Notes under the pieces: model-generated | Databases searched by the model: none | Told to the model about the DNA's origin: nothing | Seen by the model: only the letters and a program-made list of their open reading frames with translations | Made by a program: the position numbers and the translations under genes | Part shown: piece after piece, positions 1 through 64,000 of the stretch | Numbering within the stretch: the stretch's first letter is position 1 | Layout of the letters: every line of letters starts with the position of its first letter | Assembly: GCF_013122565.1 (NCBI RefSeq) | Contig: NZ_CP053258.1 | Source of the DNA: Escherichia coli | GTDB taxonomy: Bacteria; Pseudomonadota; Gammaproteobacteria; Enterobacterales; Enterobacteriaceae | Reading direction: 5' to 3' (one strand) | Length of the DNA: 64,000 nt

Positions 1-86
1 AAAGCGAAACGTCACCGGTCGATCTGTGCGTGATTGGCATCGTCGATGAGGTGGTGTCTGGCGGTCAGGTAATTTTCCACAAATAA
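1..86 (+). CDS. eutN: EutN, ethanolamine-utilisation microcompartment vertex protein (3' fragment; gene starts upstream of window)
   Basis: Open frame ending in ...VIGIVDEVVSGGQVIFHK* with stop at 84-86, directly upstream of eutE; matches recalled EutN C-terminus. Confidence 0.7.
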   Translation, partial: SETSPVDLCVIGIVDEVVSGGQVIFHK

Positions 87-97
87 GGCAGAACATC

Positions 98-1501
98 ATG
101 AATCAACAGGATATTGAACAGGTGGTGAAAGCGGTACTGCTGAAAATGCAAAGCAGTGACACGCCGCCCGCCGCCGTTCATGAGATGGGCGTTTTCGCGT
201 CCCTGGATGACGCCGTTGCGGCAGCCAAAATTGCCCAGCAAGGGTTAAAGAGCGTGGCAATGCGCCAGTTAGCCATTGCTGCCATTCGTGAAGCAGGCGA
301 AAAACACGCCAGAGATTTAGCGGAACTTGCCGTCAGTGAAACCGGTATGGGCCGCGTTGAAGATAAATTTGCCAAAAACGTCGCTCAGGCGCGCGGCACG
401 CCAGGCGTTGAGTGCCTCTCTCCGCAGGTGCTGACCGGTGACAACGGCCTGACTTTAATTGAAAACGCGCCCTGGGGCGTGGTGGCTTCGGTAACGCCGT
501 CCACAAACCCGGCGGCAACCGTAATTAACAACGCCATCAGCCTGATTGCCGCGGGCAACAGCGTCATTTTTGCCCCGCATCCGGCGGCGAAAAAAGTCTC
601 CCAGCGGGCGATCACGCTGCTCAACCAGGCGATTGTTGTCGCAGGCGGGCCGGAAAACTTACTGGTTACTGTGGCAAATCCGGATATCGAAACCGCGCAA
701 CGTTTGTTCAAGTTTCCGGGCATCGGCCTTCTGGTGGTGACCGGCGGCGAAGCGGTAGTCGAAGCGGCGCGTAAACACACCAATAAACGTCTGATTGCCG
801 CAGGCGCTGGCAACCCGCCGGTAGTGGTGGATGAAACCGCTGACCTCGCCCGTGCTGCTCAGTCCATCGTCAAAGGCGCGTCTTTCGATAACAACATCAT
901 TTGTGCCGACGAAAAGGTACTGATTGTTGTTGATAGCGTAGCCGATGAACTGATGCGTCTGATGGAAGGCCAGCACGCGGTGAAACTGACCGCCGAGCAG
1001 GCGCAGCAGCTGCAACCGGTGTTGCTGAAAAATATCGACGAGCGCGGAAAAGGTACCGTCAGCCGTGACTGGGTTGGTCGCGATGCGGCGAAAATCGCGG
1101 CGGCAATCGGCCTGAACGTGCCGCAAGAAACGCGTTTGCTGTTTGTGGAAACCACCGCAGAACATCCGTTTGCTGTGACTGAACTGATGATGCCGGTGCT
1201 GCCCGTCGTGCGCGTCGCCAACGTGGCGGATGCCATTGCGCTGGCGGTGAAACTGGAGGGCGGTTGCCACCACACGGCGGCAATGCACTCGCGCAACATC
1301 GAAAACATGAACCAGATGGCGAACGCCATTGATACCAGCATTTTCGTTAAGAACGGACCGTGCATTGCCGGGCTGGGGCTGGGCGGGGAAGGCTGGACCA
1401 CCATGACCATCACCACGCCAACCGGTGAAGGGGTAACCAGCGCGCGGACGTTTGTCCGTCTGCGTCGCTGTGTATTAGTCGATGCGTTTCGCATTGTTTA
1501 A
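98..1501 (+). CDS. eutE: Acetaldehyde dehydrogenase (acetylating) EutE
   Basis: 467-aa ORF, aldehyde dehydrogenase-like sequence; position and sequence match recalled E. coli EutE. Confidence 0.93.
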   Translation: MNQQDIEQVVKAVLLKMQSSDTPPAAVHEMGVFASLDDAVAAAKIAQQGLKSVAMRQLAIAAIREAGEKHARDLAELAVSETGMGRVEDKFAKNVAQARGTPGVECLSPQVLTGDNGLTLIENAPWGVVASVTPSTNPAATVINNAISLIAAGNSVIFAPHPAAKKVSQRAITLLNQAIVVAGGPENLLVTVANPDIETAQRLFKFPGIGLLVVTGGEAVVEAARKHTNKRLIAAGAGNPPVVVDETADLARAAQSIVKGASFDNNIICADEKVLIVVDSVADELMRLMEGQHAVKLTAEQAQQLQPVLLKNIDERGKGTVSRDWVGRDAAKIAAAIGLNVPQETRLLFVETTAEHPFAVTELMMPVLPVVRVANVADAIALAVKLEGGCHHTAAMHSRNIENMNQMANAIDTSIFVKNGPCIAGLGLGGEGWTTMTITTPTGEGVTSARTFVRLRRCVLVDAFRIV

Positions 1502-1511
1502 GGAGTAACCG

Positions 1512-2348
1512 ATGGCGCATGACGAACAATGGCTCACCCCACGTCTGCACATAGCGGCAACGCTGTGTAACCAGACGCCCGCCGCGACGGAATCCCCGCT
1601 GTGGCTGGGGGTGGATCTGGGCACCTGCGATGTGGTGTCGATGGTTGTCGACCACGACGGTCAGCCGGTGGCGGTATGCCTCGACTGGGCCGATGTGGTC
1701 CGCGACGGCATCGTCTGGGATTTCTTCGGTGCGGTCACCATTGTTCGTCGCCATCTCGACACCCTTGAGCAGCAATTCGGTCGCCGTTTTAGCCATGCGG
1801 CGACTTCATTTCCTCCGGGTACGGACCCGCGTATTTCCATCAACGTGCTGGAATCAGCCGGACTGGAAGTGAGCCATGTGCTGGATGAGCCAACCGCAGT
1901 CGCGGATCTGCTGCAACTGGATAACGCCGGTGTAGTGGATATCGGCGGCGGCACCACCGGCATTGCCATCGTGAAAAAGGGCAAGGTGACGTACTCGGCG
2001 GATGAAGCCACTGGCGGACATCACATCTCTCTGACTCTCGCCGGAAATCGTCGTATTTCGCTGGAAGAGGCGGAGCAGTACAAGCGCGGTCATGGTGAAG
2101 AGATTTGGCCCGCGGTGAAACCGGTGTACGAAAAAATGGCGGACATTGTCGCCCGGCATATTGAAGGGCAGGGCATTACTGATTTATGGCTGGCGGGCGG
2201 CTCCTGTATGCAACCGGGCGTGGCGGAACTGTTTAGCAAACAATTCCCGGCATTACAGGTGCATTTACCGCAGCACAGTTTGTTTATGACCCCGCTGGCG
2301 ATCGCCAGTAGTGGGCGAGAGAAAGCGGAGGGGATCTATGCAAAATGA
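1512..2348 (+). CDS. eutJ: Ethanolamine utilisation protein EutJ (Hsp70/actin-fold chaperone-like)
   Basis: 278-aa ORF, DIGGGTTG ATPase-fold motif; eut operon synteny. Confidence 0.92.
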   Translation: MAHDEQWLTPRLHIAATLCNQTPAATESPLWLGVDLGTCDVVSMVVDHDGQPVAVCLDWADVVRDGIVWDFFGAVTIVRRHLDTLEQQFGRRFSHAATSFPPGTDPRISINVLESAGLEVSHVLDEPTAVADLLQLDNAGVVDIGGGTTGIAIVKKGKVTYSADEATGGHHISLTLAGNRRISLEEAEQYKRGHGEEIWPAVKPVYEKMADIVARHIEGQGITDLWLAGGSCMQPGVAELFSKQFPALQVHLPQHSLFMTPLAIASSGREKAEGIYAK

Positions 2349-3525
2349 ATTGCAGACCGCGCTCTTTCAGGCGTTCGATACCCTGAATCTGCAACGGGTA
2401 AAAACATTTAGCGTTCCACCGATGACGCTTTGCGGTCCGGGCGCGGTGAGCAGTTGTGGGCAGCAAGCGCAAACGCGTGGGCTGAAACATCTGTTCGTGA
2501 TGGCAGACAGCTTTTTGCATCAGGCGGGGATGACCGCCGGGCTGACGCGCAGCCTGGCCGTTAAAGGTATCGCCATGACGCTCTGGCCATGTCCGGTGGG
2601 CGAACCATGCATCACCGACGTATGTGCAGCCGTGGCGCAGCTGCGTGAATCAGGCTGTGACGGGGTGATCGCGTTTGGCGGCGGCTCGGTGCTGGATGCG
2701 GCGAAAGCCGTGGCGTTGCTGGTGACGAACCCCGATAGCACGCTGGCGGAAATGTCAGAAACCAGCGTTCTGCAACCGCGCCTGCCGTTGATTGCCATTC
2801 CAACGACCGCCGGAACCGGCTCTGAAACCACCAACGTAACGGTGATTATCGACGCGGTGAGCGAGCGCAAGCAGGTGTTAGCCCATGCCTCGCTGATGCC
2901 GGATGTGGCGATCCTCGACGCCGCATTGACCGAAGGTGTGCCGTCGCATGTCACGGCGATGACCGGTATCGACGCGTTAACTCATGCCATTGAAGCGTAC
3001 AGCGCGCTGAACGCCACACCGTTTACCGACAGTCTGGCGATTGGCGCTATTGCGATGATTGGCAAATCGCTGCCGAAAGCGGTGGGCTACGGTCACGACC
3101 TTGCCGCGCGCGAGAGCATGTTGCTGGCTTCATGTATGGCGGGAATGGCGTTTTCCAGTGCGGGGCTTGGGGTATGCCACGCGATGGCGCATCAGCCGGG
3201 GGCGGCGCTGCATATTCCGCACGGTCTGGCGAACGCCATGCTACTGCCAACGGTGATGGAGTTTAACCGGATGGTCTGTCGCGAACGCTTTAGTCAGATT
3301 GGTCGGGCACTGCGAACTAAAAAATCCGACGATCGTGACGCTATTAACGCGGTAAGTGAGTTGATTGCGGAGGTCGGGATCAACAAGCGGCTGGCAGACG
3401 TGGGCGCAACCACCGGACATTACGGCGCATGGGCGCAGGCCGCGCTGGAAGATATTTGTCTGCGCAGCAACCCGCGTACCGCCAGCCTGGAACAGATTGT
3501 CGGCCTGTACGCAGCGGCGCAATAA
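2338..3525 (+). CDS. eutG: Iron-containing alcohol dehydrogenase EutG
   Basis: Track ORF 2311-3525 trimmed to ATG at 2338 (MQNELQTALF...), giving 395 aa as recalled for EutG; overlaps eutJ 3' end by 11 nt. Confidence 0.9.
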   Translation: MQNELQTALFQAFDTLNLQRVKTFSVPPMTLCGPGAVSSCGQQAQTRGLKHLFVMADSFLHQAGMTAGLTRSLAVKGIAMTLWPCPVGEPCITDVCAAVAQLRESGCDGVIAFGGGSVLDAAKAVALLVTNPDSTLAEMSETSVLQPRLPLIAIPTTAGTGSETTNVTVIIDAVSERKQVLAHASLMPDVAILDAALTEGVPSHVTAMTGIDALTHAIEAYSALNATPFTDSLAIGAIAMIGKSLPKAVGYGHDLAARESMLLASCMAGMAFSSAGLGVCHAMAHQPGAALHIPHGLANAMLLPTVMEFNRMVCRERFSQIGRALRTKKSDDRDAINAVSELIAEVGINKRLADVGATTGHYGAWAQAALEDICLRSNPRTASLEQIVGLYAAAQ

Positions 3526-3527
3526 AT

Positions 3528-3611
<84 letters not shown>

Positions 3612-3641
3612 ATAAATAACAACTAACAGGGAGTAAAGGCG

Positions 3642-4868
3642 ATGGGAATTAACGAAATCATCATGTACATCATGATGTTCTTTATGCTGATAGCTGCCGT
3701 AGACAGGATCCTGTCGCAGTTCGGCGGTTCTGCTCGTTTCCTCGGTAAGTTCGGTAAAAGTATCGAAGGATCAGGCGGTCAGTTCGAAGAAGGCTTTATG
3801 GCAATGGGCGCTCTGGGTCTGGCGATGGTCGGTATGACCGCGCTGGCACCGGTACTGGCTCACGTACTCGGGCCGGTAATTATCCCGGTTTACGAAATGC
3901 TCGGCGCAAACCCGTCAATGTTCGCCGGAACGCTGCTGGCGTGCGATATGGGCGGCTTCTTCCTCGCCAAAGAGCTGGCGGGCGGCGACGTAGCAGCGTG
4001 GCTATACTCTGGGTTAATTCTCGGGTCGATGATGGGGCCAACGATTGTGTTTTCCATTCCGGTGGCGCTCGGCATTATCGAACCTTCTGACCGTCGTTAT
4101 CTGGCGCTCGGCGTGCTGGCGGGCATTGTGACCATTCCGATTGGTTGTATCGCTGGTGGTCTGGTAGCTATGTACTCCGGTGTTCAGATCAACGGCCAGC
4201 CGGTGGAATTCACTTTCGCCCTGATCCTGATGAACATGATCCCGGTGATCATTGTTGCGATTCTGGTGGCGCTGGGGCTGAAATTCATCCCGGAAAAAAT
4301 GATCAACGGCTTCCAGATCTTCGCCAAATTCCTCGTTGCATTGATCACCCTCGGTCTTGCCGCTGCGGTAGTGAAATTCCTGCTTGGCTGGGAACTGATC
4401 CCCGGTCTGGATCCTATCTTTATGGCCCCTGGCGATAAACCCGGTGAGGTGATGCGCGCCATTGAAGTTATCGGTTCTATCTCCTGCGTGCTGTTAGGGG
4501 CGTATCCGATGGTGCTGCTGCTGACCCGTTGGTTTGAAAAACCGCTGATGAGCGTCGGTAAAGTGCTGAATATGAACAACATCGCGGCAGCCGGCATGGT
4601 GGCAACGCTTGCCAACAACATCCCGATGTTCGGCATGATGAAGCAGATGGATACCCGCGGCAAAGTCATCAACTGCGCCTTCGCCGTTTCCGCTGCTTTC
4701 GCCCTGGGCGACCACTTAGGCTTCGCCGCTGCCAACATGAACGCCATGATTTTCCCGATGATTGTCGGCAAGTTGATCGGCGGCGTAACGGCGATTGGCG
4801 TGGCGATGATGCTGGTGCCAAAAGAAGACGCGACCGCGGCTAAAACCGAAGCGGAGGCACAATCGTGA
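3642..4868 (+). CDS. eutH: Ethanolamine permease EutH
   Basis: 408-aa highly hydrophobic polytopic membrane ORF; eut synteny. Confidence 0.93.
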   Translation: MGINEIIMYIMMFFMLIAAVDRILSQFGGSARFLGKFGKSIEGSGGQFEEGFMAMGALGLAMVGMTALAPVLAHVLGPVIIPVYEMLGANPSMFAGTLLACDMGGFFLAKELAGGDVAAWLYSGLILGSMMGPTIVFSIPVALGIIEPSDRRYLALGVLAGIVTIPIGCIAGGLVAMYSGVQINGQPVEFTFALILMNMIPVIIVAILVALGLKFIPEKMINGFQIFAKFLVALITLGLAAAVVKFLLGWELIPGLDPIFMAPGDKPGEVMRAIEVIGSISCVLLGAYPMVLLLTRWFEKPLMSVGKVLNMNNIAAAGMVATLANNIPMFGMMKQMDTRGKVINCAFAVSAAFALGDHLGFAAANMNAMIFPMIVGKLIGGVTAIGVAMMLVPKEDATAAKTEAEAQS

Positions 4869-6268
4869 ACACTCGCCAGCTACTGAGCGTCGGTATCGAT
4901 ATCGGCACTACCACCACCCAGGTGATCTTCTCCCACCTGGAGCTGGTTAACCGTGCGGCGGTGTCGCAGGTGCCGCGCTACGAATTCATCAAACGCGAAA
5001 TTAGCTGGCAAAGCCCGGTGTTCTTTACCCCTGTCGATAAACAGGGTGGTTTAAAAGAAGCGGAACTGAAAACCTTAATCCTCGAGCAATATCAGGCTGC
5101 GGGCATTGCGCCGGAAAGCGTTGATTCTGGTGCCATCATCATCACCGGTGAAAGCGCGAAAACCCGCAATGCTCGCCCGGCGGTGATGGCGCTCTCCCGG
5201 TCGCTGGGCGATTTTGTCGTCGCCAGCGCCGGGCCGCATCTCGAATCCGTGATCGCCGGTCACGGTGCCGGGGCGCAAACCCTTTCTGAACAACGGCTGT
5301 GTCGGGTCCTGAATATCGATATCGGCGGTGGCACCGCGAACTACGCCCTGTTCGATGCCGGAAAAATCAGCGGTACTGCCTGCCTCAACGTCGGCGGTCG
5401 CCTGCTGGAAACCGACAGCCAGGGGCGCGTGGTTTACGCTCATAAACCGGGGCAGATGATTGTGGATGAGTGCTTCGGCGCAGGCACCGACGCCCGTTCG
5501 CTGACCGGCGCGCAGCTGGTGCAGGTTACCCGGCGGATGGCAGAGCTGATTGTCGAAGTGATTGACGGAACGCTTTCGCCGCTCGCGCAGGCATTAATGC
5601 AAACCGGTTTGCTGCCCGCAGGTGTTACGCCCGAAATCATTACGCTTTCTGGCGGCGTGGGCGAATGTTATCGCCACCAGCCCGCCGACCCGTTCTGTTT
5701 TGCCGATATTGGCCCGCTGCTGGCAACGGCGCTGCATGACCATCCGCGCCTGCGTGAGATGAACGTGCAGTTTCCGGCGCAAACCGTGCGTGCCACGGTG
5801 ATTGGCGCGGGGGCACATACCCTTTCGCTCTCTGGCAGCACAATCTGGCTTGAGGGCGTACAACTGCCGCTGCGCAATTTGCCGGTGGCGATCCCGATTG
5901 ATGAAACGGATCTGGTGGGTGCCTGGCAACAGGCGCTGATTCAGCTGGATCTTGATCCCAAAACTGACGCGTACGTGCTGGCGCTTCCCGCCTCGCTGCC
6001 TGTGCGTTACGCCGCGGTACTGACGGTCATCAACGCGTTGGTCGATTTCGTCGCGCGTTTTCCGAATCCGCATCCCCTGCTGGTGGTGGCCGGGCAGGAC
6101 TTTGGTAAAGCTCTGGGCATGTTGTTGCGCCCACAGCTACAACAACTCCCGTTGGCAGTCATTGACGAAGTGATTGTCCGCGCGGGGGACTATATCGACA
6201 TTGGTACGCCTCTTTTTGGCGGATCGGTTGTGCCGGTGACGGTGAAATCACTCGCATTTCCTTCCTGA
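4865..6268 (+). CDS. eutA: Ethanolamine ammonia-lyase reactivase EutA
   Basis: 467-aa ORF; GTG start overlapping eutH stop (GTGA); eut synteny. Confidence 0.92.
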   Translation: MNTRQLLSVGIDIGTTTTQVIFSHLELVNRAAVSQVPRYEFIKREISWQSPVFFTPVDKQGGLKEAELKTLILEQYQAAGIAPESVDSGAIIITGESAKTRNARPAVMALSRSLGDFVVASAGPHLESVIAGHGAGAQTLSEQRLCRVLNIDIGGGTANYALFDAGKISGTACLNVGGRLLETDSQGRVVYAHKPGQMIVDECFGAGTDARSLTGAQLVQVTRRMAELIVEVIDGTLSPLAQALMQTGLLPAGVTPEIITLSGGVGECYRHQPADPFCFADIGPLLATALHDHPRLREMNVQFPAQTVRATVIGAGAHTLSLSGSTIWLEGVQLPLRNLPVAIPIDETDLVGAWQQALIQLDLDPKTDAYVLALPASLPVRYAAVLTVINALVDFVARFPNPHPLLVVAGQDFGKALGMLLRPQLQQLPLAVIDEVIVRAGDYIDIGTPLFGGSVVPVTVKSLAFPS

Positions 6269-6279
6269 GGGAACGACTT

Positions 6280-7641
6280 ATGAAACTAAAGACCACATTG
6301 TTCGGCAATGTATATCAGTTTAAGGATGTAAAAGAGGTGCTGGCTAAAGCCAACGAACTGCGTTCGGGGGATGTGCTGGCGGGCGTCGCAGCGGCAAGCT
6401 CACAGGAGCGCGTGGCGGCAAAGCAGGTGTTGTCGGAAATGACCGTAGCGGACATCCGCAATAATCCGGTGATTGCCTATGAAGATGACTGCGTGACGCG
6501 GCTGATTCAGGACGATGTTAACGAAACGGCCTACAACCAGATTAAAAACTGGAGCATCAGCGAACTGCGTGAGTATGTGCTGAGCGATGAAACCAGCGTG
6601 GACGACATTGCCTTTACCCGCAAAGGGCTGACCTCGGAAGTGGTCGCGGCGGTAGCGAAGATTTGCTCCAACGCGGACCTGATTTACGGCGCGAAGAAAA
6701 TGCCGGTAATCAAAAAGGCCAATACCACCATCGGTATTCCGGGCACCTTCAGCGCCCGTTTGCAGCCAAATGACACCCGTGACGACGTGCAAAGTATCGC
6801 CGCGCAAATCTACGAAGGGCTTTCCTTCGGGGTGGGCGATGCGGTGATCGGCGTTAACCCGGTGACTGACGACGTGGAAAACTTAAGCCGCGTGCTGGAC
6901 ACCATCTATGGCGTGATCGACAAATTCAACATCCCAACTCAGGGCTGCGTACTGGCGCACGTCACCACCCAGATCGAAGCGATTCGTCGCGGCGCGCCTG
7001 GCGGACTGATTTTCCAGAGTATCTGTGGCAGCGAAAAAGGGCTGAAAGAGTTTGGCGTGGAACTGGCGATGCTCGACGAAGCGCGCGCAGTGGGTGCAGA
7101 GTTCAACCGTATCGCCGGGGAAAACTGCCTCTACTTCGAAACCGGACAAGGTTCAGCGCTATCCGCTGGCGCTAACTTCGGCGCAGACCAGGTGACGATG
7201 GAAGCACGTAACTATGGGCTGGCGCGTCATTACGATCCGTTTATCGTCAACACCGTGGTCGGCTTTATTGGGCCGGAGTATCTCTACAACGACCGCCAGA
7301 TTATCCGTGCGGGCTTAGAAGATCACTTTATGGGCAAGCTGAGCGGCATCTCTATGGGCTGTGACTGCTGTTACACCAACCACGCTGACGCTGACCAGAA
7401 CCTCAACGAAAACCTGATGATCCTGCTCGCCACCGCAGGCTGCAACTACATCATGGGGATGCCGCTGGGTGATGACATCATGCTCAACTACCAGACCACC
7501 GCATTCCACGATACCGCCACTGTGCGTCAGTTACTCAACCTGCGCCCGTCACCGGAGTTTGAACGCTGGCTGGAAAGCATGGGCATTATGGCAAACGGTC
7601 GCCTGACCAAACGGGCGGGCGATCCGTCACTGTTCTTCTGA
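6280..7641 (+). CDS. eutB: Ethanolamine ammonia-lyase heavy chain EutB
   Basis: 453-aa ORF immediately downstream of eutA; sequence matches recalled EutB. Confidence 0.95.
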   Translation: MKLKTTLFGNVYQFKDVKEVLAKANELRSGDVLAGVAAASSQERVAAKQVLSEMTVADIRNNPVIAYEDDCVTRLIQDDVNETAYNQIKNWSISELREYVLSDETSVDDIAFTRKGLTSEVVAAVAKICSNADLIYGAKKMPVIKKANTTIGIPGTFSARLQPNDTRDDVQSIAAQIYEGLSFGVGDAVIGVNPVTDDVENLSRVLDTIYGVIDKFNIPTQGCVLAHVTTQIEAIRRGAPGGLIFQSICGSEKGLKEFGVELAMLDEARAVGAEFNRIAGENCLYFETGQGSALSAGANFGADQVTMEARNYGLARHYDPFIVNTVVGFIGPEYLYNDRQIIRAGLEDHFMGKLSGISMGCDCCYTNHADADQNLNENLMILLATAGCNYIMGMPLGDDIMLNYQTTAFHDTATVRQLLNLRPSPEFERWLESMGIMANGRLTKRAGDPSLFF

Positions 7642-7661
7642 TGACGCGGAGATAACACATC

Positions 7662-8549
7662 ATGGATCAAAAACAGATTGAAGAAATTGTACGCAGCGTG
7701 ATGGCGTCAATGGGACAAGCGGCCCCCGCGCCGTCAGAAGCAAAGTGCGCCACTACCACCTGTGCGGCACCGGTGACCTCGGAAAGCTGCGCGCTGGATT
7801 TAGGTTCTGCGGAAGCAAAAGCGTGGATTGGTGTTGAAAACCCGCATCGCGCAGACGTATTAACAGAACTGCGCCGCAGCACCGTGGCCCGCGTTTGTAC
7901 CGGTCGTGCCGGTCCGCGTCCGCGTACCCAGGCGTTGCTGCGTTTCCTGGCCGATCACTCTCGTTCGAAAGATACCGTACTTAAAGAAGTGCCGGAAGAG
8001 TGGGTGAAAGCGCAGGGCTTGCTGGAAGTCCGCTCCGAAATTAGCGACAAAAATCTCTACCTGACTCGCCCGGATATGGGCCGCCGCCTGTGTGCAGAAG
8101 CTGTTGAAGCGCTGAAAGCACAGTGTGTTGCTAATCCGGACGTACAGGTCGTTATTTCTGATGGCCTGTCAACTGATGCCATCACCGTGAACTACGAAGA
8201 GATCCTGCCGCCGCTGATGGCGGGCCTGAAACAGGCCGGGCTGAAAGTCGGTACACCATTCTTTGTTCGTTATGGTCGCGTGAAGATTGAAGATCAGATC
8301 GGTGAGATCCTCGGCGCGAAAGTAGTGATCCTGCTGGTGGGCGAACGTCCGGGGTTGGGTCAGTCAGAAAGCCTCTCCTGCTACGCCGTTTACTCGCCGC
8401 GTATGGCGACCACCGTTGAGGCCGATCGCACCTGTATCTCTAACATTCACCAGGGCGGCACGCCGCCGGTTGAAGCCGCAGCCGTCATTGTGGATTTGGC
8501 GAAACGTATGCTGGAGCAGAAAGCATCCGGCATCAACATGACCCGATAA
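7662..8549 (+). CDS. eutC: Ethanolamine ammonia-lyase light chain EutC
   Basis: 295-aa ORF; eut synteny. Confidence 0.95.
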
Positions 8550-8558
8550 GGAGGCATC

Positions 8559-9218
8559 ATGCCAGCTTTAGATTTGATTCGACCGTCTGTCACCGCTATG
8601 CGGGTGATTGCCTCCGTTAACGCCGATTTTGCGCGTGAACTGAAATTGCCGCCGCATATTCGTAGCCTCGGTCTGATTTCTGCTGATTCCGATGACGTCA
8701 CCTACATTGCCGCTGATGAAGCGACCAAGCAGGCGATGGTGGAAGTGGTGTATGGCCGCTCGCTGTATGCGGGCGCTGCACACGGCCCGTCACCGACTGC
8801 CGGTGAAGTGCTGATTATGCTTGGTGGGCCAAACCCGGCGGAAGTGCGTGCAGGTCTGGATGCGATGGTTGCGCATATTGAAAATGGCGCTGCTTTCCAG
8901 TGGGCTAATGATGCGCAAGATACGGCATTCCTGGCACATGTGGTTTCGCGTACCGGTTCTTATCTTTCATCAACCGCCGGGATCACGCTTGGCGATCCGA
9001 TGGCGTATCTGGTGGCACCGCCGCTGGAAGCGACCTACGGCATTGATGCAGCGTTGAAATCTGCCGACGTACAGCTGGTGACCTATGTCCCGCCACCGTC
9101 TGAAACTAACTACTCGGCAGCATTTTTAACCGGTAGCCAGGCAGCGTGTAAAGCGGCCTGTAACGCCTTTACCGATGCAGTGCTGGAAATCGCGCGTAAT
9201 CCAATCCAGCGTGCGTAA
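8559..9218 (+). CDS. eutL: Bacterial microcompartment shell protein EutL (tandem BMC domains)
   Basis: 219-aa ORF; eut synteny. Confidence 0.93.
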
Positions 9219-9230
9219 TGGAGGTTGCCG

Positions 9231-9731
9231 ATGATCAATGCACTGGGATTGCTGGAAGTGGACGGCATGGTCGCTGCGATAGATGCAGCGGATGCCATGC
9301 TCAAAGCAGCTAACGTTCGTCTGCTCAGTCACGAAGTGCTTGACCCTGGTCGCTTAACGCTGGTGGTGGAAGGCGATCTGGCGGCGTGTCGTGCTGCGCT
9401 GGACGCAGGTTGTGCTGCCGCGATGCGTACCGGGCGTGTCATCAGCCGCAAGGAGATCGGTCGGCCAGACGATGACACCCAGTGGCTGGTTACTGGCTTT
9501 AACCGCCAGCCGAAGCAACCCGTAAAGGAACCCGACGCGCCAGTTATCGTCGCGGAATCTGCTGACGAGTTGTTGGCGCTGTTAACATCAGTACGTCAGG
9601 GAATGACGGCAGGAGAAGTGGCTGCCCACTTTGGCTGGCCGCTGGAAAAAGCCAGAAATGCGCTCGAACAGCTCTTTTCTGCAGGGACGTTACGTAAACG
9701 CAGTAGTCGTTATCGTCTCAAGCCCCATTAA
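9231..9731 (+). CDS. eutK: Bacterial microcompartment shell protein EutK
   Basis: BMC-domain N-terminus MINALGLLEVDGMVAAIDAADAM...; ATG at 9231 preferred over 9225 (GGAGG 8 nt upstream), giving 166 aa. Confidence 0.9.
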   Translation: MINALGLLEVDGMVAAIDAADAMLKAANVRLLSHEVLDPGRLTLVVEGDLAACRAALDAGCAAAMRTGRVISRKEIGRPDDDTQWLVTGFNRQPKQPVKEPDAPVIVAESADELLALLTSVRQGMTAGEVAAHFGWPLEKARNALEQLFSAGTLRKRSSRYRLKPH

Positions 9732-9776
9732 CCTGTCGGAGGTGCCGGGTGTCCTACAACACCCGGCATTAACATC

Positions 9777-10829
9777 ATGAAAAAGACCCGTACAGCCAAT
9801 TTGCACCATCTTTATCATGAACCCTTACCCGAAAACCTGAAGCTCACGCCGAAGGTCGAAGTGGATAATGTTCATCAACGACAGACAACGGATGTCTATG
9901 AACATGCTTTAACGATTACCGCCTGGCAGCAGATTTACGATCAGCTGCATCCGGGCAAGTTTCATGGTGAATTTACGGAAATTCTACTCGATGATATTCA
10001 GGTTTTTCGTGAATACACCGGTCTGGCGCTGCGTCAGTCGTGCCTGGTCTGGCCGAACTCGTTCTGGTTTGGCATTCCGGCGACGCGCGGTGAGCAGGGA
10101 TTTATCGGTTCGCAATGTCTGGGAAGCGCAGAAATAGCGACGCGCCCCGGTGGCACTGAGTTTGAATTAAGTACGCCGGACGATTACACGATCCTGGGCG
10201 TAGTGCTTTCTGAAGATGTCATCACCCGTCAGGCTAACTTTTTGCATAATCCGGATCGGGTATTACATATGCTGCGTAGCCAGTCGGCGCTGGAAGTGAA
10301 AGAGCAGCATAAAGCCGCGCTGTGGGGCTTTGTCCAACAGGCGCTGGCGACGTTTTGCGAGAACCCGGAAAATCTCCATCAGCCTGCAGTGCGAAAAGTG
10401 CTGGGGGATAATTTGCTCATGGCGATGGGGGCGATGCTGGAAGAAGCGCAACCAATGGTGACGGCGGAAAGCATCAGTCATCAGAGTTACCGTAGATTAC
10501 TTTCCCGCGCCCGTGAATATGTGCTGGAAAACATGTCCGAACCGGTGACGGTGCTGGATTTGTGTAATCAACTGCATGTCAGCCGCCGCACGCTACAAAA
10601 CGCGTTTCACGCTATTTTAGGCATTGGCCCGAACGCGTGGCTGAAACGCATTCGCCTGAACGCCGTACGCCGCGAACTGATAAGCCCGTGGTCGCAAAGC
10701 ACAACGGTAAAAGACGCCGCCATGCAGTGGGGATTCTGGCATCTGGGGCAATTTGCCACGGATTACCAGCAGCTGTTTTCCGAGAAGCCGTCGTTGACGT
10801 TGCATCAGCGGATGCGGGAATGGGGGTGA
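9777..10829 (+). CDS. eutR: AraC-family transcriptional activator of the eut operon, EutR
   Basis: 350-aa ORF with C-terminal AraC-type HTH; last gene of the eut cluster. Confidence 0.93.
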
Positions 10830-10834
10830 GGGGG

Positions 10835-11737
<903 letters not shown>

Positions 11738-12607
11738 TTATCGCTTTTTCGAATGTGCTTTCTGGTTGTCGAACCAGTGGAAATAACTGATCACGCCTTC
11801 AGCAATCGCTGTGGCGATTTTCTGACGAAACGCCGCCGTGCCTAACAGTCGCTCTTCTTCCGGGTTGGTGATAAACGAGGTTTCCACCAGCACCGAAGGA
11901 ACCGACGGCGATTTCAACACCACAAACGCGGCTTGTTCGGTGTTGCGGCTGTGCAGTTTATGCACCGGCTTAATCTTCTTCAGAATATGCGAGCCAAGCG
12001 TCAGACTGTTTTTAATAGTATCGGTTTGCACCAAATCAAACAGCACTTGTTGCAATAGGTGATCCTTGTCAGTTGCCTTTTTACCGGCAACTTCATCAGC
12101 GCGGTTTTCGCGTTCAGACAGGTACTTCGCCATTGCGCTACTTGCCCCACGGTTAGAAAGGGCAAAAACCGAAGCGCCTGCTGCTTTTGGGTTAGTAAAA
12201 CCGTCGGCGTGAATTGACATAAACAGATCTGCTCGATGCTTATGGGCGATTTCAACACGATCGTAAAGGGGGATAAACGTATCGCCAGAACGCGTTAAAC
12301 GTGCATCAATGCCGTGATTGCGCAAAATGGAACGAACATTTTTGGCGATCGCCAGCACCACATGTTTTTCTTTCGAACCGTTGCGGCCAATCGCTCCGGT
12401 ATCAATCCCGCCATGACCAGGATCGAGAACGACTATCCGTTTGCTCCCGGCTTTTTTGGCTTTCGGCTTACTGTGTCCGTTGCTGGTTTTTAAAGGTTCG
12501 TCTTTGGCGATGGCTTGCGACATTCCTGACAACGTCAGGGCAGCCAAACCGGCTTTCAGCACCTGGCGGCGCGAAGTGAGTGTTTTTAGTGGTTTAAAAG
12601 TGCTCAT
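11738..12607 (-). CDS. amiA: N-acetylmuramoyl-L-alanine amidase AmiA
   Basis: 289-aa ORF with N-terminal Tat-type signal (SRRQVLKAGLAAL); amidase_3 fold. Confidence 0.95.
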   Translation of the reverse strand: MSTFKPLKTLTSRRQVLKAGLAALTLSGMSQAIAKDEPLKTSNGHSKPKAKKAGSKRIVVLDPGHGGIDTGAIGRNGSKEKHVVLAIAKNVRSILRNHGIDARLTRSGDTFIPLYDRVEIAHKHRADLFMSIHADGFTNPKAAGASVFALSNRGASSAMAKYLSERENRADEVAGKKATDKDHLLQQVLFDLVQTDTIKNSLTLGSHILKKIKPVHKLHSRNTEQAAFVVLKSPSVPSVLVETSFITNPEEERLLGTAAFRQKIATAIAEGVISYFHWFDNQKAHSKKR

Positions 12608-12820
12608 ACGGCCTGAGTTGTAATAATAAAGTTCCAGATGTTATATCGTATCGCGTAATCCGTTACGACGGTTTGATGTTGAGAATTGTTTTACTTTTCA
12701 TTTCAATAGTTGACAACTCCCCATTATGCCACTTTTTCAACCTATTTTCGTCAGATATTGGCTAATTCGACCGTTCACGCCATAATCAGCCTTTTAACCC
12801 GCAAAAAGGTAACGAATACC

Positions 12821-13246
12821 ATGGAGATACGCGTATTTCGCCAGGAAGATTTCGAAGAGGTCATCACCCTTTGGGAACGTTGCGACTTGCTGCGTCCGTG
12901 GAACGATCCGGAAATGGACATCGAGCGTAAGATGAACCATGACGTCAGTTTGTTTTTGGTCGCTGAGGTGAACGGTGAAGTGGTCGGAACGGTGATGGGC
13001 GGTTATGACGGGCATCGCGGGTCTGCTTATTATCTTGGCGTGCATCCAGAGTTTCGTGGGCGTGGGATTGCCAATGCGTTGCTTAACCGGCTGGAGAAAA
13101 AGCTGATTGCTCGCGGCTGCCCGAAAATTCAGATCAACGTGCCGGAAGATAACGACATGGTGCTCGGAATGTATGAACGCCTGGGATATGAACACGCCGA
13201 CGTGCTGAGTCTGGGTAAGCGTTTGATTGAAGATGAAGAGTACTGA
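12821..13246 (+). CDS. ypeA: GNAT-family acetyltransferase YpeA
   Basis: Track ORF 12710-13246 trimmed to ATG at 12821 ([14 protein letters not shown]...), 141 aa. Confidence 0.88.
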
Positions 13247-13682
13247 GTTTCATCCTGTCCATTATGATGCGCACGGTCGCCTGCGTTTACCCTTGCTCTT
13301 CTGGCTTGTGCTATTGCTTCAGGCGCGAACCTGGGTGCTGTTTGTCATTGCCGGTGCGTCGCGCGAGCAGGGTACTGCGCTGCTAAATCTGTTTTATCCC
13401 GATCACGATAATTTCTGGCTGGGGCTGATTCCTGGCATTCCGGCGGTGCTGGCGTTTTTGTTGAGCGGTCGGCGGGCTACGTTTCCTCGCACCTGGCGTG
13501 TACTCTATTTTCTGTTGCTGTTGGCGCAGGTGGTTTTACTTTGCTGGCAACCGTGGCTGTGGCTGAACGGTGAATCCGTTAGCGGTATCGGTCTGGCGCT
13601 GGTAGTGGCGGATATTGTGGCGTTAATCTGGCTGCTGACCAATCGACGTTTACGCGCTTGTTTTAATGAAGAAAAAGAATAA
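13233..13682 (+). CDS. yfeZ: Inner-membrane protein YfeZ
   Basis: Hydrophobic ~149-aa ORF overlapping ypeA 3' end; start at second Met assumed. Confidence 0.8.
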
Positions 13683-13703
13683 CGCAGAGGTGCGCTTTGT
13701 TTA

Positions 13704-13802
13704 TGCCGGATGCGGCGTGAACGCCTTATCCGGCCTACAAAACATCGAAAATTCAATATATTGCAGGAGAAAGTAGGCCTGATAAGCGTAGCGCATCAGG
13801 CA
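13704..13802. repeat. REP/BIME cluster in yfeZ-yfeY intergenic
   Basis: Two REP cores in opposite orientation (tgccggatgcggcgtgaacgccttatccggcctac ... gtaggcctgataagcgtagcgcatcaggc). Confidence 0.8.
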
Positions 13803-13888
13803 ATTTTGTGTTTGTCATCAACCTTTAACGGCACTTTTTGGTGAATTTGAACTCCAAGCAACGTTATTGAATAACCAAAGGAAGTGAC

Positions 13889-14464
13889 ATGAAATCGCTG
13901 CGTTTAATGTTATGCGCTATGCCGTTGATGCTGACCGGCTGTTCCACGATGTCGTCAGTTAACTGGTCTGCCGCTAACCCGTGGAACTGGTTTGGGTCGT
14001 CCACCAAAGTGAGCGAGCAGGGCGTTGGTGAATTAACGGCGTCCACACCACTGCAAGAACAAGCCATTGCCGATGCGCTTGATGGCGATTATCGCCTGCG
14101 CAGCGGAATGAAAACCGCGAACGGCAACGTGGTGCGCTTTTTTGAAGTGATGAAGGGCGACAACGTGGCGATGGTGATTAACGGCGATCAAGGCACGATC
14201 AGTCGCATTGACGTGCTGGATAGCGATATTCCTGCTGACACCGGTGTTAAAATCGGTACACCGTTTAGCGACCTTTACAGCAAAGCATTTGGCAATTGCC
14301 AAAAAGCTGATGGTGATGATAATCGTGCCGTCGAATGTAAAGCCGAAGGCAGTCAACATATTAGCTACCAGTTCAGCGGGGAATGGAGTGGTCCTGAAGG
14401 GTTAATGCCTTCGGACGATACCCTGAAAAACTGGAAAGTCAGTAAAATTATCTGGCGGCGTTAA
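13889..14464 (+). CDS. yfeY: Lipoprotein YfeY
   Basis: 191-aa ORF with lipoprotein signal and lipobox (LMLTGCS). Confidence 0.9.
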   Translation: MKSLRLMLCAMPLMLTGCSTMSSVNWSAANPWNWFGSSTKVSEQGVGELTASTPLQEQAIADALDGDYRLRSGMKTANGNVVRFFEVMKGDNVAMVINGDQGTISRIDVLDSDIPADTGVKIGTPFSDLYSKAFGNCQKADGDDNRAVECKAEGSQHISYQFSGEWSGPEGLMPSDDTLKNWKVSKIIWRR

Positions 14465-14475
14465 TTTGCGTCTGA

Positions 14476-15459
<984 letters not shown>

Positions 15460-15482
15460 GCGTTTCTGATTCGATGATGAAA

Positions 15483-15520
15483 GGCCAGGCAGTAACATTA
15501 CTGACTGGCCTTTTTATTAC
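15483..15520. terminator. Bidirectional hairpin terminator between convergent yfeX and yfeW
   Basis: Long imperfect inverted repeat ggccaggcagtaacattactgactggcc flanked by A/T runs. Confidence 0.55.
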
Positions 15521-16818
15521 TGCTTTAACGCCGCATATACCTGATCAACAACCCAACCATAAGTTGCAATCGGCAACTGACCGCTTTCGAACATATTGGG
15601 ATTTTTTTGTGGATCGGCAACGGGTGAATGTGGCTTGTTGCTTAACATCACAATCGCCATATGATTCACCGGATCGATAACGGTTACCGTCCCGGTCCAA
15701 CCTGTGTGACCGTAGGTTTGCGGGCTTGCCAGCGTGCCAAACGTCGGCGTCATGGTGGCATTACCATTCACGCGCCAGCCGAGGCCAAAAGTGGCATCTT
15801 CCTTAGAGCTGGTGGTGAACATCTTCACCGTTTCCGCACTGAACAGCTGCACATCGCCATAGCCACCGCCGTTCAGCATCGTTTGCATTAACACCGCAAT
15901 ATCGCCGGTATTGGAAAACAAACCTGCGTGCCCGGAAACGCCGCCCATCGAATAAAAGGCTTTTTCATCGTGCACCTGACCCCAGAGAGTGGAGGTGCGG
16001 ATATTCGGGAAGTGGATCACGCCATCGCGGGTATTGCCGTTCAATTCTGTGGCGGCAATTTGTTGCGGTTTAAAGCCTTTCAGTAGCGGATTAAACACCG
16101 TATGCGTCAGACCGAGCGGGCGATAAATCGACTCTTCAACATAGCGGTCAAGCGGCTGACCGGTGACCGACTCGACGATAAATCCAAGCAGCATATAATC
16201 GACATCACTGTAAATATGCTTGCTGCCGGGCTGATACTCCAGCGGCGTGCGCTTGATCATCTCCAGCGTCTGGCCTTTATCCTGGGAATATAACGCGCCC
16301 GCGACCGCTTTATTCGGGTATTGCGGGTCCGCCGGGAAACCGCCGCTGTGATGCAGCAGATCAGAAATCCGCAGGGTGTTTTTGCCTTTAATCGCATCGT
16401 TCGCGCCATCGGCAAATCCCGGAATATATTTCGCAATCAGATCGTCAGGATGCAGCTTGCCTTCGCTCATTAGCTTTTGCAGAGCGAAGTTAGTGGCGTA
16501 CATCTTGGTGTTTGAGGCTAGATCATACAGCGTCCCGGTGGTGGCTTTTACCGGCTGCGCCATCAATACGCTGCCATCGTACTTTTTCGCCGCGCCCCAG
16601 GCTTTGCGATACACAATCTGATTATCTTTAATAATCAGCAGGTTTACGCCGGGATAACCGGCATCAACTTGCTGGCTTATCCAGCGATCCATCTGGTTAA
16701 GCCGTTCGACGTTGAACCCTGCTTTCTCTGGCGAACTTTCTGTCAGAACAGGGTATTTTGCGGCGCTGACGCTACAACTAACAGCCAGCAGAGAAAGATA
16801 GAGCATTGTCCGTTTCAT
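15517..16818 (-). CDS. yfeW: Penicillin-binding protein 4B (class C beta-lactamase fold) YfeW
   Basis: SxxK motif (SNTK) seen; start placed at ATG 16818 (MKRTMLYL..., signal peptide), 4 nt downstream of murP stop; track ORF begins at an upstream TTG. Confidence 0.88.
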   Translation of the reverse strand: MKRTMLYLSLLAVSCSVSAAKYPVLTESSPEKAGFNVERLNQMDRWISQQVDAGYPGVNLLIIKDNQIVYRKAWGAAKKYDGSVLMAQPVKATTGTLYDLASNTKMYATNFALQKLMSEGKLHPDDLIAKYIPGFADGANDAIKGKNTLRISDLLHHSGGFPADPQYPNKAVAGALYSQDKGQTLEMIKRTPLEYQPGSKHIYSDVDYMLLGFIVESVTGQPLDRYVEESIYRPLGLTHTVFNPLLKGFKPQQIAATELNGNTRDGVIHFPNIRTSTLWGQVHDEKAFYSMGGVSGHAGLFSNTGDIAVLMQTMLNGGGYGDVQLFSAETVKMFTTSSKEDATFGLGWRVNGNATMTPTFGTLASPQTYGHTGWTGTVTVIDPVNHMAIVMLSNKPHSPVADPQKNPNMFESGQLPIATYGWVVDQVYAALKQ

Positions 16819-16822
16819 AATA

Positions 16823-18247
<1,425 letters not shown>

Positions 18248-18250
18248 GGG

Positions 18251-19147
18251 TTATTCCTTGTCTAAAACCTGACGAATAAAGCCGCCGTGTTGATCCAGGC
18301 GTTTTTTAGCTTCTGCTGCATCGAGATTTTTCAGCACCATCACAATGGCCGTTTTACAGTTGCGCTCGCAGGCAATTAACGCCGCTTCCGCTTGCTCTGC
18401 GCTACATCCGGTAGCGTTTTTGACGATATTGACCTGGCGCACGTGCAGTTTTTCGTTGGTGGCGACCACATCGACCATCAGGTTGCCGAACACTTTGCCG
18501 GATTTAATCATCAGCCCGGTGGAGAGCATATTGAGCACCAGTTTCTGCGCTGTGCCTGCTTTCATTCGCGAAGAACCAGTGACCACTTCGGCACCTACAA
18601 TCGGTGTAATGGCAAACTCGGCGGTGGTTGAAACGGCACTCCCCGGATTACAGGAAATTCCCACTGTGCGGCAGCCGAGCTGGCGTGCGTATTCCAGTCC
18701 GGCAATTACATACGGCGTGCGACCACTGGCCGCAATACCAACCACCACATCCTGCGCGGTTAAACCGATGTTTTTCAGATCGTTAACGCCGCCTTCCCGG
18801 CTATCTTCCGCGCCTTCCACCGCGTGCTGAATGGCATATTCGCCGCCAGCAATTAATCCAACTACCAGGCCTGGTTTCACGCCGTAGGTGGGCGGACATT
18901 CGCTGGCATCCAGAATCCCCAGACGACCGGATGTTCCCGCACCGAGATAAATCAGACGACCGCCGCCGCTTACCTGGGCGTGGATAACATCGATCGCCGC
19001 GGCGATATCCGGCAGGACGCGCTCAACAGCAAGCGGTACGGCTTTATCTTCATCGTTGATAATCCGGCACATTTCCAGCGTCGATACGCGGTCAATTTCA
19101 GCCGAAGCGGCGTTTGAGCCTTCAGTAATCATCTTTTCAAGTTGCAT
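18251..19147 (-). CDS. murQ: N-acetylmuramic acid 6-phosphate etherase MurQ
   Basis: 298-aa SIS-domain ORF; murQP synteny. Confidence 0.93.
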
Positions 19148-19310
19148 CGGTGGTGACCTTACTATTTACGATCAAATAATTGCAGATGTATGGAATCATA
19201 TATCCCGAATTGACAGACTTAAAGGAATCATTGAGTCTACACTCGCAGAGTGTGAAGAGCGTCATAAGAACTTAAGCGGAATTTATGCTGCCAGCCCAGG
19301 AGAGTGGAAG

Positions 19311-20168
19311 ATGTTGTACCTGACGAAAATACGCAATGCGGAAAGTGAATTTACCGGGAACGAGCAAAAAATTGCTGACTTTCTGCGGGCCAACGTGAGT
19401 GAGCTGAAATCCGTCTCTTCTCGCAAGATGGCGAAACAGCTCGGCATCAGCCAGTCGAGTATTGTGAAGTTTGCCCAGAAGCTCGGCGCTCAAGGTTTTA
19501 CCGAATTGCGTATGGCGTTAATTGGCGAATACAGTGCCAGCCGGGAGAAAACGAATGCCACGGCGCTGCACCTGCACAGTTCGATTACCAGTGATGATTC
19601 GCTGGAAGTGATTGCCCGCAAACTGAATCGCGAAAAAGAGCTGGCGCTGGAGCAAACCTGCGCGTTGTTCGACTACGCACGGCTGCAAAAAATCATTGAT
19701 GTCATCAGTAAAGCGCAATTTATCCAGATAACGGGCCTGGGCGGATCGGCGCTGGTGGGGCGCGATCTGTCGTTCAAACTGATGAAAATTGGATATCGCG
19801 TGGCCTGCGAAGCCGACACGCACGTACAAGCCACCGTTTCCCAGGCGTTGAAAAAAGGCGATGTACAAATCGCTATCTCTTACAGCGGCAGTAAAAAAGA
19901 GATTGTCTTGTGCGCAGAAGCGGCACGAAAGCAGGGGGCAACGGTGATTGCCATTACTTCTCTGGCTGACTCTCCGCTGCGGCGGCTGGCGCATTTCACG
20001 CTCGATACCGTTTCCGGTGAAACCGAATGGCGTAGCTCGTCGATGTCTACCCGCACGGCGCAAAATTCTGTTACCGATTTACTGTTTGTTGGTCTTGTGC
20101 AACTCAATGATGTGGAGTCATTGAAAATGATTCAGCGCAGCAGTGAGCTAACACAACGCCTGAAATGA
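19311..20168 (+). CDS. murR: RpiR-family repressor MurR (HTH + SIS domain)
   Basis: Track ORF 19056-20168 overlaps murQ; trimmed to ATG 19311 ([14 protein letters not shown]...), 285 aa; divergent from murQ. Confidence 0.9.
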
Positions 20169-20296
20169 TGCATAAAGCAGCGACTGGATTGAGATTTTCC
20201 TGAATTAGTGAGCTGATCCGCAGCAATATTTTGTTTATCCTGTATTTTCAGAGGGAATGGAGTGTAACGCTCTGTATTAACAAGGAGAGCATTAAA

Positions 20297-21088
20297 ATGG
20301 GTAAACTCACGGGCAAGACAGCACTGATTACGGGCGCATTGCAGGGAATTGGCGAAGGAATTGCCAGAACTTTTGCGCGTCATGGCGCAAACCTAATCTT
20401 GCTGGATATCTCCCCTGAGATCGAAAAGCTGGCGGACGAACTGTGTGGTCGTGGTCATCGCTGTACGGCGGTTGTCGCCGATGTGCGTGACCCGGCGTCG
20501 GTAGCCGCAGCTATCAAACGCGCGAAGGAAAAAGAAGGGCGCATTGATATCCTGGTGAATAACGCAGGCGTTTGTCGTCTGGGCAGTTTCCTCGATATGA
20601 GCGATGAAGATCGCGATTTCCATATTGATATCAATATTAAAGGCGTATGGAACGTCACGAAGGCGGTGCTGCCGGAGATGATTGCGCGCAAAGATGGTCG
20701 CATTGTGATGATGTCTTCGGTCACTGGCGATATGGTGGCCGATCCGGGTGAAACGGCGTACGCGTTAACGAAAGCGGCAATTGTTGGCCTGACTAAATCG
20801 CTGGCGGTAGAGTACGCGCAGTCGGGGATTCGCGTTAACGCCATCTGCCCGGGATACGTCCGCACGCCAATGGCGGAAAGCATTGCCCGCCAGTCGAACC
20901 CGGAAGATCCAGAATCGGTGCTGACTGAAATGGCGAAAGCAATCCCGCTGCGTCGCCTCGCCGATCCGCTGGAAGTTGGCGAACTGGCGGCCTTCCTCGC
21001 ATCGGATGAATCCAGCTATTTAACCGGTACACAGAATGTGATTGATGGCGGCAGCACACTGCCAGAGACGGTTAGCGTCGGTATCTGA
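20297..21088 (+). CDS. ucpA: Short-chain dehydrogenase/reductase UcpA
   Basis: Trimmed to ATG 20297 (MGKLTGKTALITGALQGIGEG...), 263 aa; SDR glycine-rich NAD(P)-binding motif. Confidence 0.9.
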   Translation: MGKLTGKTALITGALQGIGEGIARTFARHGANLILLDISPEIEKLADELCGRGHRCTAVVADVRDPASVAAAIKRAKEKEGRIDILVNNAGVCRLGSFLDMSDEDRDFHIDINIKGVWNVTKAVLPEMIARKDGRIVMMSSVTGDMVADPGETAYALTKAAIVGLTKSLAVEYAQSGIRVNAICPGYVRTPMAESIARQSNPEDPESVLTEMAKAIPLRRLADPLEVGELAAFLASDESSYLTGTQNVIDGGSTLPETVSVGI

Positions 21089-21101
21089 TTCACTTCTGTT
21101 T

Positions 21102-21126
21102 CCTCCCTGCATTTGTGGGGAGGATT
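21102..21126 (+). terminator. ucpA rho-independent terminator
   Basis: Hairpin cctccctgcatttgtggggagg followed by a T-containing tract. Confidence 0.55.
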
Positions 21127-21391
21127 TCGTCTTGAACTACGTTCACCAGGCTATTTTATTTGTCATTTTGGCCCCGGGCAGTGCTCGAAATCCTCACGTA
21201 CTATGTGTACGCCCCGGTTTCTCCGCGCTGTTCGTGTCCAAACTGACTGCAACAATTACGCCTGTTGAACCAAGTTCTTATTCCCTTTTCAACTTCCAAA
21301 TCACCAAACGGTATATAAAACCGTTACTCCTTTCACGTCCGTTATAAATATGATGGCTATTAGAAAGTCATTAAATTTATAAGGGTGCGCA

Positions 21392-22408
21392 ATGGCCGTT
21401 AACTTACTGAAAAAGAACTCACTCGCGCTGGTCGCTTCTCTGCTGCTGGCGGGCCATGTACAGGCAACGGAACTGCTGAACAGTTCTTATGACGTCTCCC
21501 GCGAGCTGTTTGCCGCCCTGAACCCGCCGTTTGAACAGCAATGGGCCAAAGATAATGGCGGCGACAAACTGACGATAAAACAATCTCATGCCGGGTCATC
21601 AAAACAGGCGCTGGCAATTTTGCAGGGCTTAAAAGCCGACGTTGTCACTTATAACCAGGTGACCGACGTACAAATTCTGCACGATAAAGGCAAGCTTATC
21701 CCGGCGGACTGGCAGTCGCGCCTGCCGAATAATAGCTCGCCGTTCTACTCCACCATGGGCTTCCTGGTGCGTAAGGGCAACCCGAAGAATATCCACGACT
21801 GGAACGACCTGGTGCGCTCCGACGTGAAGCTGATTTTCCCGAACCCGAAAACGTCGGGTAACGCGCGTTACACCTATTTAGCCGCGTGGGGCGCAGCGGA
21901 TAAAGCTGACGGTGGCGACAAAGCCAAAACCGAACAGTTTATGACCCAGTTCCTGAAAAACGTTGAAGTGTTCGATACCGGCGGTCGTGGCGCGACCACC
22001 ACTTTTGCCGAGCGCGGCCTGGGCGATGTGCTGATCAGCTTCGAGTCGGAAGTGAACAACATCCGCAAACAGTATGAAGCGCAGGGCTTTGAAGTGGTGA
22101 TTCCGAAAACCAACATTCTGGCGGAATTCCCGGTGGCGTGGGTTGATAAAAACGTGCAGGCCAACGGTACGGAAAAAGCCGCCAAAGCCTACCTGAACTG
22201 GCTCTACAGCCCGCAGGCGCAAACCATTATCACCGACTATTACTACCGCGTGAATAACCCGGAAGTCATGGACAAACTGAAAGATAAATTCCCGCAGACC
22301 GAGCTGTTCCGCGTGGAAGACAAATTTGGCTCCTGGCCGGAAGTGATGAAAACCCACTTCACCAGCGGCGGCGAGTTAGACAAGCTGTTAGCGGCGGGGC
22401 GTAATTAA
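21392..22408 (+). CDS. cysP: Thiosulfate-binding periplasmic protein CysP
   Basis: 338-aa ORF with signal peptide; cysPUWAM synteny. Confidence 0.95.
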
Positions 22409-23241
22409 TGTTTGCAGTTTCTTCAAGACGCGTGCTGCCGGGCTTTACTTTAAGCCTTGGCACCAGTCTGCTGTTTGTGTGCCTGATATTGCTGCTGCCG
22501 CTCTCTGCGCTGGTGATGCAGCTTTCTGAGATGAGCTGGGCGCAGTACTGGGAGGTGATCACCAACCCGCAGGTGGTCGCGGCCTACAAAGTGACGCTGC
22601 TGTCGGCGTTTGTGGCATCGATTTTTAACGGCGTTTTCGGTCTGCTGATGGCGTGGATCTTAACCCGCTATCGCTTTCCGGGTCGCACGCTGCTTGATGC
22701 GCTGATGGATTTACCCTTTGCGCTGCCAACGGCAGTCGCCGGTTTAACGCTGGCCTCGCTCTTTTCCGTAAACGGTTTTTACGGTGAATGGCTGGCGAAG
22801 TTTGATATCAAAGTCACCTATACCTGGCTTGGTATTGCGGTGGCGATGGCCTTTACCAGCATTCCGTTTGTGGTGCGTACCGTGCAGCCGGTGCTGGAAG
22901 AGTTAGGCCCGGAATATGAAGAAGCGGCAGAAACGCTCGGTGCAACGCGCTGGCAGAGTTTCTGCAAAGTGGTGCTGCCGGAACTTTCTCCGGCGCTGGT
23001 GGCGGGCGTGGCGTTGTCGTTTACCCGTAGTCTTGGTGAGTTTGGCGCGGTGATTTTTATCGCCGGGAACATCGCCTGGAAGACGGAAGTGACGTCGCTG
23101 ATGATTTTTGTGCGCTTGCAGGAGTTTGATTACCCGGCGGCGAGTGCGATTGCTTCGGTGATCCTCGCGGCATCTCTGCTGCTGCTGTTCTCAATTAACA
23201 CTCTGCAAAGTCGCTTTGGTCGGCGTGTGGTAGGTCATTAA
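22408..23241 (+). CDS. cysU: Sulfate/thiosulfate ABC transporter permease CysU (CysT)
   Basis: 277-aa membrane ORF; 1-nt overlap with cysP. Confidence 0.95.
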   Translation: MFAVSSRRVLPGFTLSLGTSLLFVCLILLLPLSALVMQLSEMSWAQYWEVITNPQVVAAYKVTLLSAFVASIFNGVFGLLMAWILTRYRFPGRTLLDALMDLPFALPTAVAGLTLASLFSVNGFYGEWLAKFDIKVTYTWLGIAVAMAFTSIPFVVRTVQPVLEELGPEYEEAAETLGATRWQSFCKVVLPELSPALVAGVALSFTRSLGEFGAVIFIAGNIAWKTEVTSLMIFVRLQEFDYPAASAIASVILAASLLLLFSINTLQSRFGRRVVGH

Positions 23242-24116
23242 TGGCGGAAGTTACCCAATTGAAGCGTTATGACGCGCGCCCGATTAACTGGGGCAAATGG
23301 TTTCTGATTGGCATCGGGATGCTGGTATCGGCGTTCATCCTGCTGGTGCCGATGATTTACATCTTCGTGCAGGCGTTCAGCAAAGGGCTGATGCCGGTTT
23401 TACAGAATCTGGCCGACCCGGACATGCTGCACGCCATCTGGCTGACGGTGATGATTGCGCTGATTGCCGTACCGGTAAACCTGGTGTTCGGTATTCTGCT
23501 GGCCTGGCTGGTGACGCGCTTTAACTTCCCCGGACGCCAGTTACTGCTGACGCTACTGGACATTCCTTTTGCCGTGTCACCGGTGGTTGCCGGTCTGGTG
23601 TATCTGCTGTTCTACGGCTCCAACGGCCCGCTCGGCGGCTGGCTGGATGAACATAATCTGCAAATTATGTTCTCCTGGCCCGGAATGGTGCTGGTCACGA
23701 TCTTCGTGACGTGTCCGTTTGTGGTGCGCGAACTGGTGCCGGTGATGTTAAGCCAGGGCAGCCAGGAAGACGAAGCGGCGATTTTGCTTGGCGCATCCGG
23801 CTGGCAGATGTTCCGCCGTGTCACATTGCCGAACATCCGCTGGGCGCTGCTTTATGGCGTAGTGCTGACCAACGCCCGCGCGATTGGCGAGTTTGGCGCG
23901 GTATCGGTGGTTTCCGGCTCGATTCGTGGCGAAACACTTTCGCTGCCGTTACAGATTGAATTGCTGGAGCAGGACTACAACACCGTCGGCTCCTTTACCG
24001 CCGCCGCGTTGTTGACGCTGATGGCGATTATCACCCTGTTTTTAAAGAGTATGTTGCAGTGGCGCCTGGAGAATCAGGAAAAACGCGCACAGCAGGAGGA
24101 ACATCATGAGCATTGA
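23241..24116 (+). CDS. cysW: Sulfate/thiosulfate ABC transporter permease CysW
   Basis: 291-aa membrane ORF; 1-nt overlap with cysU. Confidence 0.95.
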
Positions 24117-25203
24117 GATTGCCAATATTAAGAAGTCTTTTGGTCGCACCCAGGTGCTGAACGATATCTCACTGGATATTCCTTCAGGTCAGATGGTCGC
24201 GTTGCTGGGGCCGTCTGGTTCCGGGAAAACCACGCTGCTGCGCATTATTGCCGGGCTGGAGCATCAAACCAGTGGGCATATTCGCTTTCACGGTACCGAC
24301 GTCAGCCGTCTGCACGCGAGGGACCGCAAGGTCGGTTTCGTGTTCCAGCATTACGCGCTGTTCCGTCATATGACGGTGTTCGACAATATCGCTTTTGGTC
24401 TGACGGTGCTGCCGCGTCGCGAGCGCCCGAATGCCGCGGCGATCAAAGCGAAAGTGACAAAATTGCTGGAAATGGTCCAGCTTGCTCATCTGGCGGATCG
24501 TTATCCGGCACAGCTTTCCGGCGGCCAGAAACAGCGCGTGGCGCTGGCGCGCGCGCTGGCTGTGGAACCGCAAATTCTGCTGCTTGATGAACCGTTTGGC
24601 GCGCTGGATGCGCAGGTGCGTAAAGAGCTGCGTCGCTGGCTGCGTCAACTGCATGAAGAGCTGAAATTCACCAGCGTGTTTGTGACCCACGACCAGGAAG
24701 AGGCGACCGAAGTAGCCGATCGTGTAGTGGTGATGAGCCAGGGCAATATTGAACAGGCTGATGCGCCGGATCAGGTATGGCGCGAACCAGCGACCCGTTT
24801 TGTACTCGAATTTATGGGCGAAGTGAACCGCCTGCAGGGAACCATTCGAGGCGGGCAGTTCCACGTCGGCGCACATCGCTGGCCGCTGGGCTACACACCT
24901 GCTTATCAGGGGCCGGTGGATCTCTTCCTGCGCCCGTGGGAAGTGGATATCAGCCGCCGTACCAGCCTCGATTCGCCGCTGCCGGTACAGGTACTGGAAG
25001 CCAGCCCGAAAGGTCACTACACCCAATTAGTGGTGCAGCCGCTGGGGTGGTACAACGAACCGCTGACGGTCGTGATGCATGGCGACGATGCCCCGCAGCG
25101 TGGCGAGCGTTTATTCGTTGGTCTGCAACATGCGCGGCTGTATAACGGCGACGAGCGTATCGAAACCCGAGATGAGGAACTTGCTCTCGCACAAAGCGCC
25201 TGA
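24106..25203 (+). CDS. cysA: Sulfate/thiosulfate ABC transporter ATP-binding protein CysA
   Basis: 365-aa ORF, Walker [10 protein letters not shown] and ABC signature LSGGQKQR seen. Confidence 0.95.
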
Positions 25204-25224
25204 TAGGTTGAGTGAATGTTAAAC

Positions 25225-25258
25225 GCCCGGAGGCGCTTCCAGCGATCCGGGTTTTTTA
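25225..25258 (+). terminator. cysA-distal hairpin terminator
   Basis: cccggaggcgcttccagcgatccggg followed by tttttt. Confidence 0.6.
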
Positions 25259-25277
25259 ATGGCAAGGTTTGTAACCT

Positions 25278-25315
25278 GTAGGCCTGATAAGACGCGCAAG
25301 CGTCGCATAAGGCAA
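25278..25315. repeat. REP unit in cysA-cysM intergenic
   Basis: gtaggcctgataagacgcgcaagcgtcgcataaggc, REP-type palindromic unit. Confidence 0.75.
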
Positions 25316-25336
25316 CACCACGTATGGACAGAGATC

Positions 25337-26248
25337 GTGAGTACATTAGAACAAACAATAGGCAATACGCCTCTGGTGAAGTTGCAGCGAATGGGGCCGA
25401 ATAACGGCAGTGAAGTGTGGTTAAAACTGGAAGGCAATAACCCGGCAGGTTCGGTGAAAGATCGTGCGGCGCTTTCGATGATCGTCGAGGCGGAAAAGCG
25501 CGGGGAAATTAAACCGGGTGATGTGTTAATCGAAGCCACCAGTGGTAACACCGGCATTGCGCTGGCAATGATTGCCGCGCTTAAAGGCTATCGCATGAAA
25601 TTGCTGATGCCCGACAACATGAGCCAGGAACGCCGTGCGGCGATGCGTGCTTATGGTGCGGAACTGATTCTTGTCACCAAAGAGCAGGGCATGGAAGGTG
25701 CGCGCGATCTGGCGCTGGAGATGGCGAATCGTGGTGAAGGAAAGCTGCTCGATCAGTTCAATAATCCCGATAACCCTTATGCGCATTACACCACCACCGG
25801 GCCGGAAATCTGGCAGCAGACTGGCGGGCGCATTACCCATTTTGTCTCCAGCATGGGAACAACCGGTACTATCACCGGCGTTTCACGCTTTATGCGCGAA
25901 CAATCCAAACCGGTGACCATTGTTGGCCTGCAGCCGGAAGAGGGTAGCAGCATTCCCGGCATTCGCCGCTGGCCTGCGGAATATCTGCCGGGGATTTTCA
26001 ACGCTTCTCTGGTGGATGAGGTGCTGGATATTCATCAGCGCGATGCGGAAAACACCATGCGCGAACTGGCAGTGCGGGAAGGAATATTCTGTGGCGTCAG
26101 CTCCGGCGGCGCGGTTGCCGGAGCATTGCGGGTGGCAAAAGCTAACCCTGGTGCGGTGGTGGTAGCGATCATCTGCGATCGTGGCGATCGCTACCTCTCC
26201 ACCGGAGTGTTTGGGGAAGAGCATTTTAGCCAGGGAGCGGGGATTTAA
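25337..26248 (+). CDS. cysM: Cysteine synthase B (O-acetylserine sulfhydrylase B) CysM
   Basis: Track ORF trimmed to GTG at 25337 (MSTLEQTIGNTPLVKL...), 303 aa; PLP-enzyme fold. Confidence 0.9.
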   Translation: MSTLEQTIGNTPLVKLQRMGPNNGSEVWLKLEGNNPAGSVKDRAALSMIVEAEKRGEIKPGDVLIEATSGNTGIALAMIAALKGYRMKLLMPDNMSQERRAAMRAYGAELILVTKEQGMEGARDLALEMANRGEGKLLDQFNNPDNPYAHYTTTGPEIWQQTGGRITHFVSSMGTTGTITGVSRFMREQSKPVTIVGLQPEEGSSIPGIRRWPAEYLPGIFNASLVDEVLDIHQRDAENTMRELAVREGIFCGVSSGGAVAGALRVAKANPGAVVVAIICDRGDRYLSTGVFGEEHFSQGAGI

Positions 26249-26287
26249 GGATTAATAGCATTGGAGACTGATGACAAACGCAAAACT

Positions 26288-26371
26288 GCCTGATGTGCCA
26301 CGCTTATCAGGCCTACAAGGTTTCTGCAATATATTGAATTAGCACGATTTTGTAGGCCGGATAAGGCGTTT
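26288..26371. repeat. REP/BIME cluster downstream of cysM (left portion; interrupted by IS)
   Basis: PU copies gcctgatgtgccacgcttatcaggcctac and tgtaggccggataaggcgttt; the last unit continues after the IS as acgccgcatccggc. Confidence 0.8.
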
Positions 26372-27126
<755 letters not shown>

Positions 27127-27230
27127 ATCAGCATACTTGTCCTTAGCCTTCTGCAGTGACAGCTGGTAGTACAGCGTGCTTCTGGCCAGCCCTGCAGCCT
27201 TTAACAGGTCAGACTGGCAGTGTCCGCACT

Positions 27231-27761
27231 TCAGGCTCTGGATGACTTTCGTTTTTTCTCCAGCTCCTGGCGCTTTTTTTCCAGGAGATGCTCCTGCATG
27301 GCTTTCAGATATGCATTTTCTGCGCGAAGATAACGCAGCTCATTCTTCATCTCTTCCGGCGTCATGTTTGCCTCGTTTTCATGGGTATCATCAGAACGGG
27401 TCATGCTTTTCTCCTTCCTGCGCCTGATAAAGGCCTCATTACCAGATTTGCGGTAGCCTTTTATCCAGTTTTTAACCATGTTGTGGCTGGGAATGTTAAA
27501 CCGGGCAGCTACCCGGGGTAGAGACTCAGAATGCCCGAGAGCATAAAGAACCACGCAAAGTTTATCTTCAGGAGAATAGCTACGCTTGTGTCTGCAATCC
27601 AGTGCCTGAGGACCGTGAAGAAGAAAAAGATTAATCCAGTGTGAGAGGCTGGTGTGAGAAAGTTGAAAGAGTTTTGCCGTAGAAAGGATGCCTGCATGAC
27701 CGGCCAGGTAATGATTTACAGCGGCAAGTTTTACTTCAAATGAATGTTTCATAAACTGCAC
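27231..27761 (-). CDS. IS transposase OrfA (HTH + leucine-zipper region)
   Basis: 176-aa ORF; C-terminal heptad-like LRYLRAENAYLKAMQEHL; contains slippery heptamer near its 3' end. Confidence 0.8.
   Translation of the reverse strand: MQFMKHSFEVKLAAVNHYLAGHAGILSTAKLFQLSHTSLSHWINLFLLHGPQALDCRHKRSYSPEDKLCVVLYALGHSESLPRVAARFNIPSHNMVKNWIKGYRKSGNEAFIRRRKEKSMTRSDDTHENEANMTPEEMKNELRYLRAENAYLKAMQEHLLEKKRQELEKKRKSSRA
27274..27280 (-). other. Programmed -1 ribosomal frameshift slippery heptamer A_AAA_AAG (orfA to orfB)
   Basis: Minus-strand codons GAA AAA AAG CGC within orfA (..LLEKKRQEL..) read directly. Confidence 0.6.
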
Positions 27762-27803
27762 CTTCAGATGTCAGATTATGTCCAACATTTGGGGTGCAGT
27801 TCA

Positions 27804-27822
27804 GTTTACGCCGCATCCGGCA
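27804..27822. repeat. Right half of the REP unit split by the IS insertion
   Basis: gtttacgccgcatccggca completes the canonical REP core when joined to 26351-26371. Confidence 0.75.
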
Positions 27823-27872
27823 TAAACAAAGCGCACTTTGTCAACAGTTGTTGCTGCCGACAAATGCAGTAT

Positions 27873-28607
27873 TTAATTTTCGTGAGGAAAAGCCGTAAGG
27901 TCATCAATCATTTTTTGAAGTATTGGTGAGTCCTGACCGTCACCCCATTGAAGAATTTTTGCGGTAAGCTGATGACGTTCTAGCGCATTGAGTCCCATCT
28001 TTTTAAGTTTAAGGGAGATTTTACCCATGACTTTAATCTGACCGAATGCAGTTGCGTAGGTAATCATATTGCTCTGGATAGTGCTCATTTCATCGACTAG
28101 TAATTGCGCACGAACATCCTCTTCAAGAATACTGTCCATAGCGATGTATTTCATACCCCACATAGTTTCAATTAACATTTGAGGGAAATCAGCACAGTCC
28201 AGATCCGGCTCTTTACGGAGGCTATTTTCAAGAACGTTTAGAGCATCAGCACCTTCATCGCTGCCAAAAGGAGATTCTTCATCCCAGCAACACATATAAA
28301 GTGGATCAGTAAAATGGCACTGGAAGTTTGGGTGTGACGTTTTAACATGTAACCCAATTTCTTCATCATCAAAATAGTAGCGATCCATGAAGTTAAACTT
28401 TGGATCTTCTTGATATCCTTTTTTCATTTTTGCGGCAATCAATTTACTGGCTTCTTTCAGACACTGTTCTTCATTATCGAATTCTTTTGTATGGAATTTA
28501 CCAATACTACCTACCTTGCCATAGTTGACAGCTAAACTATCCCCTTCGTAATCTATCCACCAAAATTTATTCGATTTTTCATCGTGATAAATAAAGCATT
28601 TTTTCAT
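27873..28607 (-). CDS. yfeS: WGR-domain protein YfeS
   Basis: 244-aa ORF; WGR-like N-terminus (FWWIDYEGDSLAVNYGKVG); synteny cysM-yfeS-yfeK-pdxK. Confidence 0.85.
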   Translation of the reverse strand: MKKCFIYHDEKSNKFWWIDYEGDSLAVNYGKVGSIGKFHTKEFDNEEQCLKEASKLIAAKMKKGYQEDPKFNFMDRYYFDDEEIGLHVKTSHPNFQCHFTDPLYMCCWDEESPFGSDEGADALNVLENSLRKEPDLDCADFPQMLIETMWGMKYIAMDSILEEDVRAQLLVDEMSTIQSNMITYATAFGQIKVMGKISLKLKKMGLNALERHQLTAKILQWGDGQDSPILQKMIDDLTAFPHEN

Positions 28608-28639
28608 GTTACCTCCTGTAAATGCCTTACCAAAGCGGA

Positions 28640-29105
<466 letters not shown>

Positions 29106-29118
29106 GAGAAAAAATTAA

Positions 29119-29970
29119 ATGAGTAGTTTGTTGTTGTTTAACGATAAGAGTAGGGCGCTGCAGGCGGATATCGTCGCCGTGCAGTCGCAGGTAGTGTACG
29201 GCAGCGTAGGCAACAGCATTGCAGTGCCTGCTATAAAACAGAACGGCCTGAATGTCTTTGCCGTGCCGACGGTATTGCTGAGCAATACACCGCATTATGA
29301 CACTTTCTACGGTGGTGCGATTCCGGACGACTGGTTTAGCGGCTATTTGCGTGCGCTTCAGGAGCGTGATGCGCTGCGCCAACTTCGTGCTGTAACCACG
29401 GGCTATATGGGAACGGCATCGCAAATCAAAATCCTTGCCGAGTGGCTGACTGCGCTACGCAAAGACCATCCTGACCTATTGATCATGGTCGATCCGGTGA
29501 TTGGCGATATTGATAGCGGAATTTATGTCAAACCTGACCTTCCCGAGGCGTATCGACAATATTTACTGCCGCTGGCGCAGGGAATTACCCCCAATATCTT
29601 TGAGCTGGAAATCCTGACCGGTAAAAATTGCCGCGATCTCGACAGTGCCATTGCTGCCGCAAAAAGTCTGCTTTCAGACACATTAAAATGGGTGGTGATT
29701 ACCAGCGCCTCCGGTAATGAAGAAAATCAGGAGATGCAGGTGGTGGTGGTCACTGCCGACAGCGTGAATGTCATTTCCCATTCACGGGTAAAAACCGACC
29801 TGAAAGGGACTGGCGACCTGTTTTGTGCTCAGCTTATCAGTGGTTTGCTGAAAGGGAAGGCATTAAACGATGCGGTGCACCGCGCGGGGTTGCGCGTACT
29901 GGAAGTGATGCGCTACACCCAGCAGCATGAGAGCGATGAATTGATTTTGCCGCTGCTGGCGGAAGCATAA
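29119..29970 (+). CDS. pdxK: Pyridoxal/pyridoxine/pyridoxamine kinase PdxK
   Basis: 283-aa ribokinase-fold ORF; sequence matches recalled PdxK. Confidence 0.93.
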
Positions 29971-29999
29971 AAAAATGGCGCCGATGGGCGCCATTTTTC
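29969..29999. terminator. Bidirectional terminator between convergent pdxK and crr
   Basis: aaaaaaatGGCGCCgatgGGCGCCattttt: self-complementary GC stem flanked by A and T runs. Confidence 0.7.
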
Positions 30000-30012
30000 A
30001 CTGCGGCAAGAA

Positions 30013-30522
30013 TTACTTCTTGATGCGGATAACCGGGGTTTCACCCACAGTCACGCTACCGGACAGTTTGATCAGTTCTTTGATTTCGTCCATGTTGGAG
30101 ATAACAACCGGAGTCAGGGTAGACTTGGCTTTCTCTTCCAGCAGCGGCAGATCAAATTCAATGACAGTATCGCCAACTTTCACGCGCTGACCTTCTTCAG
30201 CAATACGCTTGAAGCCTTCGCCTTTCAGTTCAACGGTGTCGATACCGAAGTGGACGAACAGTTCAACGCCGCTATCAGATTCGATAGAGAATGCGTGGTT
30301 GGTTTCAAAGATTTTACCAATGGTGCCGTCTACAGGCGCGACCATTTTGTTACCCGTTGGTTTGATAGCAATACCATCACCAACGATTTTTTCCGCAAAA
30401 ACGACATCCGGCACGTCTTCGATATTGACGATCTCGCCAGAGAGCGGAGCAATGATCTCAATAGTTCCGGTATCCTTCTTGTCGTCGGAAACCAGAGATT
30501 TCAGTTTATCGAACAAACCCAT
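30013..30522 (-). CDS. crr: PTS glucose-specific EIIA component Crr
   Basis: 169-aa ORF; exact-looking match to recalled EIIA-Glc. Confidence 0.97.
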
Positions 30523-30562
30523 GATCTTCTCCTAAGCAGTAAATTGGGCCGCATCTCGTGGA

Positions 30563-32290
30563 TTAGCAGATTGTTTTTTCTTCAATGAACTTGTTAACCA
30601 GCGTCATTAACTCGTCCGTTGTCGGTTGAGCAAGAGCCTGCTCTGCTAACACCTTCGCATCTTCGAAGTTCGTGTTACGGATAATCTTCTTAATGCGCGG
30701 GATAGAAATGGCGCTCATAGAGAATTCGTCCAGACCCATCCCCAGCAACAGAAGTGTAGCACGTTCATCGCCAGCAAGCTCACCACACATGCCAGTCCAT
30801 TTGCCTTCAGCATGAGAAGCATCAATAACTTGCTTGATCAAGTTCAGCACGGACGGTGACATTGGCTGGTAAAGGTGTGAAATCATATCATTACCACGGT
30901 CAACTGCCAGAGTGTACTGCGTTAAATCATTGGTGCCGATACTAAAGAAATCAACTTCTTTGGCTAAATGACGTGCAATTGTTGCGGCAGCCGGTGTTTC
31001 CACCATTACGCCGATTTCAATTGACTCGTCAAACGCTTTACCTTCGTCGCGCAGTTCCTGTTTGTAGATTTCAATCTCTTTGCGCAGTGTACGCACTTCT
31101 TCAACAGAGATGATCATCGGGAACATAATGCGCAATTTACCGAAAGCCGAGGCACGCAGGATAGCGCGGAGCTGATCGCGCAGGATCTCTTTACGATCCA
31201 TCGCGATACGGATAGCGCGCCAGCCGAGGAACGGGTTCTCTTCTTTCGGGAAGTTCATGTATGGCAGCTCTTTGTCGCCGCCGATGTCCATGGTACGAAC
31301 GATAACCGCCTGCGAGCCACACGCTTCAGCCACTGCTTTGTAAGCAGCAAACTGTTCTTCTTCAGTGGGCAGCGCGTCGCGGTCCATGAACAGGAACTCA
31401 GTACGATACAGACCAACGCCTTCAGCGCCGTTACGCTCTGCACCTTCAACGTCACGAACCGTACCAATGTTTGCGCACACTTCTACCTGGTGACCGTCCA
31501 GCGTAATAGCTGGCAGATCTTTCAGTTTAGCAAGCTCTGCTTTTTCAGAAGCCACTTGCTCCTGAACAGCGCGCATTTTATCAATAACTTCGTTGGTTGG
31601 ATTGACGTAAACCTGATTATTTACGGCATCCAGAATCAGATAGTCGTCATTTTTCACCTGAGAGGTGACGCTACCGGTACCCACGATAGCAGGCAGTTCC
31701 AGAGAACGCGCCATGATAGAGGTGTGGGAAGTACGGCCACCCGCGTCGGTGATGAAACCCAGCACCTTCTTCAGGTTCAGCTGTGCGGTTTCGGACGGCG
31801 TCAGGTCAGCGGCAACCAGAATGACTTCATCCTGAATGGCGCTCAGGTCGATAATCTTCAGGCCCAGGATGTTGCGCAGCAGGCGCTTACCGATATCACG
31901 TACGTCAGCCGCACGTTCTTTCAGGTATTCATCATCCAACTCTTCCAGGGCAGAAGCCTGACCTTCGATAACTTCATGAGCAGCTGCGTCAGCTGTCATG
32001 TGCTTATCTTTAATCAGGGCTATGATTTCCTGCTCCAGCTCCTCATCTTCGAGCAGCATAATATGCCCTTCAAAGATGGCTTCTTTTTCTTCACCGAACG
32101 TTTCACCAGCTTTCGTTTTGATCGTTTCCAGCTGGGCTGATGCCTTGGCACGACCGCTCAGAAAACGTTCAACTTCCTGATCAACCTGGTCGGCAGAAAT
32201 TTTTTTCCGGTCAATGACAATTTCGTCTTCTTTCAGAAGCAGAGCTTTACCGAAAGCGATACCCGGGGATGCTAAAATGCCTGAAATCAT
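30563..32290 (-). CDS. ptsI: PTS Enzyme I (phosphoenolpyruvate-protein phosphotransferase) PtsI
   Basis: 575-aa ORF; ptsHI-crr synteny. Confidence 0.97.
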
Positions 32291-32334
32291 AACCCTACCT
32301 TACTTGTGACTGATTTTTAAAAGAACCCGGGAAA

Positions 32335-32592
32335 TTACTCGAGTTCCGCCATCAGTTTAACCAGATGTTCAACCGCTTTCTGCTCGTCTTCGCCTTCTGC
32401 GGAGATAGTCACAACGGTACCTTGAGTCAGGCCCAGAGTCTGCAGTTTAAACAGGCTTTTCGCGCTGGCGCTTTTGCCGTTGGAAGTCACAGTAATTTCA
32501 GAAGTGAAGCCCTTAGCTTCTTTTACAAACTGGGCAGCAGGGCGGGTGTGCAGACCGTTCGGAGCGGTAATGGTAACTTCTTGCTGGAACAT
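32335..32592 (-). CDS. ptsH: Phosphocarrier protein HPr
   Basis: 85-aa ORF with active-site His context (NGLHTRPAA). Confidence 0.97.
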
Positions 32593-32924
32593 TGTATTTC
32601 CCCAACTTATAGGTTTAGTGTTGTGGAACTAAAGTCTAGCCTGGCGGTTCGACTTTAGCCTGGATAGTTAGCGCCAGTTTTTAACAGACGCGACGCACGA
32701 AGAGCGCAATACAGTCCATTGCTGGCGGGTGTTGACCGCTGACGTTTCGTACGTCATTAAACATTATGCCGCTAAAGGAAGAATTGAACCAAATCATAAA
32801 ATCGATTCAGCTTTGGCTTTTCCTGTAACGATTAATTTCGCGCATCAAAATAATTAGTCTGGTTAAATACCAGTTCCGACAGGCTGAATCAATGCCAGGA
32901 GGGGCGAAAGTTTGAAGCAGGCCA

Positions 32925-32953
32925 CAAAAAAGCACCTGAAAAGGTGCTTTTTT
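32925..32953 (-). terminator. cysK rho-independent terminator
   Basis: aaaaaagcacctgaaaaggtgctttttt hairpin just downstream of cysK stop. Confidence 0.7.
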
Positions 32954-32975
32954 ACGCATTTTTAACAAGCTGGCA

Positions 32976-33947
32976 TTACTGTTGCAATTCTTTCTCAGTG
33001 AAGAGATCGGCAAACAATGCGGTGCTTAAATAACGCTCACCCGATGATGGTAGAATAACCACAACATTCTTGTTGGTAAAGCTTTCATCTTCTTGTAGTT
33101 TCAACGCCGCAGCAACAGCTGCTCCAGAAGAGATACCTGCAAGAATACCTTCTTCTTCCATTAGACGACGGGCGGTAGAAATGGCTTCTTCATTGGTGAT
33201 GCCAATGACTTTATCGACCAGCTTGAGATCGAGGTTAGCCGGGATAAAACCAGCGCCAATACCCTGAATTTTATGCGGGCCAGGTTTAATCTCTTCACCT
33301 GCCAGCGCCTGGGCGATAACTGGAGAATCGGTTGGCTCAACGGCGACAGAGATAAGATCGGTCTTGCCTTTAGTGCCTTTAATGTAGCGGCTAACGCCAG
33401 TCAGCGTACCGCCAGTCCCAACGCCAGCAATAAATACATCAACCTGACCGTCGGTATCTTCCCAGATCTCCGGACCGGTGGTTTTTTCGTGAATTTCAGG
33501 GTTTGCCGGATTGCTGAATTGTTGCAGCAGCAGGTATTTATCTGGATTGCTGGCGACAATTTCTTCTGCTTTTTGGATTGCGCCTTTCATGCCTTTAGCA
33601 CCTTCGGTCAGCACCAGGTTTGCACCTAACGCTTTCAGCAGCTTGCGGCGTTCAATACTCATGGTTTCTGGCATGGTCAGGGTAAGTTTGTAACCGCGAG
33701 CGGCAGCGACATAGGCCAGTGCAATCCCGGTATTACCGCTGGTTGGTTCAACCAGTTCAACGCCTGGTTTAAGCACGCCGCGCTTTTCGGCATCCCAAAT
33801 CATGTTGGCACCGATACGGCACTTAACGCTGAAGCTGGGGTTACGAGATTCCACCTTCGCCAGAATGCGTCCGTTACCGATGCGATTCAGGCGAACCAGC
33901 GGCGTGTGACCGATAGTCAGCGAGTTATCTTCAAAAATCTTACTCAT
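32976..33947 (-). CDS. cysK: Cysteine synthase A (O-acetylserine sulfhydrylase A) CysK
   Basis: 323-aa PLP-enzyme ORF. Confidence 0.97.
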
Positions 33948-34131
33948 GGCCTGTCCTTAACTGTATGAAATTGGGATACAACAGGTAGCATACCCGCTCA
34001 GAGAATATGCGGAAGTAAGGATTTAGCATATCTATATGCAGAAGGGAAATAATGACATGCAAGATGGAATAAGGGGCGGCATAAGCAACCCCTGTTTCAC
34101 ACAAGCGGTTTACAAAATAACCGGTAGATTG

Positions 34132-34893
34132 TTACCGCCACATCGCGTGTTTATCGCGATAGCAATCGACCCACATCGCCGTCGCGCCACAAACGGCAAC
34201 GGGCATGATGAACAGATTAAGCAGAGGGATCATCGTAAACAGGCTGGTTAAAGCACCAAACTGCATATTGGTGATTTTGCGTGTGCGCAGGGCGGTGCGC
34301 ATCTCTTTAAACGGCACTTTGTGGTTATCGAAGGGGTAATCGCAATACTGGATGGCTAACATCCAGGCGCTAAACAGGAACCACAGTACCGGCGCGACGG
34401 TTTGCCCAATACCAGGGATGAAGTAAAGAATTAGCAATACAATTGCGCGCGGCAGATACCAGGCAAATTTTTGCCATTCGCGTTTCATGATTCGCGGCAC
34501 ATCTTTCATGATACCGAAAATCCCGGTATCTGGCGGTGTAGCGCCAGTCAGTCTTGCTTCCAGTTGTTCAGCCAATAAACCGTTAAACGGAGCGGCAATC
34601 CAGTTAGCAATCGTTGAGAAGAAATAGCCAAACACTAACAGCACAGAGATGACAGCCAGAGGCCACAACAGATAGCTCAGCCATTGTAACCAGTCCGGAA
34701 CATAACTCATGAGAGTCGGGATCCAGACATCGAGTTGCGTAAAGAGCCACCAGAATGCGCCCCCCATCAACAAAATATTGACCAGCAGCGGTAAAATAAC
34801 GAAACGCCGAATCCCTGGTTGCGAGACGAGCTTCCAGCCTTGCGCAAAATAGTAAAAACCGCTGCGTGGGGCAGATGTGAATGATGAAACCAT
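34132..34893 (-). CDS. cysZ: Sulfate transporter CysZ
   Basis: 253-aa membrane ORF upstream of cysK. Confidence 0.93.
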
Positions 34894-35122
34894 AATCAGG
34901 ATGAGCTCCTTTTGACCAATCCCAGGAAAATTCTGCGTATTTTACCGGGTAATTGCGCAATGGACAGTTAGGATATGTTCGAAAAAACAGCAAAAAGCAC
35001 GATTTCATCTATCTTTGTGCTGTGAAAGTTAATAGTGCACTTGCACTTGAGGTAATCGGCAAATACTCTTAGTGAGTAAATGTTTGCCGTGGTGGCAAGG
35101 TGTTAGAACAACAGAGAATATA

Positions 35123-36121
35123 ATGATGCAGGATTTGCGTCTGATATTAATCATTGTTGGCGCGATCGCCATAATCGCTTTACTGGTACATGGTTTCTGG
35201 ACCAGCCGTAAAGAACGATCTTCTATGTTCCGCGATCGGCCATTAAAACGAATGAAGTCAAAACGTGACGACGATTCTTATGACGAGGATGTCGAAGATG
35301 ATGAGGGCGTTGGTGAGGTTCGAGTTCACCGCGTGAATCATGCCCCGGCTAACGCCCAGGAGCATGAGGCTGCTCGTCCGTCGCCGCAACACCAGTACCA
35401 ACCGCCTTATGCGTCTGCCCAGCCCCGTCAACCGGTCCAGCAGCCGCCTGAAGCGCAGGTACCGCCGCAACATGCTCCGCGTCCAGCGCAGCCGGTGCAG
35501 CAACCCGTGCAGCAGCCTGCCTATCAGCCGCAGCCTGAACAGCCGTTGCAGCAGCCAGTTTCGCCACAGGTCGCATCAGCGCCGCAGCCAGTGCATTCAG
35601 CACCGCAATCGGCACAACAGGCTTTCCAGCCTGCAGAACCCGTAGCGGCACCACAGCCTGAGCCTGTAGTGGAACCGGCTCCAGTTATGGATAAACCGAA
35701 GCGCAAAGAAGCGGTGATTATCATGAACGTCGCGGCGCATCACGGTAGCGAGCTAAACGGTGAACTGCTTCTTAACAGCATTCAACAAGCGGGCTTCATT
35801 TTTGGCGATATGAATATTTACCATCGTCATCTTAGCCCGGATGGCAGCGGCCCGGCGTTATTTAGCCTGGCGAATATGGTGAAACCGGGAACCTTTGATC
35901 CTGAAATGAAGGATTTCACTACTCCGGGTGTCACTATCTTTATGCAGGTACCGTCTTACGGTGACGAGCTGCAGAACTTCAAGCTGATGCTGCAATCTGC
36001 GCAGCATATTGCCGATGAAGTGGGCGGTGTAGTGCTTGACGATCAGCGCCGTATGATGACTCCGCAGAAATTGCGCGAGTACCAGGACATCATCCGCGAA
36101 GTCAAAGACGCCAACGCCTGA
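35123..36121 (+). CDS. zipA: Cell division protein ZipA
   Basis: Trimmed to ATG 35123 ([18 protein letters not shown]...); N-terminal TM anchor, P/Q-rich linker, C-terminal FtsZ-binding domain. Confidence 0.93.
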
Positions 36122-36151
36122 TACACTTAAGGCAAATTAACTCCTCTTCGA

Positions 36152-36175
36152 ACCCCCGCTTGTCGGGGGTTTTTA
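36152..36175 (+). terminator. zipA-distal hairpin
   Basis: acccccgcttgtcgggggttttt. Confidence 0.6.
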
Positions 36176-36182
36176 GCATTGA

Positions 36183-38207
<2,025 letters not shown>

Positions 38208-38208
38208 G

Positions 38209-38427
38209 ATGGAAAAAGAGCAGCTGATTGAAATAGCCAATACGATAATGCCGTTTGGCAAATACAAAGGGCGTCGCTTAATCGACCTGCCGGAGGAGTA
38301 TCTGCTGTGGTTTGCCCGCAAAGATGAGTTCCCGGCAGGGAAGCTCGGTGAGCTAATGCAAATCACGCTGCTGATTAAAACCGAGGGGCTGACGCAACTG
38401 GTCCAGCCCCTGAAGCGTCCGCTTTAA
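38209..38427 (+). CDS. ypeB: Small protein YpeB (DUF3820)
   Basis: Trimmed to ATG 38209 (MEKEQLIEIANTIMPFGKYKGRR...), 72 aa, immediately after ligA stop. Confidence 0.8.
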   Translation: MEKEQLIEIANTIMPFGKYKGRRLIDLPEEYLLWFARKDEFPAGKLGELMQITLLIKTEGLTQLVQPLKRPL

Positions 38428-39422
38428 GCTTTATCGGCGCTGCTTTCCTGCTGCGCCTGTAACTGTTCGGTCTGGCGTTTGTATCGACGCGCCAGCACCG
38501 CACAGACCATCAATTGGATCTGATGGAAAATCATCAGGGGCAGCACCATCATACCGATCACCGATGTGGGGAACAGAATGTTTGCCATCGGGATGCCATT
38601 TGCCAGACTCTTTTTCGAACCACAAAAGACGATAGTAATTTCATCTGCTTTATTGAAGCCCAGTCGGCGTGCCATAAAGACGTTAACTACAATCACGATA
38701 GCCAGAAGAACGCAGCTGGCCACCACGATAAACAGCAATGATCCCCAGCCAACTTTATGCCAGATACCATTAACGACGGCTTCGCTGAACGCTGTATAAA
38801 CCACCAACAGAATGGACGTCTGGTCAGTTTTCGCAATCCATTTTTTATTGCGCGACACCCAGTCACCAATCCACGGCCGGGAAAGATGCCCTAACACAAA
38901 CGGCAGCAACAGTTGCAGCATAATTTTACCGACCTGCTCAAGGCTGCCCCCTGCACCGTGAACATTCATCACCAGGCCAACCAACAATGGTGAAAGGAAA
39001 ATCCCCAGCAGGCTGGATGCCGACGCAGAACAAACCGCCGCCGCGACGTTACCGCCCGCCATTGACGTGAAGGCGATTGCAGACTGCACGGTCGCGGGGA
39101 GAATGCACAAGTAGAGAAAACCGGAGTAGAGCATCGGGTCGACATTTACCGGTTTCCACCAGGCAAACAGCACGCCCAGAATCGGAAACAGCACGAAGGT
39201 GCTGCACATTACCCACAAATGCAGTCGCCAGTGACCACCGCCAGCAATAATCGCCTCACGCGACAACTTCGCGCCGTGCATAAAGAACAGCAGGGCAATC
39301 GCTGCGGTGGTCAGATTTTCAAAGAAGGGGACGAAATCGCCTCTGGCCGGAAAGAAAGAGGCCAACAACACCACCGTGATCAGGGTTAAGGTGAAAGGAT
39401 CGAGGATACGAAAAAGTTTCAT
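38424..39422 (-). CDS. yfeH: Bile acid:sodium symporter (BASS) family transporter YfeH
   Basis: 332-aa polytopic membrane ORF. Confidence 0.9.
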   Translation of the reverse strand: MKLFRILDPFTLTLITVVLLASFFPARGDFVPFFENLTTAAIALLFFMHGAKLSREAIIAGGGHWRLHLWVMCSTFVLFPILGVLFAWWKPVNVDPMLYSGFLYLCILPATVQSAIAFTSMAGGNVAAAVCSASASSLLGIFLSPLLVGLVMNVHGAGGSLEQVGKIMLQLLLPFVLGHLSRPWIGDWVSRNKKWIAKTDQTSILLVVYTAFSEAVVNGIWHKVGWGSLLFIVVASCVLLAIVIVVNVFMARRLGFNKADEITIVFCGSKKSLANGIPMANILFPTSVIGMMVLPLMIFHQIQLMVCAVLARRYKRQTEQLQAQQESSADKA

Positions 39423-39939
39423 AAAGACTCCAGATGATCGATGCTTTCATTGTGCGTTGTTCTGATTGATAAATAAAACTGAATTGCTTATCAATTTGTG
39501 CGCGAGGAGTGTGAGTGAGTTGCTCGCTCGCTTCGACTGGTTGGCAGAGCGGGGGAGGATATCCCGGATGAGACAAATAAGACGTTCGACAAGAGAATCA
39601 GGTGACTACAGAAAAAATCACAGGATGTTATTACTGCTGATGTTCATGTCGGTTTTCGCGTTATCAGAACTGGTTTTAGAACTGCTATTTAATCGATAAT
39701 GCCATTCTGCAGGAAAGCTTTACCTACTTTATTATTTGCGGTGTGGTAAAACCTGGTCACCAGAGGCAGGTTTAATACCAGACGCTGTCTTTTATCAGAT
39801 ATCCCATGTAAATAATAAATGCAATGAATATTAATTCATTATGTATTTATTTTGTGATTGTTTGGTGTTACTAGTTTGTTGGACAAATAACAACTCTAAC
39901 TAATACATAAACCTTGCATAGTGACAGAGTATCGATCTG

Positions 39940-39977
39940 AATGTTTTCAACATTGATATCAAATTGCAATTGATATC
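39940..39977. promoter_or_regulatory. Candidate operator upstream of the NupG-like transporter: inverted repeat ATGTT-ttc-AACAT followed by two TTGATATC palindromes spaced 17 bp
   Basis: Read directly: gaATGTTttcAACATTGATATCaaattgcaaTTGATATCcg, 75-110 bp upstream of the 40051 start. Confidence 0.35.
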
Positions 39978-40050
39978 CGTGGTAAAAAGTATTGGTAAAT
40001 TTGATGAATTTCCGGATATTTAAAGGGGCGGCTCAAAGACGAAGGGGAAG

Positions 40051-41307
40051 ATGGTGAATCTAAAACTACAGTTAAAAGTTCTTTCATTTCTGCAATTCTT
40101 TTTGTGGGGAAGTTGGCTCAACACATTCGGTTCTTATATGTTTATCACGCTGCGTTTTAAGGGCGAAGATATAGGCGCAGTCTACAGTACACTGGGTATC
40201 GCAGCATTAATAACATCAACGTTATTTGGTATCGTGGCCGATAAATGGATTAGTGCTAAATGGATATATGCCGCTTGTCATTTATTTGGCGCGATAACAT
40301 TATTTATCGCAGCATCGGTTACCACGCCTTCGGCAATGTTCATTGTCATTTTACTTAACTCTCTTGTGTATATGCCAACACTCGGTTTGAGTAATACAAT
40401 TTCCTATTACCGCCTACAAACAGCGGGGATGGATATTGTGACAGAATTTCCGCCAATCCGTATCTGGGGCACGATTGGATTTATTGTCGCAATGTGGGCG
40501 GTTAGCCTGGCTGGTTTTGAATTAAGTCATATGCAATTATATATCGGTGCGGCGGCTTCATTAGGCTTGAGCCTGTTCACGTTGACTTTACCAACTGTAC
40601 CAGTGGCGAAATCTAACCAGGCGCAAGGAATGATAGATGTTCTCGGATTGCGTGCATTTACACTGTTTAAAAACAGCAAAATGGCGATTTTCTTTATCTT
40701 TGCCATGCTGCTCGGGGCAGAGTTACAAATTACCGGGATGTTTGGTAATACATTTCTCCACAGCTTTGAGAGCGTTCCAGAGTTTACCAATAGTTTTGTT
40801 GTTACCCATGCTTCTATTCTGTTATCAATTTCTCAGATATCCGAAGTCTGTTTCATTCTTGCCATTCCTTTTTTCCTGAAAAAATACGGTATCAAAAATG
40901 TCATGCTGATGAGCATGGTGGCCTGGATGCTGCGTTTTGGTTTATTCGCTTATGGCGATCCTTCATTCGGTGGTACCATTCTGTTAATTCTTTCGATGAT
41001 TGTTTATGGCTGTGCTTTTGACTTCTTCAATATATCTGGCTCGGTATTTGTTGAACAAGAAGTTGATCCATCGATTCGTAACAGCGCTCAGGGCGTTTTC
41101 CTGATGATGGCCAATGGTTTTGGTTGTATTCTGGGCGGTTTTATCAGTGGTAAAGTCGTCGATTATTTAACAACGGATGGCAATCCACAGTGGTCAACCA
41201 TTTGGCTGGTATTTGCCGGATATTCACTGGTTCTGGCTCTCGCATTTATGGTGTTGTTTAAATATAAACACAACGGTAACCCGACAACGTCCGGTCATTT
41301 CGCCTGA
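40051..41307 (+). CDS. Nucleoside:H+ symporter, NHS family (NupG/XapB paralog)
   Basis: 418-aa 12-TM-like ORF; near-collinear similarity to recalled NupG and to XapB encoded 2 kb downstream (e.g. LQFFLWGSWL, FPPIRIWGTIGFI, GCAFDFFNISGSVFVEQEV). AT-rich codon usage. Confidence 0.85.
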   Translation: MVNLKLQLKVLSFLQFFLWGSWLNTFGSYMFITLRFKGEDIGAVYSTLGIAALITSTLFGIVADKWISAKWIYAACHLFGAITLFIAASVTTPSAMFIVILLNSLVYMPTLGLSNTISYYRLQTAGMDIVTEFPPIRIWGTIGFIVAMWAVSLAGFELSHMQLYIGAAASLGLSLFTLTLPTVPVAKSNQAQGMIDVLGLRAFTLFKNSKMAIFFIFAMLLGAELQITGMFGNTFLHSFESVPEFTNSFVVTHASILLSISQISEVCFILAIPFFLKKYGIKNVMLMSMVAWMLRFGLFAYGDPSFGGTILLILSMIVYGCAFDFFNISGSVFVEQEVDPSIRNSAQGVFLMMANGFGCILGGFISGKVVDYLTTDGNPQWSTIWLVFAGYSLVLALAFMVLFKYKHNGNPTTSGHFA

Positions 41308-41361
41308 TACGGAGTTTATCAAAATTAATAATGTTTTATAGGATTCGCAAAAGAGGAAGTT

Positions 41362-42273
41362 ATGGCAAATCAATTGTATAACCAGTGTCGGGTTTATTGT
41401 GCACCCTGGCGATTAGATGCTTTAAATTTAAATGATATCATTGATCAATGGATTGACGAGGGGCTGTTGCCGCCCCTGATCCATACTTTTCTTCCATATC
41501 GCGATGATGCCGGTGCCTCCAGTGAAGAAGAGATTTTTGTTAACGATGTCGCGAATATGGATAACAGTGTTGGGGTTATCGGTTATTTCGATGGTGGAAC
41601 CTATGATTCCGGTTATGCATGGGCTTTAGGGATGCCTGTTCACCTGGTAACGACAGACTTTCTTATATGGGCAGCGGGGAATTCTTCAGAGTTTTATCCT
41701 ATAAGTAAGCTGATGAATTATGTGGCAAAAGTGGTTTCTGTGTCAGATTCCGATACCAGTATCAGCAATTATCGTGAACAAACCGACGATATCATCAAGC
41801 GTGCGTTGCAAATTTTTCAACAAAATTTAATCGCCGACTTCGGCACGACGATTAATCCAGCAGTACCGGTTACTCCATTGCCGATTGAGTATGACTACTA
41901 TATTGATCCTAACTTTATGTATACCGAACCCTCTCGGGACTTACTGGTGAAGATCAAAGATGCGATCATTAGTGCAGGTAAGACTTTCATCGTTGGCGAC
42001 AACATGAATGATATTGCGACTGATATTGATAACTTAAGAAAATCCAGACAGGCCATCTTTTATTCCGATACCTTTGAGCCGAATGTTGACACCGGCATTA
42101 TGAATGGTATTGCCTATGCATTAGGACAGCAATCGATTATTTATTGTAGCAAGCAACAAAAATATCAATCTGCGCTCGCGACAGATTATTTAAATTTAAT
42201 GATTACCTGGTCGTCAACGGTGGCGCATTCATTTGCGGAACTTGAAACATTGATTGGTAACACAGAAAAATAA
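41362..42273 (+). CDS. Hypothetical protein with two tandem nucleoside 2-deoxyribosyltransferase-like repeats
   Basis: 303-aa ORF with RBS agaggaag; internal repeat ([DS]G..[YI]A[WY]ALG at ~aa 80-95 and ~aa 255-270) resembling the NDT/DNPH1 D-x-G-..-E-x-G-Y-A-x-A-x-G-K-P-V motif. Fold assignment is inference. Confidence 0.6.
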   Translation: MANQLYNQCRVYCAPWRLDALNLNDIIDQWIDEGLLPPLIHTFLPYRDDAGASSEEEIFVNDVANMDNSVGVIGYFDGGTYDSGYAWALGMPVHLVTTDFLIWAAGNSSEFYPISKLMNYVAKVVSVSDSDTSISNYREQTDDIIKRALQIFQQNLIADFGTTINPAVPVTPLPIEYDYYIDPNFMYTEPSRDLLVKIKDAIISAGKTFIVGDNMNDIATDIDNLRKSRQAIFYSDTFEPNVDTGIMNGIAYALGQQSIIYCSKQQKYQSALATDYLNLMITWSSTVAHSFAELETLIGNTEK

Positions 42274-42284
42274 TAGTTAATTTT

Positions 42285-42330
42285 ACTGATTATCAGGTGA
42301 GTGATTGCCTGATAATCAGCTTTTTGTTAG
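42285..42330 (+). terminator. Rho-independent terminator after the 303-aa gene
   Basis: Perfect 12-bp inverted repeat CTGATTATCAGG...CCTGATAATCAG followed by ctttttg. Confidence 0.65.
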
Positions 42331-42501
42331 CCACCAAAGAAAAATATACTGCCGTTATATTTCTCTGCCGGGGAACGATATGATCGATTTCAAAATTATA
42401 TTGAATATCTCTGGAAAATGTATTGGTCACTCGCGACTTTTTCTCGCTATAAAAAAATGTGACTCAGATCTAACGCATAATGCTTATTACAAGGACTTGC
42501 C

Positions 42502-43335
42502 ATGACCCAATCTCATTTTTCACAAAACCCGTGGTATTGCGCAGATATCATTCGTCGTCATAAACCAGACTTTACCCCACGCGTTGCGTTTATTTTGGGT
42601 TCGGGACTGGGAGCGCTGGCTGAACAAATAGAAGACGCAGTTGCCATTTCTTATAGCGATTTGCCGGGGTTTCCGGTGAGCACCGTACACGGCCATGCAG
42701 GAGAGTTGGTCCTCGGCGTGCTTTCTGGTGTGCCTGTAGCCTGCATGAAAGGTCGCGGTCATTTTTATGAGGGCCGGGGAATGACTGTCATGACTGATGC
42801 TATTCGCACGTTCAAGTTGCTGGGCTGTGAATTGTTGTTCTGCACTAACGCTGCAGGTTCGCTTCGCCCGGAAGTAGGGGCGGGTAGTCTGGTTGCGCTG
42901 AAAGATCACATTAATACGATGCCAGGCACACCGATGACAGGCCTTAATGATGAGCGTTTTGGTGAACGTTTTTTCTCATTAGCGAATGCTTACGATGCTG
43001 ATTACCGCGCCGTTTTACAAACCGTCGCGCATGAAGAAGGTTTTCCGCTGACAGAAGGGGTTTTTGTTTCTTATCCGGGGCCGAACTTCGAAACGGCGGC
43101 AGAAATTCGCATGATGCAGCTGTTTGGTGGCGACGTAGTAGGTATGTCTGTAGTGCCTGAAGTGATTAGCGCACGTCATTGCGAAATGAAAGTCGTTGCC
43201 GTGTCAGCAATAACCAACATGGCGGAAGGCTTAAGCGATGTGAAATTGTCGCATGCCCAAACCCTGGCTGCAGCAGAGTTATCACGACAAAACTTTATTA
43301 ATTTGATTTGCGGATTCTTACGCAAAATCGCCTGA
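42502..43335 (+). CDS. xapA: Xanthosine phosphorylase (purine nucleoside phosphorylase II) XapA
   Basis: 277-aa PNP-family ORF; xapAB-xapR synteny. Confidence 0.93.
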   Translation: MTQSHFSQNPWYCADIIRRHKPDFTPRVAFILGSGLGALAEQIEDAVAISYSDLPGFPVSTVHGHAGELVLGVLSGVPVACMKGRGHFYEGRGMTVMTDAIRTFKLLGCELLFCTNAAGSLRPEVGAGSLVALKDHINTMPGTPMTGLNDERFGERFFSLANAYDADYRAVLQTVAHEEGFPLTEGVFVSYPGPNFETAAEIRMMQLFGGDVVGMSVVPEVISARHCEMKVVAVSAITNMAEGLSDVKLSHAQTLAAAELSRQNFINLICGFLRKIA

Positions 43336-43392
43336 AAACAATAAAAATGGCCTCGCGGATGGGGCCATCTCTCTGCGATAAGGAAACGAAAA

Positions 43393-44640
43393 ATGAATAT
43401 CGCAACGCGTTTAAAGGTAATGTCTTTCTTACAATATTTTATCTGGGGGAGTTGGTTAGTTACCCTCGGATCTTACATGATAAACACCTTACATTTTACC
43501 GGGGCTGATGTCGGTATGGCATACAGTTCTAAAGGCATTGCGGCCATTATTATGCCAGCCATTATGGGCATTATTGCCGATAAATGGTTACGGGCTGAAC
43601 GTACCTATATGCTGTGTCACTTAATTTGTGCCGGGGTGCTTTTTTATGCCGCCTCCGTAACTGAACCGAATATGATGTTCTGGGTGATGTTGCTTAACGC
43701 GATGGCTTTCATGCCCACGATTGCGTTATCCAACAGTGTTTCCTATTCGTGCCTGGCGCAGGCCGGATTAGACCCAGTCACCAGTTTTCCGCCAATCCGT
43801 GTTTATGGCACCGTGGGATTTATTGTCGCAATGTGGCTGGTGAGTTTATTGCATCTGGAGTTAAGTAGTGTGCAGTTGTATATCGCTTCTGGAGCATCTT
43901 TAGTGTTAGCGATCTATGCATTAACATTACCGAAAATTCCAGTGGCGGAACATAAAGCCAGTACGACGCTTTCCAGTAAATTAGGCCTGGATGCGTTTGT
44001 GTTATTTAAAAATCCGCGTATGGCGATTTTCTTTTTATTTGCTATGTTATTAGGTGCGGTACTGCAAATTACTAACGTTTTTGGTAATCCTTTCCTGCAT
44101 GACTTTGCCCGCAATCTTGAGTTTGCTGATAGCTTCGTGGTGAAATATCCATCCATTTTGCTCTCGGTTTCACAAATGGCGGAAGTCGGCTTCATTCTTA
44201 CCATTCCATTCTTCCTGAAGCGTTTTGGCATCAAAACCGTCATGTTGATGAGTATGGTAGCGTGGACGTTACGCTTTGGCTTCTTTGCCTTTGGCGACCC
44301 ATCGGCAGGTGGCTTTGTATTATTGTTGTTGTCGATGATTGTGTATGGCTGCGCGTTCGACTTTTTCAATATCTCCGGTTCAGTGTTTGTCGAGCAAGAA
44401 GTGGACTCCAGGATCCGCGCCAGCGCTCAGGGTTTATTTATGACTATGGTCAATGGCGTTGGGGCGTGGATTGGTTCTCTTCTGAGTGGCATGGCAGTTG
44501 ACTATTTCACGGTTGATGGCGTGAAAGACTGGCAAACCATCTGGCTAGTATTTGCTGCGTATGCACTGGCCTTAGCGGTGATTTTTGCCCTGTTCTTCCG
44601 TTATAAGCATGAACCTGATAAATGGCGCAGAAATCATTGA
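43393..44640 (+). CDS. xapB: Xanthosine permease XapB (NHS family)
   Basis: 415-aa membrane ORF downstream of xapA. Confidence 0.93.
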   Translation: MNIATRLKVMSFLQYFIWGSWLVTLGSYMINTLHFTGADVGMAYSSKGIAAIIMPAIMGIIADKWLRAERTYMLCHLICAGVLFYAASVTEPNMMFWVMLLNAMAFMPTIALSNSVSYSCLAQAGLDPVTSFPPIRVYGTVGFIVAMWLVSLLHLELSSVQLYIASGASLVLAIYALTLPKIPVAEHKASTTLSSKLGLDAFVLFKNPRMAIFFLFAMLLGAVLQITNVFGNPFLHDFARNLEFADSFVVKYPSILLSVSQMAEVGFILTIPFFLKRFGIKTVMLMSMVAWTLRFGFFAFGDPSAGGFVLLLLSMIVYGCAFDFFNISGSVFVEQEVDSRIRASAQGLFMTMVNGVGAWIGSLLSGMAVDYFTVDGVKDWQTIWLVFAAYALALAVIFALFFRYKHEPDKWRRNH

Positions 44641-44716
44641 CTCACTGATGTAAACAGGGTTTTCCTTGATTGCAATGTGCTAAGTTTGCAGCCTTACCCA
44701 TACCGCGTGGAGCGCA

Positions 44717-45607
44717 ATGATTATGGAAGGTACGCATCGTATTGATCTCAAGTTATTGCGCTATTTTCTTGCGGTCGCAGAAGAACTTCACTTTGGGCGG
44801 GCCGCTGCGCGGCTGAATATGTCGCAACCGCCATTAAGTATTCATATTAAAGATCTGGAGCAACAGTTGGGCACGTTGCTGTTCGTTCGTCATTCGCGCA
44901 GTGTGGCGCTCACTCATGCGGGGAAAATTTTACTGGAAGAGTCACGTCGTCTGCTGGCTAATGCCAGTCAGGCGTTGGCACGAGTAGAACAGATCGGTCG
45001 TGGTGAGGCAGGGCGCATTGAGCTGGGCGTGGTGGGAACCGCAATGTGGGGGCGAATGCGTCCGGTAATGCGGCGGTTTTTGAAAGAGTGCCCTAATGTT
45101 CATGTCTCATTTCGTGAAAAATCACCAGGGATGCAAATGGCATTGCTCGAGCGGCGGGAGCTGGACGCGGGTATCTGGCGGATGGCAATTGAACCCACGA
45201 CGGGATTTACCAGTCTGCGATTACACGAATCTTCGTTTTTGGTGGCGATACCGGAAGATCATCATCTGGCTTGCGAAAACGCTATCCCGTTAATGGCATT
45301 ACGCAATGAATACTTTGTGACGCTGCCATCGGTCCATTCCGACTGGGCGTTTTTACAGCGTGTCTGTCAGCAGGCAGGGTTTTCACCGATGATCGTTCGG
45401 GAGGCCGTAGAACCGCAAACCGTACTGGCGATGATCAGTATGGGGCTGGGTGTGACATTAATGGCAGATAGCTATGCCCAAATGAGCTGGCCGGGTGTGG
45501 TATTTCGTCCACTCGAGGAACGTATTCCAGCAGATTTGTATATTGTTTATGAACAGCAACAGGCAACACCAGCGCTGGAGAGATTAGTTAATGCTTTGAT
45601 AGCATGA
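44717..45607 (+). CDS. xapR: LysR-family regulator XapR
   Basis: 296-aa ORF with N-terminal LysR HTH (LKLLRYFLAVAEELHFGRAAARLNMSQPPLS); exact start uncertain. Confidence 0.85.
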   Translation: MIMEGTHRIDLKLLRYFLAVAEELHFGRAAARLNMSQPPLSIHIKDLEQQLGTLLFVRHSRSVALTHAGKILLEESRRLLANASQALARVEQIGRGEAGRIELGVVGTAMWGRMRPVMRRFLKECPNVHVSFREKSPGMQMALLERRELDAGIWRMAIEPTTGFTSLRLHESSFLVAIPEDHHLACENAIPLMALRNEYFVTLPSVHSDWAFLQRVCQQAGFSPMIVREAVEPQTVLAMISMGLGVTLMADSYAQMSWPGVVFRPLEERIPADLYIVYEQQQATPALERLVNALIA

Positions 45608-45626
45608 AAGAAGATATCGCAGATAG

Positions 45627-45654
45627 CAAAAAAGCGCCTTTAGGGCGCTTTTTT
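45627..45654. terminator. Bidirectional terminator (xapR on +, tRNA operon on -)
   Basis: aaaaaagcgcctttagggcgctttttt. Confidence 0.7.
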
Positions 45655-45658
45655 GCAT

Positions 45659-45734
45659 TGGTGGGTCGTGCAGGATTCGAACCTGCGACCAATTGATTAA
45701 AAGTCAACTGCTCTACCAACTGAGCTAACGACCC
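45659..45734 (-). tRNA. lysV: tRNA-Lys (anticodon UUU)
   Basis: Reverse complement folds as tRNA: GGGTCGTTAGCTCAGTTGG... anticodon loop CTTTTAA ...CCA. Confidence 0.95.
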
Positions 45735-45738
45735 GAAG

Positions 45739-45814
45739 TGGTGGGTGATGACGGGATCGAACCGCCGACCCCCTCCTTGTAAGGGAGGTGCTCTCCCAGC
45801 TGAGCTAATCACCC
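45739..45814 (-). tRNA. valY: tRNA-Val (anticodon UAC)
   Basis: Reverse complement GGGTGATTAGCTCAGCTGGGAGAGCACCTCCCTTACAAGGAGG...CCA; copy 1 of 3 identical genes. Confidence 0.95.
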
Positions 45815-45860
45815 ACTTCGGTACTTCACATTTTTACAAGAAATTTAGCTGGCGAGAAAG

Positions 45861-45936
45861 TGGTGGGTGATGACGGGATCGAACCGCCGACCCCCTCCTT
45901 GTAAGGGAGGTGCTCTCCCAGCTGAGCTAATCACCC
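45861..45936 (-). tRNA. valX: tRNA-Val (anticodon UAC)
   Basis: Identical copy 2. Confidence 0.95.
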
Positions 45937-45980
45937 ACTTCTCAATTTCTTGCTACACGGCGGAGACTACATAAAGTAGT

Positions 45981-46056
45981 TGGTGGGTGATGACGGGATC
46001 GAACCGCCGACCCCCTCCTTGTAAGGGAGGTGCTCTCCCAGCTGAGCTAATCACCC
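45981..46056 (-). tRNA. valU: tRNA-Val (anticodon UAC)
   Basis: Identical copy 3 (promoter-proximal on minus strand). Confidence 0.95.
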
Positions 46057-46314
46057 CCGCTGTGTGGAGTCGCATTATAGGGAGAGTTCAAAATGAGTCA
46101 ACGCATTTTCTAAAGAAATTGTTCGTTCGTCGTAAATTTAAGCAAGATGATCGCAAAACAGACCGTGTTGCGCAATTTGTCAACGAAAACAATAATGCGT
46201 AAGGTTGCAACCCGAACTACATTGAGGAATCAGGCGGGAGTGATAGAATATCGCCCACTCAATTTTTCCAGGATTTGCCGGTTGTCGGCATCTTTCTAAA
46301 CGTAAGGCCATTTC

Positions 46315-47730
46315 ATGAAAATCAAAACTCGCTTCGCGCCAAGCCCAACAGGCTATCTGCACGTTGGCGGCGCGCGTACTGCTCTTTACTCCTGGCTTTT
46401 TGCACGTAATCACGGCGGTGAGTTCGTGCTGCGTATTGAAGACACCGATCTTGAGCGTTCCACGCCGGAAGCTATCGAAGCCATTATGGATGGCATGAAC
46501 TGGCTGAGCCTGGAGTGGGATGAAGGTCCGTACTTCCAGACCAAACGTTTTGATCGCTACAACGCGGTGATCGATCAGATGCTGGAAGAGGGCACAGCTT
46601 ATAAATGCTATTGCTCTAAAGAGCGCCTGGAAGCGCTGCGCGAAGAGCAAATGGCGAAAGGTGAGAAGCCGCGTTATGACGGTCGCTGCCGCCACAGTCA
46701 TGAGCATCACGCTGATGATGAGCCGTGTGTCGTACGTTTTGCTAACCCGCAGGAAGGTTCTGTTGTTTTTGACGATCAGATCCGTGGTCCGATCGAGTTC
46801 AGCAACCAGGAACTGGACGATCTTATTATCCGCCGTACCGATGGTTCCCCAACCTATAACTTCTGTGTGGTTGTCGATGACTGGGATATGGAAATCACCC
46901 ACGTTATCCGTGGCGAAGACCATATCAACAACACGCCACGCCAGATCAACATTCTTAAGGCCCTGAAAGCGCCAGTGCCGGTTTACGCGCACGTTTCTAT
47001 GATCAACGGCGATGACGGTAAAAAACTGTCCAAACGTCACGGGGCGGTCAGCGTAATGCAGTATCGTGATGACGGTTATTTGCCAGAAGCACTGCTGAAC
47101 TATCTGGTGCGTCTGGGCTGGTCCCACGGCGATCAGGAAATCTTCACTCGTGAAGAGATGATCAAATACTTCACCCTGAATGCCGTCAGCAAATCTGCCA
47201 GTGCGTTCAACACCGACAAGCTGCTGTGGCTGAACCATCACTACATTAATGCGCTGCCGCCGGAGTATGTTGCTACTCACTTACAGTGGCACATTGAGCA
47301 GGAAAATATCGATACCCGTAACGGCCCGCAGCTGGCTGAGCTGGTGAAACTGCTGGGCGAACGCTGCAAGACGCTGAAAGAGATGGCACAGAGCTGCCGT
47401 TATTTCTACGAAGATTTTGCTGAGTTCGATGCCGACGCCGCGAAAAAACATCTGCGCCCAGTAGCGCGTCAGCCGCTGGAAGTGGTTCGTGACAAACTGA
47501 CTGCGATTACTGACTGGACCGCTGAAAACGTTCATCACGCTATTCAGGCGACGGCGGATGAGCTGGAAGTGGGTATGGGTAAAGTTGGTATGCCGCTGCG
47601 TGTCGCCGTAACCGGTGCGGGGCAGTCTCCGGCACTGGATGTTACCGTTCACGCAATCGGTAAGACCCGCAGTATCGAGCGTATCAACAAAGCTCTGGCT
47701 TTTATTGCGGAACGTGAAAATCAGCAGTAA
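46315..47730 (+). CDS. gltX: Glutamyl-tRNA synthetase GltX
   Basis: 471-aa class I aaRS ORF; HIGH-type (HVGGART) and KMSKS-type (KLSKR) motifs seen. Confidence 0.97.
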
Positions 47731-47748
47731 TTAGCGCATAAAAGATAA

Positions 47749-47778
47749 ACGGCAGGAGAAATACCCCTGCCGTTTTTT
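47749..47778. terminator. Bidirectional terminator between convergent gltX and yfeD
   Basis: aacggcaggagaaatacccctgccgtttttt. Confidence 0.7.
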
Positions 47779-47780
47779 AT

Positions 47781-48173
47781 TCATGCTGATTCATCTATGT
47801 CGAGACGAGCAAGGAAATTACGAATTCCTTCGCGTGACAAAAATTGCGCAACTTTTTCCTGCTCACTGTGAGTCATGTTGTCTATTGCGCTGATGATTTG
47901 CCGATAAGCAGGAGTGCGAATCCCCGGTGCGTATTCGGCAAGGGGTTCTTCGGCTTCCAGAAGCATCGGTGTGTTATGGAAGGCTGGCGTGTTCTGAATA
48001 AACTCGCAAACTTGCGTATCGACCAGAATAAGTCTGGCACGACCGCCTTTCACGCCGGGAAATTTTTCCGTTTTCCAGCCTTTTTCTCTGATCCAACGGT
48101 TAACAGTTTGTTTAGCCACACCGAGGCATTCAGCCAGTTCTTCGGTGGTCATTTTATTGCGTAATCTTTTCAT
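47781..48173 (-). CDS. yfeD: DUF1323 HTH protein YfeD
   Basis: 130-aa ORF; paralog of the adjacent yfeC (shared ...EELAECLGVAKQTVNRWIREKGW... core). Confidence 0.85.
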   Translation of the reverse strand: MKRLRNKMTTEELAECLGVAKQTVNRWIREKGWKTEKFPGVKGGRARLILVDTQVCEFIQNTPAFHNTPMLLEAEEPLAEYAPGIRTPAYRQIISAIDNMTHSEQEKVAQFLSREGIRNFLARLDIDESA

Positions 48174-48174
48174 A

Positions 48175-48519
48175 TTATTTGCTATCGCGAATCCCTAAGC
48201 GTTGTAACAATCCGATAATCCCTTCCCGCAGAAGCAAGGATGTAAACTGTTTTTGTTCAACTGGCGTCATCTCTTTCGCCAGTGTCACCAGCAATACTTC
48301 AAGCGGCGCATCACCAGAAAGGGCAGGCGTTTCTCCCTGACTTTCCGGACGTTCAGCATTGCGAATATATTCACGAACCTGTTCATTGACGTGAACCAGT
48401 CGGGCTTTGCCACCCTGGACGCCAGGTTTTGGTGACGTTGTCCAGCCTTCCTTGCGTACCCATTTATTAATGGTCTGGCGGCTATAGCCGGTCAGTCTGG
48501 CAAGTTCATCTGGCGTCAT
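48175..48519 (-). CDS. yfeC: DUF1323 HTH protein YfeC
   Basis: ORF 48175-48534; start placed at second Met (MTPDELARL...), upstream ATG at 48534 also possible. Confidence 0.8.
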   Translation of the reverse strand: MTPDELARLTGYSRQTINKWVRKEGWTTSPKPGVQGGKARLVHVNEQVREYIRNAERPESQGETPALSGDAPLEVLLVTLAKEMTPVEQKQFTSLLLREGIIGLLQRLGIRDSK

Positions 48520-48754
48520 CCTCTCCTTGAACATAACAATTCCCTGAATGTATGTGGGTCTATTAGTAGTTCATTTTATAACACCACTTTACAGGAAACC
48601 GTGACATGAATAACTACTGAATGCGAGCGGTTTTCCAAAATTGTTCATTTGCCTGATTTTTCAGCGATTGAAACTACACGTTGCAATTTGCCGTTGACAC
48701 ATTCGGACGGAATTCATATGATGCCGCCCGTCAACTCGACAAGCTTTACGTGAC

Positions 48755-48830
<76 letters not shown>

Positions 48831-48869
48831 AATTTTGCACCCAGCAAATTTGGTACGTAAACGCATCGT

Positions 48870-48945
<76 letters not shown>

Positions 48946-48952
48946 AATTTCA

Positions 48953-48980
48953 AACCCTCGCTGCAAAGCGGGGGTTTTTT
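48953..48980 (+). terminator. Terminator of the tRNA-Ala operon
   Basis: aaaccctcgctgcaaagcgggggtttttt. Confidence 0.65.
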
Positions 48981-49152
48981 GTCTCTGCTTTTTGCCGCTT
49001 TTGTAATACAGTCTATGTTCGGGTTAGCGCCGCCTGGTGAAAGCATCATTGGATGAAAAATCGGCAACAGGCTGGCCCCTGTTTGCTTCGCGATGCGAAT
49101 AAACTTATTATTTGTGTGCCTGAAAACCCCGATCAGTGAGAGTAGTGTACTC

Positions 49153-51342
49153 ATGTTTGTGGAGCATAACCTGATAAAAAATATCAAGATATTCACACTA
49201 GCGTTTACGCTCACCGTGGTACTTATTCAGCTATCCCGTTTTATTTCGCCACTTGCTATTATCCATTCCAGTTATATCTTTCTGGCGTGGATGCCACTGT
49301 GCGTAATGCTGTCAATCTTGTTTATCTTTGGCTGGCGCGGTGTCGTTCCCGTTTTATGCGGAATGTTTTGCACCAATCTGTGGAACTTTCATCTCTCTTT
49401 TTTACAGACTGCGGTCATGCTCGGCAGCCAGACGTTTGTCGTGTTGTGTGCCTGCGCAATATTACGCTGGCAGCTAGGGACGCGTTGGCGTTATGGATTG
49501 ACCAGCCGATATGTCTGGCAACGTCTGTTCTGGCTTGGTTTGGTGACGCCGATCGGCATCAAATGCAGCATGTATCTTGTGGGGAGCTTCTTTGATTTCC
49601 CGCTAAAGATTTCCACCTTTTTCGGCGATGCGGATGCCATTTTCACGGTCGTTGATTTGCTAAGCCTTTTCACCGCGGTGCTGATTTACAACATGCTTTT
49701 CTACTATCTCACTCGCATGATTGTAAGTCCCCACTTTGCGCAGATATTGTGGCGCAGGGATATCGCTCCGTCGTTGGGCAAAGAGAAACGCGCATTTACC
49801 TTAAGCTGGCTGGCAGCGTTAAGCGTGCTGCTACTTCTGTTGTGCACACCTTATGAAAACGACTTTATTGCCGGTTACCTGGTACCCGTTTTCTTCATCA
49901 TCTTTACCCTCGGGGTCGGTAAGCTTCGCTATCCGTTTTTAAATCTCACCTGGGCTGTTTCAACGCTTTGCCTGCTGAATTACAACCAGAACTTTTTACA
50001 AGGGGTGGAAACCGAATATTCGCTGGCATTTATTCTCGCGGTGCTGATTTCCTTTAGCGTTTGCCTGCTCTATATGGTGCGCATTTATCATCGCAGTGAA
50101 TGGCTTAATCGACGCTGGCATTTGCAGGCGCTGACCGATCCGTTAACGCTCCTACCCAACTTTCGTGCGTTGGAACAAGCACCGGAGCAAGAGGTGGGCA
50201 AGAGTTTTTGCTGCCTGCGCATTGATAATCTTGAGTTTATGAGTCGTCATTACGGGTTAATGATGCGCGTTCACTGTATCCGCTCAATTTACCGTACGCT
50301 GCTGCCGTTGATGCAGGAAAACGAAAAGTTGTATCAATTGCCGGGCAGTGAACTGCTGTTAGTGCTGAGCGGGCCGGAAACGGAAGGGCGACTCCAGCAT
50401 ATGGTTAACATCCTGAATAGTCGGCAAATTCACTGGAACAATACCGGGCTGGATATGGGCTATGGTGCTGCCTGGGGGCGTTTTGATGGAAATCAGGAAA
50501 CCCTGCAACCCTTGTTGGGGCAGTTAAGCTGGCTGGCGGAGCAATCCTGCGCACATCATCATGTGCTGGCGCTGGATAGCAGAGAGGAGATGGTTTCCGG
50601 GCAGACCACTAAACAAGTGCTATTGCTGAATACCATTCGCGCGGCGTTAGATCAGGGGGATTTGCTGCTCTACGCCCAGCCCATTCGCAACAAAGAGGGT
50701 GAAGGTTATGATGAGATCCTCGCGCGACTGAAATATGACGGCGGCATTATGACCCCGGATAAGTTTCTGCCCCTTATTGCTCAGTTTAACCTTAGCGCGC
50801 GTTTTGATTTGCAAGTGCTGGAATCCCTGTTGAAGTGGCTTGCAACACACCCTTGCGACAAAAAAGGTCCACGCTTTTCAGTCAATTTAATGCCGCTCAC
50901 GCTGCTGCAAAAGAATATTGCCGGGCGGATTATTCGTCTGTTTAAGCGTTATCACATCTCCCCGCAGGCGGTCATTCTTGAGATCACCGAGGAGCAGGCG
51001 TTTTCTAACGCAGAAAGCAGCATGTACAACATCGAGCAGCTGCATAAGTTTGGTTTCCGGATTGCGATTGATGACTTTGGCACCGGCTATGCCAACTACG
51101 AACGGTTAAAGCGTTTGCAGGCTGATATCATCAAAATTGATGGCGTCTTTGTGAAAGATATCGTCACGAACACGCTGGATGCGATGATTGTGAGATCAAT
51201 TACCGATCTGGCGAAAGCGAAGTCATTGAGTGTGGTCGCGGAGTTTGTCGAGACGCAACAGCAGCAGGCGCTATTGCATAAGCTCGGGGTGCAATATCTG
51301 CAAGGGTATTTGATTGGTCGCCCGCAGCCATTAGCTGATTAA
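49153..51342 (+). CDS. pdeA: c-di-GMP phosphodiesterase PdeA (YfeA): MASE1 membrane sensor, degenerate GGDEF, EAL
   Basis: Track ORF 49093-51342 trimmed to ATG 49153 (MFVEHNLIKNIKIF...), 729 aa; EAL-domain motifs (EIL..., DDFGTGYANY) seen. Confidence 0.9.
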   Translation: MFVEHNLIKNIKIFTLAFTLTVVLIQLSRFISPLAIIHSSYIFLAWMPLCVMLSILFIFGWRGVVPVLCGMFCTNLWNFHLSFLQTAVMLGSQTFVVLCACAILRWQLGTRWRYGLTSRYVWQRLFWLGLVTPIGIKCSMYLVGSFFDFPLKISTFFGDADAIFTVVDLLSLFTAVLIYNMLFYYLTRMIVSPHFAQILWRRDIAPSLGKEKRAFTLSWLAALSVLLLLLCTPYENDFIAGYLVPVFFIIFTLGVGKLRYPFLNLTWAVSTLCLLNYNQNFLQGVETEYSLAFILAVLISFSVCLLYMVRIYHRSEWLNRRWHLQALTDPLTLLPNFRALEQAPEQEVGKSFCCLRIDNLEFMSRHYGLMMRVHCIRSIYRTLLPLMQENEKLYQLPGSELLLVLSGPETEGRLQHMVNILNSRQIHWNNTGLDMGYGAAWGRFDGNQETLQPLLGQLSWLAEQSCAHHHVLALDSREEMVSGQTTKQVLLLNTIRAALDQGDLLLYAQPIRNKEGEGYDEILARLKYDGGIMTPDKFLPLIAQFNLSARFDLQVLESLLKWLATHPCDKKGPRFSVNLMPLTLLQKNIAGRIIRLFKRYHISPQAVILEITEEQAFSNAESSMYNIEQLHKFGFRIAIDDFGTGYANYERLKRLQADIIKIDGVFVKDIVTNTLDAMIVRSITDLAKAKSLSVVAEFVETQQQQALLHKLGVQYLQGYLIGRPQPLAD

Positions 51343-51350
51343 CAGGCGTA

Positions 51351-51382
51351 AAAAAGCCGGGGAATTATCCCCGGCTTTTTTA
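51351..51382. terminator. Bidirectional terminator between convergent pdeA and nupC
   Basis: aaaaaagccggggaattatccccggctttttt. Confidence 0.75.
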
Positions 51383-51391
51383 TGTATGGTC

Positions 51392-52594
51392 TTACAGCAC
51401 CAGTGCTGCGATTGACGCCGACAGCACACTCACCAGGGTAGAGCCGTAAACCAGTTTCAGACCGAAGCGAGAAACCACGTTACCTTGCTCTTCATTCAGG
51501 CCTTTAACTGCACCTGCGATAATCCCGATTGATGAGAAGTTAGCGAAGGAAACCAGGAACACAGAGATGATGCCTTCAGCACGCGGAGAGAGCGTGGAAG
51601 CAATTTTCTGCAGATCCATCATCGCAACGAACTCGTTGGAAACCAGTTTGGTCGCCATGATACTGCCCACTTGCAGTGCTTCACTGGAAGGAACACCCAT
51701 CACCCATGCAATCGGATAGAAGATGTAGCCCAGGATGCCCTGGAAGGAGATGCTGTAGCCAAACCAGCCAGTCACGGTGGCAAACAGTGCGTTCAGCGCG
51801 GCGATCAGGGCGATAAAGCCAATCAGCATTGCGGCAACGATAATGGCAACTTTGAAACCTGCCAGAATGTATTCACCCAGCATTTCGAAGAAGCTCTGAC
51901 CTTCGTGCAGGTTGGACATCTGAATGTTTTCTTCACTGGCATCAACACGGTAAGGGTTGATCAGCGACAGCACGATAAAGGTGCTGAACATGTTAAGTAC
52001 CAGCGCCGCAACGACATATTTCGGCTCCAGCATGGTCATGTATGCACCAACGATGGACATAGAAACGGTGGACATCGCCGTTGCTGCCATGGTGTACATA
52101 CGATTGCGGGAGATTTTGCCGAGGATATCTTTATAGGCAATAAAGTTTTCAGACTGACCCAGAATCAGGGAGCTGACGGCGTTAAAGGATTCCAGTTTGC
52201 CCATACCGTTGACTTTGGAGAGCAGGAAACCAATTGCGCGGATAATCACCGGCAACACGCGAATGTGTTGGAGAATACCGATCAGTGCAGAGATAAAGAC
52301 GATTGGGCACAGCACTTTCAGGAAGAAGAATGCCAGGCCTTGATCATTCATGCTACCAAAGACGAAGTTAGTCCCTTCGTTGGCAAATCCGAGCAGTTTT
52401 TCGAACATTTCGGAGAAGCCTTTCACGAAGCCTAAACCAACGTCGGAGTTCAGGAAGAACCACGCCAGTAACACTTCGATAACAAGCAGTTGAATAACAT
52501 AACGGATACGAATTTTTTTGCGGTCGCTGCTTACCAGCAGTGCGAGAATCGCAACAACGGCAAGTGCCAGTACAAAATGAAGGACGCGGTCCAT
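51392..52594 (-). CDS. nupC: Concentrative nucleoside transporter NupC (CNT family)
   Basis: Track ORF trimmed to ATG 52594 ([14 protein letters not shown]...), 400 aa. Confidence 0.93.
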
Positions 52595-52865
52595 ATTTGC
52601 TCCAAATATGAGGCAGGTTAAATTTCCGTGCACATTCTATGTAACATGGTTAAGGAAAACGAGATCTGACACACACTATAATGACGTCCTGTGACAAGCT
52701 TCAAAAATAGTGATCTGCCATACATTTCTGCTATGTTGTGTATGGAAGCTGAAAGTTATGTAAATGTGCTAACATTAAACATAACCATAACATTCGAGTC
52801 ATCAATCTTTTCGTAGTCATAATCCTGGTCTATCAGAGAAATCACCACAACCCATTTAAATGAAT

Positions 52866-52880
52866 TTGATAATCATTCTC
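52866..52880. promoter_or_regulatory. Fur-box-like sequence in mntH promoter
   Basis: TGATAATCATTCTC resembles Fur consensus GATAATGATAATCATTATC. Confidence 0.5.
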
Positions 52881-52895
52881 GTTTGGCATAGCATG

Positions 52896-52917
52896 AAACA
52901 TAGCAAAGGCTATGTTT
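52896..52917. promoter_or_regulatory. MntR operator palindrome in mntH promoter
   Basis: Perfect inverted repeat AAACATAGC-aaag-GCTATGTTT immediately upstream of the mntH RBS. Confidence 0.7.
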
Positions 52918-52920
52918 TAG

Positions 52921-54168
<1,248 letters not shown>

Positions 54169-54195
54169 TTGAATGAGCGTCGCATCTGGCACTAT

Positions 54196-54286
<91 letters not shown>

Positions 54287-54308
54287 TGTGCTCCATTGGC
54301 AAATGTGT

Positions 54309-54635
54309 TTAATGGCGGTGCCCATGTCCGCGGCCTTTTCCGCGATGATCGTCACGATCGCGCCAGCCTTCACGATAGCCACGCTCATACGCTTTACGCT
54401 TATCCCAGCCACGGTGGTAGCCATTATCATGACGCCACCAGCGGTTTTTACGCCATTCATAATTGCGATGCCAGTAGTCACGGTCGCGCCAGTGACCACC
54501 GTCCCAGTAATTACCGTAATGATCGCGATCGCCAATTTGTAATTTGATTGATGGCAGTAGGGTGATTTCACCTGCGTTTGCCGCAAGCGGGGTAAATGCC
54601 ATCAGGGCGGCCGCCAGAAACAGTGACCTGAACAT
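54309..54635 (-). CDS. ypeC: Secreted DUF2502 protein YpeC (His/Arg/Trp/Asp-rich)
   Basis: 108-aa ORF with signal peptide ([21 protein letters not shown]) and repeats such as [19 protein letters not shown]...GRGHGHRH. Confidence 0.85.
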
Positions 54636-54749
54636 TGTTATTCTCCTTCACGATCGAAGCCGTCAGCGGCCTGTTAACGCAATATTACGGGGAGGTAAAG
54701 CCCCGTATCATCGCCATAACTCTTAAATCATAAAGGAGAGCATTTTTTG

Positions 54750-56006
54750 CTAAACGTTATCGTGGGGTGGCTGTTGCTTCGGACGATTGACCATCATCAT
54801 CGGCTTACCTGCTAATAACAGCCATGCCGGAAGCATGACGATACAGAGCAGCGGTAGCAAGGTGGTATTGGGTACAACGACTGCCGCCATAAAAAGACTT
54901 AACCAGCCATCACGTGTTACCACCAGCACGATGCCGAGAATAGCGCAGGAAACGGTTATTGCCGCTGGAACGGCGGGTACGTGCTCATGCAGCATCAACC
55001 CTAATGCCACGCCGACAAACACTGCCGGGAAGATTCGTCCACCGCGAAAGCCACTGGCGGCAGCAACGACCAGGGCGGTAAGTTTAATTACCGCCAGCAA
55101 AAAGTAATCGCTGGTGCTGAAAGCCTGATTTGCCACCATCTGCTGCATCTCATCCAGTCCTTTAAACAGCGAAACCGGCCCACCAATAACCCCCAGAATA
55201 CCGAGAATAAATCCGCCAATACCCAGCACGAGCACCGGATTTTTCATTTGATGCATCATCGCGTGCAATCGTGGTAAGCACCATACGGCGACCATCCCTG
55301 CTGCGATGGCAATCGCCGCGACAATTGCACCGCTGAGAATATCGGTCATTTCCATCTGTCCGTAATGCGCAATGGGCAGTGAAAAATGAGGATGGAAAAA
55401 TAATCCGGTAGTAAGTGCACCAGCTGCTGCCGCCATTAACGGCGCAAAGAGACGATCCCATAGCGGAACTTCACTACTGCCATTTAAGGTTTGCGAAAAT
55501 ATCAACGCCGCCGCAACAGGTGTGCCAAACAGTGCGCCAATGGTTCCGGCAGAGGCTAAAATAGTCCACTCCATTCGGTTGACGCGCGGTAACAGACGAG
55601 CGCCAATGGCGACGGCAAGGGCGATATTGACGGTCATGATCGGATGTTCCGGCCCCAGGCTGACGCCGCCAGCAAGACCGAGAATTAATGCTACGATAAG
55701 TCCAGGTAGCGCAGAGGGCGGAACCGGTGCGCCGATCAGCGGTTCACAGGCGGGGTCTGGTCCGGCATGACCCTGGCTGAAACGGATAACCAACCCCACC
55801 GCAATACCCGTTAGCGTTAATACACCGATGATCCAGAGGGGTGAATCCTGGGCTATCCCCAGAGTTCCCGGCAGTCGTTGCCAGAGCAAATTCTGTAATA
55901 CCGAGGCGATTTTCATCACCACAATCAGAATAAGACTGGACGCAATCCCAATTGCCACGGCGGGGAGCGATAATAACAACATGGTTCTGGCTCGCGGATG
56001 GAGCAT
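54750..56006 (-). CDS. yfeO: ClC-family ion channel-like membrane protein YfeO
   Basis: 418-aa polytopic ORF; synteny glk-yfeO-ypeC-mntH. Confidence 0.9.
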
Positions 56007-56209
56007 GTTCTATTCCTTATGCGGGGTCAGATACTTAGTTTGCCCAGCTTGCAAAAAGGCATCGCTGCAATTGGTGCTGAAACGATAAAGTAATTGTGTG
56101 ACCCAGATCGATATTTACAGGGAGCCTGCCTTTCCGGCGTTGTTGTTATGCCCCCAGGTATTTACAGTGTGAGAAAGAATTATTTTGACTTTAGCGGAGC
56201 AGTTGAAGA

Positions 56210-57175
56210 ATGACAAAGTATGCATTAGTCGGTGATGTGGGCGGCACCAACGCACGTCTTGCTCTGTGTGATATTGCCAGTGGTGAAATCTCGCAGGCTA
56301 AGACCTATTCAGGGCTTGATTACCCCAGCCTCGAAGCGGTCATTCGCGTTTATCTTGAAGAACATAAGGTCGAGGTGAAAGACGGCTGTATTGCCATCGC
56401 TTGCCCGATTACCGGAGACTGGGTGGCAATGACCAACCATACCTGGGCGTTCTCAATTGCCGAAATGAAAAAGAATCTCGGTTTTAGCCATCTGGAAATT
56501 ATTAACGATTTTACCGCTGTATCGATGGCGATCCCGATGCTGAAAAAAGAGCATCTGATTCAGTTTGGTGGCGCAGAACCGGTAGAAGGTAAGCCTATTG
56601 CGGTTTACGGTGCCGGAACGGGGCTTGGGGTTGCGCATCTGGTCCATGTCGATAAGCGTTGGGTAAGCTTGCCAGGCGAAGGCGGTCACGTTGATTTTGC
56701 GCCGAATAGTGAAGAAGAGGCCATTATCCTCGAAATATTGCGTGCGGAAATTGGTCATGTTTCGGCGGAACGTGTGCTTTCTGGCCCAGGACTGGTGAAT
56801 TTGTATCGCGCAATTGTTAAAGCCGACAACCGCCTGCCAGAAAATCTCAAGCCAAAAGATATTACCGAACGCGCGCTGGCTGACAGCTGCACCGATTGCC
56901 GCCGTGCGTTGTCGCTGTTTTGCGTCATTATGGGCCGTTTTGGCGGCAATCTGGCGCTCAATCTCGGGACATTTGGCGGCGTGTTTATTGCGGGCGGTAT
57001 CGTGCCGCGCTTCCTTGAGTTCTTCAAAGCCTCTGGTTTCCGTGCCGCATTTGAAGATAAAGGGCGCTTTAAAGAATATGTCCATGATATTCCGGTGTAT
57101 CTCATCGTCCATGACAATCCGGGTCTTCTCGGTTCCGGTGCACATTTACGCCAGACCTTAGGTCACATTCTGTAA
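56210..57175 (+). CDS. glk: Glucokinase Glk
   Basis: 321-aa ROK-like/glucokinase ORF ([20 protein letters not shown]...). Confidence 0.97.
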
Positions 57176-57393
57176 ATCCTTCCTGTTATATCGGGAGATA
57201 ACTCTCCCGATAATCTTTTAAATCATACAGTTAATTCAATTTTTCTTTGTGTCCCCTCACAAGGCCGACCTGCGTCACACTTCCGTACAGCGGGATTAAT
57301 TCTCCAGTAAATGCATTATTTGTCTGGTAACGGCGATTTGTTTTGCACGTTCATAATTTCACTCGTCAACTATCACTGAACGAGGAATTAACG

Positions 57394-57720
57394 ATGAGTA
57401 AGAAACTGATTGCCTTATGTGCCTGCCCGATGGGCCTGGCTCACACTTTTATGGCCGCTCAGGCGCTGGAAGAAGCAGCGGTAGAAGCCGGTTATGAAGT
57501 GAAAATTGAAACCCAGGGCGCGGACGGTATCCAGAATCGCCTGACGGCGCAGGATATCGCCGAAGCGACAATCATCATCCACTCCGTGGCAGTTACCCCG
57601 GAAGATAACGAGCGTTTCGAATCACGCGACGTTTATGAAATCACTTTGCAGGACGCAATTAAAAACGCTGCGGGCATCATCAAAGAAATCGAAGAGATGA
57701 TTGCCTCTGAACAACAGTAA
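57394..57720 (+). CDS. fryB: PTS fructose-like EIIB component FryB
   Basis: Trimmed to ATG 57394 (MSKKLIALCACPMGLAHTFMAA...), 108 aa; EIIB-Fru-type Cys motif. Confidence 0.88.
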   Translation: MSKKLIALCACPMGLAHTFMAAQALEEAAVEAGYEVKIETQGADGIQNRLTAQDIAEATIIIHSVAVTPEDNERFESRDVYEITLQDAIKNAAGIIKEIEEMIASEQQ

Positions 57721-57741
57721 TATTCGACAGGGATAATTGTT

Positions 57742-58989
57742 ATGGCCATTAAAAAACGCAGTGCAACCGTTGTGCCTGGCGCATCCGGTGCGGCAGCGGC
57801 AGTTAAGAATCCGCAGGCCTCTAAAAGCAGCTTCTGGGGTGAACTCCCGCAGCATGTGATGTCAGGGATTTCACGCATGGTGCCGACCTTAATTATGGGC
57901 GGTGTGATCCTCGCTTTCAGCCAGTTGATTGCTTATAGCTGGCTTAAAATTCCTGCTGATATCGGCATCATGGATGCTCTTAATAGCGGAAAATTCTCCG
58001 GTTTCGACCTCTCCTTACTGAAATTTGCCTGGCTGTCGCAGTCCTTCGGCGGCGTGTTGTTTGGTTTTGCCATTCCGATGTTTGCTGCTTTTGTGGCGAA
58101 CTCTATCGGTGGCAAATTGGCGTTCCCGGCTGGTTTTATCGGCGGGTTGATGTCTACCCAGCCGACGCAACTGCTGAACTTCGATCCCAGCACTATGCAA
58201 TGGGCGACCTCTTCGCCGGTGCCGTCCACCTTCATTGGTGCCCTGATTATTTCTATCGTTGCTGGTTACCTTGTGAAGTGGATGAACCAGAAAATCCAGT
58301 TACCGGATTTCCTGTTAGCGTTCAAAACCACATTTTTGCTACCGATTCTTTCCGCCATTTTTGTCATGCTGGCGATGTACTACGTCATTACCCCATTTGG
58401 TGGCTGGATCAACGGCGGTATCCGTACCGTGCTGACTGCCGCAGGTGAGAAGGGCGCGCTAATGTATGCGATGGGGATCGCCGCGGCGACAGCAATCGAC
58501 CTTGGTGGACCGATCAACAAAGCCGCAGGTTTCGTTGCCTTCAGCTTTACCACTGACCACGTATTACCGGTCACCGCACGTTCTATCGCTATCGTTATTC
58601 CGCCGATTGGTCTGGGGCTGGCGACCATTATTGACCGTCGTTTAACCGGCAAACGCCTGTTCAATGCTCAGCTTTATCCGCAGGGTAAGACCGCGATGTT
58701 CCTGGCGTTTATGGGGATCAGTGAGGGTGCGATTCCGTTTGCGCTGGAAAGCCCCATCACCGCCATTCCGTCGTATATGGTCGGCGCGATTGTCGGCTCA
58801 ACCGCCGCTGTCTGGCTGGGCGCAGTGCAATGGTTCCCGGAGTCCGCTATCTGGGCATGGCCGCTGGTCACTAACCTTGGCGTCTATATGGCGGGGATCG
58901 CGCTGGGGGCAATCATTACAGCGCTGATGGTGGTGTTCCTGCGTCTGATGATGTTCCGCAAAGGCAAATTGTTAATCGATAGCCTGTAA
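57742..58989 (+). CDS. fryC: PTS fructose-like EIIC component FryC
   Basis: 415-aa polytopic ORF. Confidence 0.92.
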
Positions 58990-59003
58990 GAAGGAAAATC
59001 CAG

Positions 59004-60089
59004 ATGACATTACTCGCTTCGCTGCGCGACTGGCTTAAGGCGCAACAACTGGATGCGGTGCTTCTCTCATCACGGCAGAACAAACAGCCGCATCTGGGGA
59101 TCTCCACCGGATCAGGCTATGTGCTGATTAGCCGTGAAAGTGCGCACATTCTGGTGGATTCGCGATATTACGCGGATGTGGAAGCCCGCACGCAAGGCTA
59201 CCAGCTGCATTTGCTTGACGCGACGCACACGCTTGCAACCATCGTCAATCAAATCATTGCCGATGAACAGATACAGACGCTCGGTTTTGAAGGTCAGCAG
59301 GTGAGTTGGGAAACCGCGCACCGCTGGCAGTCTGAACTCAATGCGAAACTGGTTAGCGCCACGCCGGATGTGCTGCGGCAAATCAAAACGCCAGAGGAGG
59401 TGGAGAAAATCCGCCTTGCCTGTGGGATTGCCGATCGCGGTGCAGAGCATATTCGCCGCTTTATTCAGGCGGGGATGAGCGAGCGCGAGATAGCCGCTGA
59501 ACTGGAGTGGTTTATGCGCCAGCAGGGCGCAGAAAAAGCCTCTTTTGACACCATTGTCGCCAGCGGCTGGCGTGGGGCGCTACCGCACGGCAAAGCCAGC
59601 GACAAGATTGTTGCAGCGGGCGAGTTTGTCACTCTCGATTTCGGTGCGCTCTATCAGGGCTACTGCTCTGATATGACGCGCACCTTGCTGGTGAATGGCG
59701 AAGGGGTGAGCGCCGAATCTCATCCGCTGTTTAACGTCTATCAGATTGTTTTGCAGGCACAGCTTGCGGCAATCTCTGCAATTCGCCCCGGCGTGCGCTG
59801 CCAGCAGGTTGACGACGCCGCGCGCCGGGTGATTACCGAGGCAGGTTTTAGCGACTATTTTGGTCATAACACCGGTCATGCTATCGGCATTGAAGTCCAT
59901 GAAGATCCGCGTTTTTCACCGCGGGATACCACGACGCTACAGCCAGGCATGTTACTGACCGTGGAGCCGGGGATTTATTTGCCAGGGCAAGGGGGCGTGC
60001 GCATCGAAGATGTTGTGCTGGTCACCCCGCAAGGCGCAGAAGTGCTCTACGCCATGCCGAAAACAGTGTTGCTCACGGGAGAGGCATAA
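59004..60089 (+). CDS. ypdF: Xaa-Pro aminopeptidase-like M24 peptidase YpdF
   Basis: 361-aa ORF with pita-bread fold motifs (HNTGHAIG..., metal-binding D/H/E pattern). Confidence 0.9.
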
Positions 60090-61126
60090 TGGATTTATCG
60101 CTATTAAAAGCGTTGAGCGAGGCAGATGCGATCGCCTCCTCGGAACAGGAAGTGCGGCAGATCCTGCTGGAAGAAGCGGATCGCCTGCAAAAAGAAGTGC
60201 GATTTGATGGTCTGGGATCGGTGCTGATCCGCCTCAATGAATCGACAGGTCCGAAGGTGATGATCTGTGCGCATATGGACGAAGTGGGATTTATGGTGCG
60301 CAGCATCTCCCGCGAAGGGGCGATTGATGTGCTGCCGGTTGGCAACGTACGCATGGCTGCCCGCCAGCTGCAGCCGGTGCGCATCACCACCCGTGAAGAG
60401 TGCAAAATTCCAGGCCTGCTTGACGGCGACCGGCAGGGGAATGACGTCAGCGCCATGCGCGTGGATATTGGCGCGCGCTCGTATGACGAAGTGATGCAGG
60501 CGGGAATTCGTCCAGGCGATCGCGTCACGTTTGATACTACTTTTCAGGTTCTCCCTCACCAGCGGGTGATGGGGAAAGCCTTTGATGACCGCCTCGGTTG
60601 CTACCTGCTGGTGACGTTACTGCGCGAACTACACAGCGCTGAACTGCCTGCGGAAGTGTGGCTGGTGGCCAGTTCCAGCGAAGAGGTGGGGTTACGCGGC
60701 GGGCAAACTGCCACCCGCGCGGTGTCGCCGGACGTCGCCATTGTGCTTGATACCGCCTGCTGGGCGAAAAACTTTGATTATGGCGCGGCTAACCATCGCC
60801 AGATTGGTAACGGGCCGATGCTGGTGTTAAGCGATAAATCGCTGATTGCGCCGCCAAAACTTACCGCGTGGATTGAAACCGTGGCGGCAGAAATTGGCGT
60901 GCCGTTGCAGGCGGATATGTTCAGCAACGGCGGCACGGACGGCGGGGCGGTGCACTTAACCGGCACCGGCGTGCCCACGGTGGTGATGGGGCCAGCAACC
61001 CGCCACGGACATTGCGCCGCATCGATTGCCGACTGCCGTGACATTTTGCAGATGCAGCAGCTTTTATCTGCCCTTATTCAACGTCTTACGCGTGAGACGG
61101 TTGTTCAACTGACGGATTTCAGATGA
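60089..61126 (+). CDS. ypdE: M42-family aminopeptidase YpdE
   Basis: 345-aa ORF; 1-nt overlap with ypdF. Confidence 0.9.
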
Positions 61127-61150
61127 TCTCCTGATTAACCCGGAGCGGTT

Positions 61151-63646
61151 ATGTTAACGATTCAATTTCTCTGTCCTTTGCCTAACGGTCTTCATGCCCG
61201 TCCGGCGTGGGAACTTAAAGAACAGTGCAGCCAGTGGCAAAGCGAAATCACCTTCATCAACCATCGCCAGAACGCAAAGGCAGATGCGAAAAGCTCGCTG
61301 GCGCTGATTGGCACCGGCACCTTATTTAATGACAGTTGCAGCCTGAACATTAGCGGCAGCGATGAAGAGCAGGCGCGGCGCGTGCTGGAAGAGTACATCC
61401 AGGTGCGCTTTATCGACAGCGACAGCATCCAGCCAACGCAGGCAGAACTGACGGCGCATCCGCTGCCGCGTTCATTAAGCCGCCTGAACCCGGATTTACT
61501 GTACGGCAACGTGCTGGCAAGCGGCGTCGGCGTGGGGACGCTGACCCTGTTACAGAGTGACAGCCTCGACAGTTATCGGGCGATCCCCGCCAGTGCGCAA
61601 GATTCCACCCGGCTGGAGCACAGCCTGGCAACGCTTGCCGAGCAACTGAACCAGCAATTGCGTGAGCGTGACGGCGAAAGCAAAACTATCCTCAGCGCCC
61701 ATTTGTCGCTGATTCAGGATGATGAATTTGCAGGCAATATCCGTCGCCTGATGACAGAACAGCATCAGGGGCTGGGGGCGGCGATCATCAGCAATATGGA
61801 GCAGGTTTGTGACAAGCTTTCTGCCTCTGCCAGCGATTATCTGCGCGAGCGGGTTAGCGACATTCGCGATATCAGCGAACAGTTGCTGCATATCACCTGG
61901 CCGGAACTGAAGCCGCGCAACAATCTGGTGCTTGAAAAACCGACCATTCTGGTGGCTGAAGATTTAACCCCAAGCCAGTTTTTGAGCCTGGATTTAAAAA
62001 ATCTTGCGGGCATGATTCTGGAGAAAACCGGGCGCACCTCGCATACACTGATTCTGGCCCGCGCCTCGGCGATCCCGGTACTGAGCGGCCTGCCGCTGGA
62101 TGCGATTGCCCGTTATGCCGGGCAACCGGCGGTGCTTGACGCCCAGTGCGGCGTGCTGGCGATTAACCCGAATGACGCGGTGAGCGGTTATTATCAGGTC
62201 GCGCAGACGCTGGCGGATAAACGCCAAAAACAACAGGCGCAGGCTGCCGCGCAGCTGGCTTATTCCCGTGATAACAAGCGTATTGATATCGCGGCGAATA
62301 TCGGCACCGCTCTGGAAGCGCCAGGCGCGTTTGCCAACGGCGCGGAAGGCGTTGGACTGTTCCGTACTGAAATGCTGTATATGGATCGCGACAGCGCGCC
62401 GGACGAGCAGGAGCAATTTGAAGCCTACCAGCAGGTGCTACTGGCGGCGGGCGACAAGCCGATTATCTTCCGCACAATGGACATCGGCGGCGATAAAAGC
62501 ATTCCTTACCTCAACATTCCCCAGGAAGAGAACCCGTTCCTCGGCTATCGCGCGGTACGTATTTACCCGGAATTTGCTGGCCTGTTCCGCACTCAACTGC
62601 GGGCTATTTTGCGTGCTGCCAGTTTCGGCAACGCCCAGTTGATGATCCCTATGGTTCACAGCCTCGATCAGATCTTATGGGTGAAGGGCGAGATCCAAAA
62701 AGCGATCGTTGAGCTTAAGCGCGATGGCCTGCGTCATGCAGAGACGATTACGCTGGGTATCATGGTGGAAGTGCCGTCGGTGTGCTACATCATCGACCAC
62801 TTCTGCGATGAGGTCGATTTCTTCAGTATCGGCTCCAACGATATGACCCAGTATCTGTATGCGGTCGATCGTAATAACCCGCGCGTATCGCCGCTGTATA
62901 ACCCGATTACGCCATCGTTCCTGCGCATGTTACAGCAGATAGTTACCACTGCGCATCAGCGGGGCAAATGGGTAGGCATTTGCGGTGAACTGGGCGGTGA
63001 AAGCCGTTATCTGCCGCTACTGCTTGGGCTGGGCCTGGATGAGCTGAGTATGAGTAGCCCACGCATTCCGGCGGTGAAAAGCCAGCTTCGTCAACTGGAT
63101 AGCGAGGCGTGTCGGGAACTGGCGCGTCAGGCATGTGAATGCCGCAGCGCGCAGGAAATTGAAGCGTTACTCACCGCCTTTACGCCGGAAGAAGACATTC
63201 GCCCATTACTGGCGCTGGAGAATATCTTTGTTGATCAGTCCTTTAGCAATAAAGAGCAGGCGATTCAGTTCCTGTGCGGTAACCTCGGCGTTAACGGGCG
63301 CACTGAACATCCGTTCGAGCTGGAAGAAGATGTCTGGCAGCGGGAAGAGATAGTCACCACTGGCGTTGGTTTTGGCGTGGCGATCCCGCACACCAAATCG
63401 CAGTGGATCCGTCATTCCAGTATCAGCATTGCCCGGCTGGCGAAACCGGTTGACTGGCAGTCAGAAATGGGCGAAGTCGAACTGGTGATCATGCTGACGC
63501 TGGGTGCTAACGAAGGTATGAATCATGTGAAAGTCTTCTCGCAGCTGGCGCGTAAACTGGTGAATAAAAACTTCCGCCAGTCGTTGTTTGCCGCGCAAGA
63601 TGCACAAAGTATCCTGACGCTGCTGGAAACAGAATTAACCTTCTGA
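61151..63646 (+). CDS. fryA: PTS multiphosphoryl transfer protein FryA (HPr-like / Enzyme I-like / EIIA-Fru-like fusion)
   Basis: 831-aa ORF; HPr-like N-terminus (LCPLPNGLHARPA), EI-like centre, EIIA C-terminus. Confidence 0.92.
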   Translation: MLTIQFLCPLPNGLHARPAWELKEQCSQWQSEITFINHRQNAKADAKSSLALIGTGTLFNDSCSLNISGSDEEQARRVLEEYIQVRFIDSDSIQPTQAELTAHPLPRSLSRLNPDLLYGNVLASGVGVGTLTLLQSDSLDSYRAIPASAQDSTRLEHSLATLAEQLNQQLRERDGESKTILSAHLSLIQDDEFAGNIRRLMTEQHQGLGAAIISNMEQVCDKLSASASDYLRERVSDIRDISEQLLHITWPELKPRNNLVLEKPTILVAEDLTPSQFLSLDLKNLAGMILEKTGRTSHTLILARASAIPVLSGLPLDAIARYAGQPAVLDAQCGVLAINPNDAVSGYYQVAQTLADKRQKQQAQAAAQLAYSRDNKRIDIAANIGTALEAPGAFANGAEGVGLFRTEMLYMDRDSAPDEQEQFEAYQQVLLAAGDKPIIFRTMDIGGDKSIPYLNIPQEENPFLGYRAVRIYPEFAGLFRTQLRAILRAASFGNAQLMIPMVHSLDQILWVKGEIQKAIVELKRDGLRHAETITLGIMVEVPSVCYIIDHFCDEVDFFSIGSNDMTQYLYAVDRNNPRVSPLYNPITPSFLRMLQQIVTTAHQRGKWVGICGELGGESRYLPLLLGLGLDELSMSSPRIPAVKSQLRQLDSEACRELARQACECRSAQEIEALLTAFTPEEDIRPLLALENIFVDQSFSNKEQAIQFLCGNLGVNGRTEHPFELEEDVWQREEIVTTGVGFGVAIPHTKSQWIRHSSISIARLAKPVDWQSEMGEVELVIMLTLGANEGMNHVKVFSQLARKLVNKNFRQSLFAAQDAQSILTLLETELTF

Positions 63647-63648
63647 CG

Positions 63649-64000
63649 TTAGCCCTGAAAACGGGCGCTGTACTCTCCCGGCGTCAGACCAAACTGACGC
63701 CGGAAAACGCGACAAAAATAGTCGCTATCCGGAAAACCGCAACGCTGTGCCACTTCATGAATTGACAGATGATATTTCTGCAAAATCATCCTCGCCTTCG
63801 CCATTCGCACCCAACGCACATACTCGATAAAACGCATCGTTCCATGCTGAGCAAACAGTTTTGACAGATGATTGGGCGTGATATTAAAAAACTGCGCCAC
63901 GCTCTCGCGGGTGAGCGGCTGGGCATAATTATCCTGAACCCAGTTACAAATGCTGTGATAGAGAAAATCGCCGCGCGGCTGCGAATTGCCCGGCGGCATA
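63649..64000 (-). CDS. ypdC: AraC-family regulator YpdC (3' portion; gene start lies beyond window end)
   Basis: Open frame to the window edge with C-terminal AraC-type HTH (…HSICNWVQDNYAQPLTRESVAQFFNITPNHLSKLF…). Confidence 0.8.
   Translation of the reverse strand, partial: MPPGNSQPRGDFLYHSICNWVQDNYAQPLTRESVAQFFNITPNHLSKLFAQHGTMRFIEYVRWVRMAKARMILQKYHLSIHEVAQRCGFPDSDYFCRVFRRQFGLTPGEYSARFQG

Follow-up and report, generated by a model that had tools for sequence, protein, structure and literature searches.

A rare, deeply diverged xapABR haplotype between yfeH and the lysV tRNA cluster of Escherichia coli

Background

Why should xapA, xapB and xapR of an Escherichia coli chromosome depart so much further from their K-12 counterparts than the genes on either side of them? 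The question is raised by a stretch of 64,000 nucleotides (GCF_013122565.1, NZ_CP053258.1; the window in the following), for which an original prediction, made from the sequence alone, described xapA-xapB-xapR at 42502-45607 as AT-rich and unusually distant from K-12, and suggested that the whole interval from yfeH to xapR is a recombination-prone or variable nucleoside-catabolism island.

Results

Boundaries and xap genes of the diverged segment

Homology to K-12 stops at 39485, within what was the intergenic region of yfeH and yfeR, and is back at 45615, 44 bp beyond lysV, both breakpoints being boundaries of blastn blocks. The replaced segment between them (39486..45614), for which blastn yields no close K-12 match and which is termed the star haplotype here, has as its K-12 counterpart positions 2521373-2526882 with yfeR, yfeN, xapA, xapB and xapR. 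It is framed by two conserved anchors, on the left by yfeH (38424..39422, minus strand; 99.4% amino acid and 98.6% nucleotide identity to K-12) and on the right by the lysV-valY-valX-valU tRNA cluster (45659..46056, minus strand; ARAGORN and Rfam), the tRNAs being the sole Rfam matches over the region. Within the star segment of the window, yfeR is wholly missing, and a yfeN-like gene for an outer-membrane channel of the Tsx/OmpK family is left as a remnant (39676..39807, minus strand) that retains its 5' and 3' ends and has lost around 640 bp of its interior: the intact gene of IAI39 and SCPM-O-B-8794, which in IAI39 is annotated as OmpK, matches window positions 39300-39740 with one of its ends and 39742-40100 with the other.

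The xap genes lie where the original prediction had placed and named them, with open reading frames at 42502-43335 (xapA, xanthosine phosphorylase), 43393-44640 (xapB, nucleoside:H+ symporter of 415 aa) and 44717-45607 (xapR, LysR-type activator), all on the plus strand. The true start of xapR is likely M3 at 44723 (gene 44723..45607) and the frame from 44717 (MIM...) over-long, because the alignment of the XapR model begins at residue 3 and the gene of sister strains has 885 bp (294 aa) in RefSeq; the extra 'MI' at the front probably reflects an in-frame ATG further upstream. The gap between xapB and xapR measures 76 bp in the window, whereas it measures 251 bp in the K-12 type and holds a DUF1427 small ORF there.

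Divergence from K-12 and base composition

The identity comparison with K-12 that was proposed along with the original prediction gives, in blastn, 77.5% DNA identity for xapAB (42513-44567) and 72.5% for xapR (44744-45578), against 96.0-98.3% for every flanking block, so that xapABR and its surroundings are not equally close to K-12; overall, DNA identity of the flanks is 96-98.6%. Over the whole xapA gene, nucleotide identity is 75.5%. The same picture holds for the proteins, as had been foreseen for XapA and XapR: XapA (89.5%), XapB (89.4%) and XapR (79-79.5%) are much less similar to K-12 than LigA, YfeH and GltX (99.1-99.4%), and the N-terminus of XapR, which had been singled out, reads MIMEGTHRIDLK here and MERVYRTDLK in K-12. 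Synonymous differences from K-12 are saturated in the xap genes (pS 0.77-0.81, compared with 0.05-0.10 in the flanks), whereas pN is low (0.07-0.13). Inside the star clade dN/dS amounts to 0.03-0.11, and the star haplotype is under purifying selection. XapR diverges faster than the flanking proteins in every comparison.

Concerning base composition, the AT-richness ascribed to xapABR is weakly borne out: the span has a GC content of 0.482, compared with 0.526 +/- 0.033 in equal-sized windows outside the segment, 7.6% of which are equally low. The clearly AT-rich part is instead the neighbouring cassette of a NupG-like permease gene and an NDT-like (nucleoside 2-deoxyribosyltransferase-like) gene (40051-42273; GC 0.412), which is matched by no equal-sized window elsewhere; the permease gene by itself has a GC content of 0.418, the pair is AT-rich in all hosts, and the whole star segment reaches 0.443 compared with 0.528 in the remaining window. 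Gene by gene, the values for the window and K-12 are 0.496 and 0.517 in xapA, 0.452 and 0.481 in xapB, and 0.513 and 0.505 in xapR. Since the xap spans of Citrobacter, Klebsiella and Pseudocitrobacter also lie 3-6 GC points under ligA, the dip is a family trait, and AT-richness is not good evidence about xapABR itself.

Predicted function of the star xapABR genes

XapA passes the TIGR01699 equivalog model (510.8 bits, cutoff 370.9, residues 27-274) and matches PF01048 (E=1.4e-43); its Y191 and N239, which we take to be the specificity residues, are identical to those of K-12 XapA in an ungapped alignment. XapB, encoded directly 3' of xapA, is a full-length match to its family (PF03825, 614 bits; TIGR00889, 708 bits). 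XapR passes NF007439 (514.9 bits, cutoff 290), the PRK09986 LysR model that presumably stands for XapR, and both HTH_1 (PF00126) and LysR_substrate (PF03466) are found in it. Compared with K-12, its HTH region is 88% conserved and its effector domain about 70-74% identical, so that the inducer could differ. Judged by these matches, the star locus would act like K-12 xapABR: XapR, probably made constitutively by analogy with K-12, would bind xanthosine and switch on the xapA-xapB promoter via two conserved sites, XapB would bring in xanthosine, and XapA would cleave it to xanthine and ribose-1-phosphate.

XapR-type operators and terminator

A putative XapR operator/promoter of the form ATYGAT-N11-ATTGAW-N14-GTATTGGT-N20-TATAAA is kept from Escherichia to Buttiauxella, its assignment being based on this conservation and on PMC7205307, where two XapR sites are reported for K-12, one of them overlapping the -35 region. 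A pattern search over the window finds it exactly twice, the number expected by chance being 0. The copy 5' of xapA (42383..42453, plus strand) reads ATCGAT-N11-ATTGAA-N14-GTATTGGT-N20-TATAAA, and its layout agrees with the two K-12 sites of PMC7205307. The copy 5' of the NupG-like permease gene (39952..40022, plus strand) reads ATTGAT-N11-ATTGAT-N14-GTATTGGT-N20-TATTTA, has the same spacing as the xapA promoters of all genera examined and is present in every star locus covering the region; an operator of this type is also found before the permease-NDT pair of Citrobacter, which is situated at another locus. The strongest terminator-like site in the region, an intrinsic-terminator-like hairpin with a 15-pair stem followed by CTTTTTG (42286..42319, plus strand), ends the permease-NDT unit and parts it from the xapA-xapB unit, and is kept in other star loci according to the alignment. 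Because a like operator/promoter precedes this second unit, the XapR regulon seems to be extended to the NupG-like permease and the NDT-like protein in the star haplotype.

The permease-NDT cassette

The first gene of the cassette encodes a NupG-like nucleoside:H+ symporter (40054..41307, plus strand; PF03825, 551 bits; TIGR00889, 633 bits). Its longest ORF begins at 40051, its start is likely the GTG at 40054, and the protein is 74% identical to K-12 NupG over the full length and 61% identical to XapB. It belongs to the same Pfam and TIGR family as NupG (NHS family), but constitutes an extra copy at another locus, behind an XapR-type operator.

The second gene (41362..42273, plus strand) is a tandem-domain NDT-like gene of a small family, with 152 representatives of about 310 aa among 1.84 billion. 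Its product in the window reaches 35 bits with Pfam PF05014, no single stretch passing, and a single NDT-like sequence gives no direct sequence match to solved structures, which are reached via family profile and fold search only. In the family profile, a D-x-G-x-x-x-E-x-G motif lines up with the motif that holds the catalytic Glu in solved NDTs, and the AF2 model of an intact homologue (pLDDT 95.2) consists of two halves, any one NDT structure spanning roughly half of the model (7o62, 1s2l and 8pqt; Foldseek probability 1.0, target TM-score up to 0.75). The family is like the NDTs (PF05014; 7o62, 8pqt, 1s2l) in fold and in this motif, but possesses two NDT-like halves in one chain; in the second half, an N stands in place of the catalytic E of the first, as read from the alignment. 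The window's copy differs further by lacking the Glu: 18 bp are deleted in frame between 41613 and 41614, which drops GCAWEV, including the family-invariant G84 and E88 (family alignments, and a DNA alignment against three intact alleles), and the catalytic Glu position, invariant in 53 family members, is gone. The NDT-like enzyme of the window is probably dead, because its predicted catalytic Glu is deleted. Concerning a defence role for the cassette, PADLOC gave no hits.

Haplotypes of the yfeH-lysV interval

Three mutually exclusive haplotypes of this interval exist among 5426 complete E. coli genomes. The K-12 type (yfeR, yfeN, xapABR) is found in 4073 of them and a xap-less type (yfeR and a flxA-like gene) in 1308, whereas the whole star segment is present in 15, with one further copy truncated by IS1, always between yfeH and lysV. 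In this count, xap presence was scored with the K-12 query; the 1476 genomes obtained by megablast at about 78% are K-12-type sub-alleles that share a 28-bp word with the query and do not measure xap presence. The star type is also found in E. albertii and in one non-coli Escherichia genome, and copies 94-99% identical to the allele of the window recur in a further 15 E. coli genomes as well as in E. albertii and one more Escherichia lineage. An assembly artefact or chimera is ruled out by identical junctions in 15 complete genomes. Close relatives, as judged by flank identity, differ in haplotype state; the single- or multi-clade status of the 15 star carriers is likewise judged from flanking DNA only. 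The K-12 type is itself diverse, with dS between K-12 and SE15 of 0.53 in yfeN and 0.36 in xapA, compared with 0.06-0.12 in the flanks, and roughly 1440 genomes, e.g., SE15, carry a K-12-type allele at 90-95%.

Outside E. coli, where the scan covered a single genome of each species and used patterns taken from the star allele and its XapR, such that absences carry little weight, the gene order ligA-ypeB-yfeH-(yfeR)-(yfeN)-xapA-xapB-xapR-gltX is syntenic in Citrobacter, Klebsiella, Enterobacter, Lelliottia and Atlantibacter, and the order of the xap locus is kept in more than 30 species of at least 10 genera. The interval from yfeH to xapR is variable and recombination-prone, as the original prediction had suggested, with three haplotypes and with relatives differing among each other; it is not, however, an island inserted from a foreign source, being syntenic across genera and devoid of integrase, IS and flanking repeats. 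The variation lies in which of the deeply diverged alleles occupies the position. A search for literature joining xap with E. albertii, IAI39, phylogroup F or yfeN found nothing relevant.

Phylogeny and exchange

In the tree of the Xap proteins, E. coli is split into two deep clades, whereas the tree of LigA, GltX and YfeH groups all E. coli tightly. One of the Xap clades comprises the window, IAI39, SCPM-O-B-8794 and E. albertii, the other K-12, SE15, MOD1-EC7003 and Pseudocitrobacter, and the two are as distant from each other as either is from Citrobacter or Klebsiella. Star XapR shares 95-98% of its amino acids with E. albertii and the rare E. coli copies and 86% with Salmonella and Citrobacter; K-12 XapR is the outlier, with 76-81% identity to all except Pseudocitrobacter (91.8%), and E. 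fergusonii represents a further XapR lineage (83%).

Pairwise comparisons within the star clade speak for exchange between lineages. Between the window and SCPM-O-B-8794, dS is 0.15-0.27 in the segment and 0.35-0.46 in the flanks; between the window and IAI39, it is 0.18-0.21 in xapA and xapB and 0.09-0.16 in the flanks. Compared with Z1323HEC0423, the segment is 95-99.4% identical (98.3-99.4% in perm1, xapA, xapB and xapR) and the flanks 96.7-98.9%.

Discussion

Origin of the star haplotype

Very probably, 39486-45614 of the window represents a rare, deeply diverged allelic haplotype of the ancestral enterobacterial yfeH-xapABR-tRNA-gltX locus that was spread by recombination and is K-12-like in function. 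Homologous recombination through the conserved flanks, i.e., yfeH on the left and the lysV-valYXU tRNA cluster together with gltX on the right, would have brought the segment into the lineage and carried it from one E. coli lineage to another, with another Escherichia lineage or an old polymorphism in the genus as the source. Homologous replacement fits best because mobility genes are lacking and the segment is situated at the usual Enterobacteriaceae position. The history of the haplotype agrees with introgression as well as with an ancestral allele that was retained. The latter, which we consider possible and put forward tentatively, would make star the xap locus that Escherichia had at first, passed on vertically in E. 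albertii and other non-coli lineages and surviving in a few E. coli lineages, most of which would have lost it or obtained the K-12 type from a Pseudocitrobacter-like donor. Within the star clade, the branches follow the order of the species (with E. albertii outermost, followed by SCPM-O-B-8794 and then E. coli), dS between the window and E. albertii in the segment (0.56-0.84) is near that of gltX (0.48), it is K-12 XapR rather than star XapR that stands apart from Salmonella and Citrobacter, and Pseudocitrobacter and K-12 are much closer to each other from yfeR to xapR (dS 0.24-0.64 in four of the five genes; xapR 1.25) than in most of the flanks (ligA 1.29, yfeH 1.71, gltX 0.81). The roughly halved dS of the segment relative to the flanks in the comparison with SCPM-O-B-8794, however, argues for later exchange over pure vertical descent, and the K-12 type also exists in MOD1-EC7003, a close non-coli relative. 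Retention of an ancestral allele bears on history alone and does not conflict with the function proposed above.

Site-specific integration of a mobile genomic island beside the lysV tRNA gene might be suspected from the adjoining tRNA cluster, the low GC content of the segment and a permease-NDT pair that is AT-rich in each of its hosts and is located elsewhere in Citrobacter; but no integrase, transposase, IS, att-like direct repeat or inverted repeat was found at the segment, the tRNA genes are intact, with the junction 44 bp beyond lysV, and xapABR occupies the same position in many genera, which makes such an origin highly improbable. At most, the star haplotype gained its permease-NDT module of two genes in a separate, older insertion. 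Still less credible, to the point of being negligible, is that the xap genes of the window are a K-12 allele that diverged fast under relaxed selection or local hypermutation. Although XapR outpaces the flanking proteins throughout and two neighbouring genes carry damage, yfeN being a remnant and the NDT-like gene having its 18-bp deletion, synonymous sites are saturated while pN and the dN/dS of the star clade remain low, the xap ORFs are intact and pass equivalog cutoffs, the allele recurs in the other E. coli and Escherichia genomes mentioned above, and the edges of divergence at 39485 and 45615 are abrupt. Fast evolution or pseudogenisation of xap is ruled out by dN/dS, intact ORFs and model scores. 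Of a more speculative kind, and in our opinion rather unlikely, is the idea that yfeR-yfeN-xapABR forms an old, possibly trans-species balanced polymorphism maintained by phage or colicin selection on YfeN, with xap hitch-hiking and star defining a so far undescribed enlargement of the XapR regulon. If this were true, the star permease and NDT-like protein would constitute a second route of purine (deoxy)nucleoside salvage, induced by xanthosine or a related nucleoside.

Comparison with known systems

The star locus agrees with K-12 xapABR in chromosomal position, gene order, orientation, equivalog-level families, operator/promoter architecture and spacing, and in XapA Y191 and N239. It differs in the absence of yfeR, the reduction of yfeN to a remnant and the short xapB-xapR spacer without the DUF1427 small ORF, as well as in the additional operon with an XapR box (NupG-like permease and NDT-like gene) 5' of xapA. 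With the xap loci of E. albertii and of E. coli IAI39 and CE10, labelled in RefSeq as xapA, xapB, LysR family regulator, nucleoside permease and nucleoside 2-deoxyribosyltransferase, it shares the haplotype, 95-99% protein identity, both XapR boxes and the terminator. In loci of the IAI39 type, however, the yfeN-like and NDT-like genes are intact, whereas the window shows the internal yfeN deletion and the 18-bp NDT deletion, and xapA and xapB of the window differ from those of IAI39 by 4-5% in DNA. As in an earlier study on the transfer of regulators, regulator and regulated genes travel together and the gene tree conflicts with the species tree; that study concerned transfer between genera and families, whereas the present case concerns a single species, in which three haplotypes coexist at one conserved locus.

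Implications

The star locus constitutes a clean whole-locus allele replacement in a 'core-like' metabolic operon; it is not a new kind of system, and the understanding of the xap system is unaltered by it. One E. coli haplotype diverges from K-12 as far as another genus would. Pangenome pipelines will break such alleles into separate gene clusters and miscount the presence and absence of xap; the phylogroup table of PMC9602453, with xapB and xapR at 0% in its B2 isolates, may be an example, as it is hard to square with the roughly 1440 SE15-like genomes. The haplotype also offers a natural experiment in the co-evolution of a LysR activator and its operator, with the operator kept and the effector domain about 30% diverged, and it reveals an uncharacterised family of tandem NDT-like enzymes that accompanies a NupG-like permease behind an XapR-type operator in two genera.

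Organization of the locus and haplotypes in E. coli

The window is a part of the E. coli chromosome in reverse orientation to K-12 2.50-2.57 Mb, with the gene order eut, cys, ptsHI-crr, zipA, ligA, ypeB, yfeH, then lysV-valYXU, gltX, yfeDC, alaWX, pdeA and nupC. Three intact ORFs are situated at 42502-45607: xapA (xanthosine phosphorylase; NCBIfam TIGR01699, 510.8 bits, cutoff 370.9), xapB, which passes the curated NCBIfam nucleoside permease model TIGR00889, and xapR (514.9 bits, cutoff 290, with the LysR model NF007439/PRK09986, which we take to be XapR). XapA retains Y191 and N239, the HTH region of XapR is 88% identical to that of K-12, and dN/dS values of 0.03-0.11 reflect purifying selection on these genes. 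All defining features of xapABR that can be judged from sequence are present, and by predicted function and family the system is xapABR.

Between yfeH and lysV, K-12 possesses yfeR-yfeN-xapA-xapB-xapR; the window possesses a yfeN-like remnant, a NupG-like permease gene (40054-41307, + strand), a gene similar to nucleoside 2-deoxyribosyltransferases (NDT-like; 41362-42273, + strand), xapA, xapB and xapR, and no yfeR. Three states of this interval are found among 5426 complete E. coli genomes: K-12-type xapABR (4073 genomes, around 1440 of them with a 90-95% sub-allele, e.g., SE15), yfeR with a flxA-like gene and without xap (1308 genomes, O157:H7 included), and the type of the window, hereafter star type (15 genomes, plus VE-T9, where it is truncated by IS1). 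Both yfeR and a yfeN-like gene accompany the star type in SCPM-O-B-8794, the yfeN-like gene only in IAI39, CE10, AR_0013 and others, and neither of them in the window, LHM10-1, Z1323HEC0423 and others. Star-type genes are already annotated in RefSeq genomes, e.g., IAI39; our literature search, incomplete in coverage, yielded no publication on this haplotype, on how widely it occurs or on the second operon with an XapR box.

The yfeN-like remnant (39676-39807, - strand; Tsx/OmpK-family outer-membrane channel) has both ends, with around 640 bp of the interior gone. From yfeH to the permease promoter, identity is only around 74-80% in comparison with IAI39 and SCPM-O-B-8794, much less than in the remainder of the segment, which suggests an additional mosaic boundary. 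The yfeD-yfeC block (yfeD at 47781-48173), with 94.4% DNA identity to K-12 versus around 98% for the surrounding genes, and 98-100% to SE15, IAI39 and LHM10-1, looks like another small mosaic patch.

Elsewhere, a 1.4-kb block (26371-27804), missing from this site in K-12, occupies the gap from a cysM-like ORF (25259-26248) to the conserved ORF that comes next; judged by their translations, its two overlapping ORFs on the - strand (orfA 27231-27761, orfB 26404-27126) are of the kind typically seen in IS3-family elements. Two elements of K-12 are absent, the cryptic prophage CPZ-55 from the eut operon and IS186C from the nupC/pdeA gap, the blastn blocks joining directly at around 6261-6268 and 51360-51371, respectively. 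The nearest complete E. coli genomes of the collection reach at most 98.9% identity in the left flank (33000-39450) and 99.7% in the right flank (45615-51300), and the lineage is therefore sparsely represented; the genomes of its closest relatives are small, at 4.57-4.8 Mb.

Divergence from K-12 and base composition

The original prediction that XapA and XapR differ from K-12 more than the neighbouring proteins do is borne out. Whereas the flanking blocks (LigA, YfeH, GltX) are 96.0-98.3% identical to K-12 in DNA and 99.1-99.4% in protein (pS 0.05-0.10), identity is 77.5% in xapAB (42513-44567; XapA 89.5% and XapB 89.4% in protein; pS 0.77-0.78, saturated) and 72.5% in xapR (44744-45578; protein 79%; pS 0.81, saturated). 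No close K-12 match exists anywhere within 39486-45614, and the edges at 39485 and 45615 are abrupt; together with the saturated pS values, this confirms the divergence. The predicted difference at the XapR N-terminus is likewise real, its "MI" prefix most likely representing an upstream in-frame ATG, since alignment to the family model begins at residue 3 and the protein is annotated with 294 aa in the RefSeq records of sister strains.

The AT-richness also ascribed to xapABR is weak: GC is 0.482 versus 0.526 +/- 0.033 in equal-sized windows elsewhere, 7.6% of which are equally low, and the xap spans of Citrobacter, Klebsiella and Pseudocitrobacter likewise lie 3-6 GC points below ligA. It is striking only in the neighbouring cassette of permease and NDT-like genes (GC 0.412), matched by no other window.

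Predicted regulation and the permease-NDT cassette

Upstream of xapA, the architecture ATYGAT-N11-ATTGAW-N14-GTATTGGT-N20-TATAAA is fixed in every genus examined and agrees with the two XapR sites reported for K-12, one of which overlaps the -35 region (PMC7205307). This XapR-type pattern, a predicted operator, has exactly two matches in the window (0 expected), at 42383-42427 upstream of xapA and at 39952-39996 upstream of the NupG-like permease, which is 74% identical to NupG. Two copies exist in all star loci spanning the permease-promoter region, one in K-12. Between the permease-NDT unit and the xapA-xapB unit lies a strong hairpin resembling a terminator (42286-42319). Reading each step from the sequence, XapR with xanthosine (or a related nucleoside) would activate both units, XapB and the NupG-like permease would import nucleosides, XapA would phosphorolyse xanthosine, and the NDT-like enzyme would act on (deoxy)nucleosides. 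Star XapR may have an inducer specificity other than that of K-12, because its effector domain is only 70-74% identical.

The NDT-like family is small (around 310 aa; 152 representatives in 1.84 billion, 19 at E<1e-10). An intact homologue, as modelled by AlphaFold (pLDDT 95.2), consists of two halves, and solved 2'-deoxyribosyltransferases each cover around half of it (Foldseek probability 1.0); the invariant motif D82-x-G84-x-x-x-E88-x-G90 is profile-aligned to their catalytic-Glu motif. In the window, an in-frame 18-bp deletion at 41613/41614, flanked by 13-bp near-repeats GGTT(G/A)TGCATGGG, removes GCAWEV including the invariant G84 and the predicted catalytic E88, so this copy is probably inactive; LHM10-1, IAI39 and SCPM-O-B-8794 carry the intact allele. 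Together with the yfeN remnant, the deletion indicates local decay of accessory parts in this lineage, with xapABR intact. In Citrobacter, a pair of NupG-like permease and NDT-like genes is found at an unrelated locus adjoining an adenine deaminase gene (contigs L066-L068, around 7266-9933); it is AT-rich too (GC 0.41-0.43) and preceded by an XapR-type operator with one mismatch.

Ancestral position and inferred recombinational exchange

With one genome per species, the order ligA-ypeB-yfeH-(yfeR)-(yfeN)-xapA-xapB-xapR-gltX is found in Citrobacter, Klebsiella, Enterobacter, Lelliottia, Atlantibacter, Silvania, Pseudocitrobacter and others, and segment 39486-45614 contains no integrase, IS, att-like repeat or non-tRNA RNA family. 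A mobile island, which would carry such features, is thus rejected: xapABR occupies its ancestral position, and it is the allele that differs. The original prediction of a variable, recombination-prone interval is supported by its three haplotypes and the signs of exchange; the "island" has to be read as the replacement of one allele by another at the ancestral locus and not as an insertion.

Xap proteins form two deep Escherichia-associated clades, one with the window, IAI39, SCPM-O-B-8794 and E. albertii (mutual identity 95-98.6%), the other with K-12, SE15, Escherichia sp. MOD1-EC7003 and Pseudocitrobacter vendiensis, whereas in the LigA+GltX+YfeH tree all E. coli group tightly. The clades are as distant from each other as either is from Citrobacter/Klebsiella (XapA 89-91%, XapB 88-91%, XapR 78-83%). 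The star-type XapR shares 95-98% identity with the proteins of E. albertii and the rare E. coli, 86% with those of Salmonella/Citrobacter, 83% with that of E. fergusonii and only 79% with that of K-12, whose XapR is an outlier to all except Pseudocitrobacter (91.8%). In Pseudocitrobacter vendiensis (5623-10882 of its locus), the proteins of yfeR-yfeN-xapABR share 92-97% identity with the K-12 type versus 87-95% in the flanks; dS to K-12 is 0.24-0.64 (xapR 1.25) versus 1.29 in ligA, 1.71 in yfeH and 0.81 in gltX. The block is nearer to K-12 than most of its own flanks, which indicates from sequence comparison that it moved as a whole between genera.

SCPM-O-B-8794, deposited as E. coli, is only around 91% identical in ligA/yfeH; its dS to the window is 0.15-0.27 in the segment versus 0.35-0.46 in the flanks, so the common ancestor of the segment is more recent than that of the two genomes. 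The comparison with E. albertii (segment 0.56-0.84, near gltX 0.48) fits vertical descent there. Z1323HEC0423 has the same yfeN-deleted segment at 95-99.4% identity (permease, xapA, xapB and xapR 98.3-99.4%) and flanks of 96.7-98.9%; IAI39 shows 95-96% in xapA and xapB and 96-99% in the flanks. The genomes nearest in the right flank (99.6-99.7%) differ in state: XJ5.2 has the star type, VE-T9 its truncated form, and PT62 lacks xap. Between K-12 and SE15, both of K-12 type, dS peaks in yfeN (0.53) and xapA (0.36), followed by xapB (0.24) and xapR (0.14), versus 0.06-0.12 in the flanks. From these contrasts in dS and identity and the mixed states of close relatives, we conclude that the yfeH-lysV interval was repeatedly replaced by homologous recombination via conserved flanks. 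For the star type in E. coli, we lean slightly towards introgression or exchange rather than a retained ancestral allele. The case resembles the regulators travelling with their regulated genes, with conflict between gene tree and species tree, described between genera and families by Price et al. (2008; PMC2395238); here, it is seen within one species.

Follow-up and report, generated by a model that had tools for sequence, protein, structure and literature searches.

Two small minus-strand genes, yfeD and yfeC, lie between gltX and a pair of tRNA-Ala(GGC) genes in the 64,000-nucleotide stretch of Escherichia coli DNA that we analysed (hereafter, the window; contig NZ_CP053258.1). The features of the locus, in window coordinates, are as follows.

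46315-47730, plus strand: gltX, convergent with yfeD
47747-47775, no strand: hairpin between gltX and yfeD, from a terminator scan (12-pair stem, T-runs on both sides)
47781-48173, minus strand: yfeD coding sequence, a 130-residue ORF (PF07037, 206 bits; HTH_17, 31.3 bits); the downstream, faster-evolving paralog
48174, minus strand: yfeC/yfeD junction (TAA-T-ATG), a single nucleotide, read from the sequence
48175-48534, minus strand: yfeC coding sequence, a 119-residue ORF (PF07037, 174 bits), annotated in K-12
48535-48754, no strand: divergent control region, from yfeC to the proximal tRNA-Ala gene (220 nt)
48575-48583, minus strand: candidate extended -10 element (TGT-TATAAA) of a yfeC-yfeD promoter, from sequence and conservation
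48694-48722, plus strand: tRNA-Ala operon promoter (TTGACA, 17 nt, TATGAT; 11/12 matches in a promoter scan)
48755-48830, plus strand: tRNA-Ala(GGC), proximal copy (ARAGORN, Rfam, K-12 annotation)
48870-48945, plus strand: tRNA-Ala(GGC), distal copy (ARAGORN, Rfam, K-12 annotation)
48952-48977: terminator 3' of the tRNA-Ala pair (terminator scan)

Both protein-coding genes are already known: yfeC and yfeD are the annotated E. coli K-12 genes b2398 and b2399, the tRNA-Ala(GGC) pair corresponds to alaW and alaX in K-12, and the RefSeq annotation of the stretch gives yfeD, yfeC, two tRNA-Ala genes and gltX. The neighbours in K-12 (NC_000913.3) are identical, i.e. pdeA, the two tRNA-Ala genes, yfeC, yfeD, gltX and the valU operon, with the K-12 record running in the opposite orientation to the window at this locus. 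The initial annotation of the window, which was made from the letters alone, described two small ORFs one nucleotide apart, located between the gltX terminator and alaX/alaW. Both observations are borne out: yfeC stops at 48175-48177 and yfeD starts with the ATG at 48171-48173, with 48174 as the sole spacer base, and the pair is bounded by the 47747-47775 hairpin on one side and by the tRNA genes (48755-48945) on the other.

The 1-nt junction is present in 53 of the 80 loci that constitute the best 80 of 298 relatives (described below), the remainder ranging from -20 to +19 nt, and its retention argues for conserved translational coupling; yfeC and yfeD may thus be coupled via the stop-1 nt-ATG junction. 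The yfeC start in the K-12 annotation is the second ATG (window 48519), which gives a protein of 114 residues, and both ATGs, together with the intervening AAGGA, are kept in an alignment of 20 genera. The hairpin at 47747-47775, with which an inverted repeat (I3) coincides, is probably a bidirectional terminator of the convergent gltX and yfeD genes. Across the 20-genus alignment the control region has a mean column identity of 81%, and the spacer between yfeC and the tRNA genes stays near 219 nt in the related loci. A consensus-based promoter scan called no yfeC promoter; the sequence TGnTATAAA(A)T is nearly invariant over the 20 genera, and it is from this cross-genus conservation, not from a score, that we infer the position of the yfeC-yfeD promoter at 48575-48583. 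The tRNA-Ala promoter is invariant in the same alignment and is followed by a GC-rich discriminator. An Rfam scan of 45000-52000 gave tRNAs alone above threshold.

The shared peptide core that the initial annotation took as a sign of paralogy is confirmed, in that both products fit every element of the proposed pattern and BLASTP aligns YfeC and YfeD with 36% identity over 128 residues (E 6e-27). Each protein matches the whole of PF07037 'YfeC-like', formerly DUF1323 (profile 1-122 of 122, cutoff 22.9), with 206.1 bits for YfeD and 174.1 bits for YfeC, and identity with the K-12 proteins is 98% for YfeC and 94% for YfeD, i.e. these are the same genes. The predicted domains map to the window as follows.

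48358-48519, minus strand: YfeC N-terminal winged helix-turn-helix, residues 6-59, excisionase/MerR-like
48199-48303, minus strand: YfeC C-terminal two-helix hairpin, residues 78-112, from the model; putative oligomerisation element
47991-48155, minus strand: YfeD winged helix-turn-helix, residues about 7-61, from the fused model and the alignment with YfeC
47805-47912, minus strand: YfeD C-terminal two-helix hairpin, residues about 88-123, from the fused model

An AlphaFold2 model of YfeC, calculated on a 27-sequence alignment (mean pLDDT 86), has residues 5-59 in the order strand-helix-helix-strand-strand-helix, then a low-confidence linker and two C-terminal helices (residues 78-88 and 91-112; pLDDT about 89-93), which form a hairpin bearing the conserved MTxxEQ...REGIxGxLxRLGI motif. 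A YfeC-(GGGGS)6-YfeD fusion, folded with a genome-paired alignment of 29 pairs, gave a pTM of 0.33 and lower pLDDT values, too low to bear on hetero-association; within it the order of secondary structure elements in YfeD is that of YfeC (helices at 237-247 and 251-272 of the construct). The fold matches of the YfeC N-terminal domain are headed by Pukovnik Xis, then the DNA-binding domain of pSK1 Par, BldC and RacA, with several MerR proteins and small terminase subunits further down; the Mu repressor domain (27% identity), TorI, Tn916 Xis and an AlpA-family excisionase are also among them. The structure search returned no match for the C-terminal hairpin, and a sequence search of solved structures returned no relative of YfeC or YfeD. 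The C-terminal hairpin probably mediates oligomerisation.

Among the profiles, HTH_17 (cutoff 27) matches YfeD (31.3 bits) and falls short for YfeC (20.9 bits), and the excisionase model TIGR01764 (cutoff 28.8) gives 27.5 bits for YfeD and 18.7 bits for YfeC. Both proteins are below the MerR_1 cutoff of 21.6 (YfeD 12.3 bits, YfeC 12.6 bits). On the basis of the predicted fold, we assign the DNA-binding domain to the excisionase/MerR-like winged helices. The likeness to MerR is overstated in the product name that RefSeq gives to yfeD, 'MerR family'; MerR family members have a long antiparallel coiled-coil helix and an effector-binding region, which are absent from the YfeC model. Unlike excisionase-type proteins (phage Xis, TorI, AlpA), YfeC and YfeD are extended by a linker and a C-terminal helical hairpin, and belong to the conserved core genes, without an integrase neighbour or a mobile element. 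They likewise differ from the Mu c repressor and the N-terminal 'HTH Mu-type' domain of MuA, with HTH_Tnp_Mu_1 at 15.2 bits, below its cutoff of 23.3, and with the transposition context of those proteins absent at yfeC-yfeD.

At least 80% of the locus (1.3-kb query) is present in 5,248 of 5,426 complete E. coli genomes. A wider scan, with a 10-sequence alignment as the query and one genome per species, gave 298 relatives, of which the best 80 were kept; these 80 are all YfeC orthologs and come from about 30 Enterobacteriaceae genera, more distant members having been traced individually. In most of the best 80 loci pdeA, one to three tRNA-Ala(GGC) genes, yfeC, yfeD, gltX and the valU operon follow one another in this order. 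Among the exceptions, Kosakonia has gltX missing downstream with the tRNAs and yfeC-yfeD retained, an Enterobacter-like genome carries three copies, a stray copy is present in a different context in one genome, and some related loci are incomplete, their contigs ending early. More diverged members occur in Cedecea, Cronobacter, Franconibacter and Atlantibacter. In Chimaeribacter (Yersiniaceae) there is a single copy, convergent with gltX, the two tRNA-Ala genes being located farther upstream; in a second single-copy case a yfeC-like gene adjoins gltX on another contig. The distribution of the pair relative to the tRNA-Ala genes had been proposed as a check on its nature, and we find it conserved across the Enterobacteriaceae, not limited to a narrow clade within the family, with the adjacency kept. 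The YfeC-like family is very small and nearly confined to the Enterobacteriaceae, a search of 1.84 billion representatives having given no more than 82 clusters at 50% identity (E <= 0.001), of which many are fragments.

In a neighbour-joining tree a tight, short-branched YfeC clade is set against a long-branched YfeD clade, with the second copies of Atlantibacter, Cedecea and Entomohabitans branching close to the YfeC/YfeD split. The clade pattern fits one old tandem duplication, then unequal rates, and the single copies, between tRNA-Ala and gltX in Chimaeribacter and beside gltX on the other contig, would represent the state before it. At family-level distances dN differs by about 2-fold (0.4-0.5 for yfeD versus 0.2 for yfeC). 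Pairwise dN/dS values are about 0.03-0.2 for yfeC and yfeD, and both genes are, as judged by such ratios, under purifying selection.

The sole unexpected element at the locus is a dimorphism of yfeD haplotypes within E. coli, which concerns its 3' half.

47700-48000, no strand: segment of deep allelic divergence, comprising the last gltX codons, the terminator and yfeD codons 59-130

The window and K-12 differ at 48 positions in these 300 nt, compared with about 1% over the rest of 5.6 kb, and the divergence stops abruptly near 48000, midway through yfeD, such that the 5' half of the gene is 100% identical and the 3' half 83%. Over a 270-nt segment, identity among complete E. coli genomes is bimodal (2,240 records at 95% or above, 3,184 at 80-90% and 2 between), which corresponds to haplotype shares of about 41% and 59%. 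The YfeD proteins of K-12 and the window differ at 8 amino acids, all at residues 72-103, i.e. in the linker and the first C-terminal helix, with dS 0.97 and dN 0.068 over codons 59-130. The K-12-type haplotype is close to that of E. whittamii and two other Escherichia lineages (dS 0.11-0.14). The window-type haplotype is far from all the Escherichia lineages compared, including E. albertii (dS 0.93), the protein variant of which it shares (dN 0.024) with synonymous sites near saturation. A protein nearly the same as that of E. albertii, despite a dS of 0.93, is what balancing selection would produce; it is, in our judgement, very unlikely that two ancient haplotypes are held in this way by selection on oligomerisation or partner specificities, and the divergence could alternatively be a neutral relic of one old imported recombination tract. 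Were the dimorphism selected, it would offer a handle on the role of the C-terminal hairpin.

The view that the function of the pair is unknown, to which the initial annotation added the suggestion of ChIP or DNA-binding assays, is outdated. ChIP-exo on tagged YfeC and YfeD has already been published, with 50 binding-site rows for YfeC and 43 for YfeD (Gao 2021, PMC8464067), as have RNA-seq and phenotypes for yfeC deletion (PMC8464067, PMC5847654). The YfeC motif is reported as a 'TTC-rich inverted repeat separated by 6 nt' (E 7e-10), 40% of the YfeC sites are intragenic, and yfeC deletion changed the expression of 205 genes, with 16 of the 20 genes that were both bound and changed being repressed; in the K-12 deletion yfeD rose by log2 4.3, i.e. 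about 20-fold (PMC8464067). As cited in PMC8464067, an earlier screen found that yfeC deletion altered extracellular DNA, and a K1 strain lacking yfeC was weaker in colonising the neonatal rat small intestine and less lethal (PMC5847654). In an EHEC yfeC mutant LEE1 expression was unaffected. The literature searched contained no DNA-binding experiment with purified YfeC or YfeD.

The published ChIP-exo data appear noisy: very highly expressed genes (lpp, rpmH, rpmB, rpsU, rplU and the tRNA) account for several YfeC peaks, and two YfeC peaks recur for other tagged factors at the same start or full coordinates (3332954, with YfeD; 3889534, with YdhB). Highly transcribed genes often give ChIP artefacts. 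Just one site has identical coordinates in the YfeC and YfeD lists, which argues against an obligate YfeC-YfeD heterodimer on DNA. When the motif was re-derived with a Gibbs sampler from 18 published ChIP-exo sites of YfeC in K-12, the resulting motifs were weak (8-9 bits); the sequence TTCCGGAA is common to the three strongest YfeC sites. The window has no exact copy of TTCCGGAA, and copies with 1-2 mismatches near yfeCD are not clearly above background; the yfeC promoter contains no convincing operator, and the ChIP-exo lists report no peak at the yfeC promoter. The rise of yfeD in the yfeC deletion, a single RNA-seq value, suggests that YfeC may autorepress the yfeC-yfeD operon; polarity of the deletion construct could also account for that rise. 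A tag at the C-terminus of yfeC would, moreover, disturb its junction with yfeD.

The proximity of the pair to tRNA and aminoacyl-tRNA synthetase genes led the initial annotation to raise the possibility of a local regulatory role, i.e. that YfeC and YfeD act from the shared divergent region to control gltX, the tRNA-Ala(GGC) operon, or both. The related loci retain the divergence from the tRNA-Ala promoter, and the spacer of ~219 nt is well conserved over 20 genera; in Kosakonia, where adjacency to gltX is lost, tRNA-Ala is still beside the pair; and one YfeC ChIP-exo peak falls at the 3' terminus of the distal tRNA-Ala gene.

About 48923-48956, no strand: YfeC ChIP-exo peak no. 33 (site 2516052-2516085 in NC_000913.2, +1978 offset)

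This peak, which is labelled 'yfeC' in the list, covers the final ~23 nt of the distal tRNA-Ala and the beginning of its terminator, roughly 400 nt from the yfeC start; in its conversion to window coordinates the offsets were checked by means of TTCCGGAA in the three strongest footprints and by the K-12 annotation, with an uncertainty of ~2 nt. It is, however, a modest peak (signal/noise 12.8) without a TTCCGGAA-like sequence, on a highly transcribed gene. Published sites of YfeC and YfeD are absent from both the alaW and the gltX promoter, none of the listed YfeD sites is close to the locus, and the names 'gltX' and 'alaX' are absent from all the supplementary files of PMC8464067, including the differential-expression lists. 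The conservation of the spacer is explicable by the two promoters alone, and the single yfeC-like gene of Chimaeribacter is separated from the tRNAs by another gene. What stands of the proposal is the conserved divergent arrangement and spacer; as to regulation, the case is weak at best. We consider local control unlikely, and give it the weight that we do because the 220-nt control region is unusually well conserved (81% over 20 genera). The same small size, adjacency and 1-nt junction of the two genes, together with an HTH of the type typical of antitoxins, can be read as those of a toxin-antitoxin module, and RASTA-Bacteria (2007) lists yfeD/yfeC as a high-confidence new TA pair (PMC2374986; so cited in PMC5847654). 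Such a module is extremely unlikely, given that the two products are paralogs with one fold, neither having a toxin domain; that yfeC deletions have been obtained in K-12, K1 and EHEC, in K-12 despite yfeD being ~20-fold up; and that inheritance is vertical and syntenic, not patchy. No toxin family scored above its cutoff for either protein, the best being YdaS_toxin (18.8 and 14.2 bits versus a cutoff of 30), and a defence-system library gave generic HTH-level hits alone, none of them meaningful.

The fold comparisons bear on two further readings. The top matches after Xis are Par, BldC and RacA, all small MerR-like proteins that coat or bridge DNA, and YfeC and YfeD might, by analogy, be architectural or nucleoid-associated DNA-binding proteins, not sequence-specific factors; consistent with this are the 40% share of intragenic YfeC sites (PMC8464067), the weakness of the motif that we recovered, and the diffuse nature of the published phenotypes (gut colonisation and the release of extracellular DNA). 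Against such a role are the discreteness of the reported peaks, a few dozen with no broad coverage, and an inverted-repeat motif at E 7e-10 (PMC8464067), and we regard it as improbable. The resemblance of the N-terminal domain to excisionases of phages and transposons (Pukovnik Xis, TorI, Tn916 Xis, AlpA) and to the Mu repressor also bears on the suggestion, made in the initial annotation, that the pair is a remnant of an old integration at the tRNA locus. On that reading yfeC and yfeD would be domesticated excisionase or phage-repressor genes. Added to the resemblance in fold are the HTH_17 match of YfeD, the TIGR01764 score just under its cutoff, a weak profile match to the phage family phrog_4151 (E 1e-7) and the adjacent tRNA genes. 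Integrases act at tRNA 3' ends, and the pair is located 5' of the tRNAs, on the side of their promoter. Direct repeats derived from a tRNA, and att-like repeats, are absent from the locus, where the second tRNA gene is the only tRNA repeat; no integrase ORF is present among the neighbours of the pair; and the GC content of yfeC-yfeD (0.46-0.51) is similar to that of the flanks. A tblastn search of 50,697 phage records gave no hit for the pair, and comparison with viral structures gave no match at E <= 0.001, the weak matches spanning the generic ~60-residue domain alone. Hits in a plasmid collection are megabase-sized records, or small records with both genes, and look like mislabelled chromosome or chromosomal fragments. 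A tRNA-targeted genomic island has 3'-end insertion, a duplicated tRNA segment, a patchy distribution and atypical composition, none of which is seen at yfeC-yfeD, a locus that is present in essentially all E. coli (5,248/5,426) and syntenic in about 30 genera. With its promoter-side position, absence of repeats and integrase, ordinary GC content and vertical synteny, the integration-remnant suggestion is not supported; a more remote version, in which the domain derived from mobile elements before the Enterobacteriaceae arose, is doubtful.

Overall, we think it probable that yfeC and yfeD form a vertically inherited two-gene operon encoding paralogous minor transcription factors of the YfeC-like family. 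According to this account, transcription of the operon would start at a conserved promoter, divergent from that of the tRNA-Ala genes; the N-terminal winged helix of each product would contact DNA and, following a variable linker, the C-terminal hairpin would oligomerise. YfeC and YfeD would act, mostly as repressors, at a few dozen largely non-overlapping sites, and would not be devoted to regulating the tRNA and synthetase genes beside them. The pair would go back to a single old tandem duplication, of a gene already located between tRNA-Ala(GGC) and gltX, after which YfeC diverged slowly and YfeD about twice as fast. The elements that come from the present analysis or from the literature are the paralogy, the family, the predicted fold, the synteny, the purifying selection, the in vivo association with DNA and the changes in expression on yfeC deletion.

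Given that the genes are annotated, that the family is in Pfam and that the proposed ChIP experiment is published, the discovery value of these results is small. What they add are arguments against reading the pair as an integration remnant or a toxin-antitoxin module, caution with respect to the published target lists, and the structural assignment of the predicted DNA-binding domain to the excisionase/MerR-like winged helices. They also provide an evolutionary frame for YfeC and YfeD, as members of a tiny family with what appears to be one duplication at a fixed chromosomal address, followed by evolution at unequal rates.

In E. coli, the stretch from the end of gltX into the 3' half of yfeD is polymorphic, occurring as two deeply diverged haplotypes. 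It is listed below with four other features of the locus, in window coordinates.

47700-48000, two-haplotype segment: the end of gltX, the terminator and yfeD codons 59-130
48255-48271 and 48504-48520, the two copies of a 17-nt direct repeat within yfeC
~48616-48636, inverted repeat TGCGAG-N4-CTCGCA (columns ~136-152 of the 20-genus alignment, A3)
48655-48671, conserved block TTTTTCAGCGATTGA in the 20-genus alignment
49093-51342, pdeA (yfeA) ORF, 749 aa from the first ATG

Comparison of the window with K-12 reveals ~16% divergence in the segment and ~1% in its flanks, with the divergent stretch ending abruptly at a sharp breakpoint in mid-yfeD. Among 5,426 complete E. coli genomes, segment identity is split, being at least 95% in 2,240 records and 80-90% in 3,184, with almost none between. 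Over yfeD codons 59-130, the haplotypes, as represented by the window and K-12, differ with dS ~1 and dN 0.07. The window-type haplotype encodes an E. albertii-like YfeD protein variant, yet its dS from E. albertii is ~0.9.

The copies of the yfeC direct repeat match at 16 of 17 nucleotides and translate as MTPVE and MTPDE, one opening the last C-terminal helix of YfeC and the other its N-terminal domain. An MTxxE motif begins both elements throughout the YfeC-like family, and the twin motifs may be either a common helix cap or a vestige of internal duplication. The number of family copies per genome varies; in Enterobacter sp. BIGb0383 (L050:6000-7140) three copies lie in tandem at the locus, and another genome has a lone copy (L097:4001-4399) near pth and far from gltX, with acetyltransferase and DUF2583 genes on either side.

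Alignment A3, which spans the divergent control region, reveals that the inverted repeat, located between the yfeC and tRNA-Ala promoters, is kept in most Enterobacteriaceae genera, its left arm being degenerate in Escherichia, Salmonella and Citrobacter; the repeat is a possible binding site for some factor. TTTTTCAGCGATTGA, near-invariant across the 20 genera, has its centre at about -66 relative to the inferred tRNA-Ala start and, by its position, could be an FIS or UP element of the kind known from stable-RNA promoters. Beyond the tRNA-Ala terminator, the pdeA ORF starts after ~150 nt and, when read from the first ATG, is 20 codons longer than the K-12 annotation (729 aa).

In the published ChIP-exo lists (Gao 2021; PMC8464067, Dataset S4; K-12 coordinates), two YfeC peaks recur in other tagged strains, i.e. 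that at 3889534-3889558, for which there is a YdhB entry with identical coordinates, and that at 3332954, the same start being listed for YfeD. Several of the 'nearest gene' labels mismatch their coordinates; the strongest 'chaA'-labelled YfeC site actually lies between chaB and chaC in K-12. Caution is needed with these target lists.

Follow-up and report, generated by a model that had tools for sequence, protein, structure and literature searches.

An empty IS186 target site within a predicted bidirectional terminator between pdeA and nupC in a non-K-12 Escherichia coli

Results

Organization of the pdeA–nupC junction

The DNA analyzed here is a 64-kb stretch of an E. coli genome, which is referred to below as the window. 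Within it, the genes pdeA and nupC face each other across a short gap, and the features of this region, with the evidence on which each was assigned, are listed below.

49153–51342, + strand: pdeA (yfeA), putative c-di-GMP phosphodiesterase, 729 aa, with a TAA stop codon at 51340–51342 (ORF list)
51343–51391: intergenic gap of 49 bp between the convergent pdeA and nupC stop codons (sequence and ORF ends)
51350–51381, both strands: predicted bidirectional intrinsic (Rho-independent) terminator, a 32-bp perfect palindrome (folds and sequence)
51359–51372: GGGG-AATTAT-CCCC, canonical IS186 target motif, unoccupied (terminator stem and centre)
51360–51371: GGGAATTATCCC, a 12-mer present once, the empty site (MG1655 and EA7 junctions, BLAST overlap)
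51392–52594, - strand: nupC, nucleoside:H+ symporter, 400 aa, with its stop codon at 51392–51394 (ORF list)

The name pdeA is the one used in the annotations of matching E. coli genomes. When translated from the K-12 start positions, PdeA was identical to MG1655 b2395 at 726 of 729 residues, and NupC matched MG1655 b2393 at all 400. The gap reads CAGGCGT-AAAAAA-GCCGGGG-AATTAT-CCCCGGC-TTTTTT-ATGTATGGTC.

A predicted bidirectional terminator in the gap

There is one perfect palindrome in the gap, AAAAAAGCCGGGGAATTATCCCCGGCTTTTTT (51350–51381). Its parts are an A6 tract (51350–51355), a stem arm GCCGGGG (51356–51362), a loop AATTAT (51363–51368), the opposite stem arm CCCCGGC (51369–51375) and a T6 tract (51376–51381). 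The stem begins 14 nt past the pdeA stop codon and 16 nt past that of nupC, and on both strands a U-tract lies directly 3' of the stem, provided by T6 (51376–51381) on the + strand and by the complement of A6 (51350–51355) on the - strand. Stability of the RNA fold was compared with that of 200 dinucleotide-preserving shuffles for each strand. The palindrome folded at -31.9 kcal/mol on the + strand (z = -6.9) and at -26.8 kcal/mol on the - strand (z = -5.6), and in both cases 0 of 200 shuffles were as stable.

A GC-rich hairpin with a U-tract on each strand corresponds to the classical structure of a bidirectional intrinsic terminator. The element in the window is like the bidirectional Rho-independent terminators that lie between convergent bacterial genes, with one GC-rich hairpin between an A-tract and a T-tract, and we found no structural difference from known terminators of this type, its function here being predicted from sequence. 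Judged by these features, the hairpin should terminate both convergent transcripts. The initial annotation had described the two genes as only 49 bp apart and the gap as holding a single GC-rich bidirectional terminator. Both statements agree with our analysis: the ORF ends delimit exactly 51343–51391, and the gap has one hairpin with A6 and T6 flanks that folds stably on both strands.

Other searches of this region gave the following results. A consensus terminator scanner listed the site on the - strand only, with a truncated stem, and Rfam at its gathering threshold reported no RNA family within the pdeA–nupC gap. A promoter-like match at 51339–51368 was disregarded; it agreed with the consensus at 9 of 12 positions and fell inside the terminator, and 2 such matches were found where 1.1 were expected by chance.

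The corresponding locus of MG1655 is occupied by IS186

In the annotation of MG1655 (NC_000913.3), the gene order is nupC (b2393), IS186C (2514273–2515617) with insL3 (b2394), and pdeA (b2395). According to the initial annotation, K-12 carries a copy of IS186 (insL) between nupC and yfeA/pdeA and the window does not. We checked MG1655 for a junction free of an IS, and found IS186C with insL3 annotated at precisely this place. The window, for its part, has an uninterrupted gap, and the 23-bp terminal inverted repeat of IS186, CATAAGCGCTAACTTAAGGGTTG, had 0 matches in the whole 64 kb with up to 3 mismatches allowed.

The boundaries of the insertion were examined in the orientation of the window. 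In MG1655, GTAAAAAAACCGGGGAATTATCCC meets ATAAGCGCTAACTTAAGGGTTG at one IS end, and CAACCCTTAAGTTAGCGCTTAT meets GGGAATTATCCCCGGCTTTTTT at the other. The 12-bp sequence GGGAATTATCCC occurs on both sides of the 1,337-bp body of IS186C, and BLAST aligned the window with MG1655 in two colinear pieces whose overlap is precisely this 12-mer (window 51360–51371). When the IS was removed from MG1655 along with one of the two 12-mers, the sequence of the window was obtained with 2 mismatches in 120 bp (118/120 identical). The single copy of the 12-mer, the rebuilt junction and the lack of an IS186 repeat in the window together therefore define a clean, scar-free empty site. Thus, the window and the MG1655 IS186C locus share the same flanking genes and the same insertion point, and the window has the pre-insertion sequence. 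It differs from MG1655 in having no IS186, an intact palindrome, and G rather than A at position 51356, with which the stem is perfectly paired, whereas the K-12 counterpart of the terminator is split by IS186.

Different placements of the IS ends give different lengths for the target-site duplication. Counted in one way, it is a 6-bp core (Lee et al.), and counted in another, up to 12 shared bp; in the MG1655 annotation, the element measures 1,345 bp. No publication linking IS186 with nupC or yfeA was found in a literature search.

The terminator stem and loop match the IS186 target motif

The target of IS186 is 5'-GGGG(N6/N7)CCCC-3', and only 19 loci of the N6 type are present in the K-12 genome (Lee et al. 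2016, PMC5009759). The consensus was first reported by SaiSree et al. 2001, as cited in Lee et al. 2016 (PMC5009759). Since the motif is palindromic, new insertions of IS186 at a given site occur in either orientation, and one site received as many as 16 independent hits (Lee et al. 2016, PMC5009759). We found that GGGGAATTATCCCC, at 51359–51372, is an exact GGGG-N6-CCCC match and the sole one in the 64-kb window; the N7 version of the motif was absent from the same 64 kb. One GGGG-N6-CCCC in a sequence of this length is not statistically unusual (chance expectation 0.57).

In MG1655, CCC joined to ATAAGCGC was read at the junction of all three K-12 copies of IS186. Comparison of the three copies suggests that terminator-like hairpins with a G4/C4 stem may be natural targets of this element.

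With regard to the location of the two other copies, IS186A (within 15250–16900 of MG1655) is found in GGCGGGG-ATCACT-CCCCGCC just downstream of dnaJ. IS186B (within 607000–608800) follows GGGG-AGTAAT-CCC downstream of hokE, one (left) junction being read for this copy.

Conservation of the empty site

The empty-site sequence was almost invariant across the nine E. coli genomes compared, which included B2, O157 and other strains far from K-12. Over the whole 49-bp gap, eight complete E. coli genomes other than that of the window showed next to no variation. Across the palindrome, E2348/69, JJ1886, O157:H7 F8492, FDAARGOS_1262, VE-T9 and XJ5.2 were identical to the window, and variation among the nine genomes was limited to G/A at 51356 and an A-tract longer by one A. 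Position 51356 is the first base of the stem. It is G in the window and in the B2/O157 strains, and A in K-12, EA7, no107 and CNR65D6, where the lowest pair of the stem is an A-C mismatch. The A allele is also found with empty sites (no107 and CNR65D6), and it therefore predates the insertion. Compensatory variation in the hairpin was sought in the same nine genomes, among which the element is so nearly invariant that covariation is uninformative.

A collection of species-representative genomes was also scanned with the 32-bp palindrome, with A or G permitted at the polymorphic base. The sole match was a 289-bp contig assigned to Alkalicoccobacillus porphyridii, and the scan was set aside as it offered no cross-species comparison. 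This contig (NZ_VLXZ01000152.1, 289 bp, approximately 1.4x coverage) consists of E. coli pdeA–nupC sequence with an empty IS186 site, and is most likely contamination by a non-K-12 E. coli.

Distribution of empty and occupied sites among complete genomes

To describe the junction at the level of the species, 5,426 complete E. coli genomes were searched with a 1,049-bp empty-site query centred on the gap. The junction was uninterrupted in 4,460 of them (82%). IS186 in the K-12 orientation was scored with 200 bp across each of the two MG1655 junctions, fully matched, and was detected in 472 and 474 genomes for the two junctions, respectively, among the 5,426. This set contained K-12 derivatives as well as natural isolates, for example, 510016 from human and B25FEP from chicken (99% identity). 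Besides, matches ending 26 bp into the IS first showed a second class of occupied alleles, in which the element has the opposite orientation. The corresponding junction was present in 467 of the 5,426 genomes, including ATCC 8739, ML35, WG5 and many clinical isolates. In EA7, for instance, IS186 is inserted at the same position and has the same GGGAATTATCCC flanks on both sides, in reversed orientation. In total, IS186-occupied alleles at nupC–pdeA account for about 17% of complete E. coli genomes. The nupC–pdeA terminator is thus a natural IS186 hot spot, and empty is its majority state. Like the hot spots of Lee et al., the nupC–pdeA site is occupied in both orientations, here across other genomes; it was already filled in the K-12 founder used by these authors and could not be scored there, and its status as a hot spot rests on natural genomes.

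Approximately 25 remaining genomes had other states of the junction, such as Stbl4, with IS2 inside IS186, and ST2747 (NZ_CP007394.1), where nupC is absent and pdeA adjoins the gene for the mntH leader peptide, after which comes mntH.

These data bear on two other ways in which an empty site could appear in the window. First, the site might once have held IS186 and lost it by precise excision, with restoration of the terminator. Such an event would regenerate exactly the sequence seen in the window, with one 12-bp copy and no scar, and occupied alleles are common enough (~17% of genomes) to have served as a starting point. However, among 857 IS events in 520 mutation-accumulation lines, there was a single IS excision, of an IS3 (Lee et al. 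2016, PMC5009759). The empty allele is found in 82% of complete genomes and hardly varies among nine genomes that include strains distant from K-12, and the two genomes closest to the window, XJ5.2 and VE-T9, are also empty. We consider prior occupancy and excision very unlikely. Second, the absence of IS186 might be an artefact, the copy having collapsed out of the source assembly, as IS copies are a common cause of errors in short-read assemblies. Yet collapse of a repeat normally breaks the contig at the IS, whereas here the junction is seamless, with one copy of the 12-mer and a perfect palindrome; the same seamless junction was found in 4,460 complete genomes, and the assembly runs without a break through a copy of IS1397 elsewhere in the window. 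An assembly error of this kind is hardly credible. A locus that was never occupied is the reading that we adopt.

Origin of the two orientations

When reverse-complemented, the IS of EA7 was identical to IS186C at 1337 of 1337 positions, and the flanks of EA7 were 99.9% identical to those of MG1655. The backgrounds in which the two orientations arose were therefore closely related. They are most economically explained as separate insertions, as we infer from the behaviour of the element described by Lee et al. The identities just given, together with the stem G-to-A variant that EA7 and MG1655 have in common, might also be expected if there had been one ancestral insertion that was later flipped in place. 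However, near-identity is the rule for IS186 copies within one genome, so that identity does not discriminate between these possibilities, and the A variant is also found with empty sites, in no107 and CNR65D6. Moreover, no mechanism is known by which one IS with 23-bp terminal repeats could invert where it stands. Lee et al. 2016 (PMC5009759) saw new IS186 insertions arrive at a given site in either orientation, and recorded as many as 16 independent hits at a single site. In-place inversion is, in our opinion, improbable, and separate insertions are preferred.

Relationship of the window to K-12

The window is colinear with MG1655 2571848–2501636, in reversed orientation, at 96.0–98.3% identity per block. 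CPZ-55, the 6.8-kb cryptic prophage of K-12, is absent: window positions 6261–6268 join MG1655 2565481 (eutA side) to 2558698 (eutB side), and the eut operon is uninterrupted in the window. In addition, a 1,432-bp insertion at 26372–27803 is located in the yfeS–cysM intergenic region (MG1655 2538549–2538552), and this segment shares 99.7% identity with elements that carry the annotation IS3-like IS1397 in other genomes of the species.

An Rfam match to the sRNA ES036 (CssrF), at 26309–26351, adjoins the IS1397 copy. Between yfeY and yfeZ, the window has approximately 140 bp more than MG1655 (13685–13825), with REP/BIME-type units GCCGGATGCGGCGTGAACGCCTTATCCGGCCTACA and TAGGCCTGATAAGCGTAGCGCATCAGGCA.

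The xap region (39485–45615) is replaced or strongly diverged, with xapA, xapB and xapR showing ~70–77% nucleotide identity to K-12. Judging from the annotation of XJ5.2, which is 98.6% identical, yfeR and yfeN are probably replaced by genes for a nucleoside permease and a nucleoside 2-deoxyribosyltransferase. This variant appears to be rare, most E. coli genomes covering only ~84% of a 24.9-kb query that includes the block. The best matches to window 39001–63900 among the 5,426 genomes were XJ5.2 (bovine, China) and VE-T9 (Vietnam), at 98.6% over 24.9 kb. With a best match of only 98.6%, the source lineage is therefore sparsely sampled among complete genomes.

Three characters that mark the K-12 lineage, namely IS186C at nupC–pdeA, CPZ-55 between eutA and eutB, and ~100% identity to MG1655, are all missing from the window. 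The initial annotation had assigned the source to a non-K-12 lineage, and this assignment was borne out by the 96.0–98.3% identity, the absence of CPZ-55, the presence of IS1397 and the replaced xap region. The missing IS186, which that assignment had used together with the eut and IS1397 differences, rules out K-12 but is of little further value for placing the lineage. Of the non-K-12 arguments it is the weakest, since most genomes (82%) have the empty site. Occupancy of nupC–pdeA by IS186 is likewise not specific to K-12, as it is found in the opposite orientation in ~467 genomes and in the K-12 orientation also in natural isolates.

Discussion

The observations are best accounted for if the gap is a never-occupied, ancestral form of the locus, in which the hairpin of a predicted bidirectional terminator doubles as an IS186 target, if IS186 entered this site in K-12 and in other lineages, and if the source of the window is non-K-12; we assign this reading a probability of roughly 0.93. 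In the sequence of events that we propose, the G4/C4 stem of the hairpin and its 6-nt centre make up GGGG-N6-CCCC, the sequence that the IS186 transposase recognises. The element inserted into the centre of the hairpin in the K-12 lineage and, probably independently, in reverse in other lineages. Each insertion duplicated the core and split the terminator, and the source of the window would never have received one. The coincidence of the terminator stem-loop with the recognition motif explains why IS186 is found exactly here, in either orientation, in K-12 and in ~940 other complete genomes.

Much of this is already known: the K-12 IS186 insertion and the IS186 target motif are both documented, and the nupC–pdeA junction is here in its ordinary state. 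A modest addition is the frequency with which IS186 is found in this terminator: about 17% of complete E. coli genomes carry it there, and both orientations are represented. These findings are also a reminder that K-12 is without the native nupC/pdeA terminator. Most 3'-end maps were made in K-12. Occupancy by IS186 may remove the sole intrinsic terminator of both genes, and occupied lineages, K-12 among them, may then differ from the majority of E. coli in nupC and pdeA 3'-end formation, read-through or antisense transcription. We put this forward as a tentative suggestion. If true, K-12 would be an atypical reference for nupC and pdeA.

Follow-up and report, generated by a model that had tools for sequence, protein, structure and literature searches.

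YpeC of Escherichia coli, a DUF2502 Protein of the Rcs and MarA/SoxS Stress Responses and a Possible Binder of Envelope Components

Introduction

Ivy, MliC, OsmB, and Spy protect the cell envelope as small, exported proteins without enzymatic activity, and YpeC, the product of an Escherichia coli gene that is induced together with them, could have a comparable role. However, YpeC has zero sequence or fold similarity to any of these proteins, and neither a lysozyme-inhibitor nor a chaperone motif has been identified in it. ZraP and RcnB are examples of another type of small exported protein, the His-rich proteins that handle metals in the periplasm. YpeC shares with them its small size, its predicted export, and a His-rich tail, but this likeness is one of composition only: no homology to this type appears in Pfam at E ≤ 10, the His residues of the YpeC core are not conserved, and the gene is regulated by Rcs and by MarA/SoxS instead of by a metal sensor. 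Moreover, dense clusters of Trp, Arg, and Tyr are typical of interfacial or glycan-binding sequences. Such clusters, GxYWDGxxW among them, bring YpeC close in appearance to Trp/Arg-rich membrane-active peptides and to aromatic-rich cell-wall-binding repeats, a resemblance to be taken as a lead only. Unlike those peptides and repeats, to which it has no known homology, YpeC seems to combine a folded domain with a tail and to be destined for the cell's own periplasm.

Within E. coli, the DUF2502 paralogue YaaX (b0005) is 62% identical to YpeC over residues 2–66. Both proteins have the same type of signal peptide, the YWDGGHWRD and YEWRxNRW motifs, a shared strand, and a His-rich basic C-terminus, and both belong to the Rcs regulon, YaaX being a member of the RcsB regulon that is induced by colicin M (PMC2731931; PMC3599342). 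However, past residue 66 YaaX continues as a Pro/His-rich tail (PPPPPRHHKK...) and lacks the conserved tail segment of YpeC, and yaaX adjoins thrC, whereas ypeC adjoins mntH. YaaX is equally uncharacterized and, thus, supplies no function for YpeC. Among more distant relatives, SMDB11_2817 of Serratia marcescens and two-unit proteins of Brenneria, Rouxiella, and other genera have the Pfam family and a 21-aa unit in common with YpeC, but many relatives of this type carry two full units, 28–31 aa apart, or tails of up to 120 aa, and some end in CPPGQAKKGxC, whereas YpeC has a single full unit.

The function of YpeC is still called unknown by the papers that mention it (PMC5770404; PMC12389024), in agreement with an earlier note on this DNA, made from the sequence alone, that described a DUF2502 protein of no known function. 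In the searchable literature, no experiment on a binding partner, a phenotype, or the localization of YpeC was found, and the identifiers b2390, STM2407, and P64542 led to nothing functional on the protein. Databases and papers already cover the gene, its family, and its regulation. The present analysis adds the definition of the 21-aa unit, which is present in a single copy in YpeC, a view of DUF2502 as a small family nearly limited to Enterobacterales, the lack of any relative of solved structure by sequence or by fold, a footprint of the promoter in four genera, and sequence-level grounds on which ypeC may be parted from mntH.

The ypeC Locus and Its Neighborhood

The window, that is, the whole stretch of 64,000 nucleotides of E. 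coli DNA that was analyzed (assembly GCF_013122565.1, contig NZ_CP053258.1), contains the region nupC-mntH-ypeC-yfeO-glk of this species. The ypeC coding sequence occupies 54309..54635 on the minus strand and encodes a protein of 108 aa (108 codons plus the stop), identical to the peptide quoted in the earlier note. The assignment comes from the list of open reading frames, from Pfam, and from the RefSeq annotation of E. coli genomes, in which the gene lies between mntH and yfeO under the name "DUF2502 domain-containing protein YpeC". The flanking genes encode an Nramp transporter (mntH, Pfam Nramp) and an ion channel (yfeO, Pfam Voltage_CLC). The match to DUF2502 (PF10697) is strong, at E = 3e-24 and 85.4 bits against a cut-off of 27, as had been proposed, and spans residues 23–106 and profile positions 1–90 of 90, while the mature protein alone scores 86.6 bits; an NCBIfam scan of YpeC matched zero family models. 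A 701-nt query around ypeC found matches in 5425 of 5426 complete E. coli genomes, and in 5286 of the 5426, 80% or more of the query was covered.

The mntH gene (52930..54168, plus strand) is convergent with ypeC, with a stop-to-stop spacer of 140 nt. This spacer holds a BIME (54177..54285, no strand assigned) composed of two inverted REP palindromes (54196-54230 and 54249-54285) and a half REP (54177-54191), so that the coordinates and the palindromes bear out the arrangement that had been described from the sequence. The window contains 7 occurrences of the REP motif, where 0.88 would be expected, the RNA fold of the spacer reaches z = -4.2 relative to shuffles, and an Rfam scan of the region gave only sub-threshold matches to the REP-derived naRNA4, in the BIME. 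In Klebsiella, Shimwellia, Cronobacter, and Chimaeribacter, a bidirectional intrinsic terminator (A-run, GC-hairpin, and T-run) takes the place of the BIME. Since the two genes are convergent and a BIME or a bidirectional terminator insulates one from the other, mntH and ypeC are not co-transcribed.

A DUF2502 gene is convergent with an Nramp gene in E. coli, Klebsiella, Shimwellia, Cronobacter, Chimaeribacter, and Rouxiella, and the two lie one gene apart in Pantoea. This convergence in six genera and the near-adjacency in a seventh, along with the many Asp and His residues of YpeC, could be read as a sign that YpeC works with MntH in the uptake of Mn (or Fe), for instance by delivering or sensing Mn2+ in the periplasm. 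Nevertheless, such a partnership is highly improbable. Separate transcription argues against it, as does the finding that the MntR-type palindrome AAACATAGCAAAGGCTATGTTT has a single occurrence, at 52896-52917 upstream of mntH. No MntR operator was found near ypeC, a search for the Fur consensus with up to 3 mismatches was negative, and the ypeC promoter has no conserved blocks beyond a marbox, a TNRGA half-site, and a -10 element; thus, ypeC does not appear to belong to the MntR or Fur regulons or to an mntH operon. In addition, His-rich tails favor Ni, Zn, or Cu over Mn, according to general coordination chemistry. The block, which is conserved across Enterobacterales, also holds nupC, an aldo-keto reductase gene, and an ipdC-like gene, and, therefore, the adjacency to mntH looks like inherited synteny, a point of block conservation that a published synteny analysis also makes (PMC5770404). 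Moreover, yaaX lies by thrC, and neither an Nramp neighbor nor a recurrent partner was found in the neighborhoods of the Brenneria and Jeongeupia members and of three further distant homologues. The functional tie to mntH and manganese hinted at in the earlier note is, in consequence, not upheld, since separate transcription, the location of the MntR palindrome, the gene contexts of distant homologues, and a folded core in which no His is conserved all speak against it.

Regulation of ypeC by the Rcs and MarA/SoxS Systems

On published data, ypeC belongs to the Rcs envelope stress response and to the MarA/SoxS regulon. Chemical inhibition of LolCDE increases ypeC 42-fold and 60-fold, the gene being among the most strongly induced under this block of lipoprotein trafficking, together with such typical Rcs outputs as osmB, ycfJ, bdm, wca/wza, ivy, and mliC (PMC5105897). 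In an rcsB-disrupted O157:H7 isolate, ypeC is 23.7-fold lower (PMC5343319), and in Serratia the promoter of a DUF2502 gene rises by several log10 units in an IgaA-type mutant, a response for which rcsB is needed (PMC8470065). Moreover, ypeC is one of 33 MarA targets detected by ChIP-seq in E. coli, with the site gcattttttgctaaa, to which binding occurs in vitro at 0.3 µM, and is also a SoxS target by ChIP-exo (PMC5684230); in Salmonella, SoxS targets this site as well, according to ChIP-seq (PMC10268841). The idea that YpeC resembles envelope-interacting proteins fits this regulation, namely, the 42- to 60-fold response to LolCDE inhibition, the nearly 24-fold decrease upon rcsB disruption, and the direct targeting by MarA and SoxS.

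The upstream region of ypeC was aligned across four genera, in which the upstream gene is yfeO (E. coli), an aldo-keto reductase gene (Klebsiella and Cronobacter), or a gene for an ipdC-like TPP enzyme (Shimwellia). The marbox GCATTTTTTGCTAAA (54740..54754, plus strand), which is the exact published MarA/SoxS site, overlaps the yfeO stop codon and runs backward relative to ypeC. Despite the differing upstream gene, it is kept in all four genera and is invariant but for one A/G position. The presence of the site in the window places ypeC in the mar/sox/rob regulon on the strength of the binding reported elsewhere (PMC5684230; PMC10268841).

A second conserved block, TTTAAGAGT (54719..54727, minus strand), reads TTT(A/C)(A/G)GAGT in the four-genus alignment and contains a TN(G/A)GA motif at 54720-54725 that is a possible RcsB half-site. 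Its agreement with the structure-derived RcsB box, TN(G/A)GAN4TC(T/C)NA (PMC7913699), is confined to the left half, and a search of 54636-54850 that allowed up to 1 mismatch did not turn up a full box. Thus, Rcs control of ypeC may be indirect, may use a non-canonical site, or may involve a partner protein. By visual comparison, T-N-A-G-A-G is present in both the yaaX and the ypeC promoters at different spacings to the -10, a likeness too weak for use.

Downstream, the TTTAC...CGTAATAT block is also invariant in the four genera and includes a putative -10 hexamer, TAATAT (54682..54687, minus strand). If TAATAT is the -10, the center of the backward marbox would be near -72, an arrangement that, according to Martin and Rosner, is reportedly typical of class I marbox promoters. 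A sigma-70 consensus scan of this promoter did not find a canonical -35/-10 pair, as would fit an activator-dependent promoter. The leader is likewise conserved in the four genera, including the block GTGAAGGAGA with the Shine-Dalgarno sequence AAGGAG (54643..54648, minus strand), which was read from the sequence. The conservation of the marbox, half-site, -10, and leader blocks indicates that ypeC is a self-contained transcription unit. A structured 5' UTR was also considered for ypeC and was rejected (fold z = 0.13).

Predicted Export and Composition of YpeC

The N-terminus of YpeC has the n-region, the h-region, and the AxA cleavage features of a Sec signal peptide, which would comprise residues 1-21 (54573..54635, minus strand) and be cleaved after ANA (ANA/GE). 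The Ala at position -1 is nearly invariant in an alignment of 65 DUF2502 members. These features suggest that YpeC is exported by Sec and is periplasmic, as predicted by the earlier note, which had called it secreted, and this agrees with the database keyword "signal" (cited in PMC9501238).

The predicted mature protein of 87 aa is strongly biased, with R (18%), G (15%), D (11.5%), H (10%), W (9%), and Y (8%) adding up to 72% of its residues. Compared with the E. coli background, W is 6.0-fold (binomial P = 6e-5), H 4.6-fold (P = 2e-4), and R 3.3-fold (P = 2e-5) enriched, so that the richness in His, Trp, Arg, and Asp that had been noticed by inspection has a quantitative basis. Aromatic residues make up 17% of YpeC, its pI is ~10, and its net charge at pH 7 is ~+7.6. 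Aliphatic residues of the mature protein are confined to positions 24–34 plus A82, and Cys and Met are absent from it.

Architecture of the Core and the Tail

Two AlphaFold2 runs, with 18 and 65 sequences, gave the same picture, a folded core followed by a disordered tail. The core comprises residues ~23-71 (54423..54569, minus strand) and is the only part common to YaaX and the distant relatives. It is predicted to run from a beta-hairpin through the GDRD...YWDGGHWRD motif and a short helix to a second hairpin (NYEW/NRWW), with short strands at YW and HW and the helix at DRDYWHR; pLDDT is 80–89 over residues ~31-71 and falls below 50 over 72–108. Between the signal peptide and the motif, the 65-member alignment contains an amphipathic strand.

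The core is built around a unit of 21 aa that characterizes the family, G[DE]R[DN]xxGxYWDGxxWRDxxWW, which in YpeC takes the form GDRDxxGxYWDGxxWRDxxWW at residues 35-55 (54471..54533, minus strand; unit HMM E = 5e-11), within the ~45-aa confidently predicted mini-domain. G35, G41, and W44 are invariant in the 65 members, and conservation family-wide is 95% or higher at Y43, D45, W49, R50, and W55 and 94% at D38. The whole family-wide conserved set consists of W44, W49, W55, Y43, R50, D38, D45, G35, G41, and G46, with zero His, and the His residues of the core are conserved at only 12–20% (H39), 11–12% (H48), and 34–59% (H56).

It had been claimed that the mature region is dominated by short repeats. 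The compositional bias behind this impression is real, but the repetition was overstated: exact repetition is limited to the peptides WRDRD (two copies) and DRD (three copies), and the unit HMM finds one full copy, at residues 35–55, one weak partial match at 59–67 (i-E 0.004), and a non-significant one at 90–95. Thus, a true internal repeat was rejected for YpeC.

The EF-hand loop has its ligands at positions 1, 3, 5, and 12 and Gly at 6. An EF-hand-like DxDxDG loop was considered for the GDRDxxG segment in a comparison by eye and was discarded; D36 (position 1), D38 (position 3), and G41 (position 6) fit the pattern, but position 5 is Y/R and position 12 is G.

No relative of known structure emerged for the core. 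A 65-member profile search of PDB sequences gave zero matches even at E ≤ 10, and fold searches did not find a solved analogue. Pfam at E ≤ 10, searched with YpeC and nine distant relatives, returned DUF2502 only, with no other repeat or metal families, and no enzyme-like match to YpeC was found in Pfam or the PDB. For a domain of 45 residues modeled at moderate confidence, these results are weak evidence for a new fold.

The C-terminal region, residues 72-108 (54312..54422, minus strand), is rich in Arg, Gly, Asp, Tyr, and His, ends in GRGHGHRH, and is predicted to be disordered (pLDDT < 50). Residues 72–95 are 80% conserved in YpeC orthologues and are not shared family-wide. The predicted disorder involves 37 of the 87 mature residues and, together with a GRAVY of -2.1, would suit a generic stress hydrophilin or holdase, that is, a largely disordered and highly charged periplasmic protein that would curb damage from aggregation or dehydration without recognizing any particular ligand. 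The induction of ypeC together with Spy, OsmY, OsmB, and trehalose genes (PMC5105897) and its inclusion in "multi-stress" gene sets (PMC9501238; PMC12389024) point in the same direction. However, the sharply conserved 21-aa motif, with its invariant Gly and Trp residues, and the confident predicted fold argue for a structure-dependent function, and a role as a hydrophilin is quite unlikely.

The DUF2502 Family and the Metal-Binding Question

A word-indexed search retrieved 278 relatives of YpeC, all of them with PF10697 and all the named ones from Enterobacteriaceae, and an exhaustive profile search of 1.84 billion representatives gave only 121 clusters at E ≤ 1e-3, for which reason DUF2502 can be regarded as a small family. 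Its named members come from Enterobacteriaceae, Yersiniaceae (Chimaeribacter, Nissabacter, and Rouxiella), Brenneria (Pectobacteriaceae), and Pantoea (Erwiniaceae), and Jeongeupia is the one betaproteobacterium with a member. Two 21-aa units, separated by 28–31 aa, are present in 24 of 147 retrieved relatives.

The C-terminal tails of the family are rich in H, G, R, D, and P, His accounting for 15.9% of the tails overall and for 24% of the last 15 residues, where 44 of 63 DUF2502 members have at least 3 His. The length of this His-rich end is variable among relatives while its composition is kept, as in low-specificity metal-binding tails. In addition, a bufferin (BufA1/MbnB) gene cluster, of a type linked to copper, is found in the vicinity of one distant member, and a Pantoea entry bears the automatic UniRef name "zinc ABC transporter substrate-binding protein". 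These observations could suggest that YpeC is a periplasmic buffer or chaperone of transition metals (Zn, Ni, Cu, or Co) whose His-rich tail captures ions during envelope stress, the folded domain merely anchoring or solubilizing the tail.

Nevertheless, the Pantoea name is without any domain support, the gene contexts of distant homologues are heterogeneous, and the searchable papers that mention ypeC report no metal-dependent expression. Moreover, the folded core has zero conserved His, YpeC lacks Cys and Met, and no homology to metal-binding families was found in Pfam or the PDB, even at E ≤ 10. A dedicated role in metal buffering is, therefore, unlikely. The GRGHGHRH end is by composition capable of low-specificity binding, and it is plausible, if somewhat doubtful, that the tail binds Ni, Zn, or Cu in this manner. 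Thus, of the resemblance to metal-binding or envelope-interacting periplasmic proteins put forward in the earlier note, the envelope side fits the regulation and the metal side could rest on the His-rich tail, but neither conserved core His residues nor homology to metal families accompanies the latter.

A Proposed Role for YpeC in the Envelope

We tentatively propose that YpeC is a non-enzymatic, stress-induced periplasmic protein that binds or stabilizes anionic components of the envelope, a role that its composition and co-regulation make a real possibility. When Rcs or MarA/SoxS reports envelope or antibiotic stress, ypeC would be expressed as an independent, activator-dependent unit, and Sec export would deliver the mature 87-aa protein to the periplasm. 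There, the conserved Trp/Tyr/Arg/Asp face of the mini-domain could bind an abundant anionic envelope component by means of aromatic stacking together with cation-pi or charge interactions; phospholipid or LPS head-groups, peptidoglycan, periplasmic glucans, and colanic acid are candidate ligands. The disordered cationic His/Arg tail may add charge or avidity in a pH- or metal-dependent manner. As an outcome, YpeC would act as a non-enzymatic stabilizer or shield of the envelope and not as a dedicated partner of MntH.

This proposal is favored because ypeC is co-induced with non-enzymatic envelope protectors, because a catalytic signature is absent from the protein, and because the tandem units of the two-unit relatives suit repetitive ligands. 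On the other hand, the class of ligand is suggested only by composition and co-regulation, the fold searches gave no analogue that backs any binding mode, and the canonical RcsB box is absent from the promoter, so that Rcs control could be indirect. Furthermore, the adjacency to mntH in Enterobacteriaceae and Yersiniaceae, and nearly so in Erwiniaceae, is explained only as inherited block synteny.

A number of envelope stress systems switch on periplasmic modulators of their own, as illustrated by CpxP for Cpx and MzrA for EnvZ. By analogy, YpeC, along with YaaX, might be a periplasmic modulator of signaling that provides feedback to Rcs (IgaA/RcsF) or a link to another envelope sensor. The very strong Rcs dependence of ypeC, its paralogue, and the Serratia homologue would agree with this, and a small protein of predicted periplasmic location with a conserved W/Y/R/D surface suits protein–protein contacts. 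However, there is no experimental hint of an effect on signaling, and DUF2502 is also present in the betaproteobacterium Jeongeupia, whereas, to our knowledge, the Rcs system is confined to Enterobacterales. In addition, the two-unit and long-tail variants look more like binders of repetitive ligands, and a modulatory function seems improbable in comparison with the binding of an envelope component proposed above.

Conclusions

Few genes of the Rcs envelope stress response are induced as strongly as ypeC, which is also a high-affinity target of MarA/SoxS but still lacks an assigned function. This gene is unlikely to alter the view of manganese homeostasis. It is conceivable, although rather unlikely as a whole, that the DUF2502 core is an undescribed Trp/Arg mini-domain for an anionic envelope polymer or lipid, and that YpeC and YaaX form an effector arm of Rcs or a feedback ligand, contributing to intrinsic tolerance of antibiotics and antimicrobial peptides downstream of Rcs and MarA/SoxS. 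Knowledge of what YpeC and YaaX do would close a gap in the understanding of enterobacterial envelope defense against antibiotics, lysozyme, and cationic peptides.

Elements flanking ypeC and mntH

The inverted repeat in TACGGGGCTTTACCTCCCCGTA (window 54688-54709, given as the sequence of the - strand) has 7-bp arms, TACGGGG and CCCCGTA, lies shortly 3' of the yfeO stop codon and abuts the putative -10 hexamer of ypeC on its upstream side. In the promoter alignment of E. coli, Klebsiella, Shimwellia, and Cronobacter, the TTTAC centre and the CG preceding the -10 hexamer are invariant, but only part of the stem is kept; the repeat could act either as a weak terminator of yfeO or as a protein site. 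Moreover, the upstream regions of ypeC and its paralogue yaaX have the pattern T-N-A-G-A-G-N-T-N-N-G-G in common (TTAGAGATTAGG and TAAGAGTTATGG; L001:130-160 for yaaX and window 54712-54727 for ypeC). This pattern, which was spotted post hoc in the sequences, could represent a shared non-canonical Rcs-related element; however, its GG is not kept in other genera.

At the other end of ypeC, the spacer separating it from the convergent mntH consists of a short bidirectional intrinsic terminator in Klebsiella (L002:5361-5417), Shimwellia (L004:5328-5395), Cronobacter (L006:5358-5421), and Chimaeribacter (L010:4361-4446), with the form AAAAAAGGCAGGC...GCCTGCCTTTTTT, and in E. coli a 140-nt BIME occupies this position in place of the terminator. 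Immediately 5' of the mntH start codon, a perfect palindrome, AAACATAGCAAAGGCTATGTTT (window 52896-52917), which we take to be the MntR operator of mntH, occurs as a single copy in the window, versus 0.06 expected by chance.

Overlapping frames and database entries

Three long alternative-frame ORFs overlap ypeC, one of 119 aa on the - strand (window 54227-54586) and two on the + strand, of 84 aa (54288-54542) and 83 aa (54296-54547), because the Arg/Asp/His/Trp/Gly codon usage of ypeC keeps other frames free of stops. Many of the database "proteins" among the retrieved homologues, e.g., P0122, P0132, P0144, and P0218, are frameshift chimeras, in which the reading switches to a T/I/A/V-rich frame. 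In addition, one 116-aa DUF2502 protein from Pantoea stewartii (P0245, in the cluster of P0166) bears the UniRef name "Zinc ABC transporter substrate-binding protein", which is backed by no domain and thus looks like an annotation artefact.

Distant DUF2502 proteins

A C-terminal two-Cys motif, CPPGQAKKG(N/R)C, is conserved in eight of the 65 aligned DUF2502 proteins, all of them distant (P0162, P0179, P0183, P0187, P0201, P0209, P0213, and P0214), and is absent from YpeC and YaaX. CPPGxAKK-like motifs are present in other small periplasmic proteins. At locus L014, one distant DUF2502 gene is the fourth and last in an array of co-directional small genes, three of which have no Pfam match. The array is divergent from an ECF sigma/anti-sigma pair and a BufA1/MbnB-family (bufferin-type RiPP) cluster (array and divergent neighbours, L014:834-2061 and 2537-4375), and the same four-gene array is found again at a second locus, L015.

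Follow-up and report, generated by a model that had tools for sequence, protein, structure and literature searches.

The window, the whole 64,000-nucleotide stretch of Escherichia coli DNA analysed, carries five genes on its plus strand in the order fryB, fryC, ypdF, ypdE and fryA. The first, fryB (57394-57720), encodes a phosphotransferase system (PTS) EIIB(Fru) protein of 108 residues with Cys11 in its active site. Its ATG lies 17 codons inside a TTG-started reading frame (57343-57720). fryC (57742-58989) encodes the membrane permease, a Fru-family EIIC of 415 residues. Two aminopeptidases follow, YpdF (59004-60089), an M24B Xaa-Pro-type enzyme of 361 residues, and YpdE (60089-61126), an M42 enzyme of 345. 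The last gene, fryA (61151-63646), encodes an 831-residue multiphosphoryl transfer protein with the layout HPr-EI-EIIA(Fru). The intergenic gaps are 21, 14, -1 and 24 nt, the ypdF stop and ypdE start overlapping as TAATG, and a Shine-Dalgarno-like purine run precedes every start. The original prediction gave this order, single-strand packing and spacing, and the open reading frame list and RefSeq agree with it to the base. Its gene identities and domain content (EIIB/EIIC, multiphosphoryl transfer, M24 and M42) are borne out by NCBIfam.

On the 5′ side, a terminator-like hairpin (57189-57212, plus strand) ends the upstream gene glk and sets the limit of the fry unit. It lies 14 nt past the glk stop and has a 10-pair stem with 5 G-C pairs, then a T-rich tail. 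On the 3′ side, the 3′ part of ypdC (63649-64000, minus strand), encoding an AraC-family regulator convergent with fryA, begins 2 nt past that gene and reaches the window end. A consensus scan of 56900-64000 returned 5 promoter-like matches against 4.9 expected and 8 terminator-like matches against 8.0 expected, which is chance level. Because the four junctions have these lengths, carry ribosome-binding sites and show no excess of promoter or terminator signals, we infer that the five genes are co-transcribed as one operon. Independent promoters and peptidases functionally unrelated to the PTS, named beforehand as the outcome that would count against the prediction, are in conflict with junctions of 14, -1 and 24 nt and with a gene order kept across phyla.

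The feature is orthologous to the fry operon annotated in E. coli K-12 and is hence already known. Genes, order and spacing are all shared with K-12 fryB-fryC-ypdF-ypdE-fryA (b2387-b2383) and ypdC (b2382), as are the neighbours, with glk upstream and ypdC-ypdB-ypdA downstream. The sole difference is sequence divergence. RefSeq annotates the identical five genes at identical relative positions in the best E. coli match, and the fry region is 97.6% identical in nucleotides to the best complete E. coli genome. Across the entire window, identity to the best of 5,426 genomes is 97.3-99.0%, so the sequence comes from a somewhat divergent Escherichia lineage. The region is found in 5,415 of those 5,426 complete genomes.

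The phosphotransfer proteins carry the expected domains. FryB scores 92.2 bits against the IIB(Fru) model TIGR00829 (cut-off 76.85), and Cys11 is invariant in 73/73 homologues. FryC barely exceeds the cut-off of the IIC(Fru) model TIGR01427 (157.6 against 157.55 bits); its homologues carry PF02378, and its narrow clade comprises 54 representative clusters at E<=1e-30. In FryA, residues 687-812 match IIA(Fru) (TIGR00848, 142.2 bits, cut-off 103.5) with the motif AIPH747, and the EI region matches TIGR01417 (505.8 bits, cut-off 341.7) with GRTSH298. The N-terminal HPr-like domain falls under its cut-off (40.1 against 47.9 bits) while retaining GLH15ARP. By these profiles FryB, FryC and the EIIA domain of FryA fit the PTS fructose-mannitol (Fru) family, TC 4.A.2, and, judged by sequence, the transporter appears complete and able to carry out catalysis. 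Against the MngA model NF007293, whose cut-off is 763, FryC scores 102.3 bits and so is no MngA orthologue.

Both hydrolases look like standard peptidases of their families. YpdF scores 815.5 bits against NF007310 (cut-off 393), its metal ligands D212, D223, H292, E321 and E335 are invariant in 56/56 sequences, and its orthologues carry PF01321 and PF00557. It thus belongs to family M24B, having the pita-bread domain, the five dinuclear-metal ligands and the creatinase-like N-terminal domain. A solved structure is titled 'Aminopeptidase YpdF' (PDB 5cnx). YpdE scores 680.2 bits against NF007421 (cut-off 412), and H62, D166, E198, E199, D221 and H308 are invariant in 40/40 sequences. Its catalytic domain with co-catalytic metal ligands H, D, E(E), D, H places it in family M42, and the Shigella orthologue has a structure (PDB 1ylo). 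In work of 2005 by Zheng and colleagues, both enzymes were reportedly assayed in vitro on ordinary peptides and had ordinary aminopeptidase activity, YpdF being specific, it is said, for Xaa-Pro bonds. YpdE is also described as an earlier-characterised M42 aminopeptidase, with a dodecameric state mentioned as unpublished data (PMC3511314).

We compared 34 enterobacterial fryB upstream regions. A rigid array of a CRP half-site, two direct repeats and a -10 hexamer is present at 31/34 loci. In the window, a CRP-like site, GCCGA-N6-TCACA (57264-57279, plus strand), has a perfect right half and the conserved GA of the left half. GA-N6-TCACA occurs in 32/34 regions and ends exactly 22 nt ahead of the first repeat in 31 of these 32, and 23 nt ahead in one. 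Repeat 1, TCCAGTAAA (57303-57311, plus strand), is a putative distal half-site for YpdC kept at fixed spacing in 31/34 loci. The conserved repeat 2, TCTGGTAAC (57323-57331, plus strand), lies 20 bp downstream of repeat 1 and abuts the -35 position. The -10 hexamer, CATAAT (57352-57357, plus strand), always follows repeat 2 by 20-21 nt and reads CATAAT or CATACT at the same place in 31/34 loci. It was missed by the consensus scan because the -35 is poor, as would suit an activator-dependent promoter. The fryB promoter is probably weak, and is probably switched on by YpdC, bound at the two repeats, together with cAMP-CRP.

This layout resembles that of araBAD: an AraC-family gene lies next to the operon, two direct repeats spaced by roughly two helical turns abut a poor -35, and a CRP-like site stands farther upstream. 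The fry regulator is convergent whereas that of araBAD is divergent, and the YpdC sites of fry are putative. fryB is a reported CRP target in genomic SELEX (PMC3105977). ChIP-exo detected no YpdC peaks in the conditions examined, and fry expression is low in laboratory conditions (PMC8464067). The proposal that ypdC is the likely regulator draws support from this conserved AraC-type direct-repeat promoter and from co-inheritance in different contexts. ypdC is co-located with fry genes in 27 enterobacterial loci, ypdAB being adjacent in only ~10-11, and the six-gene unit including ypdC has differing chromosomal flanks across other genera.

To place the operon more widely, we surveyed 80 species-level genomes found with a FryC-clade profile. 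At every locus not ended by a contig, the gene directly 3′ of the EIIC gene is either part of a peptidase set or encodes a GH38 enzyme, and nothing else. Peptidase-type loci, with M24 accompanied by M42 or M20, make up 63/80, including 2 that end right after fryC; a GH38 MngB-like alpha-mannosidase follows in 17/80. This peptidase-or-GH38 rule downstream of FryC-clade EIIC is new here. The PTS-M24-M42 block is kept in Lachnospiraceae, Ruminococcaceae, Erysipelotrichia and Thermoanaerobacterales at 40-63% amino-acid identity (FryC 57-63%, YpdF 44-48% and YpdE 40-49% between Firmicutes and the window), with the Firmicute order EIIA-EIIB-EIIC-M24-M42-PatB. A MalY/PatB-type C-S lyase joins the peptidase set in most Firmicute and Negativicute loci. 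In some Firmicute loci M42 is swapped for a PepV/Sapep-type dipeptidase (329 bits, cut-off 208). A class I mannose-6-phosphate isomerase gene adjoins the module at 5 loci of the peptidase type, which represent three separate arrangements or lineages; these are 5 of ~24 Firmicute/Negativicute peptidase-type loci, with none among the enterobacterial loci. The EIIC tree joins the enterobacterial clade with the Firmicute M24+M42+PatB clade as its sister, and GH38-linked and peptidase-linked transporters interleave at least twice. This interleaving suggests one sugar moiety with different aglycones.

Several known systems share parts of this design. In E. coli MngA/MngB, a Fru-family PTS takes up 2-O-alpha-mannosyl-D-glycerate, and a cytoplasmic GH38 enzyme encoded by the neighbouring gene then hydrolyses the 6-phospho product. 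Close FryC relatives (51-62% identity) have an MngB-like GH38 next, whereas the window has two metallopeptidases in the place of MngB and a dedicated HPr-EI-EIIA protein. The original prediction called the pairing of peptidases with a PTS unusual. This does not hold for E. coli K-12, where all three M42 genes (ypdE, frvX and sgcX) sit in PTS operons. Like fry, frvABXR and sgcXBCQAER are orphan PTS operons with a permease and an M42 protein. Unlike fry, they have distant transporters (the FrvB model gives 88 bits on fry; sgc is galactitol-type) and neither an M24 partner nor a multiphosphoryl transfer protein. The PRD regulators of Firmicute Fry-type loci resemble FrvR (72 bits).

The lyase has its own parallels. 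E. coli malX-malY and C. difficile CD3027-CD3030, the latter described as a malY operon (PMC6143707), co-encode a PTS permease and a MalY/PatB PLP beta-lyase, as do Firmicute Fry-type loci, whose lyase is most like MalY (330 bits). These operons lack peptidases and MalX is a glucose-family permease, whereas the window lacks a lyase. In Staphylococcus hominis, Cys-Gly-3M3SH is processed by PepA, an M20 dipeptidase, and then by a PatB-type C-S lyase, the two acting in turn on the conjugated dipeptide. No sugar takes part in that route, its substrate enters by a peptide transporter and not a PTS, and the clostridial M20 proteins match the S. hominis PepA model weakly, well under the family cut-off (217 bits against 1025).

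The true substrate was held not to be established, and the literature agrees: a 2017 paper says so explicitly (PMC5364489), and no paper naming one was found in full-text literature through 2026. The idea that the cargo is a glycosylated or modified peptide, or a conjugate of sugar and amino acid, gains support, not proof, from the PTS-M24-M42 block across Firmicute groups. That gut Firmicutes and enterobacteria alike keep the pairing suggests, as cargo, a sugar linked to an amino acid or short peptide. The idea is also favoured by C. difficile 630, where CcpA mediates joint induction of the PTS genes CD2486-88 and of CD2485, which encodes the Xaa-Pro peptidase, and where pmi is CD2491 (PMC3510511). 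Our main reading, to which we give a probability of about one half, is of a self-contained PTS under YpdC and CRP control whose cargo is an amino acid or peptide carrying a sugar, probably mannosyl; YpdF and YpdE would trim it intracellularly. FryA brings its own HPr-like, Enzyme I and EIIA domains, so phosphate from PEP could pass to FryB Cys11 and then to FryC-bound cargo without the general PTS proteins. The sugar would be phosphorylated on uptake. In the cytoplasm, the peptide part would be shortened by YpdF, with its reported Xaa-Pro specificity, and the broadly specific YpdE. Firmicute and Negativicute versions would finish the pathway with a MalY/PatB-type PLP beta-lyase (in most) and mannose-6-phosphate isomerase (in some), releasing sugar phosphate from the last residue. 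From these arrangements we infer that YpdF and YpdE work on the molecule that the PTS brings in. Most likely this cargo is something other than a free hexose, and its sugar is probably an alpha-mannosyl-type residue. Against this reading stand the ordinary aminopeptidase activity reported for both enzymes, the missing YpdC peaks, the confinement of the isomerase link to 5 loci and the 'fructose-like' label and glucose induction of the homologous C. difficile PTS. The enterobacterial module, moreover, has neither PatB-type lyase nor glycosidase, so nothing encoded in the operon could free the sugar from the last residue.

A more detailed version of this reading remains speculative, and we think it unlikely. 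Fry-type modules would form an undescribed PTS pathway for glycosylated amino acids and short glycopeptides, most plausibly O-(alpha-mannosyl)-Ser/Thr peptides of yeast, bacterial or host glycoproteins. The permease would phosphorylate the mannose, and the residues on either side would be removed by the Pro-specific M24 enzyme and a general M42 or M20 enzyme. The MalY/PatB-type lyase, in most versions from Firmicutes and Negativicutes, would then act on the last Ser or Cys, splitting off its sugar phosphate by beta-elimination to yield mannose-6-phosphate, pyruvate and ammonia. The enterobacterial version would lean on MalY, MetC or MngB encoded elsewhere for this step. If so, peptidases and lyase fill the place held by the GH38 mannosidase in sister loci. 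We know of no precedent for a Fru-family EIIC that moves a glyco-amino acid or glycopeptide.

The PTS could instead serve a common free sugar, for example fructose or mannose, with general aminopeptidases co-expressed merely to raise carbon and amino-acid supply together and never touching the cargo. This is unlikely. E. coli general peptide turnover is already served by PepP, PepQ, PepA, PepB and PepN. A free sugar also fails to explain why the same two or three hydrolase families are tied to one narrow EIIC clade across phyla, why a phospho-mannoside hydrolase takes their place in other loci, and why a C-S lyase accompanies most Firmicute and Negativicute versions. In its favour, YpdF and YpdE look like standard family members by profile and structure, YpdE being already characterised as an M42 aminopeptidase (PMC3511314). 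In C. difficile, moreover, the homologous PTS is labelled simply 'fructose-like', and the homologues are reported to be glucose-induced along with other proline-releasing peptidases, which the authors link to Stickland metabolism (PMC3510511). A sugar-containing compatible solute or non-peptide amide (a mannosylglycerate relative such as mannosylglyceramide, or an aminoacyl-sugar), on which YpdF and YpdE act as amidohydrolases, is quite unlikely. Ectoine hydrolase, creatinase and DMSP lyase do share the M24 fold, one M42 hydrolase is linked to the NAGGN osmoprotectant system (both by weak profile matches), and the closest transporter relatives adjoin mannosylglycerate-hydrolase-like GH38 genes. 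YpdF, however, scores 815 bits against its peptidase model and 37-71 bits against ectoine hydrolase or DddP models, and replacement of M42 by a PepV/Sapep-type dipeptidase in Firmicutes argues for a real peptide bond. Nor does the fry operon hold a GH38 enzyme or other glycosidase to complete such a pathway; no GH38 hydrolase gene stands beside the permease gene in the window or in any enterobacterial locus surveyed.

The Fru-family transporter would also suit a glycated (Amadori or Heyns) amino acid or peptide, for example a fructosyl-peptide, matching the 'fructose-like' label. Salmonella and Enterococcus are known to take up fructoselysine and glucoselysine through a mannose-family PTS (gfr operon), which favours this cargo. 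We nevertheless consider it very unlikely: FrlB/GfrE-type SIS-domain deglycases, fructosamine kinases and amadoriases are absent from the recurrent neighbours at all 80 loci, where GH38 mannosidase and mannose-6-phosphate isomerase are what recurs on the sugar side. Finally, the Escherichia operon could be a cryptic remnant, or FryA mainly a regulatory phosphorelay, the pairing then having no present metabolic meaning. The low laboratory expression and missing YpdC peaks (PMC8464067) would fit, as would sporadic truncations among the surveyed loci (ypdE in L075, fryA in L079) and the many E. coli PTS operons (frv, sgc and others) with no known substrate. Five intact genes with invariant catalytic residues, dN/dS of 0.00-0.23 for all five in comparisons out to Salmonella and Enterobacter, and a promoter architecture conserved across genera make this highly improbable. 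A ypdE deletion mutant is, moreover, outcompeted in the mouse bladder, with a competitive index of 0.30 (PMC8767336). Regrowth on LB plates following long LB culture is better when fryA carries an in-frame deletion (PMC5364489). Together these phenotypes hint at use of the system in peptide-rich, host-derived or yeast-extract media.

The five fry genes lie on the plus strand: fryB (57394-57720), fryC (57742-58989), ypdF (59004-60089), ypdE (60089-61126), and fryA (61151-63646). The original prediction described this order as tightly packed on one strand with gaps of 21, 14, -1, and 24 nt, and the ORF list matches it exactly. Every gene has a purine-rich ribosome-binding site ahead of its start codon. 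At the ypdF/ypdE junction, the stop and start codons have one base in common (TAATG), as is typical of translationally coupled genes. Upstream, glk ends in a terminator-like hairpin (57189-57212). At the other end, the AraC-family gene ypdC is convergent with fryA. The fryA stop codon, TGA, ends at 63646 and the ypdC stop codon occupies 63649-63651 on the reverse strand, leaving 2 nt between them (region 63644-63651). No terminator-like hairpin lies between these stops, and the two convergent transcripts are predicted to overlap. No riboswitch or leader close to the operon came up in an Rfam scan of the whole window. The region is matched in 5,424 of 5,426 complete E. coli genomes and covered to at least 80% in 5,415, and the RefSeq annotation of the E. 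coli match has identical genes in identical order. As an object, then, this is the already known fry operon, orthologous to the one annotated in E. coli K-12.

A consensus scan of 56900-64000 gave no excess over shuffled sequence, either of promoter-like hits (5 versus 4.9) or of terminator-like hits (8 versus 8.0). We aligned 34 enterobacterial loci over the 230 nt that precede fryB. A rigid set of conserved elements stands out there amid otherwise unalignable sequence. It begins with a CRP-like site, GA-N6-TCACA, whose right half is perfect (57264-57279). The first copy of a direct repeat, TCCAGTAAA (57303-57311), lies 22 nt 3' of this site, and the second, TCTGGTAAC (57323-57331), begins 20 bp after the first. 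A CATAAT hexamer (57352-57357) follows 20-21 nt 3' of the second repeat, and transcription is predicted to start near 57364. The full pattern is found in 31 of the 34 loci and the CRP half-site in 32. No -35 element is recognizable in the alignment, and this poor -35 is why the consensus scan overlooked the promoter. In promoters of the araBAD type, a CRP site lies upstream of a pair of direct repeats that are spaced by two helical turns and border on a weak -35. The fryB promoter resembles them in its paired repeats, weak -35, and more distant CRP-like site. The operon is accompanied by ypdC in 27 loci, against only 10-11 or so with ypdA and ypdB next to it. Since the layout is AraC-like and ypdC stays with the operon, the evidence supports YpdC as a putative activator of fry, the regulator that had been proposed.

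Protein families were assigned with NCBIfam models and their cut-offs. FryB matches the EIIB(Fru) model TIGR00829 (92.2 bits; cut-off 76.85) and FryC the EIIC(Fru) model TIGR01427 (157.6; 157.55). YpdF and YpdE match the M24B equivalog NF007310 (815.5; 393) and the M42 equivalog NF007421 (680.2; 412), respectively. In FryA, the Enzyme I domain (TIGR01417, 505.8; 341.7) and the EIIA(Fru) domain (TIGR00848, 142.2; 103.5) both exceed their thresholds. The N-terminal HPr-like domain falls under its own (TIGR01003, 40.1; 47.9), although its GLH15ARP motif is there. Solved structures are available for YpdF (5cnx) and, in the case of YpdE, for its Shigella orthologue (1ylo). YpdF is reportedly an Xaa-Pro aminopeptidase with limited Met aminopeptidase activity, and YpdE an enzyme of broad specificity, as described in a 2005 biochemical paper in J Bacteriol. 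In alignments of collected homologues, the catalytic residues of YpdF (D212, D223, H292, E321, and E335; 56/56) and YpdE (H62, D166, E198, E199, D221, and H308; 40/40) are unvarying, as is Cys11 of FryB (73/73). Comparison with E. coli, E. whittamii, Salmonella arizonae, and Enterobacter gives dN/dS of 0.00-0.23 for all five genes, indicating purifying selection. Invariant catalytic residues and purifying selection thus argue that the operon is a maintained, functional unit and no decaying remnant.

A full-text literature search returned no reported substrate, inducer, or YpdC target for the fry system. Genomic SELEX lists fryB among CRP targets (PMC3105977). An envelope-stress study gives the operon as one unit with mild induction (PMC2731931). 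YpdC showed no ChIP-exo peaks in the conditions used and is counted among the uncharacterised AraC-family factors (PMC8464067, PMC4797297). After long culture in LB, a strain with an in-frame deletion of fryA regrows better on LB plates (PMC5364489). One of the three M42 proteins of E. coli, YpdE is cited as a characterised aminopeptidase of that family (PMC3511314). It adds to the fitness of uropathogenic E. coli, as a ypdE deletion in UTI89 loses competition in the mouse bladder with a competitive index of 0.30 (PMC8767336).

The central question is whether the pairing of a PTS with peptidases is meaningful. In the E. coli K-12 record, frvX and sgcX, the two remaining M42 genes, are likewise located within PTS operons; with ypdE, all three K-12 M42 genes are in orphan PTS operons (K-12 loci L089, 2108-6824, and L090, 1107-6652). 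In other enterobacteria, the five fry genes and the convergent AraC gene are found between wholly different flanks, without glk or ypdAB; these genes travel as one unit. With 54 clusters at E<=1e-30 among 1.8 billion representative proteins searched, the FryC clade is a narrow one. Its nearest non-enterobacterial member is a fused EIIABC with 54% identity to FryC; the genes after it encode an M24 peptidase, an M20 dipeptidase, and a lyase of the PatB type. A FryC-clade profile scan of one genome per species yielded 80 loci, tallied by tblastn and ORF clustering. The enterobacterial type, fryB-fryC-M24-M42-fryA, accounts for 32 loci in Enterobacteriaceae and relatives, a few cut by contig ends, with a convergent AraC gene detected in 27. 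A Firmicute type, PRD regulator-EIIA-EIIB-EIIC-M24-M42-PatB, occurs at 14 loci in Lachnospiraceae, Ruminococcaceae, Breznakia, and one Thermoanaerobacterales genome. Its proteins share 57-63% (FryC), 44-48% (YpdF), and 40-49% (YpdE) identity with those of the window. Ten loci in Clostridiaceae, C. difficile, Pelosinus, Lucifera, and relatives have M20 (PepV/Sapep type)-PRD regulator-EIIA-EIIB-EIIC-M24-PatB. Seven, from Rahnella species and a related Enterobacterales bacterium, have MalI-like regulator-M20-EIIB-EIIC-M24. The remaining type (17 loci; Leptotrichia, Sebaldella, Streptococcus suis, Hungatella, and others) is EIIA-EIIB-EIIC-GH38, mostly then a PRD regulator. Every locus that reaches past EIIC has a peptidase or the GH38 hydrolase.

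This distribution indicates that the pairing is far older than the enterobacteria. Together with the placement of frvX and sgcX in PTS operons and the travel of the unit as a whole, this age, the most telling of the three results, argues that the pairing is meaningful. A scenario in which the peptidases are functionally unrelated to the PTS components and have independent promoters is contradicted by the evidence. A neighbour-joining tree of EIIC domains places the enterobacterial clade as sister of the Firmicute M24+M42+PatB clade, and in it GH38-linked and peptidase-linked transporters interleave at least twice. The GH38 protein reaches 616 bits against the model for mannosylglycerate hydrolase (MngB), short of the equivalog cut-off (1138), which makes it an MngB-like relative, not an orthologue. 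The lyase of Fry-type loci is just above the PatB family cut-off (345 versus 340 bits), and its closest solved relative is E. coli MalY. The M20 peptidase of L006, one of the compared loci, has no sequence homology to YpdE (E = 0.5), so the M42/M20 swap is replacement by an analogous enzyme and not divergence.

Five peptidase-type loci have a class I mannose-6-phosphate isomerase right beside the module. In C. difficile and a related Clostridium it runs divergently from the M20 gene; in Geosporobacter and two Ruminococcaceae it lies immediately 3' of the lyase. In C. difficile 630, a 'fructose-like' PTS (CD2486-88) and an Xaa-Pro peptidase (CD2485) are co-induced through CcpA, and pmi is CD2491 (PMC3510511). 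These gene numbers agree with the order found at the locus. Among the large or recurrent neighbours checked in the Firmicute flanks, no other gene recurs with the module. Sensor kinases, MutS/MutL, an RHS protein, a chemoreceptor, ProRS, glutamate racemase, an ABC sugar transporter with a ribokinase-like kinase, and LldR with a lactate permease were set aside as unrelated.

Behind related permeases of the clade, then, stands either a phospho-mannosidase or peptidases with a lyase, sometimes with mannose-6-phosphate isomerase next. The simplest reading is that the FryC-clade permease would recognise a single sugar, probably an alpha-mannosyl residue, borne by various small acidic aglycones. Processing of the aglycone, presumably an amino acid or a short peptide in peptidase-type loci, would fall to the enzymes encoded downstream. 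Acting jointly, a Pro-specific aminopeptidase and a general one could trim the peptide down to the modified residue, and a PLP beta-lyase could next free the sugar phosphate from Ser or Cys. We infer this chain of trimming and lysis from gene content; the enterobacterial operon is without the lyase. The sugar-peptide type of substrate first proposed is supported overall, and a PTS pathway specifically for O-mannosyl amino acids or glycopeptides is a tentative reading, to which we give a probability of about 0.15. Two other pathways were rejected. An Amadori-compound route lacks its deglycase, kinase, and oxidase at every locus, and a route for peptidoglycan fragments lacks MurQ- or NagA-type genes.

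Among known systems, fry works like MngA/MngB but is no member of it: FryC scores 102 bits against the MngA cut-off of 763, and the operon is without GH38. It has the PTS-M42 theme in common with frv and sgc, and its Firmicute relatives have the PTS-lyase theme in common with malXY and C. difficile CD3027-3030. As far as we searched, three features are new to the literature: conservation of the PTS-M24-M42/M20-PatB block across phyla, the way this block alternates with GH38 and is linked to mannose-6-phosphate isomerase, and a YpdC-type promoter that is conserved. Since the genome was sequenced, fry has counted among several orphan PTS operons of E. coli. The peptidases, joined in Firmicutes by a C-S lyase and mannose-6-phosphate isomerase, are evolutionarily locked to one transporter clade, where they alternate with a phospho-mannosidase. 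The substrate search therefore narrows from any sugar to conjugates of a sugar, probably mannose, with amino acids or peptides. This points to concrete compounds and assays to try, and the question of the operon is sharpened into testable predictions. If the reading is true, known PTS substrates would come to include glyco-amino acids or glycopeptides. A role would then also be suggested for the M42 'FrvX-like' proteins and MalY-like lyases that in E. coli, C. difficile, and many gut Firmicutes are puzzlingly paired with PTS operons.

Several individual loci deserve mention. The Rahnella-type EIICs (L014-L015, L018-L021, and L024; six Rahnella genomes and one related bacterium) group with clostridial, not enterobacterial, sequences, which suggests horizontal transfer of this variant with its MalI-like LacI regulator, M20, EIIB, EIIC, and M24. 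A complete Enterobacteriaceae-type fry locus in a record labelled Chryseobacterium sp. 18061, Bacteroidota (L077, CACSKA010000002.1), clusters with Pluralibacter/Enterobacteriaceae; the record is likely contaminated or mislabelled. C. difficile has two separate PTS operons with a MalY/PatB-type lyase, the Fry-type locus (L022) and CD3027-CD3030; malY of the latter is reported to be essential and the most induced gene in biofilm (PMC6143707). In Escherichia sp. MOD1-EC7003, ypdE is apparently truncated (locus L075, 12255-12758). In Citrobacter amalonaticus S646 (locus L079, 13657-14604), the Enzyme I part of fryA is interrupted and ypdC was not detected. Some E. coli assemblies have fused ORFs, either FryC-YpdF (657-688 aa; PF02378, PF01321, and PF00557) or FryC-M42 domain (653 aa) (P0081, P0082, P0111, and P0085), probably through small deletions or frameshifts across the 14-nt gap. 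The RefSeq pipeline calls the fryA orthologue 'ptsP' (10152-12647 in L001, NZ_CP049204.1). That name belongs to another gene, the nitrogen-PTS Enzyme I, and could confuse automated comparisons.

Escherichia sp. E1V33 and E. whittamii share 94% identity with the fry region. The best identity of this region to any of the 5,426 complete E. coli genomes is 97.6% (57000-64000). We rejected a fry-specific divergent allele as the explanation, as other parts of the window give 97.3% (10000-17000) and 99.0% (49500-56500). The window seems to come from an Escherichia lineage without a close relative among those genomes. It also carries a Lys-Val-Val-Val tRNA cluster (45659-46056, minus strand), a tRNA-Ala(GGC) pair (48755-48945, plus strand), and a match to the ES036/CssrF small RNA family (26309-26351, minus strand) that scores just over the gathering threshold (40.9 versus 37.6).
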